A stretch of DNA of 64,000 nt from an uncultured Clostridium sp. (GCA_930986425.1 CAKNJR010000005.1:27638-91637), one strand, 5' to 3'. Positions 1 through 64,000 are shown, counted from the first letter of the stretch. Notes: generated from the letters alone by a model not told the origin. A program made the numbers and translations.

Positions 1-522
1 TTCGTCTCCATTTGAAAAGCCATAAGTATCATTATATGCCTTGAAATTATCTAAATCCAAATACATCATTGCAAATTTTTTGCCTTCATCTAATCTTTCT
101 TGCATTTCTGTCTGGATTTGATTATTTCCTGGAAGCCCTGTTAGAGGGCTTACAGTTCTATTTTTATTCAGTAATTTTATTAAATTCATAATTGTATAAT
201 AAATAATATGATAATTAGTTGGATATTTTAAGCAAATTTCTACGTCATTTTTTAAAATATCTAAAATATGCTCTTCATCATCTGATGCACTAAGTACAAT
301 TGTTAGAACATTAGTATTATCTTTAATTTTTCTAACCGCTTGCTTTATATCTAAACTTAAATATTCTTCATTTATTATACACATATCTGGAGTATCTTTT
401 TCTTTTATTTCGTTAGCGTGTATACTTTCAAGTTGTACATTTTTTTCTTTTTTCATAATCTTTTTTAAAGATTTTAACAATTTTCCATCTTTATCTTCAT
501 CTAATAGATATACTTTTTTCAT
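1..522 (-). CDS. GGDEF-domain diguanylate cyclase, N-terminal 174 aa only (gene runs off the left edge); receiver-like N-terminus
   Basis: Absent from the ORF track because the window edge truncates it. Reverse translation from ATG 522 (AAAGGA 9 nt upstream) gives MKKVYLLDEDKDG...RTVSPLTGLPGNNQIQTEMQERLDEGKKFAMMYLDLDNFKAYNDTYGFSNGDE. This is the LTGLxN...DxDxFKxxNDxxGxxxGD opening of GGDEF domains. The frame stays open to base 1. Confidence 0.75.
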   Translation of the reverse strand, partial: MKKVYLLDEDKDGKLLKSLKKIMKKEKNVQLESIHANEIKEKDTPDMCIINEEYLSLDIKQAVRKIKDNTNVLTIVLSASDDEEHILDILKNDVEICLKYPTNYHIIYYTIMNLIKLLNKNRTVSPLTGLPGNNQIQTEMQERLDEGKKFAMMYLDLDNFKAYNDTYGFSNGDE

Positions 523-555
523 GCTTTTATATCCTTTCATCAGATTAAAAGTTTA

Positions 556-1557
556 TTATAGTGTGACAGTAAATGATTGTTCTTCTACTAGGCCACTTAT
601 ATTTGTTACTGTAATTGTAACAGTATGAGTTCCTGGTGTTATTTCTTGAGTCGCTCTAATTTCTTTTTTATTTAAAGGAGCATCTCCTGTATCTGTTGTA
701 ACTCCATCTACTGTTATTGCAATTTTGCTAATTCCTTCTTCATCTTGTGCATTTATAACTAAGTTTGTTCCTTCTGCTGTAACTGTAAATGTTGGTCTAT
801 TAGCACCCTTGATTGTTTCTGTTTGAGTAGTTGTGTTTCCGTCATTATCTACTGCTGTAATTGTTAAAGTATTTTGTCCTCTTAATACCTCTACACTTGC
901 TCTTATCTGAGTTCTATCTGTGCTTGTAGAATCCAAATCTACTCTTGTAGGCTCTTCATCATTCCATTGATATGTTAAATATGACATCTCTGTTTCGTCT
1001 TTTGCTGTTATATTCAGCATATTTCCTGAAACACTTATTTCTATTGTTGGTTTTGAGCTTTCGTCTTGTTCATTTATATATTGTTTTTGGAATTGATATT
1101 CATTTCCATAGTAATCTGTTACTGTTATATTTAATATATTATTTCCAGTTGGAATTTGAGTTGTTGTTTCTAATTCTACTGTTCCGTTTCCTTGTACAGT
1201 TGTTGTTTCACCTTGTCCCCATCTATATTGTATTTGAGCGATAGGCATTTGTCCTACTGCACTTATTGTAACTTCAGTTCCTATTGGGTTTGCAGTAACT
1301 TGAGGTTCGTCTGCTAATTTTGGTTTTGATGATAGTATTCCATAAGTTGCATCTCCTATTAAAGTAAGTCCAAATAATATTATAAGTACACAAAAAACTC
1401 TTACTATTGAAACAATGCTAGCTTTATTTTCATTTGGGCTATTATAATCTACTCTTGTTTGATTATACTGATTTTTTTCTTTTTTTACCTTTTGCTGTTT
1501 AGCTTGTTTTTTTGGATTTGGCTCATTATCTGGTTGCATAGATAATATCTGATTCAT
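556..1557 (-). CDS. Membrane-anchored protein with tandem Ig-like beta-rich repeats
   Basis: 333-aa ORF with a K/Q-rich N-terminus and one TM helix (IVSIVRVFCVLIILFGLTLIG). Repeated beta-rich modules follow, ending in ITVTDYYGN / TITAVDNDGN / VTITVTNISG-type motifs. The gene starts 19 nt after the stop of adhesin A, so it looks operonic. Confidence 0.6.
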   Translation of the reverse strand: MNQILSMQPDNEPNPKKQAKQQKVKKEKNQYNQTRVDYNSPNENKASIVSIVRVFCVLIILFGLTLIGDATYGILSSKPKLADEPQVTANPIGTEVTISAVGQMPIAQIQYRWGQGETTTVQGNGTVELETTTQIPTGNNILNITVTDYYGNEYQFQKQYINEQDESSKPTIEISVSGNMLNITAKDETEMSYLTYQWNDEEPTRVDLDSTSTDRTQIRASVEVLRGQNTLTITAVDNDGNTTTQTETIKGANRPTFTVTAEGTNLVINAQDEEGISKIAITVDGVTTDTGDAPLNKKEIRATQEITPGTHTVTITVTNISGLVEEQSFTVTL

Positions 1558-1576
1558 ATTCTATTATCCTTTCTTT

Positions 1577-4105
1577 TTATATTACATACCTTTTAATTAA
1601 GAATACTCCTCCAGCGATAATTGCTAATGTTCCGGCTGTTATTCCTATATATAATGGTGCGCTACCTGTTACCATTGTTAATGCTACTGGTGCATCATCT
1701 ATATCATCTTCTCCTTCTACTTTATTATTTGGAGTTGAGTCTATATCTGGTGTTTCACTTTCATTATAGTCTTCGCTTATTTCTGCTGTATTTATCATTA
1801 CTCCCATGTTCTCTTCATCATTTATCCATGTTAGTACTATTTCTACTACTGCACTTTCTCCTGGCTCTAGTAATGTATCCTTTAATGCATCTGTTACTAC
1901 TTTTCCATCTACTTCTCTCCAGCCTGGGTTATCTGCTTGATTGAATTCTAGTCCTTCTGGAATGTAGTCTGAAATTTCTGTTGCATATCCTGGTATTTCT
2001 CCTTCATTTGTTATTCTTATTTGATATCTGAATTTTATTATTGTGTTATCTATTCTGTCTTGGTTTAAGTCTACTCTTACTACTGGTTCTGGGTCTTGTT
2101 CTGCATAATGGCCTGTATCTTTTACTTTTTCTACTCCGTCTTCTATTAGTATAACTTGACTTACCCATTTTCTTAATGCTAAGTCAAAGTATTGTACATA
2201 GATTTTCTCTATATCTTGGTCATCTTCTCCATCTATCCATTCGTCCGGAGTTGAATCTATATCTTCTACCTCTTCTCCATTTTCGTCTGCATCTTCACTT
2301 ATTTCTGCTCTATTTATTATTATTCTATCTGATGTATTTGGCTCTGTTACTCTGAATGCTACTCTTACATCTTTGTAGTCAGGTGTTTCCATTGTATCTT
2401 TATCATAGGCTTGTATTAAGTTTTCCCCTAGTGTTTCTTCATTTTCTTTTGATAGATAGTCTGTTCTTATATATACTGCCTCTTCTGCATTTTCTGTTAC
2501 ATTTCCATTTGCATCATACATTACCCATCTGTATTCTTGGTTTACTTCGTTTTCCGGTAAGAATATTAATCCTTCTGGTACATCATCTTTTATTTCTTCT
2601 GCATATCCTGACATATTTCCTTCGTTGTATATTCTTATTGTATATATTACTATATCATTTTGGCATACTCTTACTGGCTCTTTTGTGTGGTTATATGTGA
2701 AGCTTGTTATTATATTGCCATTTTCATCTTCTGTTCCATAAAGAGATGTGTCTACTTGTGGTATTCTGTTTGTTATTTCTTCGTCATTTACTCCTGTGAT
2801 GAATTTTCTTAATGCTAAATCAAATTGTTTTAATATTACCTTCTCAAAATCGTCATCGTCTTCTTGTCCTGGTATATATTCGTCTCCTCTTTCTATTTCT
2901 TCATCTCTGTAATTTGGTAAGTCTTCATCTGATGGTAATACTACTTCATTTTCATTATCTCTATCTGGTATATCTAATTCATTTCTGTATTCTGTTATTT
3001 CTGCTATATTTGTTATTTCTTTTAAATATTCTGCACTATCTCTTACTCTACATTTTACTTGTATATCTGCATAATCTAATGTACTTCCTCCATTAAATGC
3101 TGTAAGTAATGTATTTCTTAGGTAGTCTGTTTCTATTGTTCTTTCATCTGTCTGCGTCCAACCATATTCCTGATTTAATTCATCATTTGGTAAGAATTCT
3201 AGTTCTGGTGGTAGATGGTCTACTATCTTTTCTACATATCCATCTACTTGTCCTTCATTATATACTCTTATTGTGTATATTACTTCGTCGCCCTTCTTTA
3301 CTTCTACTGGCTCTTTTGTATGATTGTAATTTGCTGTTGTTTCTCCATTTAATAATGGGCTTGTATCTACTTCTGGTATTCTATTTGTTACTTCTCTATC
3401 ATTTACTCCTGTGATGAATTTTCTTAGTGATAAATCAAAATATGTTGGTTCCATTATTAACTCTTCGTAGTCATCATCATCTTCATATCCTTTTCCTTTT
3501 TCTGATGTTTCTGGGTTGTAATTGTTCTTTTCTTCTTCTGTTAAATTATCTGGAGTTGAATCTACATCTTCTGTTCCTCCTAAGATGTCTTCTGCCTCTG
3601 TGATTTCTGCTACGTTTTTCAATGATATTCTTTCATCACTTGCTCTTCTTACTACTCTACACTCTATTTGTACATCTACATAATCTAAGCCATTTGTTGA
3701 ATTTGCTGTGCCTTGTATTAATGTATCTGCCAAATATCTGGTTTTTATTGTTTGTCCTTCTGCTGTCCAACCATATTGTGCATTTATACTACTTTCTGAT
3801 GCTGGTATTAACTCTAGTCCTTCTGGTAAATAGTCAGTGATTTCCTTTGCATATCCATCTATTTTTCCTTCATTGTAGATTCTTATTGTATATCTTACTA
3901 TGTTTCCTGTTTTTACGATTAGTGGTGTTTTTGTATGTGTCTTTTCTGCTGTTGTTCCATCATCAAATGTTCCTTCTCCATTTGCAACAGATTGTGCTTC
4001 ATCTTCACTTATTTGTGGTTCACGGCTTGTCTCTACTGCATTTCCATTTATATGTGTTATATATTTTCTTAATGCTAAGTCAAATGGTTGCTTTCTATTT
4101 GTAAT
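1577..4105. repeat. Segmental duplication, copy 1 (3' end of adhesin A), matching 7050..9617
   Basis: 1577-3689 corresponds to 7050-9162 (offset 5473) and 3761-4105 to 9273-9617 (offset 5512). Both minus-strand proteins and all plus-strand antisense ORFs are letter-identical across these blocks (1621..1944 = 7094..7417, 2356..2700 = 7829..8173, 2812..3096 = 8285..8569, 3109..3414 = 8582..8887). The first mismatches I read are at 3690/9163 and 4106/9618. Confidence 0.85.
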
Positions 4106-6799
4106 AATTATTGTTATTGTATTTGTTTCTTCATCATATTCCCAGTTTGTAGCTTCTGAACTTACATTAACATTCTCAAGTATATATTCTCCATTTGATA
4201 CTGTTGTATGTGCATCTACTACTATTGGACTTGTTAGTACTGAATCATATCCTGTTGGAGCTGTTGTTTCTGTAATTGTTAAACGATAATGTTCTCCTTC
4301 TCCGTATATAGGATTTGTAATATTTATTTCACCATTTTCATTTGTTGTATAACTATTTGTTGCTCTTTCGGAACTATCATTTCCTGTACTCCTGTCTTCT
4401 ATTACTGTGCTTTCTACTGTAAATACCGCACCCTGTAATTTTTTATTAGCATCATTTTCATCTTGTTTTATTATTTTTAAATTATATGAGCCTTCTAATT
4501 TTTCATTTGGTACAGTTACTTGTACAGTTAACGCTCCTGAATTATTTACTATTGTTACATCTTCGTATTCTGTTCCATCTTCTAATGTTGCATCTACACT
4601 ACTTATTGTATATTGTCCATTATTTTCTGTTTTATTTACTTTTAGAGTAATTGTTCCTGAGAATGATGAATATTCATCAGGTGGTCTAACTTCTCTTATT
4701 GTTATTGTATCTTGTGATGTTGTGTCTGTGATTGCTATATCATTTATTGAGATTTCTCCATTTTCGTCTGTTTCGACTTGTGTTTCTTGCTCATTATTTA
4801 CTTTTACTGCAAATATTGCTCCTCCTAGTTTTTCATGTGTTAGCATATCTTCTTTTATGATTTTGAAATTATAGCTTCCTGTTATTTTTGTGTTGTTTAT
4901 TGTTACTTGTACTGTATTTACTCCATCTGAACTTGTTGTTAAATTTGCATTACTACTTCCTGTTACATTACTTGCCACATATTTTCCATTTTGTTCTTCC
5001 TTCACTACTGTTAATTCTATTGGAGTATTATTTAATGCATATCCATCAGGTGCTTCTATTTCGGTAATTGTTATTGTATCTGGATTTGAAACATTTGTTA
5101 TTTGTATACTATTAATATTTATTTCTCCATTAGAATCTGTTGTGTATTCTTGTGCACTTCCTCCATTTATGCTTATATTAAATCTTGCTCCTGATAATTT
5201 ATCTTGGTTTGAAGAATCTTGTTTTATCAATTTTAATTTATATGAGCCTGAAAGTGTAGAGTTATTAACTGTAATATTTACTGTGTTTACTCCATTACTT
5301 CCTTGAGTTACATTAACACTTCCATTTTCAACTAGTCCATCATTAACATTTGAAGTAACATTACTTGCTACATATCTTCCATCTTGCAATGCTTTTGTTA
5401 CAGTCAATGTTATTGGTGTATCATTTAAAATATATCCATCAGGTGCTGTTATTTCTGTTATTGTTATTGTATCTGGATTTGATATGTCTGTAATATTTAT
5501 TCCATCTATTGTAATCTCTCCGCTTGAATCTGTAGTATATGGAGCAGCTGCGCCATTATTTATGCTTATATTAAATGTTGCTCCATCTAATTTGTTTTTA
5601 TTAGAAGAATCTTGTTTTACTAATTTAAAATTATATGAACCCGTTGGTTTTGGTAGTGTAACTTCAGATGTACTTGAATAATTTTTGTTTACTCTATCTA
5701 TAATTACTACTGGTTGATTTATTGTAAGTTCATTTTCTCCTACTGTCCACATTATTGGAGTTGTGACTTGTGTGCTTACGGAAACCTTTAACACAACATT
5801 TTCTATGTTTGTGCTTACGGGTACTGATATATAGAAGTTATTTCCTACTGTAGAATTAATTTTATCTCCTATAGTGCTTCCTGCCGTAACCTCTTGCATA
5901 TTTTGATTTAATATGCTTACATTTGAAATATCATTTGTTCCATCTGTTATTGTTGCAGATAATGTATACTCTGTATCATTATTTTTTTCTAATGTATATG
6001 GTCCTATTATATAATTGCTTCCTTGTATTTGAACTCTAACAGAGTCCGAATTTAGTGTTACCGGATTTGCCGTATTAGTTTCATAAGTATATCCATCTCT
6101 TACTGCATTTATTGCACCTTCAACTAAATAAGTATATATTGTGTCTATTTCGTTATCTACTATGTCTAAACCATATCTGTCTATAAGCGATACTCCATTT
6201 ACATATAGTTCTAATGTATTAGTATATGGATTATGATATTCTCCATCTGGGTTAGTAAAATACCATATTGCTACTTGTTCTATTGACTCTACTATATCTT
6301 CTACTGCACTTGTAGGTATTGTTCCATCTTTGAATTTACTATTACTTCCTATTCCCACTCTTTGTAAAAATTGATCCAATGTTTCTGTGTCTGGATTGTA
6401 TATATGGTCTAATACCCATACCAATTCATTATATGTTGTCATATCACTTGGTAGCTGATTTCTATATGCTCCTGTTATTGAACTTGGATTTTTTATATCA
6501 AAATATTGTGTATATGCTATAGCTGTATTATCATAATCAGCTGAGCCAAATCCTGGCCCTGCCTTTATACAGAATATTACTGTTCCATCATCATTTTCTA
6601 CTGTTCCAGAGCTGTTGTATTTCACTATATCAAATATTGATTTGTTCATAAATGTATAGTTTCCAGTTTCTCTATCAGTTGAAAATCCTTTTAGGCCCAA
6701 ATACATTGGTCCACCACTTGCTCCTTCTGATATTCCCATTGTAAAAAGCATTATTAATATTATTAAAAATATAGCTTTTAATACACTTGTTTTTTTCAT
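1577..6799 (-). CDS. Giant surface adhesin A: thioester (TQxA-type) domain, 4 CnaB-type repeats, 4 DUF11-like repeats, C-terminal TM anchor
   Basis: The track ORF is 1577..6859. I prefer ATG 6799 (MKKTSVLK, GAAGGGA 8 nt upstream) because the predicted promoter lies at 6875-6903. A signal peptide is present. Cys in VIFCIKAGPGFGS and Gln in IEQVAIWYFTNPDG match the Cys / QxA(I/V)W thioester-domain signature. Repeats are of the form GSYNFKLVKQD...TITITEITAPDGY and FDLALRK...IYNEG...NVAEI...DVDSTPDN...EDDDD. The tail is TMVTG, then a hydrophobic helix, then KRYVI. Confidence 0.85.
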   Translation of the reverse strand: MKKTSVLKAIFLIILIMLFTMGISEGASGGPMYLGLKGFSTDRETGNYTFMNKSIFDIVKYNSSGTVENDDGTVIFCIKAGPGFGSADYDNTAIAYTQYFDIKNPSSITGAYRNQLPSDMTTYNELVWVLDHIYNPDTETLDQFLQRVGIGSNSKFKDGTIPTSAVEDIVESIEQVAIWYFTNPDGEYHNPYTNTLELYVNGVSLIDRYGLDIVDNEIDTIYTYLVEGAINAVRDGYTYETNTANPVTLNSDSVRVQIQGSNYIIGPYTLEKNNDTEYTLSATITDGTNDISNVSILNQNMQEVTAGSTIGDKINSTVGNNFYISVPVSTNIENVVLKVSVSTQVTTPIMWTVGENELTINQPVVIIDRVNKNYSSTSEVTLPKPTGSYNFKLVKQDSSNKNKLDGATFNISINNGAAAPYTTDSSGEITIDGINITDISNPDTITITEITAPDGYILNDTPITLTVTKALQDGRYVASNVTSNVNDGLVENGSVNVTQGSNGVNTVNITVNNSTLSGSYKLKLIKQDSSNQDKLSGARFNISINGGSAQEYTTDSNGEININSIQITNVSNPDTITITEIEAPDGYALNNTPIELTVVKEEQNGKYVASNVTGSSNANLTTSSDGVNTVQVTINNTKITGSYNFKIIKEDMLTHEKLGGAIFAVKVNNEQETQVETDENGEISINDIAITDTTSQDTITIREVRPPDEYSSFSGTITLKVNKTENNGQYTISSVDATLEDGTEYEDVTIVNNSGALTVQVTVPNEKLEGSYNLKIIKQDENDANKKLQGAVFTVESTVIEDRSTGNDSSERATNSYTTNENGEINITNPIYGEGEHYRLTITETTAPTGYDSVLTSPIVVDAHTTVSNGEYILENVNVSSEATNWEYDEETNTITIIITNRKQPFDLALRKYITHINGNAVETSREPQISEDEAQSVANGEGTFDDGTTAEKTHTKTPLIVKTGNIVRYTIRIYNEGKIDGYAKEITDYLPEGLELIPASESSINAQYGWTAEGQTIKTRYLADTLIQGTANSTNGLDYVDVQIECRVVRRASDERISLKNVAEITEAEDILGGTEDVDSTPDNLTEEEKNNYNPETSEKGKGYEDDDDYEELIMEPTYFDLSLRKFITGVNDREVTNRIPEVDTSPLLNGETTANYNHTKEPVEVKKGDEVIYTIRVYNEGQVDGYVEKIVDHLPPELEFLPNDELNQEYGWTQTDERTIETDYLRNTLLTAFNGGSTLDYADIQVKCRVRDSAEYLKEITNIAEITEYRNELDIPDRDNENEVVLPSDEDLPNYRDEEIERGDEYIPGQEDDDDFEKVILKQFDLALRKFITGVNDEEITNRIPQVDTSLYGTEDENGNIITSFTYNHTKEPVRVCQNDIVIYTIRIYNEGNMSGYAEEIKDDVPEGLIFLPENEVNQEYRWVMYDANGNVTENAEEAVYIRTDYLSKENEETLGENLIQAYDKDTMETPDYKDVRVAFRVTEPNTSDRIIINRAEISEDADENGEEVEDIDSTPDEWIDGEDDQDIEKIYVQYFDLALRKWVSQVILIEDGVEKVKDTGHYAEQDPEPVVRVDLNQDRIDNTIIKFRYQIRITNEGEIPGYATEISDYIPEGLEFNQADNPGWREVDGKVVTDALKDTLLEPGESAVVEIVLTWINDEENMGVMINTAEISEDYNESETPDIDSTPNNKVEGEDDIDDAPVALTMVTGSAPLYIGITAGTLAIIAGGVFLIKRYVI
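4100..5650 (-). repeat. In-frame tandem CnaB/SpaA-type domain repeats (4 units) inside adhesin A
   Basis: Four units begin with (T/S/E)GSY(N/K)(F/L)K(L/I)(V/I)K(Q/E)D and contain TITI(T/R)E(I/V)xxPDxY. Confidence 0.75.
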
Positions 6800-6874
6800 A
6801 TTTTCCATCCCTTCTAACACATTAAAATTATGTAATCTTCTTTTTATATTTTTTTGCATTTTTACTTATAATAT

Positions 6875-6903
6875 ACTATATATCAACAATTTCTTTTTTT
6901 CAA
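6875..6903 (-). promoter_or_regulatory. Putative sigma-A promoter of adhesin A (TTGAAA-17-TATAGT)
   Basis: The minus strand reads TTGAAA (6903..6898), a 17-nt spacer, then TATAGT (6880..6875). The same arrangement and flanking sequence (TTGATATATAGTATATTATA) recur upstream of adhesin B. Confidence 0.4.
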
Positions 6904-6928
6904 TAACTTTTTCAATTTTTTTCAATTA

Positions 6929-6970
6929 GAAACGGTCCTTAAATGATTTTTTTCATTTAAGGACCGTTTC
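6929..6970 (-). terminator. Perfect 18-bp stem hairpin downstream of adhesin B
   Basis: GAAACGGTCCTTAAATGA, a TTTTTT loop, then TCATTTAAGGACCGTTTC. It lies 80 nt past the adhesin B stop. There is no clean U-tract on the minus strand, so terminator efficiency is uncertain. Confidence 0.5.
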
Positions 6971-7049
6971 TGCCTAAAAATATATCTGATTCCGCCTAAA
7001 ATATATTTTTAAGTATTAAATTACATATCTTTATTTAAAACATTTCTTC

Positions 7050-9617
7050 TTATATTACATACCTTTTAATTAAGAATACTCCTCCAGCGATAATTGCTAA
7101 TGTTCCGGCTGTTATTCCTATATATAATGGTGCGCTACCTGTTACCATTGTTAATGCTACTGGTGCATCATCTATATCATCTTCTCCTTCTACTTTATTA
7201 TTTGGAGTTGAGTCTATATCTGGTGTTTCACTTTCATTATAGTCTTCGCTTATTTCTGCTGTATTTATCATTACTCCCATGTTCTCTTCATCATTTATCC
7301 ATGTTAGTACTATTTCTACTACTGCACTTTCTCCTGGCTCTAGTAATGTATCCTTTAATGCATCTGTTACTACTTTTCCATCTACTTCTCTCCAGCCTGG
7401 GTTATCTGCTTGATTGAATTCTAGTCCTTCTGGAATGTAGTCTGAAATTTCTGTTGCATATCCTGGTATTTCTCCTTCATTTGTTATTCTTATTTGATAT
7501 CTGAATTTTATTATTGTGTTATCTATTCTGTCTTGGTTTAAGTCTACTCTTACTACTGGTTCTGGGTCTTGTTCTGCATAATGGCCTGTATCTTTTACTT
7601 TTTCTACTCCGTCTTCTATTAGTATAACTTGACTTACCCATTTTCTTAATGCTAAGTCAAAGTATTGTACATAGATTTTCTCTATATCTTGGTCATCTTC
7701 TCCATCTATCCATTCGTCCGGAGTTGAATCTATATCTTCTACCTCTTCTCCATTTTCGTCTGCATCTTCACTTATTTCTGCTCTATTTATTATTATTCTA
7801 TCTGATGTATTTGGCTCTGTTACTCTGAATGCTACTCTTACATCTTTGTAGTCAGGTGTTTCCATTGTATCTTTATCATAGGCTTGTATTAAGTTTTCCC
7901 CTAGTGTTTCTTCATTTTCTTTTGATAGATAGTCTGTTCTTATATATACTGCCTCTTCTGCATTTTCTGTTACATTTCCATTTGCATCATACATTACCCA
8001 TCTGTATTCTTGGTTTACTTCGTTTTCCGGTAAGAATATTAATCCTTCTGGTACATCATCTTTTATTTCTTCTGCATATCCTGACATATTTCCTTCGTTG
8101 TATATTCTTATTGTATATATTACTATATCATTTTGGCATACTCTTACTGGCTCTTTTGTGTGGTTATATGTGAAGCTTGTTATTATATTGCCATTTTCAT
8201 CTTCTGTTCCATAAAGAGATGTGTCTACTTGTGGTATTCTGTTTGTTATTTCTTCGTCATTTACTCCTGTGATGAATTTTCTTAATGCTAAATCAAATTG
8301 TTTTAATATTACCTTCTCAAAATCGTCATCGTCTTCTTGTCCTGGTATATATTCGTCTCCTCTTTCTATTTCTTCATCTCTGTAATTTGGTAAGTCTTCA
8401 TCTGATGGTAATACTACTTCATTTTCATTATCTCTATCTGGTATATCTAATTCATTTCTGTATTCTGTTATTTCTGCTATATTTGTTATTTCTTTTAAAT
8501 ATTCTGCACTATCTCTTACTCTACATTTTACTTGTATATCTGCATAATCTAATGTACTTCCTCCATTAAATGCTGTAAGTAATGTATTTCTTAGGTAGTC
8601 TGTTTCTATTGTTCTTTCATCTGTCTGCGTCCAACCATATTCCTGATTTAATTCATCATTTGGTAAGAATTCTAGTTCTGGTGGTAGATGGTCTACTATC
8701 TTTTCTACATATCCATCTACTTGTCCTTCATTATATACTCTTATTGTGTATATTACTTCGTCGCCCTTCTTTACTTCTACTGGCTCTTTTGTATGATTGT
8801 AATTTGCTGTTGTTTCTCCATTTAATAATGGGCTTGTATCTACTTCTGGTATTCTATTTGTTACTTCTCTATCATTTACTCCTGTGATGAATTTTCTTAG
8901 TGATAAATCAAAATATGTTGGTTCCATTATTAACTCTTCGTAGTCATCATCATCTTCATATCCTTTTCCTTTTTCTGATGTTTCTGGGTTGTAATTGTTC
9001 TTTTCTTCTTCTGTTAAATTATCTGGAGTTGAATCTACATCTTCTGTTCCTCCTAAGATGTCTTCTGCCTCTGTGATTTCTGCTACGTTTTTCAATGATA
9101 TTCTTTCATCACTTGCTCTTCTTACTACTCTACACTCTATTTGTACATCTACATAATCTAAGTTACTTACTGGTGTTTGTCCATTTGTTGCTCCATCATT
9201 TTCTTCTACATTGCTTCCTGTTCCTCTTATTAAAGTGTCTGCTAAGTATGTTGTTGTTACTTCTCTACCATTTGCTGTCCAACCATATTGTGCATTTATA
9301 CTACTTTCTGATGCTGGTACTAACTCTAGTCCTTCTGGTAAATAGTCAGTGATTTCCTTTGCATATCCATCTATTTTTCCTTCATTGTAGATTCTTATTG
9401 TATATCTTACTATGTTTCCTGTTTTTACGATTAGTGGTGTTTTTGTATGTGTCTTTTCTGCTGTTGTTCCATCATCAAATGTTCCTTCTCCATTTGCAAC
9501 AGATTGTGCTTCATCTTCACTTATTTGTGGTTCACGGCTTGTCTCTACTGCATTTCCATTTATATGTGTTATATATTTTCTTAATGCTAAGTCAAATGGT
9601 TGCTTTCTATTTGTAAT
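7050..9617. repeat. Segmental duplication, copy 2 (3' end of adhesin B)
   Basis: See copy 1. It is interrupted by a divergent patch at 9163-9272, which is 39 nt longer than the patch in copy 1. Confidence 0.85.
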
Positions 9618-12600
9618 TGTTATTGTTATTGTATTTGTTTCTTCATCAAATGACCAATTTGTATTTTGTGGACTTGCTGTTATATTTTCTAGCATATATT
9701 GTTCATTAGTTATTGTACTATATGCATCAATTATAATTGGCTCTGTTATTAGAGTATCATATCCTGTTGGAGCTATTGTTTCAGTAATTGTTAAACGATA
9801 ATGTTCGTCATTTGCATTTATAGGATTTGTAATGTTTATTTCGCCATTTTCGTTTGTAATATAACTGTGTGTGCTTTCTTCTCCATTAACACTGGTTGTA
9901 ATATCAAATGTTGCTCCTTTAAGTTTTTTACTTTCATCATTTTCATCTTGTTTTATTATCTTTAAATTATATAATCCTTCTACCTTTTCATTTGGTATCT
10001 TTACCTGTACTGTCATGTTTCCATCAATGTTTGTTAATCCTATATCATCATAGTTTGTTTCACCATCTAAGGTTGCTTCTACATTATTTACTAAATATTT
10101 TCCATTATCTTCTATTTTATCTATCTTTAATATAATTGTTCCTTCAAAAGATGAATATTCATCTGGTGGTTTTACTTCTCTTATTGTTATTGTATCTTGC
10201 GATGTTGTGTCTGTTATTGCTATATCATTTATTGAGATTTCTCCATTTTTGTCTGTTTCGACTTGTGTTTCTTCTTCATTATTTACTTTTACTGCAAATA
10301 TAGCTCCACCTAATTTTTCTCCTGTTGTTTTATCTTCTTTAATGATTCTAAAATCGTAATTTCCAGTTATTTTTGTGTTATTTATTGCTATATTTACTGT
10401 GTTTACTCCATCTTGGCTTGTCGTTAAATTTGCATTGTTACTTCCTGTTACATTACTTGCTACATATTTTCCATTTTGTTCTTCTTTTATTACTGTTAAT
10501 TCTATTGGAGTATTATCTAATACATATCCATCTGGTGCTTCTATTTCTGTAATTGTTATTGTATCTGGATTTGAAACATTTGTTATTTGTATACTATTAA
10601 TATTTATTTCTCCATTAGAATCTGTTGTGTATTCTTGTGCACTTCCTCTATTTATGCTTATATTAAATCTTGCTCCTAATAATTTATCTTGGTTTGAAGA
10701 ATCTTGTTTTATCAATTTTAATTTATATGACCCTGAAAGTGTAGAGTTATTAACTGTAATATTTACTGTGTTTACTCCATTGCTTCCTTGAGTTATATTG
10801 ACACTTCCACTTTCAACTAGACCATCATTAACATTTGAAGTAACATTGCTTGCCACATATTTATCCGATTGTTCTTCTTTACTTATGGTTAGTGTTATCG
10901 GTTCATTATTTAGAATATATCCTTCTAATGTTTCTATTTCTTCTATTACTATTGTGTCATCTGTTGTGTCTGTTATTATGATATCATTGATTTGAACTTC
11001 ACCATTTGAATTTGTTGTGTATTCTCTTGCACCCTTTTCGTTTATGTTAATATTGAATTTTACCCCTTGTAGCTTTTGGGTTGTTGTTGCATCTTGTTTT
11101 ATTAATTTTAAGTTATATGAGCCATCTTTATTAGTATTATTTACAATAATTTCTACTGTATTTACTCCATCTGGATTTGTTACTAAATTAGCATTATTAC
11201 TTCCTGTTACGTTGCTTGCTACATAACGGTTTTCTTGTTCTTCCTTGCTTACTGTTAATGTTATTGGGTTTGAATTTAGAATATATCCCTCTAATGTTTC
11301 TATTTCTTCTATTACTATTGTATCATTAGATGTATTTGTTATTTCTATATTACTAATTTCGATTTCTCCGTTAGCATTTGTTGTGTATTCTTGTGCGCCT
11401 TCTCCATTTACTTTAATTCTAAATTTTACACCTTCTAGTTTTTGACTATTTTGTGCATCTTGCTTTATTAATTTTAAATTGTATGAACCTGTTTTTCTCG
11501 TATTATTTAATGTAACTTGTACTGTATTTTCTCCTATTATTTCTGCTATATCTTGCGAGCCTACTGGTTTACTCATACTTACTGATTCTACTTTATATTG
11601 TCCATCTATTTCTGTCTTTTTTACGATTATTGTAATTGGTTCTTCATTTAGAATGTATCCATTTATTGTTTCTATTTCTTCTATTACTATTGTGTCGTCT
11701 GTTGTATCTTCAATTTTAATGCCACTAATTTGAATTTCTCCATTTGAATTTGTTGTGTATTCTTTTGCACCTTCTCCATTTACATTAATATTGAATTTTA
11801 CTCCTTGCAACTTTTGTGTAGTTGTTTCATCTTGCTTTATTAGTTTTAAGTTATATGAGCCTTCTATTTTTTCATTCGGTATTGTTACCTCTACTGTTAC
11901 TTTTCCTGCGTTGTTTACTATTTCTACTCCTTCATGTTCTGTTCCATCTTCTAATGTTGCTTTTACATTATTTACTGTGTATTTTCCGTTTTCTTCTATT
12001 TTATCTACTTTTAATGTAATTGTTCCTGAAAATGATGAGTATTCATCTGGTGGTTGGATTTCTCTTATTGTTATTGTATCTTGTGTGTTTGTGTCTGTTA
12101 TTGCTATATCTTCTATTGAGATTTCTCCACTACTATTTGTTTCTATTTGTCTTTCTTCTTCATTATTTACTTTTACTGCAAATATTGCTCCTCCTAGTGT
12201 TTCTCCTGTTGTTTTATCTTCCTTTATTATTTTGAAATTATAGCTTCCCGTTATTTTTGTATTGTCTACTGTTATTTGAACTGTATTTATTCCATCTACA
12301 CCAGTGGTTAAACTTGCATTACTGTTTCCTGTTACGTTGCTTGCCACATATCTGCCGTTTTGTAGTGATTTTGTTATTGTCAGTGTAATTGGAGTACTAT
12401 TTAATATATATCCATCAGGTGCTTCTATTTCTGTAATTGTTATTGTGTCATTACTTGATATATCTGTTATGCTTATTCCATTTATGGTAATTTCGCCACT
12501 TGAATTTGTCGTATATGTTGTTGTTTGTCCATTATTTACTCTAATGCTAAATCTTGCTCCATTTAATTTATTTTGATTTAAAGCATCCTGCTTTATTAAT

Positions 12601-13784
12601 TTAAAGTTATATGAGCCTGTTATATTAGGTAATGTTACTTCTGATGAGCTTGAATAACTTTTGTTCACTTCGTCAATTACTACTACTGGTTGGTTTATTG
12701 CAAGTTCATTAGCTCCTACTGTCCATAATAGAGGGGTATTTACTCTAGTACTTACTGATATTTCTAATCTGACTTTTTCTATATCTGTATTAACTGGTAC
12801 TGATAAATAAAAATTATTTCCTACTGTAGAGTTTATTTTTTCTCCTATTGTACTGCCTTGTGTAATTTCACTTTTATTTCTATCTAAAATTTTTACATTT
12901 GAAATATTACTAGTTCCATCAGTTACAGTTGCTGATAATGTATATGCTGTATCATTATTTCTTTCTATTGTATATGGTCCTATAATATAATTGTTTCCTT
13001 CAATTGTGGTTGTTACTGAATTAGAATTAAGTGTTACAGGATTTACTGTATTACTATTATATGTGTAACCACCTCTTACAGCAGTTATTGCTCCTTCTAC
13101 AAAATATGTGTAAATTGTATCTATCTCATTATCAACGATATCTAGCCCATATTTATCTATTAATGATTCGCTATCTACATATAATTCTAATGTATTAGTA
13201 TATGGATTGTGATACTCTCCACTCGGATTAGTAAAATACCAAATTGCAACCTGCTCTATTGATTCAACTATATCTCTTACTTCGTTTGCTGGTATTGTTC
13301 CATTTCTAAAATCACTACTTCTCCATATTCCAGTTCTTTCTAGGAAGTCATCCATTGATTCATTTTCCGGATTATATAGATGGTCAAGTACCCAAACCAA
13401 TTGATTATATGTTGTCATATTTGTAGGTAATTGATTTCTGTATGAATCTTGAGTTCCTTCTGCAAAGCTCGAACTTTTTATATCAAAATATTGTGTATAG
13501 CTTATTACATCATTTGAATACGATTCTGAACCAAATCCCGCTCCTGCTTTTACACAAAAGATAACTGTTCCATCATCATTTTCTGTTGTTCCTGAAGAAT
13601 TAAATTTTACAATTTTAAACACAGATTTATTTAGGAAAGAATATTCTCCAGTTGCTCTTGCTGTCGATTTTCCTTTCAATCCCAAATATAATGGACCTCC
13701 ACTTGCTGCTTTAGAAATAGTAACCCCTACTAATAGTGCAAAGATTAGTGTAATTATTATCCTTAGTAATTTTTTCATTTTCAT
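7050..13784 (-). CDS. Giant surface adhesin B: thioester (TQxA-type) domain, 8 CnaB-type repeats, 4 DUF11-like repeats, C-terminal TM anchor
   Basis: 2244-aa ORF with an AGAGGGG RBS and signal peptide MKMKKLLRIIITLIFALLVGVTISKA. Thioester signature VIFCVKAGAGFGS / IEQVAIWYFTNPSG. Eight GSYNxK(L/I)IK(Q/E)D units and four FDL(A/S)LRK units. The last roughly 700 aa are identical to adhesin A. Confidence 0.9.
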   Translation of the reverse strand: MKMKKLLRIIITLIFALLVGVTISKAASGGPLYLGLKGKSTARATGEYSFLNKSVFKIVKFNSSGTTENDDGTVIFCVKAGAGFGSESYSNDVISYTQYFDIKSSSFAEGTQDSYRNQLPTNMTTYNQLVWVLDHLYNPENESMDDFLERTGIWRSSDFRNGTIPANEVRDIVESIEQVAIWYFTNPSGEYHNPYTNTLELYVDSESLIDKYGLDIVDNEIDTIYTYFVEGAITAVRGGYTYNSNTVNPVTLNSNSVTTTIEGNNYIIGPYTIERNNDTAYTLSATVTDGTSNISNVKILDRNKSEITQGSTIGEKINSTVGNNFYLSVPVNTDIEKVRLEISVSTRVNTPLLWTVGANELAINQPVVVIDEVNKSYSSSSEVTLPNITGSYNFKLIKQDALNQNKLNGARFSIRVNNGQTTTYTTNSSGEITINGISITDISSNDTITITEIEAPDGYILNSTPITLTITKSLQNGRYVASNVTGNSNASLTTGVDGINTVQITVDNTKITGSYNFKIIKEDKTTGETLGGAIFAVKVNNEEERQIETNSSGEISIEDIAITDTNTQDTITIREIQPPDEYSSFSGTITLKVDKIEENGKYTVNNVKATLEDGTEHEGVEIVNNAGKVTVEVTIPNEKIEGSYNLKLIKQDETTTQKLQGVKFNINVNGEGAKEYTTNSNGEIQISGIKIEDTTDDTIVIEEIETINGYILNEEPITIIVKKTEIDGQYKVESVSMSKPVGSQDIAEIIGENTVQVTLNNTRKTGSYNLKLIKQDAQNSQKLEGVKFRIKVNGEGAQEYTTNANGEIEISNIEITNTSNDTIVIEEIETLEGYILNSNPITLTVSKEEQENRYVASNVTGSNNANLVTNPDGVNTVEIIVNNTNKDGSYNLKLIKQDATTTQKLQGVKFNININEKGAREYTTNSNGEVQINDIIITDTTDDTIVIEEIETLEGYILNNEPITLTISKEEQSDKYVASNVTSNVNDGLVESGSVNITQGSNGVNTVNITVNNSTLSGSYKLKLIKQDSSNQDKLLGARFNISINRGSAQEYTTDSNGEININSIQITNVSNPDTITITEIEAPDGYVLDNTPIELTVIKEEQNGKYVASNVTGSNNANLTTSQDGVNTVNIAINNTKITGNYDFRIIKEDKTTGEKLGGAIFAVKVNNEEETQVETDKNGEISINDIAITDTTSQDTITIREVKPPDEYSSFEGTIILKIDKIEDNGKYLVNNVEATLDGETNYDDIGLTNIDGNMTVQVKIPNEKVEGLYNLKIIKQDENDESKKLKGATFDITTSVNGEESTHSYITNENGEINITNPINANDEHYRLTITETIAPTGYDTLITEPIIIDAYSTITNEQYMLENITASPQNTNWSFDEETNTITITITNRKQPFDLALRKYITHINGNAVETSREPQISEDEAQSVANGEGTFDDGTTAEKTHTKTPLIVKTGNIVRYTIRIYNEGKIDGYAKEITDYLPEGLELVPASESSINAQYGWTANGREVTTTYLADTLIRGTGSNVEENDGATNGQTPVSNLDYVDVQIECRVVRRASDERISLKNVAEITEAEDILGGTEDVDSTPDNLTEEEKNNYNPETSEKGKGYEDDDDYEELIMEPTYFDLSLRKFITGVNDREVTNRIPEVDTSPLLNGETTANYNHTKEPVEVKKGDEVIYTIRVYNEGQVDGYVEKIVDHLPPELEFLPNDELNQEYGWTQTDERTIETDYLRNTLLTAFNGGSTLDYADIQVKCRVRDSAEYLKEITNIAEITEYRNELDIPDRDNENEVVLPSDEDLPNYRDEEIERGDEYIPGQEDDDDFEKVILKQFDLALRKFITGVNDEEITNRIPQVDTSLYGTEDENGNIITSFTYNHTKEPVRVCQNDIVIYTIRIYNEGNMSGYAEEIKDDVPEGLIFLPENEVNQEYRWVMYDANGNVTENAEEAVYIRTDYLSKENEETLGENLIQAYDKDTMETPDYKDVRVAFRVTEPNTSDRIIINRAEISEDADENGEEVEDIDSTPDEWIDGEDDQDIEKIYVQYFDLALRKWVSQVILIEDGVEKVKDTGHYAEQDPEPVVRVDLNQDRIDNTIIKFRYQIRITNEGEIPGYATEISDYIPEGLEFNQADNPGWREVDGKVVTDALKDTLLEPGESAVVEIVLTWINDEENMGVMINTAEISEDYNESETPDIDSTPNNKVEGEDDIDDAPVALTMVTGSAPLYIGITAGTLAIIAGGVFLIKRYVI
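9612..12630 (-). repeat. In-frame tandem CnaB/SpaA-type domain repeats (8 units) inside adhesin B
   Basis: Eight units with the GSYNFK/GSYNLK/GSYKLK/GNYDFR start motif. Some units are near-identical to units of adhesin A (antisense ORFs 4890..5306 and 10375..10791 are near-identical). Confidence 0.75.
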
Positions 13785-13864
13785 TTTTTACCCCTCTGTT
13801 TTCTTTTTAATTAATTTACATCGTTATTGTTTTATATTATTTTTCGACATTTTATCTATAATAT

Positions 13865-13893
13865 ACTATATATCAAGAATTTATTTTTTTCAA
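13865..13893 (-). promoter_or_regulatory. Putative sigma-A promoter of adhesin B (TTGAAA-17-TATAGT)
   Basis: The minus strand reads TTGAAA (13893..13888), a 17-nt spacer, then TATAGT (13870..13865). It is homologous to the adhesin A promoter block. Confidence 0.4.
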
Positions 13894-13956
13894 TATTTGT
13901 TAAAATTTTTATTATTTAAAATGCTACTTATTATATTCTATTTTCATTGGTAAAAA

Positions 13957-13984
13957 AATAATCGCTCTTTTTTGAGTGATTATT
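13957..13984 (-). terminator. Rho-independent terminator after adhesin C
   Basis: On the minus strand, AATAATCACTC - loop - GAGCGATTATT is followed by TTTTTTT. One G-U pair. It lies 60 nt downstream of the adhesin C stop. Confidence 0.55.
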
Positions 13985-14042
13985 TTTTATAGCTTCATCA
14001 ATATGTTTTTCATATTGTATTGAAATTTATAGTTAATTCAGA

Positions 14043-14654
14043 TTATATTACATATCTTTTTATTAAGAATACTCCTCCAGCGATAATTGCTAATGTTCCG
14101 GCTGTTATTCCTATATATAATGGTGCGCTACCTGTTACCATTGTTAATGCTACTGGTGCATCATCTATATCATCTTCTCCTTCTACTTTATTATTTGGAG
14201 TTGAGTCTATATCTGGTGTTTCACTTTCATTATAGTCTTCGCTTATTTCTGCTGTATTTATCATTACTCCCATGTTCTCTTCATCATTTATCCATGTTAG
14301 TACTATTTCTACTACTGCACTTTCTCCTGGCTCTAGTAATGTATCCTTTAATGCATCTGTTACTACTTTTCCATCTACTTCTCTCCAGCCTGGGTTATCT
14401 GCTTGATTGAATTCTAGTCCTTCTGGAATGTAGTCTGAAATTTCTGTTGCATATCCTGGTATTTCTCCTTCATTTGTTATTCTTATTTGATATCTGAATT
14501 TTATTATTGTGTTATCTATTCTGTCTTGGTTTAAGTCTACTCTTACTACTGGTTCTGGGTCTTGTTCTGCATAATGGCCTGTATCTTTTACTTTTTCTAC
14601 TCCGTCTTCTATTAGTATAACTTGACTTACCCATTTTCTTAATGCTAAGTCAAA
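14043..14654. repeat. Segmental duplication, copy 3 (3' end of adhesin C), shared by all three adhesin genes
   Basis: About 14067-14654 equals 7074-7661 (offset 6993) and 1601-2188. Antisense ORF 14087..14410 is identical to 7094..7417 and 1621..1944. The first mismatch I read is at 14655/7662. The last 8 codons are synonymous-variant. Confidence 0.8.
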
Positions 14655-17600
14655 ATATTGTACGTAGATTTGCTCTATATCTTGGTCATCTTCTCCGTCT
14701 ATCCATTCATCTGGAGTTGAATCTATATCTGTAACATCTTCTCCCTCTGAGTCGCTATCATCACTAATTTCAGCTCTGTTTATTATTATTCTGTCTGATG
14801 TATTTGGCTCTGTTACTCTGAATGCTACTCTTACATCTCTGTAATCTGGCCCTTCCATTGTTTCTGCATCATATGCTTGTAATAAGTTTTCTCCTTCTGT
14901 CTCTTCTTGTGCTTTTGATAAATAGTCTGTTCTTATATATGCTGCCTCATTCGCATTTTCTGTTACATTTCCATTCGCATCATACATTACCCATCTGTAT
15001 TCTTGGTTTACTTCGTTTTCCGGTAAGAATATTAATCCTTTTGGTACATCATCTTTTATTTCTTCTGCATATCCTGACATTGTTCCTTCATTGTAGATTC
15101 TTATTGTATAGATTACTATATCATTTTGGCATACTCTTACAGGGTCTTTTGTATGATTATATGTGAAGTTAGTAATTAAATTGCCCTCTTCATCTGTTGT
15201 TCCATATAATGATGTATCTACTTCTGGAACTCTGTTTGTTATTTCTTCGTCATTTACTCCAGTAATAAATTTTCTTAATGCTAAATCAAATTTTTGCAAT
15301 ATTACTTTTTCAAAGTCGTCATCATCTTCTTGTCCTGGTATATATGCTATTCCAGAATTTATTTCTTCATTTTTATAATTTGGTAATTCTTCATCTGATG
15401 GTAAAACTACATCTCTCGCATTATCTCTATCTATTAAATTAGATTCATTACTATATTTTGTAATTTCTGCGATATTAGTAATGTTAGTTAATGTTGGTGC
15501 TGTATTTACAACTCTACATCTAATTTTTACTTCTTTATAGCTTAATGAGTTTGTATTTGAGTCAAATGCTGGTATAACATTTTCTACATCATTTTCTCTT
15601 GATAATATACTTGTTCTAAGAGTTCTTTGAGTTTCGTCTGATGTATCTATTATCCATCCATACTCGGCATTCAAATCATCATTTACTATAAATTCTAAGT
15701 ATGGTGGTAAGTGCTCTACTATTTCGTCAACATATCCATCTACTTGGCCTTCATTATATACTCTTATTGTATAAGTTACTATGTCGCCTGCTTCAACACT
15801 TACAGGATTCTTTGTATGATTATATGTTGCTGTTGTTTCTCCTGAAAGTAATGGATTAACATCTACCTCAGGCTCTCTGTTTGTTATTTCTCTATCATTT
15901 ATTGCTGTTATAAATTTTCTAAGTGAAAGGTCAAAATATTTTCCAAGCATAACTAGTTCTTCATAATCATCATCATCTTGATATCCTTTTCCTTCTTCTG
16001 ATGTTCCTGGAAGATAGTTATTTATTTCGTTATTAGTTAAGTTACCTGTTTCTGAATCCCTGTCTACTCTTCCACCTGTAATGTCATGTGCTCCAAGTAT
16101 TTCAGCAACATTCTTCAAAGAAACATCTTGCTCTGCAACATCTTTTGTTACTCTACATTCTATTTGTACATCTACATAATCAATAGTATATACTCCATTG
16201 TCTGGGTCTTTATCAAAAGCAGATATTAGAGTATCTTTTAAATAATCTGTTACTACTGCTTGTCGTGAAGTAGTGCTTCCATCAGTTGATACTGGTTCAG
16301 ATGCATATTCTGTCCAACCATATTTTGTATTAATTGTACTTTCACTTGCATCTACTAATTCTAATCCTGCTGGCAAGTAATCAATTATTGTATCAGCATA
16401 TCCATCTATATCCCCCTCGTTGTATATCCTGATTGTATATATTATTCTGTCATCTTTATCTACAACTAAAGGTGTTTTTGTATGAGTTTTTGTAACTGTT
16501 GTTCCATTGTCAAAATCAGCTGTTCCTGTTGCTAATGCTCTTAAATCCTCTTGTGTAATTTTAGGTTCACGGCTTACTTTTACTGGTGAGCCATTTATTG
16601 AAGTTATAAATTTTCTAAGTGCTAAGTCAAATTCTGGATTTGTTATTTGTATTGTTGTTGCGTCTCTATAATTTTGTTTATCTCTTGAAATTATTACGAC
16701 TGGTTGATTATTGGCTAAGCTTGCTTGTCCTACTGTCCAAAGTGTTTGTGTTGTATTATAATATTCTGCATTAACAGCTAATGTTGCATCTGTAATATTT
16801 GATGATATTGGAATTGAAATGTAAAAATTATTTCCAATTGTTGTTTGTATTTTTTCTGTTAAATTACTTCCAGTTGTTATTTCTTGTCTATTTTCATCTA
16901 ATACTTTTGCATTAGATATTGTTCCAGTAGAGCTGTATAACTCTGCTGATAAATTGTATTCTCCATTTGATTGTTCTTCTATTCTATAAGGTCCTAATAT
17001 ATAGTTTGAATTGTCCATTGTTAATGTTGCTTGATTTTTTATAAATGTTATTGGTGATGTTCCAATAATTGAATCTTCATAAGTATATCCACCATTAACT
17101 GCGTCAATTGCTCCTTGTACTAAATAATGATATATTGCATCAATCTCATTTTCTACTATATCTAGTCCGTATTTATCTATTAAAGATTCTCCATCAACAG
17201 CGATTTCTACTGTTTCTGTTGAATCATTATGATATTCTCCATCTGGATTTGTAAAATACCAAATCGCTACTTGTTGTATACATTCTAATATATCTTCTAT
17301 TTCTTGACCATATGTTGCACTATCTCTTAAGAAGCTATCTTCTGAAACTCCTGCATTATCTAGTAAATTTTGTTTTGATTCATTTGCAAGTGCTATTTCA
17401 TCTGATGTAGCTCCTGTTTTTGCTGGAATATATAAGTGGTCTAGTACCCATATCAACTCATTATATGTTGTCATATCTGTTGGAAGAGATTCTCTATATG
17501 GTGATTCAATTGCATCTGGATTTTTCATATTAAAATATTGTGTATAATTTACTATTGTATTTTGATATGATTCTGAACCAAATCCTGGTCCTGCTTTTAC

Positions 17601-17834
17601 ACAGTATATTGAAGCATTATCTCCTACCTCTGTTGTTCCTGTGCTATTATTATATTTTACAATTTTGAATATATCTTTTGAATTAAAAGTATATCTTCCT
17701 GTTTCTCTTTCTGTTGTTCTTCCTTTTAAGCCCAAATATATACCATTAACATCACTTACAGCATAATTATTTGTTGTAAACAATAAAATGGTTATTAAAA
17801 TTATTCCTATAATTACTCCTAATTTTTTTGTCAT
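14043..17834 (-). CDS. Surface adhesin C: thioester (TQxA-type) domain directly followed by 4 DUF11-like repeats, same C-terminal anchor
   Basis: The track ORF is 14043..17852. ATG 17834 (MTKKLGVIIG, AGAGAGG 7 nt upstream) is preferred because the predicted -10 box is at 17872-17877. Thioester signature SIYCVKAGPGFGS / IQQVAIWYFTNPDG. No CnaB repeats. The last roughly 200 aa are identical to A and B. Confidence 0.85.
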   Translation of the reverse strand: MTKKLGVIIGIILITILLFTTNNYAVSDVNGIYLGLKGRTTERETGRYTFNSKDIFKIVKYNNSTGTTEVGDNASIYCVKAGPGFGSESYQNTIVNYTQYFNMKNPDAIESPYRESLPTDMTTYNELIWVLDHLYIPAKTGATSDEIALANESKQNLLDNAGVSEDSFLRDSATYGQEIEDILECIQQVAIWYFTNPDGEYHNDSTETVEIAVDGESLIDKYGLDIVENEIDAIYHYLVQGAIDAVNGGYTYEDSIIGTSPITFIKNQATLTMDNSNYILGPYRIEEQSNGEYNLSAELYSSTGTISNAKVLDENRQEITTGSNLTEKIQTTIGNNFYISIPISSNITDATLAVNAEYYNTTQTLWTVGQASLANNQPVVIISRDKQNYRDATTIQITNPEFDLALRKFITSINGSPVKVSREPKITQEDLRALATGTADFDNGTTVTKTHTKTPLVVDKDDRIIYTIRIYNEGDIDGYADTIIDYLPAGLELVDASESTINTKYGWTEYASEPVSTDGSTTSRQAVVTDYLKDTLISAFDKDPDNGVYTIDYVDVQIECRVTKDVAEQDVSLKNVAEILGAHDITGGRVDRDSETGNLTNNEINNYLPGTSEEGKGYQDDDDYEELVMLGKYFDLSLRKFITAINDREITNREPEVDVNPLLSGETTATYNHTKNPVSVEAGDIVTYTIRVYNEGQVDGYVDEIVEHLPPYLEFIVNDDLNAEYGWIIDTSDETQRTLRTSILSRENDVENVIPAFDSNTNSLSYKEVKIRCRVVNTAPTLTNITNIAEITKYSNESNLIDRDNARDVVLPSDEELPNYKNEEINSGIAYIPGQEDDDDFEKVILQKFDLALRKFITGVNDEEITNRVPEVDTSLYGTTDEEGNLITNFTYNHTKDPVRVCQNDIVIYTIRIYNEGTMSGYAEEIKDDVPKGLIFLPENEVNQEYRWVMYDANGNVTENANEAAYIRTDYLSKAQEETEGENLLQAYDAETMEGPDYRDVRVAFRVTEPNTSDRIIINRAEISDDSDSEGEDVTDIDSTPDEWIDGEDDQDIEQIYVQYFDLALRKWVSQVILIEDGVEKVKDTGHYAEQDPEPVVRVDLNQDRIDNTIIKFRYQIRITNEGEIPGYATEISDYIPEGLEFNQADNPGWREVDGKVVTDALKDTLLEPGESAVVEIVLTWINDEENMGVMINTAEISEDYNESETPDIDSTPNNKVEGEDDIDDAPVALTMVTGSAPLYIGITAGTLAIIAGGVFLIKRYVI

Positions 17835-17871
17835 AATTTGACCTCTCTTCATATATTATTATACAATTTAT

Positions 17872-17900
17872 ATTATATTATAAATTGTTTGTAAAATCAA
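17872..17900 (-). promoter_or_regulatory. Putative promoter of adhesin C (TTGATT-17-TATAAT) embedded in a 26-bp palindrome
   Basis: Minus strand: TTGATT (17900..17895), a 17-nt spacer, TATAAT (17877..17872). The palindrome ACAATTTATA-N6-TATAAATTGT spans 17863-17888 and covers the -10 box. Confidence 0.45.
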
Positions 17901-17996
17901 TATTTTGCAGTTTTATTTTTGTTTCTAAATTATTACATTTTTATTTTGTTCAAAACAAAAAATTATATACAATTGTGATTAATATTAAAAAATGTA

Positions 17997-18025
17997 TTGA
18001 CTTTTTTCACATTTTTTGTTATTAT
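17997..18025 (+). promoter_or_regulatory. Putative promoter of the tRNA-Gly/tRNA-Cys unit (TTGACT-17-TATTAT)
   Basis: TTGACT at 17997-18002, a 17-nt spacer, TATTAT at 18020-18025, 15 nt before the tRNA 5' end. Confidence 0.45.
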
Positions 18026-18040
18026 AAATAACGTACTCAC

Positions 18041-18116
18041 GCGGGAATAGCTCAGTTGATAGAGCGTCGCCTTGCCAAGGCGAAGGTCACGGGTTTGAGC
18101 CCCGCTTCCCGCTCCA
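18041..18116 (+). tRNA. tRNA-Gly (anticodon GCC), CCA encoded
   Basis: Hand-folded cloverleaf. Acceptor GCGGGAA/TTCCCGC, D arm GCTC-AGTTGATA-GAGC, anticodon arm TCGCC-TTGCCAA-GGCGA, T arm ACGGG-TTTGAGC-CCCGC, discriminator U73, CCA. Positions 19 and 56 are unusual (see findings). Confidence 0.9.
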
Positions 18117-18208
18117 TATTATATTGTAGATATTTGTTTATATTATTGAACAAATATTTTTTATAGTTTTTTGTTCTATATAAACTTTAGTTGCATATAT
18201 TTTATTAT

Positions 18209-18282
18209 GGCGATATAGCCAAGTGGTAAGGCACGAGTCTGCAAAACTCTGATCCCCGGTTCGAATCCGGGTGTCGCCTCCA
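18209..18282 (+). tRNA. tRNA-Cys (anticodon GCA), CCA encoded
   Basis: Acceptor GGCGATA/TGTCGCC, D loop AAGTGGTAA with GG, anticodon loop CTGCAAA, T arm CCCGG-TTCGAAT-CCGGG, U73, CCA. Confidence 0.9.
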
Positions 18283-18321
18283 ACGACGAATCTGTTCGAA
18301 CTAATAGAACAGTATTGATAC

Positions 18322-18357
18322 AAAATCAATCAGAAAATAAAACTGGTTGATTTTTTT
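18322..18357 (+). terminator. Rho-independent terminator of the tRNA unit
   Basis: ATCAATCAG - 9-nt loop - CTGGTTGAT followed by TTTTTTT (18351-18357). Confidence 0.55.
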
Positions 18358-18409
18358 GTTGTCTATAAACAATATAAAAATCATCCAAATGAAAGGATGG
18401 TGCAAATAA

Positions 18410-18679
18410 ATGAAGATAATTAAGCAAGAATTACAATTTGAAGAAAGTCTAAAGCAAAGGCTAGAATTTATATGTGAATTTTCTAAAGTTACTCCTACTT
18501 TTATTAATGGTAGTATTAGAAAAATTGAAAAAACTAATCTCACATATATTGAACCACATAGAGTAATAATTAAAAATATTACATTCTTAGTTTTTAATTA
18601 TTCAAATGATGTATATATTTCAAATTTAACTAAAAAGATTAAATTATCAGAATTAGAAGAATATATAAAAAACATATAA
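18410..18679 (+). CDS. Hypothetical protein (89 aa)
   Basis: ORF with AAAGGATGG about 9 nt upstream. No recognisable motif. Confidence 0.4.
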   Translation: MKIIKQELQFEESLKQRLEFICEFSKVTPTFINGSIRKIEKTNLTYIEPHRVIIKNITFLVFNYSNDVYISNLTKKIKLSELEEYIKNI

Positions 18680-18689
18680 ATACCAGTAT

Positions 18690-18717
18690 TTGACATTTCT
18701 TAAAATTGTGGTATAAT
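18690..18717 (+). promoter_or_regulatory. Near-consensus promoter upstream of the recombinase gene (TTGACA-16-TGnTATAAT)
   Basis: TTGACA at 18690-18695, a 16-nt spacer ending in TGG, TATAAT at 18712-18717. Confidence 0.5.
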
Positions 18718-18842
18718 GTCTTATGTAAACATTTTAGTTTATGGAGATGATTATATGATTTTGAAAAAATTGCATTTTAAAATAAAAATTTTACAGAGAT
18801 GTCATTAGTATTAATTTGTACTTTTGATGTCTTTTTTGTTAG

Positions 18843-20777
<1,935 letters not shown>

Positions 20778-20819
20778 TTGTTGCAACTATTACTTATATA
20801 TTTTCTTTGTTGCAACAAT

Positions 20820-21040
20820 CAAATTAACGTGGCACGTTTTGTTTTTGCAATTAGCAAAAATGAAAGTGGCGATAGTTAATTTGGATAAAATTTATCTATG
20901 AAAGATAAATTTTATTGCCTCGCAGAGCCCCCGAGTTTTGATAGCATGTCAAAACTCATAGGGGGTTAGGACTTATGACATGGTCAAAGTCCTGTAAAAA
21001 ATACTTCGTATTTTTATGGAGCCTTCGGCTTAAAAAGAAT
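20820..21040 (+). promoter_or_regulatory. Hairpin-rich region upstream of the MobV gene, candidate oriT
   Basis: Perfect 13-bp inverted repeat ATAAAATTTATCT-ATGAA-AGATAAATTTTAT (20885-20915). CCCCCGAGTTTTGA...TCAAAACTCATAGGGGG (20928-20965). Further short inverted repeats (AGGACTT..AAGTCCT, AAAATAC-TTC-GTATTTT, AGCC-TTC-GGCT). Confidence 0.4.
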
Positions 21041-21059
21041 CTTCAAGGAGGTGCTTTTG

Positions 21060-22445
21060 ATGGAACAAGAATTAGCATATTCATTTCACTTAGGTAGTGA
21101 TAAAAACAAAAGTAAATTAGCCAAAAGAGTATCAAAAGATAATGTATCTGGTACTACTTCTCTTTCCAATAATGCTATTCAAAATGCAAACGATTTATCT
21201 AGAGTTAATAAGCATAATTTAAGAGATTATGATAAAAATAAAGAATTAATTAAAGTAATTTATGGTACAGATAATATTATAACTGATGTAAAAGATTTGT
21301 ATTTAAAAGAATTTGAAGAAGCAAAGATAGATTATAACAATAAGCAAAGTCGTGAAGATAGAAAAATAAAAAACTACTTCCAAAAAGTATGTGAATCTCA
21401 AAACGATATAGCTTGTGAAATTATAATAGAACTTGGAGATATGGATTTCTGGAATGATAAAGACCAAGAATATAGATTGAAAATGATTGATGTATATAAT
21501 GAACAAATAAAGGATTTAACTAAAATTGTGCCAACTTTTAAAATAGCAAATGCTACAATACATTTTGATGAAACTTCTCCACATATGCACATTGTAGGTG
21601 TACCAGTAGTTGAGAATTGTAATAGAGGGATGAAAAAACAAGTTGGAAAAAGCAAGCTATTTACTAAAACATCATTAACTGATATACAAGACAAAATGAG
21701 AAATGCCTGTATTAAGTCATATAATAAGTTTTATGAAGTTGATACTAGACTAAAAGAAAAACAAAAAGGTAGAAATCAAGATATAAATGTAAAAGATATG
21801 AGTAATTATAAAAAAATAAAAAAACAGTTGGACAAGAACGCACAAAAACTTGCTGAGGCAAATAATCAAACAGAAAAATTAGACAATAGCGGTAAAGATA
21901 TAAATTCAATATTAGATAAACTAAAGCCATCTAAACTTAATAAAAATAATAATCTTATTTCAAACGAGGATATTGAAAAAATCAAAAATTTTACAAAAGA
22001 TGTAAAAGATATTGCTAAAACAGTTAGAAGTGTAAATGACTTAAATATGGCTATCAAAGATTTTGAACATAGTTCCTTTGAAATAGCACAAGAAAATTCT
22101 TCACTAAAATATCAATTAGATTTAAAAACTGATGAAATTGATAGATTAAAAAAAGATTTGTCTGCAAAGGAAAAAATTATTAGTAAATTACAAGCAGAAA
22201 AAGAAAAAATAAAACAAGAATTACAGAAATTTAAAGACTTCTGGTATAGAATTATGGGACATTTCCATAAAAGAATTTGCTATGACAAAGATAATAACTA
22301 TAAAATAGTTAGTGATGACTTATACAAAAATGGTATATTTACTGATGATGAAAATGAAATTGCAAATAATATTGCTAGAAAAGTAAAACCAAAAGAAGAA
22401 CTAGAAAATAAGAGTAAAAAGAAAAATAATTATGAATTAAAATAA
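21060..22445 (+). CDS. MobV-family (Mob_Pre) relaxase
   Basis: HFDETSPHMHIVGVPV matches the HxDExxPHxH motif of MobV relaxases. K/E-rich coiled-coil C-terminal half. ATG 21060 has AAGGAGG 8 nt upstream (the track starts at GTG 21051). Confidence 0.85.
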   Translation: MEQELAYSFHLGSDKNKSKLAKRVSKDNVSGTTSLSNNAIQNANDLSRVNKHNLRDYDKNKELIKVIYGTDNIITDVKDLYLKEFEEAKIDYNNKQSREDRKIKNYFQKVCESQNDIACEIIIELGDMDFWNDKDQEYRLKMIDVYNEQIKDLTKIVPTFKIANATIHFDETSPHMHIVGVPVVENCNRGMKKQVGKSKLFTKTSLTDIQDKMRNACIKSYNKFYEVDTRLKEKQKGRNQDINVKDMSNYKKIKKQLDKNAQKLAEANNQTEKLDNSGKDINSILDKLKPSKLNKNNNLISNEDIEKIKNFTKDVKDIAKTVRSVNDLNMAIKDFEHSSFEIAQENSSLKYQLDLKTDEIDRLKKDLSAKEKIISKLQAEKEKIKQELQKFKDFWYRIMGHFHKRICYDKDNNYKIVSDDLYKNGIFTDDENEIANNIARKVKPKEELENKSKKKNNYELK

Positions 22446-22459
22446 GGAGTAAAAAAATT

Positions 22460-22765
22460 ATGAAAGAAAATAAAGTTGAGAATGTAATAAATATAATTAA
22501 AGATTTGAATACTAAAGATAAATTAAGATTAGGAATTTGCTTAACTACAAGTGATTGGGCTAATATTTTATATAATAAAACAGAAATGTATGAGAAATTT
22601 GATACTATGTTAAAAGAAATTGATGAAGAATGTAGAACTACTTTAGTAAATTTTGCAAAATATAAGATTGTAATGTTTACAATGGCTAAAATAATGGAGA
22701 TGGAAGAAACTGAAAGAAATAAGATAATTTTATATTTGTATAAAAGTTTAAATCATAAAATATAA
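22460..22765 (+). CDS. Hypothetical protein (101 aa)
   Basis: ORF 14 nt after the relaxase stop, with a GGAG RBS. No recognisable motif. Confidence 0.5.
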   Translation: MKENKVENVINIIKDLNTKDKLRLGICLTTSDWANILYNKTEMYEKFDTMLKEIDEECRTTLVNFAKYKIVMFTMAKIMEMEETERNKIILYLYKSLNHKI

Positions 22766-22801
22766 TACTTATCTAAAATGAAAAAAGGAAACTGTGAAAT
22801 T

Positions 22802-22830
22802 TTGCAAAAATGTTCAAAATATAGTATAAT
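22802..22830 (+). promoter_or_regulatory. Putative promoter (TTGCAA-17-TATAAT)
   Basis: TTGCAA at 22802-22807, a 17-nt spacer, TATAAT at 22825-22830, upstream of 22899..24257. Confidence 0.5.
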
Positions 22831-22898
22831 ATTAGTAGTATTTTAGATTAGAAAGGATTTTGAATTATATATACTAATTGAGAAATGAGGTGTAAAAG

Positions 22899-24257
22899 AT
22901 GAATTATGGAAAAGAGATTAACTATGACTTAATAGACGAATTATACTACGAATGGCGTAATGAACGTGATCCGTTCGCTCAAAGAAATAAAAGAGATGAA
23001 ATTAAAAGAAAAATATCTCCATATGAATTTTTAGTTTATAGTTCTAGAAATTCATATATGCCTTTTAAGATATTTAGAAATATTTTCGGATTATCAGATT
23101 TATTTGATACACTTGAAAAAATGCAAATGCAAGGCAAAGACATAAGTAATTTAACTAATCAATTATTATTAATAGAAACTCCAGAAGATATAAGAGATTT
23201 AAACAATTTTGCAAAAAGAGAGACAACTTCGGAAGTAAGTAATTTATATTGTGTATGTATGGGAAATAATATATTTAGATATGGAGATGTCAAAAGTATA
23301 GGGAAAAAATTTTTGAATATACATGTTAATAACTTAAGTTTAGAACAAATAGAATATATGATTAAATCACAAAATGATTATAAAGGTATACCAATTACTA
23401 TAACTATAGATAATATAGGGCAACTTCCATTAGATAAATTAGCTTATATTGAAAGTAAATTTGATGTTGAAGGAATACAGATATTAGACAGAGATAAAGT
23501 TAATCAAGCTCATCAAGGTGAACGTACTCCTTTAAATTTAAGAACTTATAAACAAGTTAGAACAATAGCAAATGATATTATTAGTAAACTTTATATTGAA
23601 AAGAATTCGAATTCAGATAAAATGCTTATTGATTTTCAACTTGCTATACAAATAATAGACGAGATTGCACACAGAATTGATTACGATTATGATGCAGAAA
23701 ATAAGCCACGTTTTTCTGATGAGGTAATAAATGCTAGTGGAATGGTAGGATTATTAACAGGAAAATCATTATGTAAGGGGTATTCGGAAATTTTAAGGAA
23801 TATTTTAAGTTGCGTAGATGTTGAATGCACAGTTATCGATGGTACTGATTTTAATAATAATGCTCATACATGGAATCAGGTTAAGTTAGGAGATATATGG
23901 TTTAATGTAGATTTGACTTATGCTAGAAATGCAATATGTAATGGAAAGCCATCTGGAGATTTGTTTATGTCAGATATGGCTTTTTATGGGAATAGAAAAC
24001 AATACACTTTTGAAAAGGGACAAGAGATTAATGGTAAAAAGGTAGAAAGTACTGTAATGATAGGAGGTCATTCATCACAAGTTTATGGTTCAAATTGTAG
24101 ACAATGTAGATCTTATGTTACTCCATATTTAACCTCAATTTTAATAGAAAAATCTAGAAATTATAATGAAAATTATAATGGAATTATACAATATGTAGGA
24201 AGTGACATTGAAAAAGCACGTTCTGAATCTAAAACAACTATTAACCCACAACGTTAA
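22899..24257 (+). CDS. Transglutaminase-like (Cys-His-Asp) domain protein
   Basis: 452 aa with a GAGGTG RBS. The C-terminal half has GKSLCKGYSEILRNIL ... NNAHTWNQVKLGDIWFNVDLT, the Cys...HxW...D core pattern of transglutaminase-like cysteine peptidases. Confidence 0.65.
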   Translation: MNYGKEINYDLIDELYYEWRNERDPFAQRNKRDEIKRKISPYEFLVYSSRNSYMPFKIFRNIFGLSDLFDTLEKMQMQGKDISNLTNQLLLIETPEDIRDLNNFAKRETTSEVSNLYCVCMGNNIFRYGDVKSIGKKFLNIHVNNLSLEQIEYMIKSQNDYKGIPITITIDNIGQLPLDKLAYIESKFDVEGIQILDRDKVNQAHQGERTPLNLRTYKQVRTIANDIISKLYIEKNSNSDKMLIDFQLAIQIIDEIAHRIDYDYDAENKPRFSDEVINASGMVGLLTGKSLCKGYSEILRNILSCVDVECTVIDGTDFNNNAHTWNQVKLGDIWFNVDLTYARNAICNGKPSGDLFMSDMAFYGNRKQYTFEKGQEINGKKVESTVMIGGHSSQVYGSNCRQCRSYVTPYLTSILIEKSRNYNENYNGIIQYVGSDIEKARSESKTTINPQR

Positions 24258-24275
24258 AGAAAATAATAAAAATGA

Positions 24276-24304
24276 TTTACAATAAAAAGAAATCTTAGTA
24301 TAAT
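24276..24304 (+). promoter_or_regulatory. Strong orphan promoter (TTTACA-17-TATAAT) driving a short plus-strand RNA
   Basis: TTTACA at 24276-24281, a 17-nt spacer, TATAAT at 24299-24304. No ORF follows. A terminator lies about 60-95 nt downstream. Confidence 0.5.
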
Positions 24305-24310
24305 AGTTAT

Positions 24311-24399
24311 AGGAAATGAAAGCCACAGAAATGTGTGCTACCATATAAATTATATGATAAAACACCACAAAGCTTGGCAGAGCAAATGTGGTGCTTTTT
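24311..24399 (+). ncRNA. Candidate antisense/antitoxin sRNA (about 90 nt) convergent with the small toxin-like gene
   Basis: Bounded by the promoter above and the hairpin CACCACA-17 nt-TGTGGTG plus CTTTTT (24363-24399). It contains GTGCTACCATATA (24335-24347), complementary to the start-codon region of the minus-strand peptide mRNA. Confidence 0.35.
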
Positions 24400-24400
24400 A

Positions 24401-24514
24401 TTATTTGCTCAAAATTACTACTATTGCAATAATCAAGGCAAATGCTATAATAGTCATTCCTACTAAACCGTAGAAAAGTAAGTATATGATCATTATCATA
24501 GTTTGTTCTACCAT
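24401..24514 (-). CDS. 37-aa hydrophobic peptide, candidate type I toxin
   Basis: Too short for the ORF track. GGAGGTGG lies 9 nt upstream of ATG 24514. Translation: MVEQTMIMIIYLLFYGLVGMTIIAFALIIAIVVILSK, a single TM helix with a polar C-terminal SK. Confidence 0.5.
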   Translation of the reverse strand: MVEQTMIMIIYLLFYGLVGMTIIAFALIIAIVVILSK

Positions 24515-24778
24515 ATAGCACCACCTCCATTCTCACAGCTAAAACTGTGTATGTAAAGTGGTAGCACCCACACTGCTTATTCTCATTTCCTATGTTTAGC
24601 AGTAAAGCATATTGATTTATAAAAATCAATGTTTAAGAACAAAAATTTGTAGGAAGTTTTTTTATGAAATTTATTGCAATTTACAAAAAATATGATATAC
24701 TTTTATAAATTGATTGATTATTGTATCAATCGCTATGGGGAAAAAAGTTGTAGATAACTACGACGTTCGCTCCAAAAG

Positions 24779-24804
24779 CAAAAGCACCAAAATTGGTGCT
24801 TTTT
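24779..24804 (-). terminator. Bidirectional hairpin terminator after 24807..25508
   Basis: AGCACC-AAAATT-GGTGCT is flanked by an A-run and a T-run. On the minus strand it is followed by TTTTGCTTTT. Confidence 0.55.
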
Positions 24805-24806
24805 AT

Positions 24807-25508
24807 TTATTTATCTTGATAGTTATCTACTTCTCTATTCATTAAAGTTTTCGATTCTAATACACTTGACATTCCCCTAAAAGTCTTTCCTATTTGAAGC
24901 TTTCCGTTTTCAGATAAAACATTAATTTCTGTTCCATCTTGTAATTTCCAACTTAAAGGAGATTTTCTTTCTATTCCTGTAGAGTATATAATATTGCCAT
25001 TTTCATCTTTTGTCATAGGTGTTCTATTTGTTACTACTTTTTTCTCACCATTACTAACAGGAAGTTTTACTGGTTTTATATTACCTTTTCTATCTCTCAT
25101 TACTAGCTGATATAGCTCTTTGCCATCTTCTTTATCTATCTGTTTTGTTAAGTATATATTTATATGTGCATTTGGGTCAATTCCTTGGCTCATCAATATT
25201 TTACTAACCATTTCTTGATTTTCTAATTTTGTAATTGCACTAGTATCATGTACATCCTGATAATATTTATTTATTTCTTCAACGGCATTATAATCTTCTG
25301 GTTTTCCTATTTCTTCTGGTTCTAAGTTATATCCTCTCAAGTCCCATGATTTTAAAGCGGGTTCTTTTGCTTGGATTTCTACTTGTCTGTCCGGATATTT
25401 CTCACAATCTTCTAAATATCTATCATAAAATTCTTCTGGTACAAACCAAAATATTTTCTTTTCCTCTCCTGTTAATTCGTTTATTTCTGATGTAGCAATT
25501 TTTCTCAT
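24807..25508 (-). CDS. Hypothetical protein (233 aa from first ATG; frame stays open about 170 nt further upstream)
   Basis: ORF track entry. No recognisable motif. See the frameshift finding. Confidence 0.55.
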   Translation of the reverse strand: MRKIATSEINELTGEEKKIFWFVPEEFYDRYLEDCEKYPDRQVEIQAKEPALKSWDLRGYNLEPEEIGKPEDYNAVEEINKYYQDVHDTSAITKLENQEMVSKILMSQGIDPNAHINIYLTKQIDKEDGKELYQLVMRDRKGNIKPVKLPVSNGEKKVVTNRTPMTKDENGNIIYSTGIERKSPLSWKLQDGTEINVLSENGKLQIGKTFRGMSSVLESKTLMNREVDNYQDK

Positions 25509-25683
25509 TCTAGTTTTTTTAGGTACACATTCATGTCTTCCGAAGAAAATATTTTTGAAATGATATTTTGAAATTCTATCTATTTCTTTTTGAGATAGTC
25601 TAGACTTTAAATTGAAACTATCTGCATGTCTTACACAATCTCTATATATAATGCATCTTATTTCAAATGGCTTTCCTTTTCCG

Positions 25684-25875
25684 TTAGAATAGTCTTTTGT
25701 TGTACTGATTCCGATTTTTCATTTCTTCTCTAGCCTCATCTTCAGTAATACATGATAATTCTGAATCTGTAGTAAAGCTATCTAAAATGTTTAAATTATC
25801 TTTCCACTTAGCCGAATTTGTACCATGAATAAAGTAAGTCCAGCCATTTGGTATGTTTATCGTTTGTTTTACCAT
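25684..25875 (-). CDS. Hypothetical 63-aa protein, possibly the N-terminal part of a frameshifted gene
   Basis: ORF with a GGAGGGGAAC RBS-like sequence upstream. Its stop lies 1 frame away from the open frame leading into 24807..25508. Confidence 0.4.
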   Translation of the reverse strand: MVKQTINIPNGWTYFIHGTNSAKWKDNLNILDSFTTDSELSCITEDEAREEMKNRNQYNKRLF

Positions 25876-26056
25876 AGTTCCCCTCCATATTAATCATACA
25901 AAAAATTTAAATTTATTTCAATATCTTTATTAAATTTAGAGCTTTTTACTTTAAAAATTACAAAACGCTCCGTTCAAAGTTGCCTTTCGGTTTCTCTGAG
26001 CGGAGCGCCCCCACGCATGTGGGCATGTTGCGCGCTGGTGCTGTTTTTTTTCCGTT

Positions 26057-26428
26057 TTACGATTTCATGATAGATACCAAAACAGTTGCCACCAAAGCAA
26101 TGACGCCAATAATGTTTGCCACTGCAATGCCTGTGTTCAAGAACATGTCGCAAGCTGCCCAAGCTGCTATCACAACGGCTTCAACGATCAGAATAACAAT
26201 GTCGAATATAATCGACTTTTTGTTGTATTCTGAGCCCTCGTGAATGCCATGCTTGATATCAGCAAAGAGCCAAACTGTACCATACAGCAACGTTATTGTT
26301 GTTGTTATAATCCTGACCAAGTTGAAAGGGAGTGCCATGAACATGACAACTTCCACTACCAAAGTGGTCAATACGGCCAATCCGAGGATTCTCCTATTTT
26401 CATCGGAGAGCAGTTTTTCTTTTTTCAC
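26057..26428 (-). CDS. Four-TM membrane protein of unknown function, encoded in a GC-rich block
   Basis: The track ORF is 26057..26470 (TTG start). GTG 26428 is preceded by AGGGAGGAG 6 nt upstream, giving VKKEKLLSDENRRILGLAVL... Four hydrophobic helices. Local GC is far above the surroundings. Confidence 0.55.
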   Translation of the reverse strand: MKKEKLLSDENRRILGLAVLTTLVVEVVMFMALPFNLVRIITTTITLLYGTVWLFADIKHGIHEGSEYNKKSIIFDIVILIVEAVVIAAWAACDMFLNTGIAVANIIGVIALVATVLVSIMKS

Positions 26429-26525
26429 GTTTTTCTCCTCCCTACTCGGAGTATTCCAGCGCTTCAGCAAAACATGGTACCTTATATTATATCACAATTC
26501 TTGCATTTTTTCAACTTTATCATGT

Positions 26526-27767
26526 TTAAATTTCATCTTTATTAAATATTTTTATTGTTCCTGAATAAATTTTAGCAATTATACTAAAGTAATCCACTAT
26601 TCCTCTTTTTTTCACTTCTTTTTGTGCTTTAATTTCTATTTCTTCAATTATTTCATCTCCTATTTTGACTGTTACTGTTCCTATACGTGTATTTATATCA
26701 ATTGGTGCTTCTATATATGATACTACATTTATCTCGATTGCTGGATTCATATCTGTTGCAACTTTTTTTATTTTTACTTCATCTAGTTTTAATTCTAGGC
26801 TATTTGCGGCTTTATTTACATATATTCTGTTTTGATTTATTTGCTTCCATAATTCAAACTCTTGCTTGATTGCTTCTTCTACATTGAACACATAAAATCT
26901 TTTATATGCATACTCAATTAATTTCATAGTATCTTTTGCCCTATCTTTTCTTGTATCAGCTCCTAGTACTACTATTATTACATCCATATCTCCTCTTTTT
27001 ACACTTGTCACTAAACATCTTCCTGCATTATTTGTAAATCCAGTTTTTACTCCATACACTCCTTCTACATTTCCAAGAAGCTCATTTGTATTATTGATTT
27101 GCATGCTATTTCCATTTATATATATTGTAGCAGTTTTTGTTTTTACTATTTTTGCAATTGTTTCATTTTTCAAGGCATAATCTGTGATTTTTGCTAATTC
27201 ATAAGCTGTTGTATAGTGCTCACTATTATCTAGTCCATGTGGTGTTACAAAATTTGTATCTTTTAATCCTAATTCTTCTGCTTTTTGATTCATAAGTTTC
27301 GAAAATTCTTCTACACTTCCAGAAATATGTATTGCGAGTGCTACCGCTGCATCATTTCCTGACTTTAGCATTAAACCATATAATAAATCTAATACTTTTA
27401 TTTTATCATCTGTACGAAGTCCAAGCCTTGAGCCTCCTGTTCCTGCTGCTTTTGCTGTAACTGTTACTACATCTTCTAAATCACAATTTTCAACAACAAC
27501 AATTGATGTCATAATTTTAGTCGTTGATGCCATTGCAGTTTGCTTATTTTCGTCTTTACCATATATACATCTTCCTGAAAGTCTATCATATACAGCATAC
27601 CTTCTTGAATTTATTGTTGGTTTTGTATCTGAGTTTGCAGTTTCTATTATTTCTTTTTTTTCGTTTTCTTGTATAATATTTTCATAATTTTCATTTTCAT
27701 CATCTGCATATACACAATTACTAATTAAAAATATTATTAACATTATAATAAATAAAATTTTTTTCAT
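26526..27767 (-). CDS. Serine-type D-Ala-D-Ala carboxypeptidase (PBP5/DacB-like)
   Basis: Signal peptide. SxxK (ASTTKIMT), SxN (KSGNDAA) and KTG (VKTGFT) motifs. C-terminal beta domain. Confidence 0.85.
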   Translation of the reverse strand: MKKILFIIMLIIFLISNCVYADDENENYENIIQENEKKEIIETANSDTKPTINSRRYAVYDRLSGRCIYGKDENKQTAMASTTKIMTSIVVVENCDLEDVVTVTAKAAGTGGSRLGLRTDDKIKVLDLLYGLMLKSGNDAAVALAIHISGSVEEFSKLMNQKAEELGLKDTNFVTPHGLDNSEHYTTAYELAKITDYALKNETIAKIVKTKTATIYINGNSMQINNTNELLGNVEGVYGVKTGFTNNAGRCLVTSVKRGDMDVIIVVLGADTRKDRAKDTMKLIEYAYKRFYVFNVEEAIKQEFELWKQINQNRIYVNKAANSLELKLDEVKIKKVATDMNPAIEINVVSYIEAPIDINTRIGTVTVKIGDEIIEEIEIKAQKEVKKRGIVDYFSIIAKIYSGTIKIFNKDEI

Positions 27768-27876
27768 AATAGTAACTTTTCCTTTCTTTAAGAACTGTTT
27801 TATTAATAACCTTCTTATATCTATAAATTGTTTTTAACTTATAAATACTTTTTACTAGTTACATTTGCATAATACA

Positions 27877-27913
27877 AAAACACTTATAACATTTTATATG
27901 CTATAAGTGTTTT
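27877..27913 (-). terminator. Hairpin terminator closing the T4SS-like operon
   Basis: AAAACACTTATA - 13-nt loop - TATAAGTGTTTT. On the minus strand it is followed by TTTTTGTATT. It lies 37 nt past the stop of 27950..28897. Confidence 0.5.
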
Positions 27914-27949
27914 CTTTATTACTATTTATATTTGTATTACTCTTTTACA

Positions 27950-28897
27950 TTACTTTAGTTTTATATTCATACTATATGCTAAATTCGAATTTTCTGTACT
28001 TCCTTCTTGTGCAGTTTCTAAATCATTTCCATATAATCTTATTAAATTAAAGTTTAATTCTCTAGGATTTTTGTTATCATCATAATATTTATCAAATAAT
28101 AAGAAGTAATTCATAGTTCTTCCTGGTGCTATTATTAAGTTATCATTTACTACATCTAATGCTGGTCTTGTTTGGTCACCTAAATTTAACGTTATTTCAT
28201 TTGCCGCTGCACCATTTGCTAGTACTATATATCCATCCGTTTTATTGGTTATTTCTACTGCGTATTCCTCTCTATCATAACTCATATTTTTATATAATAC
28301 GTCGATTTTTAAATATTGGTCTTCTCCTGTTAAGTTGCTAAAATTTGTTTTTCCTATATAACCTTGATTTGATATTTTAAGAGTAGCATCTTCTTCGATT
28401 AGTGCTATTTTTTCTCTATGAGTTTGGTATCCTCCTGTTGTTCCTGTTGAAAGAATATCATCTAATATATTTATATCATATATGTATACTCCATCTACAT
28501 TAGAATAATTCTGTATATTATATATTTTTTTAGTTGTAAATAATTCATCTACATACTTTGTAAAATCTTCTAAACTACCACTATATACATATTCTTGACA
28601 ATCTGTTGTAAGCATATTATATGCATTAAGATATTGCTTGTTATTACAATAATTAAAAAATGTATCTATTACTAAATTAACTTCTTCTCTTTCTTCCTCT
28701 GGAACTACTTCGCCTGTATCCATTACTGGTAAGTCTGGTGTATATGTATTAGCAACAATATTTTCTTCTGGTAAATTTTTTAGGTAATTATTTATTATAA
28801 TTATGCCTATCCATATTACTGCAACAATTACAATGTATTTCCAATATTTCTTCCAAAAGTTCCTTAGAGCTAGCAAAATTCTTGTTCCTGGCTTCAT
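27950..28897 (-). CDS. TM-anchored extracytoplasmic protein (T4SS-like locus, last gene)
   Basis: 315 aa with an N-terminal TM (YIVIVAVIWIGIIIINNYL). The motif FFNYCNNKQYLNAYNMLTTDC...SLEDFTKYV is shared with 28968..29537. Confidence 0.5.
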   Translation of the reverse strand: MKPGTRILLALRNFWKKYWKYIVIVAVIWIGIIIINNYLKNLPEENIVANTYTPDLPVMDTGEVVPEEEREEVNLVIDTFFNYCNNKQYLNAYNMLTTDCQEYVYSGSLEDFTKYVDELFTTKKIYNIQNYSNVDGVYIYDINILDDILSTGTTGGYQTHREKIALIEEDATLKISNQGYIGKTNFSNLTGEDQYLKIDVLYKNMSYDREEYAVEITNKTDGYIVLANGAAANEITLNLGDQTRPALDVVNDNLIIAPGRTMNYFLLFDKYYDDNKNPRELNFNLIRLYGNDLETAQEGSTENSNLAYSMNIKLK

Positions 28898-28967
28898 TCC
28901 AACGACTTTCCTTTCTTCTATTTTAATTTCTCTTATTTTACTGTTTGAAATTTTATATTATTATTTT

Positions 28968-29537
28968 TTACTGATTTACAGCAAATGATAATTTAAAATC
29001 ATTTACCTCATTTTCTATTATTACAATTCTTTGCTCTGGAACTTCTGTTTCAGTTGTGTCTGTTAATGGATTCCTTATTTTTACAGTTAATACAAAAATT
29101 GTTCCTTCCCTATCTATATTTGTATATTCTACTACCATGTTACTTGGATAGTTATTTTGAGCATATGTTATAAAATCTTCTAAAGATGGAAAGTATGATT
29201 GCTTAAATCCATCATATAATAGATTATATGCTTCTTCATAATCTTTACTTTCTATAAATGATATATACTGTCCAAAATATGTTTGCATACGTAATTGCTC
29301 GCCAAGTGATGCTATTTTGTTTTCTCTATTTTCTTCGTCTGTTTCTGTTGAGGTTGTTTCATAATTAGTGTTAATTTGTTGATTTGTACTAGTAGTTGTG
29401 TTTGTTGTATTCGTTGTATTTTCTGCTATAACTTGTTCCGGAGAATTATGGTTTATAAAAATAATTATGTTTAATGCAATGAAAAATAGTATTATTATAA
29501 TTAAAATTAAATACGTAATTTTCTTTTTATCATTCAT
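28968..29537 (-). CDS. TM-anchored small protein, paralogue of 27950..28897 (possible NTF2-like/VirB8 analogue)
   Basis: 189 aa with an N-terminal TM and a T/N-rich linker. Contains FIESKDYEEAYNLLYDGFKQSYFPSLEDFITYA. The fold assignment is inference only. Confidence 0.45.
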   Translation of the reverse strand: MNDKKKITYLILIIIILFFIALNIIIFINHNSPEQVIAENTTNTTNTTTSTNQQINTNYETTSTETDEENRENKIASLGEQLRMQTYFGQYISFIESKDYEEAYNLLYDGFKQSYFPSLEDFITYAQNNYPSNMVVEYTNIDREGTIFVLTVKIRNPLTDTTETEVPEQRIVIIENEVNDFKLSFAVNQ

Positions 29538-29542
29538 ATTTT

Positions 29543-30193
29543 TTATTCCTCTTCTTTATCTGCCCCAAACTTTATTTGAGGTGTTGCACTATTGCTATTT
29601 GCTAAGTAAACTTTTAATTTTATATATTCGCCATTTGTGTAATTAAATGTTACATAAAATGTTGTATATCCATCTTCGTCCTCATTATATGAGTCTGTAT
29701 CTATGACATTTTTTGAATTTCTAACTCCGCTAATATGAGTCACTTTAAGTAGTTGAATAGAAATATTTAAAAAGTCTTCTGATGAATAAATATTCATGTC
29801 ATTTATTTCTTCAGTATTTAAATCATATAATTGTAATATTTTATTTATACTCATTCTATTTATTAGATTATAAATTTCATTTACATCTGTATTTACAAAA
29901 TTATAGAATTCTTCTAACAATCGATTTAAATTTTCTTCATTTGAATATCTCTCTATTATGTAACTTATATTTCGCAGTGATATTATATTTCTTCTTTGCT
30001 CATTGCTGGTTTCTGTACCTATGCTGTTGTCATTTATATTTACATTTTGCTCATTATTTTGATTAATAGTATTTTCCTCATTTACTATTGAATTTTGTAC
30101 TTCATTATTTGAATTCATAATATTATAATAAGCAAGTTGTCCAACTAATAATATAATCAAAATAATAATTATTACTATTAAAAATTTTTTCAT
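29543..30193 (-). CDS. TM-anchored small protein (T4SS-like locus)
   Basis: 216 aa with an N-terminal TM (FLIVIIIILIILLVGQLAYY) and an N-rich linker. It sits 5 nt upstream of the next gene. Confidence 0.45.
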   Translation of the reverse strand: MKKFLIVIIIILIILLVGQLAYYNIMNSNNEVQNSIVNEENTINQNNEQNVNINDNSIGTETSNEQRRNIISLRNISYIIERYSNEENLNRLLEEFYNFVNTDVNEIYNLINRMSINKILQLYDLNTEEINDMNIYSSEDFLNISIQLLKVTHISGVRNSKNVIDTDSYNEDEDGYTTFYVTFNYTNGEYIKLKVYLANSNSATPQIKFGADKEEE

Positions 30194-30241
30194 CTATTTT
30201 CCCCTCAATTAACAGTTTTAATGTTGATAATTGATAATTAT

Positions 30242-32992
30242 TTATTCTTCTTCCTCTACGCCTTCTGTTAAGGATTCAAAAATACCTAATCTTGTACCTT
30301 TGTAAGTTGGATACATGTATGTTTCAATGTCATCTACAATTGTTTTATCCATATTATATAGTAATATATGCATTTCTTGGTCTGTTGCTGTGCCTATTGA
30401 TGAACCCGCTGTAACTTCTTGTCCTGCTGAAACAGATGGCGTTATTCCACTTATTGTCATTTCCATATCTAGTACAATATCTCTTTCTACATCAAAGTAA
30501 TCTGTTCCGAATTTATCTTGAAGTGCTTGTGCATTTCCATCTGATATTGTTTTGAATTTTAGTCTAACCGTATCTCCATCTACGCTTACGACAGTAGCAT
30601 CTCCTGGAGCTATAATATTATCTCCACTTTGCACTGCTGTACCATTTTCTAAAAATATTCCATATTGATTTTGTTTTTTTACTATACCTTGCGTAGCAAT
30701 TTCAGCTTCGTCATCACTTTCTTCAGTATCACTACCTACTCTTTCTACTGGCCATAGAAGTACTTGTGTAAGTGGCTTCATAAAGTCCTCTTTAGTAAAA
30801 TAGCCTAATTGTATTACTAATTCCTTTAACATTCTATATACTGTTTCTGCTTCAATAGAATGAACATTCTCTAATATTCCGAAAGCTGTGATTGCGTCTT
30901 GTTTATTTTCATTTCCATTTTCATCTGTTGTTACAAATGTTACTGATTGTTTTGCAATAGCCCAATCACTGTTGTCAGTTGATACAACTGGATAATTATC
31001 TCCCTGATAGTAATATGTATCTTTTCCTTCATCAATTGCTTTGGCATTTACAATTCTTTGTGCTGTTGCTCTTGTTCCATCAAATCTATAATATTGTCCT
31101 GGGAAATTATATGTAGCTCCTCCATAAGTACTTCCGCTTCCACCCTTGAATAATGCAATTATTGCCGGGTTTGGTCCAGTGGCTTCTGGCTCTGCTAATT
31201 GATAAAATACTCCATCTGCATTTGTATATGTTGTATCAAGTATTATGCTTCCTCCATTTAAGTTTTTCTCAGATAGTGGGTCATCTTCATCTTCTGTTGC
31301 ATATTGAACTTTTTTCTTTGCTCTTCCTGCTGTTCCATAATCATAATATATGTCATTAAAGTACCAATGCCTTATTACACTTTCTATTCTTGGTAAATAG
31401 GTCTTTCCTGGTTCTGTTCCATCTTTAATTAGATTCTTTAATTCTTCTAATTGCTGTACTGTTATTCCAGAAAGAGAAGTTCCATCTAATGCTGTTTGAG
31501 CTGCTGCTACTTCATCTGCGTTGTCCATATCAACTGCTGCTAAATATTTGTCAATAACACTATCTACTGGATCTCCTTTAACTTGTCCTGTTTGTTGTCC
31601 GCTTATAGGATCCCATACAGGTGTATAAGTTTCCATTTTAACATTCACTGTACTATATTTTTGTCCTAATATTTTCTCTTCAACTTCGCTCAAATTAAAT
31701 CCTAATCTTAATTCATCTGCTCCATAATTTTCTATTGTTTTATCTGCTATTATTGACCCCTCTGTTGCATTTATTCGATCTACTGGTGTAGCATCATTTA
31801 TTGAATTAACAATCTTTTCAAATGCTTCTTCTAGTTTTCCAGCAGTTTCAAATCTGCTTATTTGTTCATCCGTCATATTACACATAACTCTTAAGTATAT
31901 ATTTTGTATATCTGTTTGAGATATTTCTGTTCCATCACTTTTTCTATAAATTACTTTAAATGTTGATGTAACTTCCTGTAATTGTATATTAACTTTAGTA
32001 TTAAATGCTGGGCTCGTTGCTAAATCATATGTTAAATCTGGCATCATTGTTGCTAAATGTAATGATAAAAATAGTTCTAGTGGTTTACCATATATTGATG
32101 TCCAGTCTGATAAATCAAAGTACAATACATCACCATATCCAAATGATAAATCATTCGAAAGACCAAACCTTTTTGTTTGTATTCTTAATAATTTTCTTTC
32201 TCTATCTACTTTAACTTGTGGTCCATATCCTCCTAGGTCAACCAAATTAACAATATCTATCATTCCTTCCGAATACATTCTTGCAGTTGTTTCATCAATA
32301 TTATTGGGGTCTCCAAAAATTGCTTCCACTCCATTCTTTATGTCATTAGTTAAACTATTCCATGCTCCTAATAAATTCCAAGAAGATAGTACATACATTG
32401 CTTCACTTTGCGCAATATATGCTTGTAAATAATTTCTTGATGAATCTATTTTGGATATTCCTATTATTTTATTATTTGTAACTCCATCTATATCTTCTGC
32501 AACAGCTGTATCATTATCATACTCATATTCTGCATCAGCAAATCCATAGCCGACTACATCATATCCCATATCCTCTATTTTTTGTGCTAATGCTATTTGG
32601 TCTTCTTCTGTTACACTTGTTGTTACTCCTTCTCCATTAAAGAAATTAACAATTGAACCCCAAAGTGTAGTTCCAAATTCTTTTATGCTTTCTATAAAAG
32701 TTCCAGGTAGTGACATAAAAAATCCTATAAAACCAATTACTAGAACTATAATTAGTATTACTAAAGCTACTGTTCCTAATGCTGGCAATTTTGTGATAAT
32801 TGCTTTAATCGCTTTAATTTTACTATTTCCTGCCGCTTTTTTTACATTACTTGCTGCATTTTTCACATTGTTTGCTGCATTTTTAGCTTGTTGTGCTCTT
32901 TGAGCTACACCTCCACCATTTTTATTTTGCTTATCTTCTGCATTTTGCTCTCCCATAGTAGTTACATTACTATTGTTATCTTCTGGTTCCAT
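30242..32992 (-). CDS. Large bitopic protein with C-terminal LytM/M23-like (apparently degenerate) domain
   Basis: 916 aa. K/A/N-rich N-terminus, one TM (LPALGTVALVILIIVLVIGFIGFFMSL) and a roughly 750-aa ectodomain. The C-terminus IIAPGDATVVSVDGDTVRLKF...VSAGQEVTAGSSIGTATDQEMHILLY follows the M23 strand pattern. I find no HxxxD or HxH metal ligands. Confidence 0.5.
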   Translation of the reverse strand: MEPEDNNSNVTTMGEQNAEDKQNKNGGGVAQRAQQAKNAANNVKNAASNVKKAAGNSKIKAIKAIITKLPALGTVALVILIIVLVIGFIGFFMSLPGTFIESIKEFGTTLWGSIVNFFNGEGVTTSVTEEDQIALAQKIEDMGYDVVGYGFADAEYEYDNDTAVAEDIDGVTNNKIIGISKIDSSRNYLQAYIAQSEAMYVLSSWNLLGAWNSLTNDIKNGVEAIFGDPNNIDETTARMYSEGMIDIVNLVDLGGYGPQVKVDRERKLLRIQTKRFGLSNDLSFGYGDVLYFDLSDWTSIYGKPLELFLSLHLATMMPDLTYDLATSPAFNTKVNIQLQEVTSTFKVIYRKSDGTEISQTDIQNIYLRVMCNMTDEQISRFETAGKLEEAFEKIVNSINDATPVDRINATEGSIIADKTIENYGADELRLGFNLSEVEEKILGQKYSTVNVKMETYTPVWDPISGQQTGQVKGDPVDSVIDKYLAAVDMDNADEVAAAQTALDGTSLSGITVQQLEELKNLIKDGTEPGKTYLPRIESVIRHWYFNDIYYDYGTAGRAKKKVQYATEDEDDPLSEKNLNGGSIILDTTYTNADGVFYQLAEPEATGPNPAIIALFKGGSGSTYGGATYNFPGQYYRFDGTRATAQRIVNAKAIDEGKDTYYYQGDNYPVVSTDNSDWAIAKQSVTFVTTDENGNENKQDAITAFGILENVHSIEAETVYRMLKELVIQLGYFTKEDFMKPLTQVLLWPVERVGSDTEESDDEAEIATQGIVKKQNQYGIFLENGTAVQSGDNIIAPGDATVVSVDGDTVRLKFKTISDGNAQALQDKFGTDYFDVERDIVLDMEMTISGITPSVSAGQEVTAGSSIGTATDQEMHILLYNMDKTIVDDIETYMYPTYKGTRLGIFESLTEGVEEEE

Positions 32993-33069
32993 TTTTTATA
33001 TCACCTCCTAATTTGTTTTTAAAAGCTTATTTCTAGCTTTTATTATTTTTAATTTTCTTGCCTATGTCT

Positions 33070-35667
33070 TTAATGTGTAAATCTATTATTGAATTTTCTT
33101 CTTATATTTCCTGTAAATCTTCTTACTGCGGATATTTCACTTATATTGCCTCTTTGTACTCCAGCTACATTTTGCTCTACTTGTGTTATTGCATCATCTG
33201 CTGAAAGTCCAGAGTCTATATATCTATCTTGCTCAGCACGTATTAAATTATAATAGTCTTCTTCATATGGTTGATATTGCTCTGAGCCATCTAATAATGC
33301 TTTTGTGTGGTCCCTTATCCATGCATCATCTCTTCCTTGATATGTTTGGCCCGCTATATCTTTATAGTCTTTAGCAAATTTTCTTAAATTTGAATTTTCT
33401 TCCATTCTTGATATAACACCATTTGAAATATTCATACCTGTATTATATCCTGATATAGCATTTTCCACTCTTCCTGTTGCTAAACCTGCCGCTCCAAGCA
33501 TAATCGCTAGTGGTAATTTTCCCGCTTGTTTAAATCCGAATTTGGCTACGCCACCAATTGTCCTAAGTATTGGATTACCTCCTCCGCTTCTATTACTTCC
33601 ACTATTTGCTCCGGTTGTATTTGCTGATGCTGTCGCTGTTTGTGTCGCAGGATTTGTCATTCCTCCAGCTCCTGTAGCCGCCCCGGCAGTATTGGCTGCT
33701 CCTCCTATTCCGCCTGTTCCTGCTGCTGCATTTGCTGCTGCGGCTATTCCATTTGCTGGTGCTCCACCTGGCGCTGTTGGATTTGTAGTAGCTGGTTTTT
33801 GATTTGTCTTTGGATTACCTCTACTTGCATATCCCTTAACCTTAGCTCCAGATGATGCTGCTTTGGATACAGCACCAATTGCTGATGTAACCAATGCTGC
33901 TTGTGCAACTGTTTTTGCTACACTCTTTCCTTGGAAGTGGAATATCTCTTTTATAATATCCTCTGCTTCAAACATGAAAAATACCATAATTATTGCTACA
34001 ACAACAGTAGATATGTCATCTGCACTCATCGAAGTTATTGCTGTTTGTACCAATGCTAGATATGTTACACATTGAAATGGCTGAAGTAATATATTATATA
34101 CAAAGTTCTTAAACCAAGTATTTAGTGCTTGTGATTTTCCATCTCCCATTCTATCTATTGAATAAGTTACAGTTATTAATGGCGATATCATAATCAAAAA
34201 TGCTATTGTAACCATACGTTTTACATATGTACAGAAAAATATAAATGTCATTACGGCTAACATTACATATATAACCATATTTGCTAGCTGTGATGTGAAA
34301 GATAATATATCTGAAAAAGACATAGCATTATCATATGCTTCTTCCATAACTGTTGCACCATTTGTTGAACCATTTCTTGCTATTTTTAATACCTCTACTA
34401 ATCCATCATTTATATTTATAATAAATATCATTATATAGTGTAAAACGAATAGTAAAACAATACTAACTACCCAGTCTGTTAACATTCTTTTATATCTTGC
34501 TTTTTCTTCTGCAACAGAAGATATAGCCATTCTTATTCCTATATAAAGTGCCATTATTGCTAATATAACTGCTGCTATATTTCTTATTGCTACATACCAA
34601 ATTGATACTTGCTCTCTTATTAGATTAACTGTATCTGCATTTACACCTGTGACTGTTTCGAAAAAATTAATTCCAAGTATTGGCACTTCGTTGAATAATA
34701 TTTGGTCTAATGATAAGCCTGACATTACACTATCAGAGCCATTAACTGCTAGACCAATAATAGACATCAAAACTCTTGCACCCATCATCGGTAATAATTT
34801 TACGAAATAGAAAAATATACCTACAATACCATTTAGAAATGATGCTAATGCTCCACCTACACCTGCTACAATTCCTGCTACTCCTCCGCCACTATCGTTT
34901 CCATTAAGTTCTGTGTTAATATCTGCAGATTCTACTATTCCGTCCTCTACTCCTTGCAATGATGGAAACTCATCTCCAATCACTGCTAAAGCTTCCCTTA
35001 AAGCTTCTTCGCATCTCTGAACCTCATCTGTTGTTGTACTTGCATTATATGCTTCAGCATAAGCTCTTCTTATTTTATCTCCATATTTTTCAACTGCTGA
35101 CCTTGCTGTCTGTTCAGCAGTCCCTGCTCCCATTCCTGCATTGCTCATAAGATAATTAGTAAATACATCTATTAGGTAATCATCTGTTAATTCTAATGGA
35201 CTATCAGTTTCTACAGGTTCATCTTCATCTGGTTCATCTTCAGCCGGAGGTTGTTCTTCGGTACCATTAACAACTTCTTCTACATTTGCTAGTCCTACCA
35301 TTGTGTCGATTCCAGATACGTATACCGTTGATAATCCTGGTACACTTTCTAATGCTTGTTTCAATGAATCTTCACATTTTTTTACTTCATCTGTTTCTGA
35401 GCTATTTGCATATAAATCGTTATATTCAGCTACAATCCAGTCTCCATATGTATAAACCATATTTTCTGCTACTGACTCTGCTGTATCACCTGGTAATAGG
35501 CTTCCTCCATTTCTCGCAAAATCCTCGCTGCTAATATAACTCTCAAATAATTGTTGTAGGAAATTCGTATCTACTGTTAAAGTATTAGCTGCCCTAACAA
35601 AATTTGTTATTATTATAAGTATAATAATTGGCATTATTATTTTTTTTAATAATTTTTTAGCCTTCAT
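33070..35667 (-). CDS. VirB6/TrbL-like polytopic membrane protein, paralogue 1 (duplicated N-terminal ectodomain, G/A/T/N-rich tail)
   Basis: 865 aa with a signal/anchor. Two roughly 90-aa repeats (..DEVKKCEDSLKQALESV.. and ..DEVQRCEEALREALAVI..). Core motifs VPILGINFFE, VSIWYVAIRNIAAV, LYIGIRMAISS, KARYKRML and GDGKSQALNTWFKNF with at least 6 TM helices. Low-complexity tail PGGAPANGIAAAANAAAGTGGIGGAANTAGAATGAGG. Confidence 0.65.
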   Translation of the reverse strand: MKAKKLLKKIIMPIIILIIITNFVRAANTLTVDTNFLQQLFESYISSEDFARNGGSLLPGDTAESVAENMVYTYGDWIVAEYNDLYANSSETDEVKKCEDSLKQALESVPGLSTVYVSGIDTMVGLANVEEVVNGTEEQPPAEDEPDEDEPVETDSPLELTDDYLIDVFTNYLMSNAGMGAGTAEQTARSAVEKYGDKIRRAYAEAYNASTTTDEVQRCEEALREALAVIGDEFPSLQGVEDGIVESADINTELNGNDSGGGVAGIVAGVGGALASFLNGIVGIFFYFVKLLPMMGARVLMSIIGLAVNGSDSVMSGLSLDQILFNEVPILGINFFETVTGVNADTVNLIREQVSIWYVAIRNIAAVILAIMALYIGIRMAISSVAEEKARYKRMLTDWVVSIVLLFVLHYIMIFIININDGLVEVLKIARNGSTNGATVMEEAYDNAMSFSDILSFTSQLANMVIYVMLAVMTFIFFCTYVKRMVTIAFLIMISPLITVTYSIDRMGDGKSQALNTWFKNFVYNILLQPFQCVTYLALVQTAITSMSADDISTVVVAIIMVFFMFEAEDIIKEIFHFQGKSVAKTVAQAALVTSAIGAVSKAASSGAKVKGYASRGNPKTNQKPATTNPTAPGGAPANGIAAAANAAAGTGGIGGAANTAGAATGAGGMTNPATQTATASANTTGANSGSNRSGGGNPILRTIGGVAKFGFKQAGKLPLAIMLGAAGLATGRVENAISGYNTGMNISNGVISRMEENSNLRKFAKDYKDIAGQTYQGRDDAWIRDHTKALLDGSEQYQPYEEDYYNLIRAEQDRYIDSGLSADDAITQVEQNVAGVQRGNISEISAVRRFTGNIRRKFNNRFTH

Positions 35668-35680
35668 GTTTCACCCCTTT

Positions 35681-38600
35681 TTATAGTCCTTCCATAAACT
35701 TATTTGCGCCTCTGTATTTAGTTTTTGCCTTACCTTCAAAATCTTTTATGTCTTTATCTAGCTTAAATAAGTCTTTTGTTAAGTCTTGATATCCTTTGTC
35801 TTCTATTACAGCTTCTGTTGCACTTTCTTGTATAATTTTTACTATATCTGATTTAGTATATGTTGTTGTGCTTTCATCTTTTGTATCATTTTCATTATTA
35901 GAATTATCTGAAGGAGAATCTGCATATCCAAATTTGGATTCGTTTCTTCTTGAATCGTTTTCTGATTTTGTTTTTTCTCCATCATATCCATATTTTGAGT
36001 CATTATTTGTATCTACTGTCTGAGCATCGATGCCTTCATTTCCTTCGCTTCTTTCTTCTGCCTCTTTCTTATTTCGTAAAAATACAACTTTTGTTCTTGC
36101 CTTTTCTGATAATATACTTCTTAAAGAATCATTTTTTGTAATTTTTACTCCAATTGCCTGAGATATTGCATCTATTATATCATTTATTGAATAATTATCA
36201 ATAGTTGTTATGTTATTTTCTTTTATATAGTCATCTATTAATTCTTCTAGTTTGCTCTCACTTACTTCTTCTAATACAATACTTGCATCTGCCTTAAATG
36301 AATTAAACTTGTTTTCATCAAGTTTTTTCATTGCTTCTGCCTTTTCCTCTATGCTTGTCTCTTTACTGTTAATCTTATCTAATAAATCTGCTGCACTGTA
36401 TTGTTTGTCTCTCTTCTTTGTGTATTTTTCTGCTTTATAATTCATATCTGATTGTTTTATTATAATTCCATCTTTTTGTGCTTTATAGTGTTTCTTTCCC
36501 CTTGTTTTCTTTAATGTATTTAAGCCAGTTGTAAACATTGTTAATCCAGCTACTGGGTTTACCACTGCCATAGGTGCTGCAAGTAATGTACTTATAGAAC
36601 CAGTTGCTGCTTTCTTAATGAAATCAACGTTCGACTTAAATCTTTTCTTTCTGTTTTTAGAAATACTATTTTTAATCTGTCTAGCCTTTACACCAACAAC
36701 TCCTTTTTCTCTAGAAAGTCTACGTAATTGTGCTTGTCTTTGAACAGCTGTTAATGCTTGATTTCTCCATGTCCTTGGAGAGTTACCCTGGTTATTACCA
36801 CCTTGATTATTTTGCATATTTCTTGCTACATTTTCTATACGCGTGTCAACCGCATTTAGTGCACTATTAACTCTACTACCAACATTTTCACTTGCATTTG
36901 GAAATGTTCTCCCCAAATATCTTGTAAATCTTCTTCCTGTTCTAACAGCTCCTGTACCAAGTCCTTTTGCAAATCCAAACGTTGTTTTCGCCATACTTCC
37001 TACGAACATGGCACCAGCAAAATTTTGCATAACTTCTTTACGGCTTTCTTTTCTAGCTGCTTCTTCTGCCAAATCTGATTTACTTTCAAAGTTGAATATA
37101 CTTCTAAATATATCATCTGCATCTAGCATAAAATTCATAAATACTAATGCAATTATATATCCCACAAGTGATGAAAAAGCAAAATTAATTGCTGCAGTCA
37201 TTAATACAGTATATACTATTGCATGAACAGTTTGAAGTAATACATTTAACGTGAAATCATATAACCAACTACTAAATGATGAACCTTTTTTACCTCTAGC
37301 GCTATCTATTGCATATTTTGCTCCTATAAATGGAGCAATTATTACAAGAATTAATATTGTGAAAGCTCTTTTGATGTAAACCCATAGGAATTTTACCCAT
37401 ATTACTACAAGTGCTATGTACATTATAGTTCCAGCCAAACCTACGCTTAAACGTAAATCATATGCTCTTGTTCTAATGGTTTCATAAATTGAATCTTCTA
37501 TCCACCCATTAGAAGTCATCATGTCTTGTGATGCCTTTTCTAGTAATGCCACTAAACTATTATTAGTATTTATTATTAATATCATTATAAAGTGTACAAC
37601 TAAAACAATTACTAGTGCTTGTACCCATCCAATCATCATAGTTTTGTATTTTGCTTTATCATTTGGTATTGTTGATAAAGCCATTCTTATTCCTATATAT
37701 ATAATTATTATGGCTAATGCAATTATTACTAAGTTTCTGAATGATGTATACCAAACTGATACAGTAGTTCTAATCACACCTACTGCACTTCCTTCAGAAA
37801 CAGGTTGTCCACCAGCAGTATCTGAAAAGAAATTTATATCTAAAATTGGAATTCTATTAAATATTATATCTTCTATTGTATATAAAGGTTCTTGATATTT
37901 ATCTTCGTCACTTCCTCCTGCTATTTCTATTCCTAAAAATAGTTTGCCAAAGAAGTTTGCAGTGTCATCAACAACTTGTCCACCATTGCCTACACTATCA
38001 TTAAAGTTATGGTTAGTATTGCTATAATCTTTTACTTCTCCTCCTTGGTTAGATACAGTATTTTTAGTTTGTTCAACAATACTACTATCTATTGGACCTT
38101 CTCCTTTTGCATCAGCTCCGTCTTCTGCTAAGAATATAGCCCCTGAATAACTGCTTAATACTGAGTTAGGATATGAATTATCCATTTCCGAGAAAAAAGT
38201 ACCACTTGCTTCAAAAGAAAATGAACCTTTATTTAAAAAGTCATAGCCCATTGAACCATCACCATTTGCTGGAGCCCATAGTGCTATTCCTGCCACCGAA
38301 TGACTTCCTGTTTGTGTGTACATTGAGGCAACTCTTCCGCCCATACTATGTCCGACAAGGCCTATTTTACTACTATCTATATCATATCTACTTGACATAT
38401 TTGAAATAGCTGAGTTCACATATTCATACATATTTGATAGTGTATATGCTGATTCTGCTGCTGTACTATCTCCACAACCAGGGAAGTCAATTGTTACAGC
38501 TGCTATTCCATGTTGAGCCAAAATGTTTCCTAATCTTATAAAATGGTCATCATCATTTCTTCTATTTCCAGTATATCCATGACACATAACTACTAATGGC

Positions 38601-38839
38601 ATTGCTTCTGTTGTTCCATTTGGTACCATTATAGTTGCATTTATTGGATTCCCTGGTGTTGATGATGATTGAAAAGTTGTATTATTTGTAGTTACTGCAT
38701 AAATTCTATTAGCATTACTTGGTGGTGTCGTTTCTACTGTATCATCAGTTGCTTTTACTGAAAACATCGAAAAAAGAATAGTAAAAGCAAATATGCATAT
38801 TAATACTGTGGTAATCTTGTTGTATAATTTCACTTTCAT
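35681..38839 (-). CDS. Alpha/beta-hydrolase fused to a VirB6/TrbL-like polytopic domain, paralogue 2
   Basis: 1052 aa. N-terminal signal/anchor, then a hydrolase fold (VVMCHGYTGN, nucleophile elbow LVGHSMGG, late NTNHNF His). Core motifs IPILDINFFS, VSVWYTSFRNLVI, IYIGIRMALST and KAKYKTMM with multiple TM helices. Long K/R/E/N-rich C-terminal tail. Confidence 0.7.
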   Translation of the reverse strand: MKVKLYNKITTVLICIFAFTILFSMFSVKATDDTVETTPPSNANRIYAVTTNNTTFQSSSTPGNPINATIMVPNGTTEAMPLVVMCHGYTGNRRNDDDHFIRLGNILAQHGIAAVTIDFPGCGDSTAAESAYTLSNMYEYVNSAISNMSSRYDIDSSKIGLVGHSMGGRVASMYTQTGSHSVAGIALWAPANGDGSMGYDFLNKGSFSFEASGTFFSEMDNSYPNSVLSSYSGAIFLAEDGADAKGEGPIDSSIVEQTKNTVSNQGGEVKDYSNTNHNFNDSVGNGGQVVDDTANFFGKLFLGIEIAGGSDEDKYQEPLYTIEDIIFNRIPILDINFFSDTAGGQPVSEGSAVGVIRTTVSVWYTSFRNLVIIALAIIIIYIGIRMALSTIPNDKAKYKTMMIGWVQALVIVLVVHFIMILIINTNNSLVALLEKASQDMMTSNGWIEDSIYETIRTRAYDLRLSVGLAGTIMYIALVVIWVKFLWVYIKRAFTILILVIIAPFIGAKYAIDSARGKKGSSFSSWLYDFTLNVLLQTVHAIVYTVLMTAAINFAFSSLVGYIIALVFMNFMLDADDIFRSIFNFESKSDLAEEAARKESRKEVMQNFAGAMFVGSMAKTTFGFAKGLGTGAVRTGRRFTRYLGRTFPNASENVGSRVNSALNAVDTRIENVARNMQNNQGGNNQGNSPRTWRNQALTAVQRQAQLRRLSREKGVVGVKARQIKNSISKNRKKRFKSNVDFIKKAATGSISTLLAAPMAVVNPVAGLTMFTTGLNTLKKTRGKKHYKAQKDGIIIKQSDMNYKAEKYTKKRDKQYSAADLLDKINSKETSIEEKAEAMKKLDENKFNSFKADASIVLEEVSESKLEELIDDYIKENNITTIDNYSINDIIDAISQAIGVKITKNDSLRSILSEKARTKVVFLRNKKEAEERSEGNEGIDAQTVDTNNDSKYGYDGEKTKSENDSRRNESKFGYADSPSDNSNNENDTKDESTTTYTKSDIVKIIQESATEAVIEDKGYQDLTKDLFKLDKDIKDFEGKAKTKYRGANKFMEGL

Positions 38840-38938
38840 TACTATTCTCCTTTCTGAATTTCATATTAATTACTATCTATTTTTATTCTAATATTTTGTA
38901 TTTGTACTGAAATTTTGTTTTTTCTTATTTAATCTTGA

Positions 38939-39886
38939 TTAATTCAGTCCATGTAAGAATGAGTTAATCATTAATTGGAAGAAATACACATATCCTAATA
39001 ATGGCGCTTTTATTAATGAAATTAATATACCCGCTAAGTAGTCCATAAATCCACTTATTCCATCAAATAGCCATTTAAAAATATCTACTTGTTCTTCATA
39101 TATAATTGTTGTTGGCATACCATCAAAAGTAAATTCGTCTGCAATTGCATCTAAGTCAACTTCTTCTGAGTCTAGTTCTACACCAGATGGGCTTGTTGCT
39201 CCATTTAAGCCTCCAACACCGCCTACTCCTGCTCCTTCTAAATATTCAAAAGAAGCATTTGCAGCGGTTTCTGCTGTTACTCTTCCGACCCATCCTTGGT
39301 ATCCACCATTGCTGTTACAATCACTTATTGCACTTCCATAATAAAGTCTTTTGGTATACATTCCTATTGACATACCATCTCCAACATATACAGCTACGTG
39401 GTGCCACATTACAATAATATCTCCTGGTTGCCATTCATCTGAAGAGCAATCTACTCTTTCAAATCCATTTTTTACATAAGGTGCATTATTAGGATTTGAT
39501 GTTCCCGAACTGGCATATGGGCATTTTACAAATTCTGTATATTCTTCTTCTCCTATTCCTAAGGCATGATGAATTACAAATGATACAAATGCTACACAGT
39601 GAAAACTATATATTGTTGTTGTATCTGAATCACTGACAGGAAGGTTATACCCTGCAGTTCCTCCATACCTTGCTTGTGAAGAGTGCTTGTTGGCAAAATC
39701 AATTGCCCATGCTGCTATGGTTTCTCCTGCTTCTTGTACAGTATGGCCTGTAGTTGGTCCTAATGAGGAAGAACCACCATCATTTATTTGCATTTGCGGA
39801 GCTCCTAATGAAATTGATAAGGAGAAATTCCAAAATACGTCTGCAATTAGTAGTATAACTATTATTTTAGTAAATATTTTTCTCAC
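38939..39886 (-). CDS. NlpC/P60-family cell-wall hydrolase with C-terminal hydrophobic segment
   Basis: 315 aa. GTG start overlaps the upstream stop by 1 nt, with GGAGGAG upstream. Signal peptide. Cys in YSFHCVAFVSFV and His in GDIIVMWHHVAVYVGDG, the NlpC/P60 Cys...His pattern. C-terminal FMDYLAGILISLIKAPLLGYVYFF. Confidence 0.65.
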   Translation of the reverse strand: MRKIFTKIIVILLIADVFWNFSLSISLGAPQMQINDGGSSSLGPTTGHTVQEAGETIAAWAIDFANKHSSQARYGGTAGYNLPVSDSDTTTIYSFHCVAFVSFVIHHALGIGEEEYTEFVKCPYASSGTSNPNNAPYVKNGFERVDCSSDEWQPGDIIVMWHHVAVYVGDGMSIGMYTKRLYYGSAISDCNSNGGYQGWVGRVTAETAANASFEYLEGAGVGGVGGLNGATSPSGVELDSEEVDLDAIADEFTFDGMPTTIIYEEQVDIFKWLFDGISGFMDYLAGILISLIKAPLLGYVYFFQLMINSFLHGLN

Positions 39887-41115
39887 TATTCTCCTCCATT
39901 TTCTTCTCCAGAATCTAAATAAATTTGATTTGAAATTCTGTCTCCTTCAGCCTTTAATACCAAGTTTGTTTCTAATCTTGTGTATATGTTAGCAGGTATA
40001 TTCTTGTTTTCTATTAAATCTTCCATTTTTATGTTTTCAGTAATCCATCCTTGGAAATTACTATATATTATTACTCCATTTTGTGATGGGTAGCCCATTC
40101 TTACACAAAAGCCTAATAAAGGATATTCTATATCTACATAATTATTATTATCAGTAAAACTGCTGTAATGTGGATATAGGTCTGTTAATTTATTTAAAAA
40201 TGTATTTATATCTCCTGTGTTGTTTAGCTCTGTAACTAGTTTTCCAAACTCTATACTGTCTTTTTCGTCATATTTGTCTGGAGGATATAAAGATATTTCA
40301 TCGTTTGAAAAGAATATATAGAAATACTCACATTTATAACCTATAATATCATTATTGGTATCTTCATATGTTGGTGTTCCGAGTATTTTTTCTACATCTT
40401 CTAAACTTGCATTAGTTGTTATTCCATTTACAATTTCATCTAAATAACTTTGTGTAAAAACAATATTGTATATTTCTGATCCAATTTTTCTAATATTATA
40501 CCCTTCTTGATATATCTCATAATCGTTTTCCATACTTGTCCTTACTCCAAGGTTTACGTTGTTATATATCCAGTTTGCATTTATAATATTTGCTAGTATT
40601 GGTGATGTTATAGTAAAAGCAGTTAATTGTTCATCTTTATAATTATCTATTTGATAATTTGCTTTTATATGTTCCCAGTACTTTCCGTCGTTGTTTATAG
40701 TGTAAAGAGATACTTCATCATTTTCATTATATTGTATTTTTACAAGGACATTTTTTTCTGTGTCAATCATTCTGAAATTGTGGCCTTTTCTAAAACCTGC
40801 TACATGGCTTATAACAACTTCATAAAGTGATTTATTCGTTATACCATCTTCATTTACTGTTGGCTTGCTAAAGCTTAAATAGATATCATCTTCAAATCCT
40901 TCTTCTGCTGATTTTTCTGTTCTAATATACTCATGTCCATCATATTCTATTATTTCTTTTACTGAAGAAAAGTCATTGACAGATGTTTTAGGCCTACTTT
41001 TGTCTAAGAAATATCCTATTAAACCAATAATTATTATAACTAATGCAATTCCTAGAAAAATCAATGTTTTTTTTCTTTTTTTCATTTTCTTATCCTCTTT
41101 ATTTAATACACGCAT
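39886..41115 (-). CDS. TM-anchored protein of unknown function (T4SS-like locus)
   Basis: 409 aa with an N-terminal TM (LIFLGIALVIIIIGLIGYFL). No recognisable motif. Confidence 0.5.
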   Translation of the reverse strand: MRVLNKEDKKMKKRKKTLIFLGIALVIIIIGLIGYFLDKSRPKTSVNDFSSVKEIIEYDGHEYIRTEKSAEEGFEDDIYLSFSKPTVNEDGITNKSLYEVVISHVAGFRKGHNFRMIDTEKNVLVKIQYNENDEVSLYTINNDGKYWEHIKANYQIDNYKDEQLTAFTITSPILANIINANWIYNNVNLGVRTSMENDYEIYQEGYNIRKIGSEIYNIVFTQSYLDEIVNGITTNASLEDVEKILGTPTYEDTNNDIIGYKCEYFYIFFSNDEISLYPPDKYDEKDSIEFGKLVTELNNTGDINTFLNKLTDLYPHYSSFTDNNNYVDIEYPLLGFCVRMGYPSQNGVIIYSNFQGWITENIKMEDLIENKNIPANIYTRLETNLVLKAEGDRISNQIYLDSGEENGGE

Positions 41116-41137
41116 TTATCAATTCTTTGTTGTACCA

Positions 41138-42331
41138 CTATTTATTTCCAGGGATTTTTACGCTCTTCAATCCTTTATCTGCTGTACCTCCGCTGATTTT
41201 TAATGCACTTCTTACAACTTTTTCTGCATTATCTAATGAAATTATAAATATAATTCCTATTATAGGTGCTGTTTTTGCGATTTCACCTGCTGAAAGCATA
41301 AACACTACATATAATATTAGATGCATTGGTTGTATGAATACTTGAATCATTATTTCTTTAAACCAATTATTAAACGCTTGTGGTTTTCCATCGCCTACGG
41401 CATCAATTGGGTATGATAAACAAATAAATGGTGCGATAACTGTCATTATAAAAATTTTTAACACCCTGAATAGGTATATAACAAAAAACTTTATTTCATA
41501 AAATACTAGTACGCAATTCATTGTTGTATATATTAATTTTTCCCATCCTTCGGCTCTTGATGTTTCTGCTGCTAGTCCTGAAAGCATTGCTGTTTCAACA
41601 TCATTCACATCCTGATTATTCTCAATTGCTCTATTTATGAAATCTACAACTATATCAGACAAGCTTATCATTATTGCTACTATATATTGAATAACAAATA
41701 ATAGTATTACTCCGACTAGCCAACTCATAAGCATTTTCTTGTATTTAGCTGAATCTTCTGCACTTGCTGAAATTGCCATTCTTATTCCAACATATACTAA
41801 TGTTATTGCACATCCAACTGCTGCTATATTTCTTGTTGCAACATACCAAACTGCTGCATTATCTTTTAAGGTATTAGAAATATCTGAATTTGGTCCTTCA
41901 GGAGTTTCAGCAAACATGTTAATATTAAATAGTGGATATTGATTTGTTAGCAATTTTCCTATTGTAAAAAATTCTGTTTGTTGAACGCCATCGGTGAAAT
42001 TAGCCGCTTGGTTTGTTGCAACAGCTTGGAGTACCAAATTTATTGTATTTGCTGCCATTGTACCTATGCTGGTTATTGCATTGGCAGTCGTTTCTTCTTC
42101 TGCTTCGCTTGTTCCAATATCGACATTCTCTGATTGTACAGAAGAATTTGAACCATCAGATGTTACAGTTGATTGTCCATCCATTAATTCATTAAATGAT
42201 TCTTCTGGGTTTGAAGATGAAGAACTGTCTGGTATATCAAAAGTATGGTCATTTAAGGCCGATACTTTAGGGGTAAGAAGAATCGCAATAGTAATTATCA
42301 TTACTAATATTGTTATTATTTTTTTTCTCAT
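41138..42331 (-). CDS. VirB6/TrbL-like polytopic membrane protein, paralogue 3 (minimal form)
   Basis: 397 aa with a signal peptide. Core motifs YPLFNINMFAE, AAVWYVATRNIAAV, VYVGIRMAISAS, SAKYKKML and GDGKPQAFNNWFKEI, with 5-6 TM helices. Confidence 0.65.
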   Translation of the reverse strand: MRKKIITILVMIITIAILLTPKVSALNDHTFDIPDSSSSSNPEESFNELMDGQSTVTSDGSNSSVQSENVDIGTSEAEEETTANAITSIGTMAANTINLVLQAVATNQAANFTDGVQQTEFFTIGKLLTNQYPLFNINMFAETPEGPNSDISNTLKDNAAVWYVATRNIAAVGCAITLVYVGIRMAISASAEDSAKYKKMLMSWLVGVILLFVIQYIVAIMISLSDIVVDFINRAIENNQDVNDVETAMLSGLAAETSRAEGWEKLIYTTMNCVLVFYEIKFFVIYLFRVLKIFIMTVIAPFICLSYPIDAVGDGKPQAFNNWFKEIMIQVFIQPMHLILYVVFMLSAGEIAKTAPIIGIIFIISLDNAEKVVRSALKISGGTADKGLKSVKIPGNK

Positions 42332-42345
42332 TAAAACACCCCATA

Positions 42346-44298
42346 TTATGCTTGCTTTTCTTTTAACTTGTTAACATTCGTTTCTATAAATTCAAATTCT
42401 TTCTTTGTTGGAATTATTTCCATAATTGCTGTTTGTTCTCCAACTTTGAATAATCCTTGTCCTCTACTGCAAGTAGTTAGGAAAGAAGCTTCTCCTTCAC
42501 TTAATTTGAAAACTTCTTTTATATATTGTATTTCAGATTTATCTTGTGCTAAGAATAACTTTGTATCTGAAGATGTTAAAACTGCTTGAACTTCTGATTT
42601 TTCATAGAAGTCTTGGAATCTCTGTGATACAACAGCTAGTGAAACATTTCTTTTTCTGGCACGTCTTGCCATTTTATTTAAGAAGTCTACAGCTTCTGGG
42701 TATGGTAAAAGCATCCAAGCCTCATCAACTAAAACACGCTTCTTTCCGGCCTTTGCTTTATCCTCACTATTTTTCTTAACATATTTTTCCCAAATCCAAG
42801 AAAGTAATATTTGCTGTGCTAATGGTCTTGCAAATCTTTCCTCCAAATTTGATATGTCTAGATTTATAAATGAAGTTCCTTCTAATAAATCAAATGTTGA
42901 TTGTCCATCAAAATATGCCATTTGTCCATTAAGCTCTCTTACGTATTGTTTCATAACTTTTACTAAGTAACTGTAATGAACTCTATAATCTGGGTTTGTA
43001 TTTTGATTAGCATTTGTAACTAATCTTCTATACCAAGAGCCTATTGTTGGCATTTTTTTCTTAGTTCTTCCTAGGTAATTATTTTCTATTATTCCATTAA
43101 TATTTTTTTCATACAAAGAATTTACATCATTTGTAATACCTAAGCTAGCATATTCTTCTGCTGCCGCTTCAGCAATTATTTGCTTTGTTACTTCGTTTAC
43201 ATCTTCTGTTCTTGTACTACCTCTAGCCATTGTTAGAAGAATCTGAGTAACGTCCTCTACTTTATTTTCTACATTTAAAACTACTTTTTCACGACCTGTA
43301 ATTTCATCTCTTGTAATTTCAGGTTCTATATCAAATGGATTAATAATTGTATTTGAACTTGGTGAAATTACTACATTTAATCCACCAAGAGCATCTGCAA
43401 CAACTCCATATTCGCCTTCAGCATCTAGTGCTAAGCTTTCAATTCCCATAAGAACTGCTGACCTTGCGATAAGAGTCTTTATTGTAACACCCTTACCAGC
43501 ACCAGATTTACCGAATACAACCATGTTGTAGTTACTTAGAGTTGGGCTAAAATTATCATATAATATTGGTAATCCTGTTTGTCTATTAAATCCAATTGGT
43601 ATACCTTTTTCATGTCCAACATCTGAGTTGATAAATGGGAATACTGTTGCCATTGATCTACGGTCAAAAGTATGTACCTTTTTGATTTTGTCTTCACATA
43701 GTGGTAAATTAGATTTAAACGCATCTTCTTGCATTGCCCATGCTGTTTTCATACCAGTTAATGTTTTGGCCATTTCTGATGATAACAATTCTGTTTGTTT
43801 ATCTAATTCTTCTACACTATAAGCAAAAAGTGTACAAATTATTGAAGATTCAAATAATTTGTCCAAACCACTAGCAATTGCATCTCTTAATTCTTCTGCC
43901 TCTGCTCTTTTTTGTGCTAATGAACTTTCTCTATTGATTTGTCCTCTCTCTTGAGCAACAATTCTTTCTGATTCAAGTTCATTGATTGTTCTATTTAATT
44001 CGTTTTGTGATTTTGACTCACTTATAGGAGTTATATATACAGATACATTAATATCTCCAAAAGTATACATACTTCTTAGTAACTCTGGGAATGTACACAT
44101 TCTAGGAAGTGTTGATACAAGCATTGTCCTTGCATATTTACTTGTACTAGATATTATCTCTAACTTGTTGGTGCTTGTTGCATCTATTCCTGATGGTGCA
44201 ATTAAGTCTTTTAAATCCTTTGCATTATCCACAAAGCTTCTTTCTTCCTTTTGCGTTTCTCCTATATTGCTACTTTGCTCATTATTTTTCTTTTTCAT
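42346..44298 (-). CDS. VirB4/TraE-type type IV secretion ATPase
   Basis: 650 aa. Walker A VVFGKSGAGKGVT, LDAEGEY, INPFDIEP, Walker B KRVLVDEAWML, VVSQRFQDF. The N-terminal domain follows the IAPSGID...KYARTMLVSTLPR pattern of Gram-positive VirB4 homologues. Confidence 0.85.
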   Translation of the reverse strand: MKKKNNEQSSNIGETQKEERSFVDNAKDLKDLIAPSGIDATSTNKLEIISSTSKYARTMLVSTLPRMCTFPELLRSMYTFGDINVSVYITPISESKSQNELNRTINELESERIVAQERGQINRESSLAQKRAEAEELRDAIASGLDKLFESSIICTLFAYSVEELDKQTELLSSEMAKTLTGMKTAWAMQEDAFKSNLPLCEDKIKKVHTFDRRSMATVFPFINSDVGHEKGIPIGFNRQTGLPILYDNFSPTLSNYNMVVFGKSGAGKGVTIKTLIARSAVLMGIESLALDAEGEYGVVADALGGLNVVISPSSNTIINPFDIEPEITRDEITGREKVVLNVENKVEDVTQILLTMARGSTRTEDVNEVTKQIIAEAAAEEYASLGITNDVNSLYEKNINGIIENNYLGRTKKKMPTIGSWYRRLVTNANQNTNPDYRVHYSYLVKVMKQYVRELNGQMAYFDGQSTFDLLEGTSFINLDISNLEERFARPLAQQILLSWIWEKYVKKNSEDKAKAGKKRVLVDEAWMLLPYPEAVDFLNKMARRARKRNVSLAVVSQRFQDFYEKSEVQAVLTSSDTKLFLAQDKSEIQYIKEVFKLSEGEASFLTTCSRGQGLFKVGEQTAIMEIIPTKKEFEFIETNVNKLKEKQA

Positions 44299-44331
44299 AT
44301 TTGGAAATTCCTCCTATTCTTTAGTTATATA

Positions 44332-45522
44332 TTAGATGTTTTTTCTTATAATTCTTCTCTTAGGCTTGTCTTGAATAGCCTCTTGTATATCGGTATTTTT
44401 TACTTTTTCTTTAGCTGCTTTATATAAAGAATTACTCATTTCATCTTTATATTCGTCGACCATTTCTTCTGCTCTTTCTCTTATTTTGGCTTCTTGTCTT
44501 AGCTTTTCTCTTTGCTCTTTATCAGCATCAATTATACTTTTTGCTGCAAGTTTTGCTGCATTTTCTTCAACTTGTCTTTCTAATCTTTGCTTTTTAGTTT
44601 CTAATACGTCTTTTGCTGTTGAATATAATTTATCGTATTCTGAATTCAAAGCATTTCTAAGTGTATAAACTTCTGATTGGTCTCTATTGTATGCTACATA
44701 TAGTAATTCCATTAACTCTTCTGAATTTAATACTTTTCCTGTTACTTCTGCTGAAGCTAATGCTCTAATTAATGTTTGAGCTCTTGTATATAATTCTGAA
44801 AATGCTATATCATCAATTTCATCTTTTGAATATGTGCTTGTATCTCCAAATTCAGCTGTATAATATGAAATTATTATATATGTTTTTTGTTGTAATATGT
44901 TTTTGCTTTCGCTAAGTTTTTCTGTGTAATCTGTTATAGATTCTCCATACTCTAATATGTTTTGTTTTCTTTTTCTCTCGAACTCAAGTCTTGACACAGC
45001 TTCTGTATTTCCATTTCTCTTTGCATTTTCAATTTGTGCATTAAGTCTTGCTATTTGATTATCTACATCATGTATTCTTTCATGATAATTTTGTATCAAA
45101 TCTTCGAAATTAAGTTTTCTTGTTTGTACATATAATTGTATTGAAAAGCGTAATGTATTTAAAAATTCTATAAATCCTGATTCAACAGCATTTTTTTCAT
45201 CTTCTGAAAGTAAATCATAATTGATTCCTTTACATTCTATTACCATAACATATTGTTTTCTTCCTTTTCTAACAATCATGTTATCTAGGACTTCGTCAAA
45301 TTCCATGAACTTATAAATTGAATCTATTGCTTTTCCTGTTCTAGTTATAAGATTTGTTTTTTCAGCACTTTGATTTGGATTGTTTACTTTTATCTCGGTA
45401 TCATTGTTAGGTTCTCTTTTTCTTCTCATTTTATATATTAATAATGCTGCAATAAACCCAAGTATTAATATCAAGATTAATATTATTATTAAAATTAAAT
45501 TAAGTAATTGAACTGTATCCAT
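44332..45522 (-). CDS. TM-anchored coiled-coil protein, possibly related to the VirB4 N-terminal domain
   Basis: 396 aa with an N-terminal TM. The segment YVMVIECKGINYDLLSEDEKNAVESGFIEFLNTLRFSIQLYVQT resembles the N-domain pattern of VirB4-type proteins. No Walker motifs. Its start abuts the stop of 45523..45975. Confidence 0.45.
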   Translation of the reverse strand: MDTVQLLNLILIIILILILILGFIAALLIYKMRRKREPNNDTEIKVNNPNQSAEKTNLITRTGKAIDSIYKFMEFDEVLDNMIVRKGRKQYVMVIECKGINYDLLSEDEKNAVESGFIEFLNTLRFSIQLYVQTRKLNFEDLIQNYHERIHDVDNQIARLNAQIENAKRNGNTEAVSRLEFERKRKQNILEYGESITDYTEKLSESKNILQQKTYIIISYYTAEFGDTSTYSKDEIDDIAFSELYTRAQTLIRALASAEVTGKVLNSEELMELLYVAYNRDQSEVYTLRNALNSEYDKLYSTAKDVLETKKQRLERQVEENAAKLAAKSIIDADKEQREKLRQEAKIRERAEEMVDEYKDEMSNSLYKAAKEKVKNTDIQEAIQDKPKRRIIRKNI

Positions 45523-45975
45523 CTATTTTTCCTCCTTTGTATTTGCTTTATTAGCAGTTTGTTTTGGTGTTCCAACAACTTTTCCTATAATATTATCTAA
45601 AGAAAGGCTATCTAAAGCACTAGCATAATCTGCTTCTTTTCTGTCAACTGCATATGTATATACTTTATTAGTCTTTTTAAAAACTATATACCTTTTTATT
45701 ATATCATCAATTGAATCTCCACCAACATTCTTGGCTAGTTTTGACGTTCCTGAAGCTGGCATTTTAACAGTTGCTATGGCATAACCTATTAAAGCACATA
45801 CTCCAATAAAAATATACCCTAATATATCTATGCCTAAGATAACACCAAATATAAAGTAGAATACTAATCCTATAACTCCTCCTATTGCTGTGTAAATCAA
45901 AGATTTAGCAGTAAAAATATATAATATCCTACTTTCTCCTTTTAAATTATTACTTGGAATATAGTAACTTCCCAT
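45523..45975 (-). CDS. VirB3-like (PrgI/TcpE-type) two-TM protein
   Basis: 150 aa with two adjacent TM helices (LIYTAIGGVIGLVFYFIFGVILG / ILGYIFIGVCALIGYAIATV). It sits immediately upstream of the VirB4 region, as in Gram-positive T4SS modules. Confidence 0.55.
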   Translation of the reverse strand: MGSYYIPSNNLKGESRILYIFTAKSLIYTAIGGVIGLVFYFIFGVILGIDILGYIFIGVCALIGYAIATVKMPASGTSKLAKNVGGDSIDDIIKRYIVFKKTNKVYTYAVDRKEADYASALDSLSLDNIIGKVVGTPKQTANKANTKEEK

Positions 45976-45990
45976 AATTTTCCTCCTTTG

Positions 45991-46368
45991 TTATGCAAAA
46001 ATTGAATTTCCTAAATTTATTATTATTGCAAACAATCCTGTTGCTCCATAAATTAAAACAGTGGCTATAACTAATCCAATAAGTTTTTGTTTTATATTAG
46101 CTTTACCTTGTGGGTCTGTAATCATATATTGTATTCCAAGGTACATATATGCAATAACAAGTACAACAGAAGCAATGGCTACTAAAACTTGTCCAATTGG
46201 TCTAAGTATATCCCATGCTTCCTCAGTAGTTATTACACTTGATGTACTTCCTTGGCTAATAAAGTCATCCCCTGCGTCTTTTATGTTTTGTAGTGCAAAA
46301 ACTTGATTGCTACTAAAGATTATAGCTATTAAAATAATGATGTATAATACTTTTTTTATTTTTTTCAT
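45991..46368 (-). CDS. VirB2/T4SS-pilin-like small membrane protein, copy 2
   Basis: 125 aa. Signal peptide ending VFA, then two TM helices separated by YMITDPQGKANIKQKL. Confidence 0.6.
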   Translation of the reverse strand: MKKIKKVLYIIILIAIIFSSNQVFALQNIKDAGDDFISQGSTSSVITTEEAWDILRPIGQVLVAIASVVLVIAYMYLGIQYMITDPQGKANIKQKLIGLVIATVLIYGATGLFAIIINLGNSIFA

Positions 46369-46442
46369 ATTCTTCCCCTAAAAAATTTTGAATATTAATT
46401 AATCATTTCAGATTTATGCTTTTAGCATTAGTATTGTTTTAG

Positions 46443-46799
46443 TTAAATATTATTTAATGCCATTCCTCCAATTAAGCCAACTAGTGAACCTGCTGCAAAT
46501 AATATAACTGCTCCAACTGCTATATATATAAACTTTTTCTTAAGTTCAGCTTTGGCTTCAGGTGCTGCCCACATATATTTTATACCAGCAAACATAACAG
46601 CTATAACTGCTGCTGCATATAGAATTATTTGTGCAACCCAAATAATTTGTCCACCAATACTATTAGCCACAGCGTCTGATACATATATATCATCCATGTT
46701 AGATGGCACATCTATTCCTGCATATGCTACATTGCTCATCATTAAGAAATATGAAAAAATTAGAGTTAACACAGATGTTATTTTTGTGATTTTTTTCAT
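46443..46799 (-). CDS. VirB2/T4SS-pilin-like small membrane protein, copy 1 (first gene of the operon)
   Basis: 118 aa. Signal peptide ending AYA, then two TM helices separated by YMWAAPEAKAELKKKF. Confidence 0.6.
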   Translation of the reverse strand: MKKITKITSVLTLIFSYFLMMSNVAYAGIDVPSNMDDIYVSDAVANSIGGQIIWVAQIILYAAAVIAVMFAGIKYMWAAPEAKAELKKKFIYIAVGAVILFAAGSLVGLIGGMALNNI

Positions 46800-46842
46800 T
46801 TAAATATTTTACTCCTATTCTTACTTATAGTTACTTTATTTT

Positions 46843-46872
46843 ATTATACAATTAATAGTAATAATATTGCAA
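46843..46872 (-). promoter_or_regulatory. Putative promoter of the T4SS-like operon (TTGCAA-18-TATAAT)
   Basis: Minus strand: TTGCAA (46872..46867), an 18-nt spacer, TATAAT (46848..46843), 44 nt before ATG 46799. Confidence 0.45.
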
Positions 46873-47156
46873 GTATTTTTTGGTTTTTTAGCATATTTTT
46901 TTATATTGTTTTGATTTATTTTCAAGTTTTATTTTTTGTATTTTTATATATTTTTTTGACTAATTTTGATTTTAATTACCTTTACTCGTAAATTCGACTT
47001 TTTATTTACCCTTATCATTATTAATTCAATTTCTATTTTTTGTCGAATTTTGTAGAATTTAGGAACTTAAAACTTCCAAAATTCCCTTTATTTCTATTGA
47101 CTTTTTTGTAAAATTATGGTATTTTTAAGATATAGATATTGAACGGGAGTGATAAT

Positions 47157-64000: not shown

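Follow-up and report, generated by a model that had tools for sequence, protein, structure and literature searches.

In a window of 64,000 nucleotides (the whole stretch analysed) from an uncultured Clostridium sp. (GCA_930986425.1, CAKNJR010000005.1:27638-91637), a single gene encodes a protein that joins a hydrolase domain to a membrane component of a type IV secretion system (T4SS; Table 1). The open reading frame was found exactly as the original prediction gave it, and a Shine-Dalgarno sequence (AAAGGAG) precedes its start codon by 7-8 nt. The six motifs quoted in that prediction are all present: VVMCHGYTGN (residues 83-92), LVGHSMGG (161-168), NTNHNF (274-279), IPILDINFFS (330-339), VSVWYTSFRN (360-369) and IYIGIRMALS (381-390). 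The tail, which had been put at about 350 residues, is longer, with about 460 hydrophilic residues after the last hydrophobic helix (591-1052). Cassette boundaries were taken from a BLAST map of 120 homologues, where the alignments of cassette-free proteins start at residues 297-320; in the AlphaFold2 model the pLDDT falls below 50 at residues 310-312, within the acidic linker. Residues 1-30 are 100% identical between cassette-bearing and cassette-free forms (P0009 and P0016). Scans for promoters and terminators did no better than on shuffled sequences.

Table 1. Features of the esterase-VirB6-like gene and its T4SS neighbours, in window coordinates.
Feature	Coordinates	Strand	Description and basis
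Whole gene	35681..38839	-	1052 aa: signal peptide, esterase, VirB6-like core, charged tail; one uninterrupted ORF, ATG start
Signal peptide or signal anchor, residues 1-30 (MKVKLYNK...FSVKA)	38750..38839	-	hydrophobic residues 9-27, then V-K-A
Alpha/beta-hydrolase (carboxylesterase-like) domain, predicted ectodomain, residues 43-312	37904..38713	-	Pfam, PDB, AlphaFold2 and Foldseek agree
Ser165 codon, predicted nucleophile in G-H-S-M-G	38345..38347	-	invariant in 18 domains from all architectures
Asp243 codon, probable catalytic acid	38111..38113	-	invariant (18 domains); D240 is G in 3/18
His277 codon, predicted catalytic base in N-T-N-H-N-F	38009..38011	-	invariant
Acidic linker GIEIAGGSDEDKYQEPL, residues 303-319, cassette/core junction	37883..37933	-	pLDDT and alignment starts of cassette-free homologues
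VirB6-like polytopic core, residues 320-590, YTIEDIIFNRIPILDINFF motif and ~6 hydrophobic helices	37070..37882	-	hydropathy, HMM link, Foldseek
Charged helical C-terminal extension, residues 591-1052	35684..37069	-	composition; predicted mostly helical
Upstream NlpC/P60-like gene, 315 aa, probable partner enzyme	38939..39886	-	weak Pfam NlpC_P60 match
Minimal VirB6-like paralogue, 397 aa, directly after VirB4	41138..42331	-	31% identity to core; NCBIfam MMCAP2_0566 conjugal-transfer family, E 2.2e-9
Third VirB6-like paralogue, 865 aa, immediately downstream	33070..35667	-	35% identity to core
VirB4 ATPase domain	42346..44298	-	NCBIfam CD1110-family VirB4, E 1.6e-66; Pfam P-loop_TraG
Membrane-anchored VirB4 N-terminal (TraC-like) part, separate gene	44332..45522	-	NCBIfam VirB4_plasma positions 80-221
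PrgI/VirB3-like protein	45523..45975	-	Pfam PrgI, E 5e-4; place before VirB4 conserved
Two VirB2/TrbC-type pilin genes (45991-46368, 46443-46799)	45991..46799	-	Pfam, above cut-offs

The gene is the fourth downstream of VirB4, in a locus where the order pilins, PrgI, VirB4, minimal paralogue and, further on, the 1052-aa gene is conserved in 80 genomes. The pilins are recognised by Pfam TrbC (32.8 bits) and T4SS_pilin (29.7 and 31.9 bits), all above the cut-offs, and a homologue of the VirB4 N-terminal part (L081) matches the TraC-like family PF26593. Along its entire length the 315-aa gene shows homology to the first ~300 residues of proteins in relatives that fuse NlpC/P60 to the core, so that it corresponds to the N-terminus of those fusions. 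Relaxase and coupling protein are both missing from the locus, and genes for giant adhesins come after it, so that a plain conjugation system is improbable. It is chromosomal and syntenic in the 80 Clostridia genomes; an integrative conjugative element was considered and dropped because the chromosomal flanks are the same in all 80. We regard it as a candidate for a non-conjugative machine, in a group that is abundant yet unstudied; a literature search for T4SSs in TANB77, the presumed GTDB order of these metagenome-assembled genomes (MAGs), returned nothing relevant.

The proposal that the N-terminal region is a serine hydrolase was borne out, sequence and model both pointing to a complete and apparently catalytic alpha/beta-hydrolase. 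It scores above the curated Pfam cut-offs for Abhydrolase_1 (57.1 bits against 25.8, E 2.7e-15), Hydrolase_4 (41.8 against 27) and Abhydrolase_6 (41.9 against 26.3), and its top PDB sequence match is the lipase TTL (7q4h, E 4e-16). The AlphaFold2 model (pLDDT 87.4, pTM 0.82) has the canonical order of strands and helices, which extend through residue 302 and thus make up the whole fold, not its N-terminal half alone. Foldseek aligned it over 270-283 columns to esterases of 250-265 residues, with E 4e-18 and target-normalised TM-scores of 0.78-0.82 to ferulic-acid esterases and a lipase. H87-G88, G163-H-S165-M-G-G and H277-N-F are invariant both in 15 fusion proteins of 41-96% identity and in 18 domains spanning all architectures. 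In the model D243 and H277, both invariant, follow the strands 234-240 and 268-272. As D243 is invariant amongst the 18 domains and D240 is not, D243 is taken as the catalytic acid. The original prediction had not named this residue. D240, the other candidate, was dropped as it is replaced by glycine in three of the 18. The esterase evolves under a dN/dS of 0.15 (against L001). NCBIfam provides no equivalog-level name, every match being far under its cut-off, and a Foldseek search of viral structures returned generic alpha/beta-hydrolases and no lysin-specific relative. Pfam detected no peptidoglycan-cleaving domain (SLT, muramidase, CHAP/NlpC or LytM) in the 1052-aa protein, the esterase being its sole enzymatic domain. 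Among standalone proteins, the closest relatives have a membrane anchor at the N-terminus, which suggests that the subfamily is extracytoplasmic. The best reading is that the domain is a predicted, catalytically competent serine carboxylesterase.

The membrane part had been called a VirB6-like channel, and it does appear to be a polytopic T4SS membrane protein, remotely related to extended VirB6 proteins by its locus, an HMM link and Foldseek. A hydropathy scan of the core indicates about six hydrophobic helices. Pfam TrbL/VirB6 (PF04610) gave no direct match at E ≤ 0.1, either in the protein or in any of the 46 family members, and when the core alignment was compared with 121 TrwI/VirB6 sequences by hhalign, the probability was 0.08, over a 38-column patch around a Pro-containing helix only. 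A profile of the family run against all PDB sequences found no VirB6, only NlpC/P60 proteins and, for the tail, coiled-coil noise. The NlpC/P60 matches in that search stem from members that carry the domain. Family members also show weak NCBIfam matches to conjugation membrane-protein families.

The connection to VirB6 is transitive. An HMM of the core family scores 42-52 bits on proteins encoded beside VirB4 on plasmids of Clostridium botulinum and Peribacillus asahii. One of these, a 693-aa protein of P. asahii, is matched at 42.5 bits over residues 161-347, with 105 decoys at 3.2 bits or less, and itself passes Pfam TrbL over residues 210-323 (26.0 bits against 25.9), which links the core to TrbL/VirB6. 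This plasmid link emerged only when the minimal paralogue was searched at a relaxed E and a local HMM search was then run; a tblastn search of 72,556 plasmids with the whole protein returned generic alpha/beta-hydrolases and no core homologue at E 1e-5. Amongst 350,542 PDB chains, the five best Foldseek matches of the core are all TrwI/VirB6 of R388, with about 256 of 260 residues aligned (probability 0.41-0.90, target-normalised TM 0.32-0.50, E 0.38-1.0, from a model of mean pLDDT 69.5). T4SS_pilin (PF18895) matches residues 354-418 at 15.9 bits, below its cut-off of 26.6, and weak matches fall on the first helix hairpin in 23 of the 46 members. An assignment of the protein to VirB2/T4SS_pilin was rejected given this sub-threshold score, the length of 1052 aa and the true pilins encoded elsewhere in the locus.

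The tail is rich in charge (K+R 18%, D+E 14% of residues 591-1052), has one more hydrophobic stretch at residues 747-773 and is predicted to be mostly helical (pLDDT 70-85) with two disordered gaps. It is conserved in the 711-aa relatives and has a higher dN/dS than the core (0.37 and 0.13, against L001); neither Pfam nor the profile search of PDB sequences gave a family match for it. Extended VirB6 proteins are defined by a VirB6-type helix block with a large hydrophilic extension, at least ~700 aa in total (PMC12857230). Here the helix block (320-590) is followed by a hydrophilic region (591-1052), and even the cassette-free relatives measure about 711 aa. The evidence supports describing the core as an extended-VirB6 relative, the homology to VirB6 being remote.

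A junction created by assembly or frameshift had been raised as a concern. The identical protein occurs on at least 23 independent contigs from separate assemblies, and the full-length fusion is found in 15 clusters, in frame down to 41% identity (41-96%), and in five species-level genomes. Most loci are without the cassette, and two alleles that are 97.9% identical outside it (P0009 and P0016) differ in having or lacking it. In L083 and L084 cassette and core are in different frames owing to a frameshift at an A7 run. The fusion is thus real, and its architecture appears to be undescribed, as the original prediction had suspected: a literature search for VirB6 fused to an esterase or NlpC domain found nothing relevant.

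By comparing relatives we found that the N-terminal slot is modular, and that the esterase interchanges with peptidoglycan hydrolases. The slot is empty in some relatives (~711 aa) and holds NlpC/P60 in others (~990 aa), NlpC/P60 with an endolysin-like domain in P0065 and the esterase with NlpC/P60 in P0037. The esterase subfamily (39-46% identity) is also found fused to glucosaminidase and M23, or to CHAP/NlpC domains; one such protein, P0085, is encoded in an equivalent T4SS locus, flanked by the same genes. This domain-swap pattern, which could not have been seen from the window alone, supports the proposed role in envelope remodelling.

It would seem, on a judgement a little better than even, that the protein is a wall-remodelling esterase acting in cis, mounted on a VirB6-type subunit of a monoderm, pilus-type T4SS. 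The signal sequence would export the protein and place the esterase at the outer membrane surface of the cell, where the acidic linker of about 17 residues would tether it to the six-helix core and the conserved IEDIIFN..PILDINFF element. By analogy with VirB6 of R388, several copies may ring the base of the channel or of the VirB2 pilus. There, with the product of the adjacent upstream gene, an NlpC/P60 endopeptidase, as its partner, the esterase would work in cis on the envelope of the producing cell and remove ester-linked groups, for example O-acetyl groups on peptidoglycan or acyl or D-alanyl esters on wall polymers; the local opening of the wall would admit the apparatus. It would amount to a VirB1-like accessory activity mounted on VirB6; the protein may work as an accessory to VirB1 and is not a member of the VirB1-like family. 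Counting against wall remodelling, the solved structures nearest to the domain, at about 20% identity, belong to cytoplasmic feruloyl esterases and a lipase and are uninformative as to a wall substrate, and the known peptidoglycan O-acetyl esterases and teichoic-acid D-alanyl esterases have other folds. The absence of the cassette from most loci and the near-identical alleles imply that it is dispensable, and the split of cassette from core in L083 and L084 also tells against this reading.

The same enzyme might act in trans, as an effector-like lipase or wall esterase on the envelope of a partner, prey or recipient contacted by the pilus, the cassettes then being polymorphic weapons or partner-specific tools. 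The polymorphism between near-identical alleles and the patchy distribution among close species would fit, as would a machine with adhesins and without relaxase or coupling protein; contact-dependent systems elsewhere deploy amidases and lipases as effectors, a parallel to the papain-like amidase that is paired here with an alpha/beta-hydrolase. However, a linker this short, leading into a polytopic membrane protein, would limit the reach to the producer's own wall unless the domain were cleaved off; no immunity-like gene varies with the cassette in the comparison of syntenic loci, and the domains that share the slot belong to the classes of T4SS VirB1-like wall hydrolases (PMC12857230). We consider action in trans unlikely. 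A broader reading, to which we give a similarly small chance, is that envelope-degrading cassettes are interchanged on the VirB6 platform of a chromosomally fixed, relaxase-less, pilus-forming T4SS and tuned to the envelope chemistry of partner cells rather than of the producer, small-genome gut Clostridia using the machine for an obligatory cell-cell interaction (attachment, feeding on other bacteria or taking up their DNA, as has been suggested for Patescibacteria).

It is less probable still that the hydrolase processes a component of the machine, for instance as a peptidase or deacylase maturing VirB2-type pilins at a VirB6 docking platform. VirB6 has been proposed as a platform for pilin assembly (PMC12857230; preprint 10.64898/2025.12.18.695078), two pilin genes lie in the same operon and there are weak Pfam matches to the alpha/beta-fold peptidase families S33 (Hydrolase_4), S15 and S9, but carboxylesterases, not peptidases, match best in both structure and sequence, the same pilins occur without the cassette in most loci, and the recurrent partners of the domain are peptidoglycan hydrolase domains rather than pilins. 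That the membrane part is another T4SS component, such as a VirB2-like hairpin with further helices, seems about equally improbable: the lack of a TrbL match throughout the family, the weak pilin matches on the first hairpin and the poor hhalign and Foldseek statistics would favour it, though the core HMM falls on the TrbL-passing region of the Peribacillus protein far above the decoys, the best-ranked structures are all VirB6 over nearly the whole core, the true pilins have their own genes, and the size, helix count, long hydrophilic tail and place after VirB4 fit an extended VirB6 (PMC12857230, PMC8557374). An artefact, or a decaying passenger domain without function, is scarcely credible; the frameshifted lineage might hint at it, but the recurrence of the identical protein, the in-frame architecture of divergent homologues, the invariant triad and the low dN/dS of the esterase argue strongly otherwise.

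In crossing their own thick wall, Gram-positive T4SSs are known to be helped only by VirB1-like glycosidases and peptidases that are separate proteins. With the cis-acting wall esterase as the preferred reading, what is new is a wall-enzyme module built directly into the VirB6 subunit, which would place enzymes where the channel or pilus emerges. An esterase in the slot where relatives carry wall-cutting enzymes suggests that a new enzyme type may aid the crossing, and the inclusion of a serine esterase in the set hints that ester-linked wall decorations can hinder assembly. With 98% identity and the cassette as their sole difference, natural alleles provide a ready-made experiment, within a vertically inherited T4SS that has true VirB2 pilins, lacks DNA-processing genes and occurs in many uncultured gut Clostridia.

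The domain shares its fold (TM 0.78-0.82), GXSXG elbow, HG oxyanion motif and Ser-Asp-His order with ferulic-acid/cinnamoyl esterases and the Thermoanaerobacter TTL lipase (7z2u, 3pf8, 7q4h; Hydrolase_4/Abhydrolase_1). Those enzymes, at about 20% identity, are soluble single-domain proteins acting on plant phenolic esters or acylglycerols, whereas the present esterase, with two invariant cysteines, is predicted to be exported and forms part of a secretion-system subunit. The mycobacteriophage enzyme LysB is likewise a serine esterase that works beside a peptidoglycan hydrolase, LysA, in breaching a Gram-positive-type envelope. It differs in being a phage lysis protein directed at mycolyl-arabinogalactan, in an unrelated context and not integrated into a membrane, and the similarity of our model to viral structures is that of alpha/beta-hydrolases in general.

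As a machine, the locus resembles the chromosomal, relaxase-less T4SS of Patescibacteria with its VirB2 pilin arrays (PMC12102498), both being monoderm systems with VirB2-like pilins (PF18895/PF04956), PrgI, VirB4 and VirB6. Here, however, the hosts are gut Clostridia MAGs, there are three VirB6-like paralogues and wall hydrolase modules are present, while most Patescibacteria clusters are reported to be without VirB1 (PMC12102498). Extended VirB6 proteins of monoderm T4SSs include Orf15 of Tn916 and gene 49 of pLS20 (PMC12857230, PMC8557374), and those of Rickettsiales are, in the account given by PMC12857230, described by Bao et al. 2009. The present protein shares with them some 5-6 hydrophobic N-terminal helices followed by a long hydrophilic extension, a length of 700-1100 aa, a place beside virB4 and the occurrence of several paralogues in one locus. 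Rickettsiales carry their extended VirB6 genes as tandem copies. In contrast to the known examples, which have no described enzymatic ectodomain, an esterase (NlpC/P60 in relatives) precedes the core, and the similarity of this core to TrbL/VirB6 is transitive only. The VirB1-like wall hydrolases PrgK (pCF10), TraG (pIP501), Orf14 (Tn916) and CwlT (ICEBs1) are membrane-tethered, extracytoplasmic and encoded in T4SS operons, open the wall for the channel and are modular mixes of CHAP/NlpC, LytM/M23 and glycosidase domains (PMC12857230). They are separate single-pass proteins rather than part of VirB6, and they cut glycan strands or peptide stems, an alpha/beta-hydrolase esterase not being among their described domains; yet it is to exactly these CHAP/NlpC, M23 and glycosidase-type domains that the esterase subfamily is fused in related loci.

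The start codon of the fusion gene is preceded by a ribosome-binding site, AAAGGAG, and all of the motifs quoted for its product in the original prediction were found at the expected places. The hydropathy scan gave no hydrophobic helix between the N-terminal signal or anchor and residue 370, and one more hydrophobic stretch in the charged tail, at residues 747-773.

Features of the fusion protein, of the N-terminal slot in its family and of the surrounding window (positions are of the window unless residues are given)
Feature	Position	Strand	Details
Fusion ORF	35681-38839	-	ATG start, uninterrupted, 1052 aa
N-terminal hydrophobic signal or anchor	residues 9-27		V-K-A ending at residue 30; hydropathy scan
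Membrane core helices	residues 370-568		about six, hydrophobic; hydropathy scan
Charged tail			462 aa; K+R 18%, D+E 14%, N 8%
Slot: signal peptide alone			~711 aa
Slot: NlpC/P60 domain			~990 aa
Slot: NlpC/P60 + endolysin-like domain			P0065; ELLD E 7.5e-36
Slot: esterase + NlpC/P60			P0037
Slot: esterase alone			architecture of the window fusion
Single-pass: esterase + glucosaminidase + M23			P0085
Single-pass: esterase + glucosaminidase			P0068
Single-pass: esterase + CHAP/NlpC			P0079
Esterase C86 and C122	38480-38584		C86 beside the oxyanion HG motif, C122 within PGCGDS
NlpC/P60 gene	38939-39886
865-aa core paralogue	33070-35667
VirB4 ATPase	42346-44298		650 aa
VirB4 N-terminal protein	44332-45522		396 aa; TraC-like, membrane-anchored
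Syntenic interval	26526-46799		M16 peptidase to PBP5-type carboxypeptidase
Giant surface proteins	1577-17852		three: 1760, 2244 and 1269 aa
Plus-strand block	18000-24300	+	inverted GC skew
Large serine recombinase	18858-20777	+
Mob_Pre relaxase	21051-22445	+
385-aa protein	59843-61000

The one-gene fusion is real and not the assembly or frameshift artefact against which the original prediction advised a check. Among 5.8 billion proteins searched, 15 clusters (965-1073 aa, 41-96% identity) have the same full-length architecture at a coverage of 96-100%, except for the cluster P0004 (88%). The exact 1052-aa sequence occurs in 37 blocks of the assembly collection and was seen on at least 23 contigs with the same neighbours. 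A 63%-identical relative was found on five contigs of more than 1 Mb, the length of one being 1.555 Mb. The in-frame fusion is present in 5 of 80 species-representative genomes. In one lineage, represented by two samples, the esterase and the core are in different frames at an A7 run. Here the 306-aa esterase and the 702-aa core have overlapping frames with the homopolymer between them (L083 5330-5460, L084 5052-5182); the sequence is identical in both samples and loss of one A would restore the fusion. The break could be phase variation, frameshifting at a slippery site or a true split.

That the N-terminus is a hydrolase was borne out by Pfam Abhydrolase_1, which scored 57.1 bits against a cut-off of 25.8, with several of its sister families also above cut-off. 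The best sequence matches of solved structure are the TTL lipase of Thermoanaerobacter (7q4h, E 4e-16) and ferulic-acid/cinnamoyl esterases. In an AlphaFold2 model of residues 1-320, with 15 homologues as input (mean pLDDT 87.4, pTM 0.82), strands and helices alternate in the canonical way as far as residue 302. The top Foldseek matches of this model in the PDB, at about 20% identity, are Lactobacillus ferulic-acid esterases, TTL lipase and PET46 (target-normalised TM 0.78-0.82; lowest E 4e-18). None of the 15 fusion proteins (41-96% identity) departs from H87-G88 in the oxyanion motif, G163-H-S165-M-G-G in the elbow or H277-N-F. When proteins of other architectures were added, giving 18 domains in all, Ser165, Asp243 and His277 remained invariant in every one, and because Asp243 is invariant whereas Asp240 varies, we take Asp243 to be the catalytic acid. 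Cys86 and Cys122 are likewise invariant in the 18 domains, whatever the architecture, and might be paired as a disulfide within the exported domain. By sequence the fusion protein belongs to the alpha/beta-hydrolase superfamily, every sequence-level feature of which is present; the domain is complete and apparently active.

Mapping 120 homologues by BLAST placed a sharp junction at residues ~297-320, just ahead of YTIEDIIFNRIPILDINFF, and the slot on its N-terminal side is filled in different ways across the family (see table). In P0009 (974 aa) and P0016 (719 aa) the signal peptide is the same and identity over 703 aa is 97.9%, the sole difference between these two homologues being the esterase cassette; another 90% cluster likewise holds both 982-aa and 715-aa forms. 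In the NlpC-core fusions, the N-terminal 300 aa are homologous to the entire separate NlpC/P60 gene of the window. Long single-pass proteins, too, contain domains of the esterase subfamily (39-46% identity); one of them, P0085, lies in an equivalent T4SS locus with the same flanking genes. Within this T4SS family, therefore, the esterase accompanies the peptidoglycan-hydrolase module. The standalone proteins closest to the esterase (about 306 aa, 39% identity), one cluster of which has 8265 members, lie outside T4SS loci and carry an N-terminal membrane anchor, which indicates an exported subfamily.

The operon reads two VirB2/TrbC pilins, PrgI/VirB3, a split VirB4, a 397-aa core paralogue, a 409-aa protein, NlpC/P60, the fusion gene and the 865-aa paralogue. 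Across the syntenic interval, 80 species-level genomes from uncultured gut Clostridia (for example CAG:793, CAG:354, CAG:571, Candidatus Scatovivens and Candidatus Merdicola) keep the gene order, with VirB4 identity of 72-95%. The locus is chromosomal and not a mobile element. It encodes neither a coupling protein nor a relaxase; this and the synteny suggest a machine that is passed on vertically and may be non-conjugative. The window's one relaxase, Mob_Pre, is encoded alongside a serine recombinase within a plus-strand block. VirB4 is seemingly split in two genes, as in all related loci. The Walker A motif of its ATPase (residues 262-271) is GKSGAGKG-VT, with glycine replacing the canonical Ser/Thr after the lysine, in the window and 53 related loci. 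GKS is retained in the plasmid homologues and in at least 15 loci that are more distant. The 865-aa paralogue has a tandem repeat in its N-terminal ectodomain, ...TDEV.(K/R)CE(D/E).L(K/R).AL... occurring twice, and a tail with a long low-complexity stretch rich in Ala/Gly/Asn/Thr.

The identity of the core as VirB6-like is remote but supported. The Pfam TrbL family matched neither the fusion protein nor 46 family members, of which 23 gave sub-threshold T4SS_pilin matches at the first helix hairpin; hhalign of the core against 121 TrwI-type sequences gave a probability of 0.08, and the family profile found no VirB6 among PDB sequences. Family members match the NCBIfam conjugation membrane-protein families MMCAP2_0566, Mbov_0396 and pLS20_p028 below their cut-offs. 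The operon holds three core paralogues, 31-35% identical. An HMM of the core family scored 52, 43 and 42.5 bits on three plasmid-encoded proteins, one from the gene that follows VirB4 immediately on a plasmid of Clostridium botulinum, the others both from a plasmid of Peribacillus asahii (maximum for 105 reversed or window-shuffled decoys, 3.2 bits). The region matched in the 693-aa Peribacillus protein, annotated "type IV secretion system protein", also matches Pfam TrbL/VirB6 (26.0 bits, cut-off 25.9). In an AlphaFold2 model of residues 300-1052 (mean pLDDT 69.5; ~70-89 through most of the core), the five best of 350,542 PDB chains for the core are five R388 TrwI/VirB6 chains, with ~256 of 260 residues aligned, a target-normalised TM of 0.32-0.50 and E of only 0.38-1.0. 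On the strength of operon context, intermediate sequences and structure we accept "VirB6-like", as originally proposed, for a core of the extended type; a core of some other identity seems improbable.

On the best-supported reading, the esterase would face outwards from the membrane at the foot of a channel or pilus, acting in cis with the adjacent NlpC/P60 enzyme and clearing ester-linked substituents of the wall so that the apparatus can pass. A separate NlpC/P60 gene lies upstream of every esterase-core gene in the genome set. An enzyme directed in trans at a partner is unlikely, though the least so of the alternatives. In an operon where both pilins score above Pfam thresholds, the hydrolase could instead process pilin or another component of the machine, which we consider less likely again. 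An artefact, or a passenger domain in decay, is hardly credible; dN/dS for the esterase domain is 0.15 at a dS of 0.69 against the closest species-level relative.

Elsewhere in the window, the plus-strand block, which also encodes a transglutaminase-like protein, is missing from relatives where PBP5 adjoins the adhesin gene, and is probably an inserted mobilisable element. The three giant surface proteins combine repeats of SpaA prealbumin-like domains with a DUF11 at the C-terminus. Several related loci have a homologue after PBP5, so these proteins may serve the T4SS as adhesins. The 385-aa protein, with weak matches to a flagellin N-terminus and to an N-terminal methylation (type IV pilin-like) motif, is encoded among housekeeping genes.

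We found no paper on a fusion of VirB6 with an esterase or with NlpC/P60, and no source gives a name to proteins of this family. To the unsolved problem of how Gram-positive T4SSs pass the wall, the fusion contributes an enzyme class and a physical arrangement that are both new, and its locus points to an unstudied, conserved T4SS in gut Clostridia. The fusion protein falls outside the VirB1-like hydrolases, although it probably works alongside them. In overall shape the family, ~711 aa without the cassette, resembles the "extended-VirB6" proteins of Gram-positive systems, in which a block of helices is followed by a long hydrophilic extension (PMC12857230), as in pLS20 gene 49 (PMC8557374). 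A 6.5-kb contig binned as Candidatus Saccharibacteria (L032, CAZCZD010000042.1) has the arrangement g409 - NlpC - core - core at 35-40% identity, reflecting either mis-binning or a link to the T4SS of Patescibacteria. The latter lacks a relaxase and is rich in pilins (PMC12102498), an arrangement similar to that of the window locus, which is also consistent with a recently proposed model in which a pentamer of VirB6 is the base for VirB2 pili in Gram-positive T4SSs (preprint 10.64898/2025.12.18.695078).
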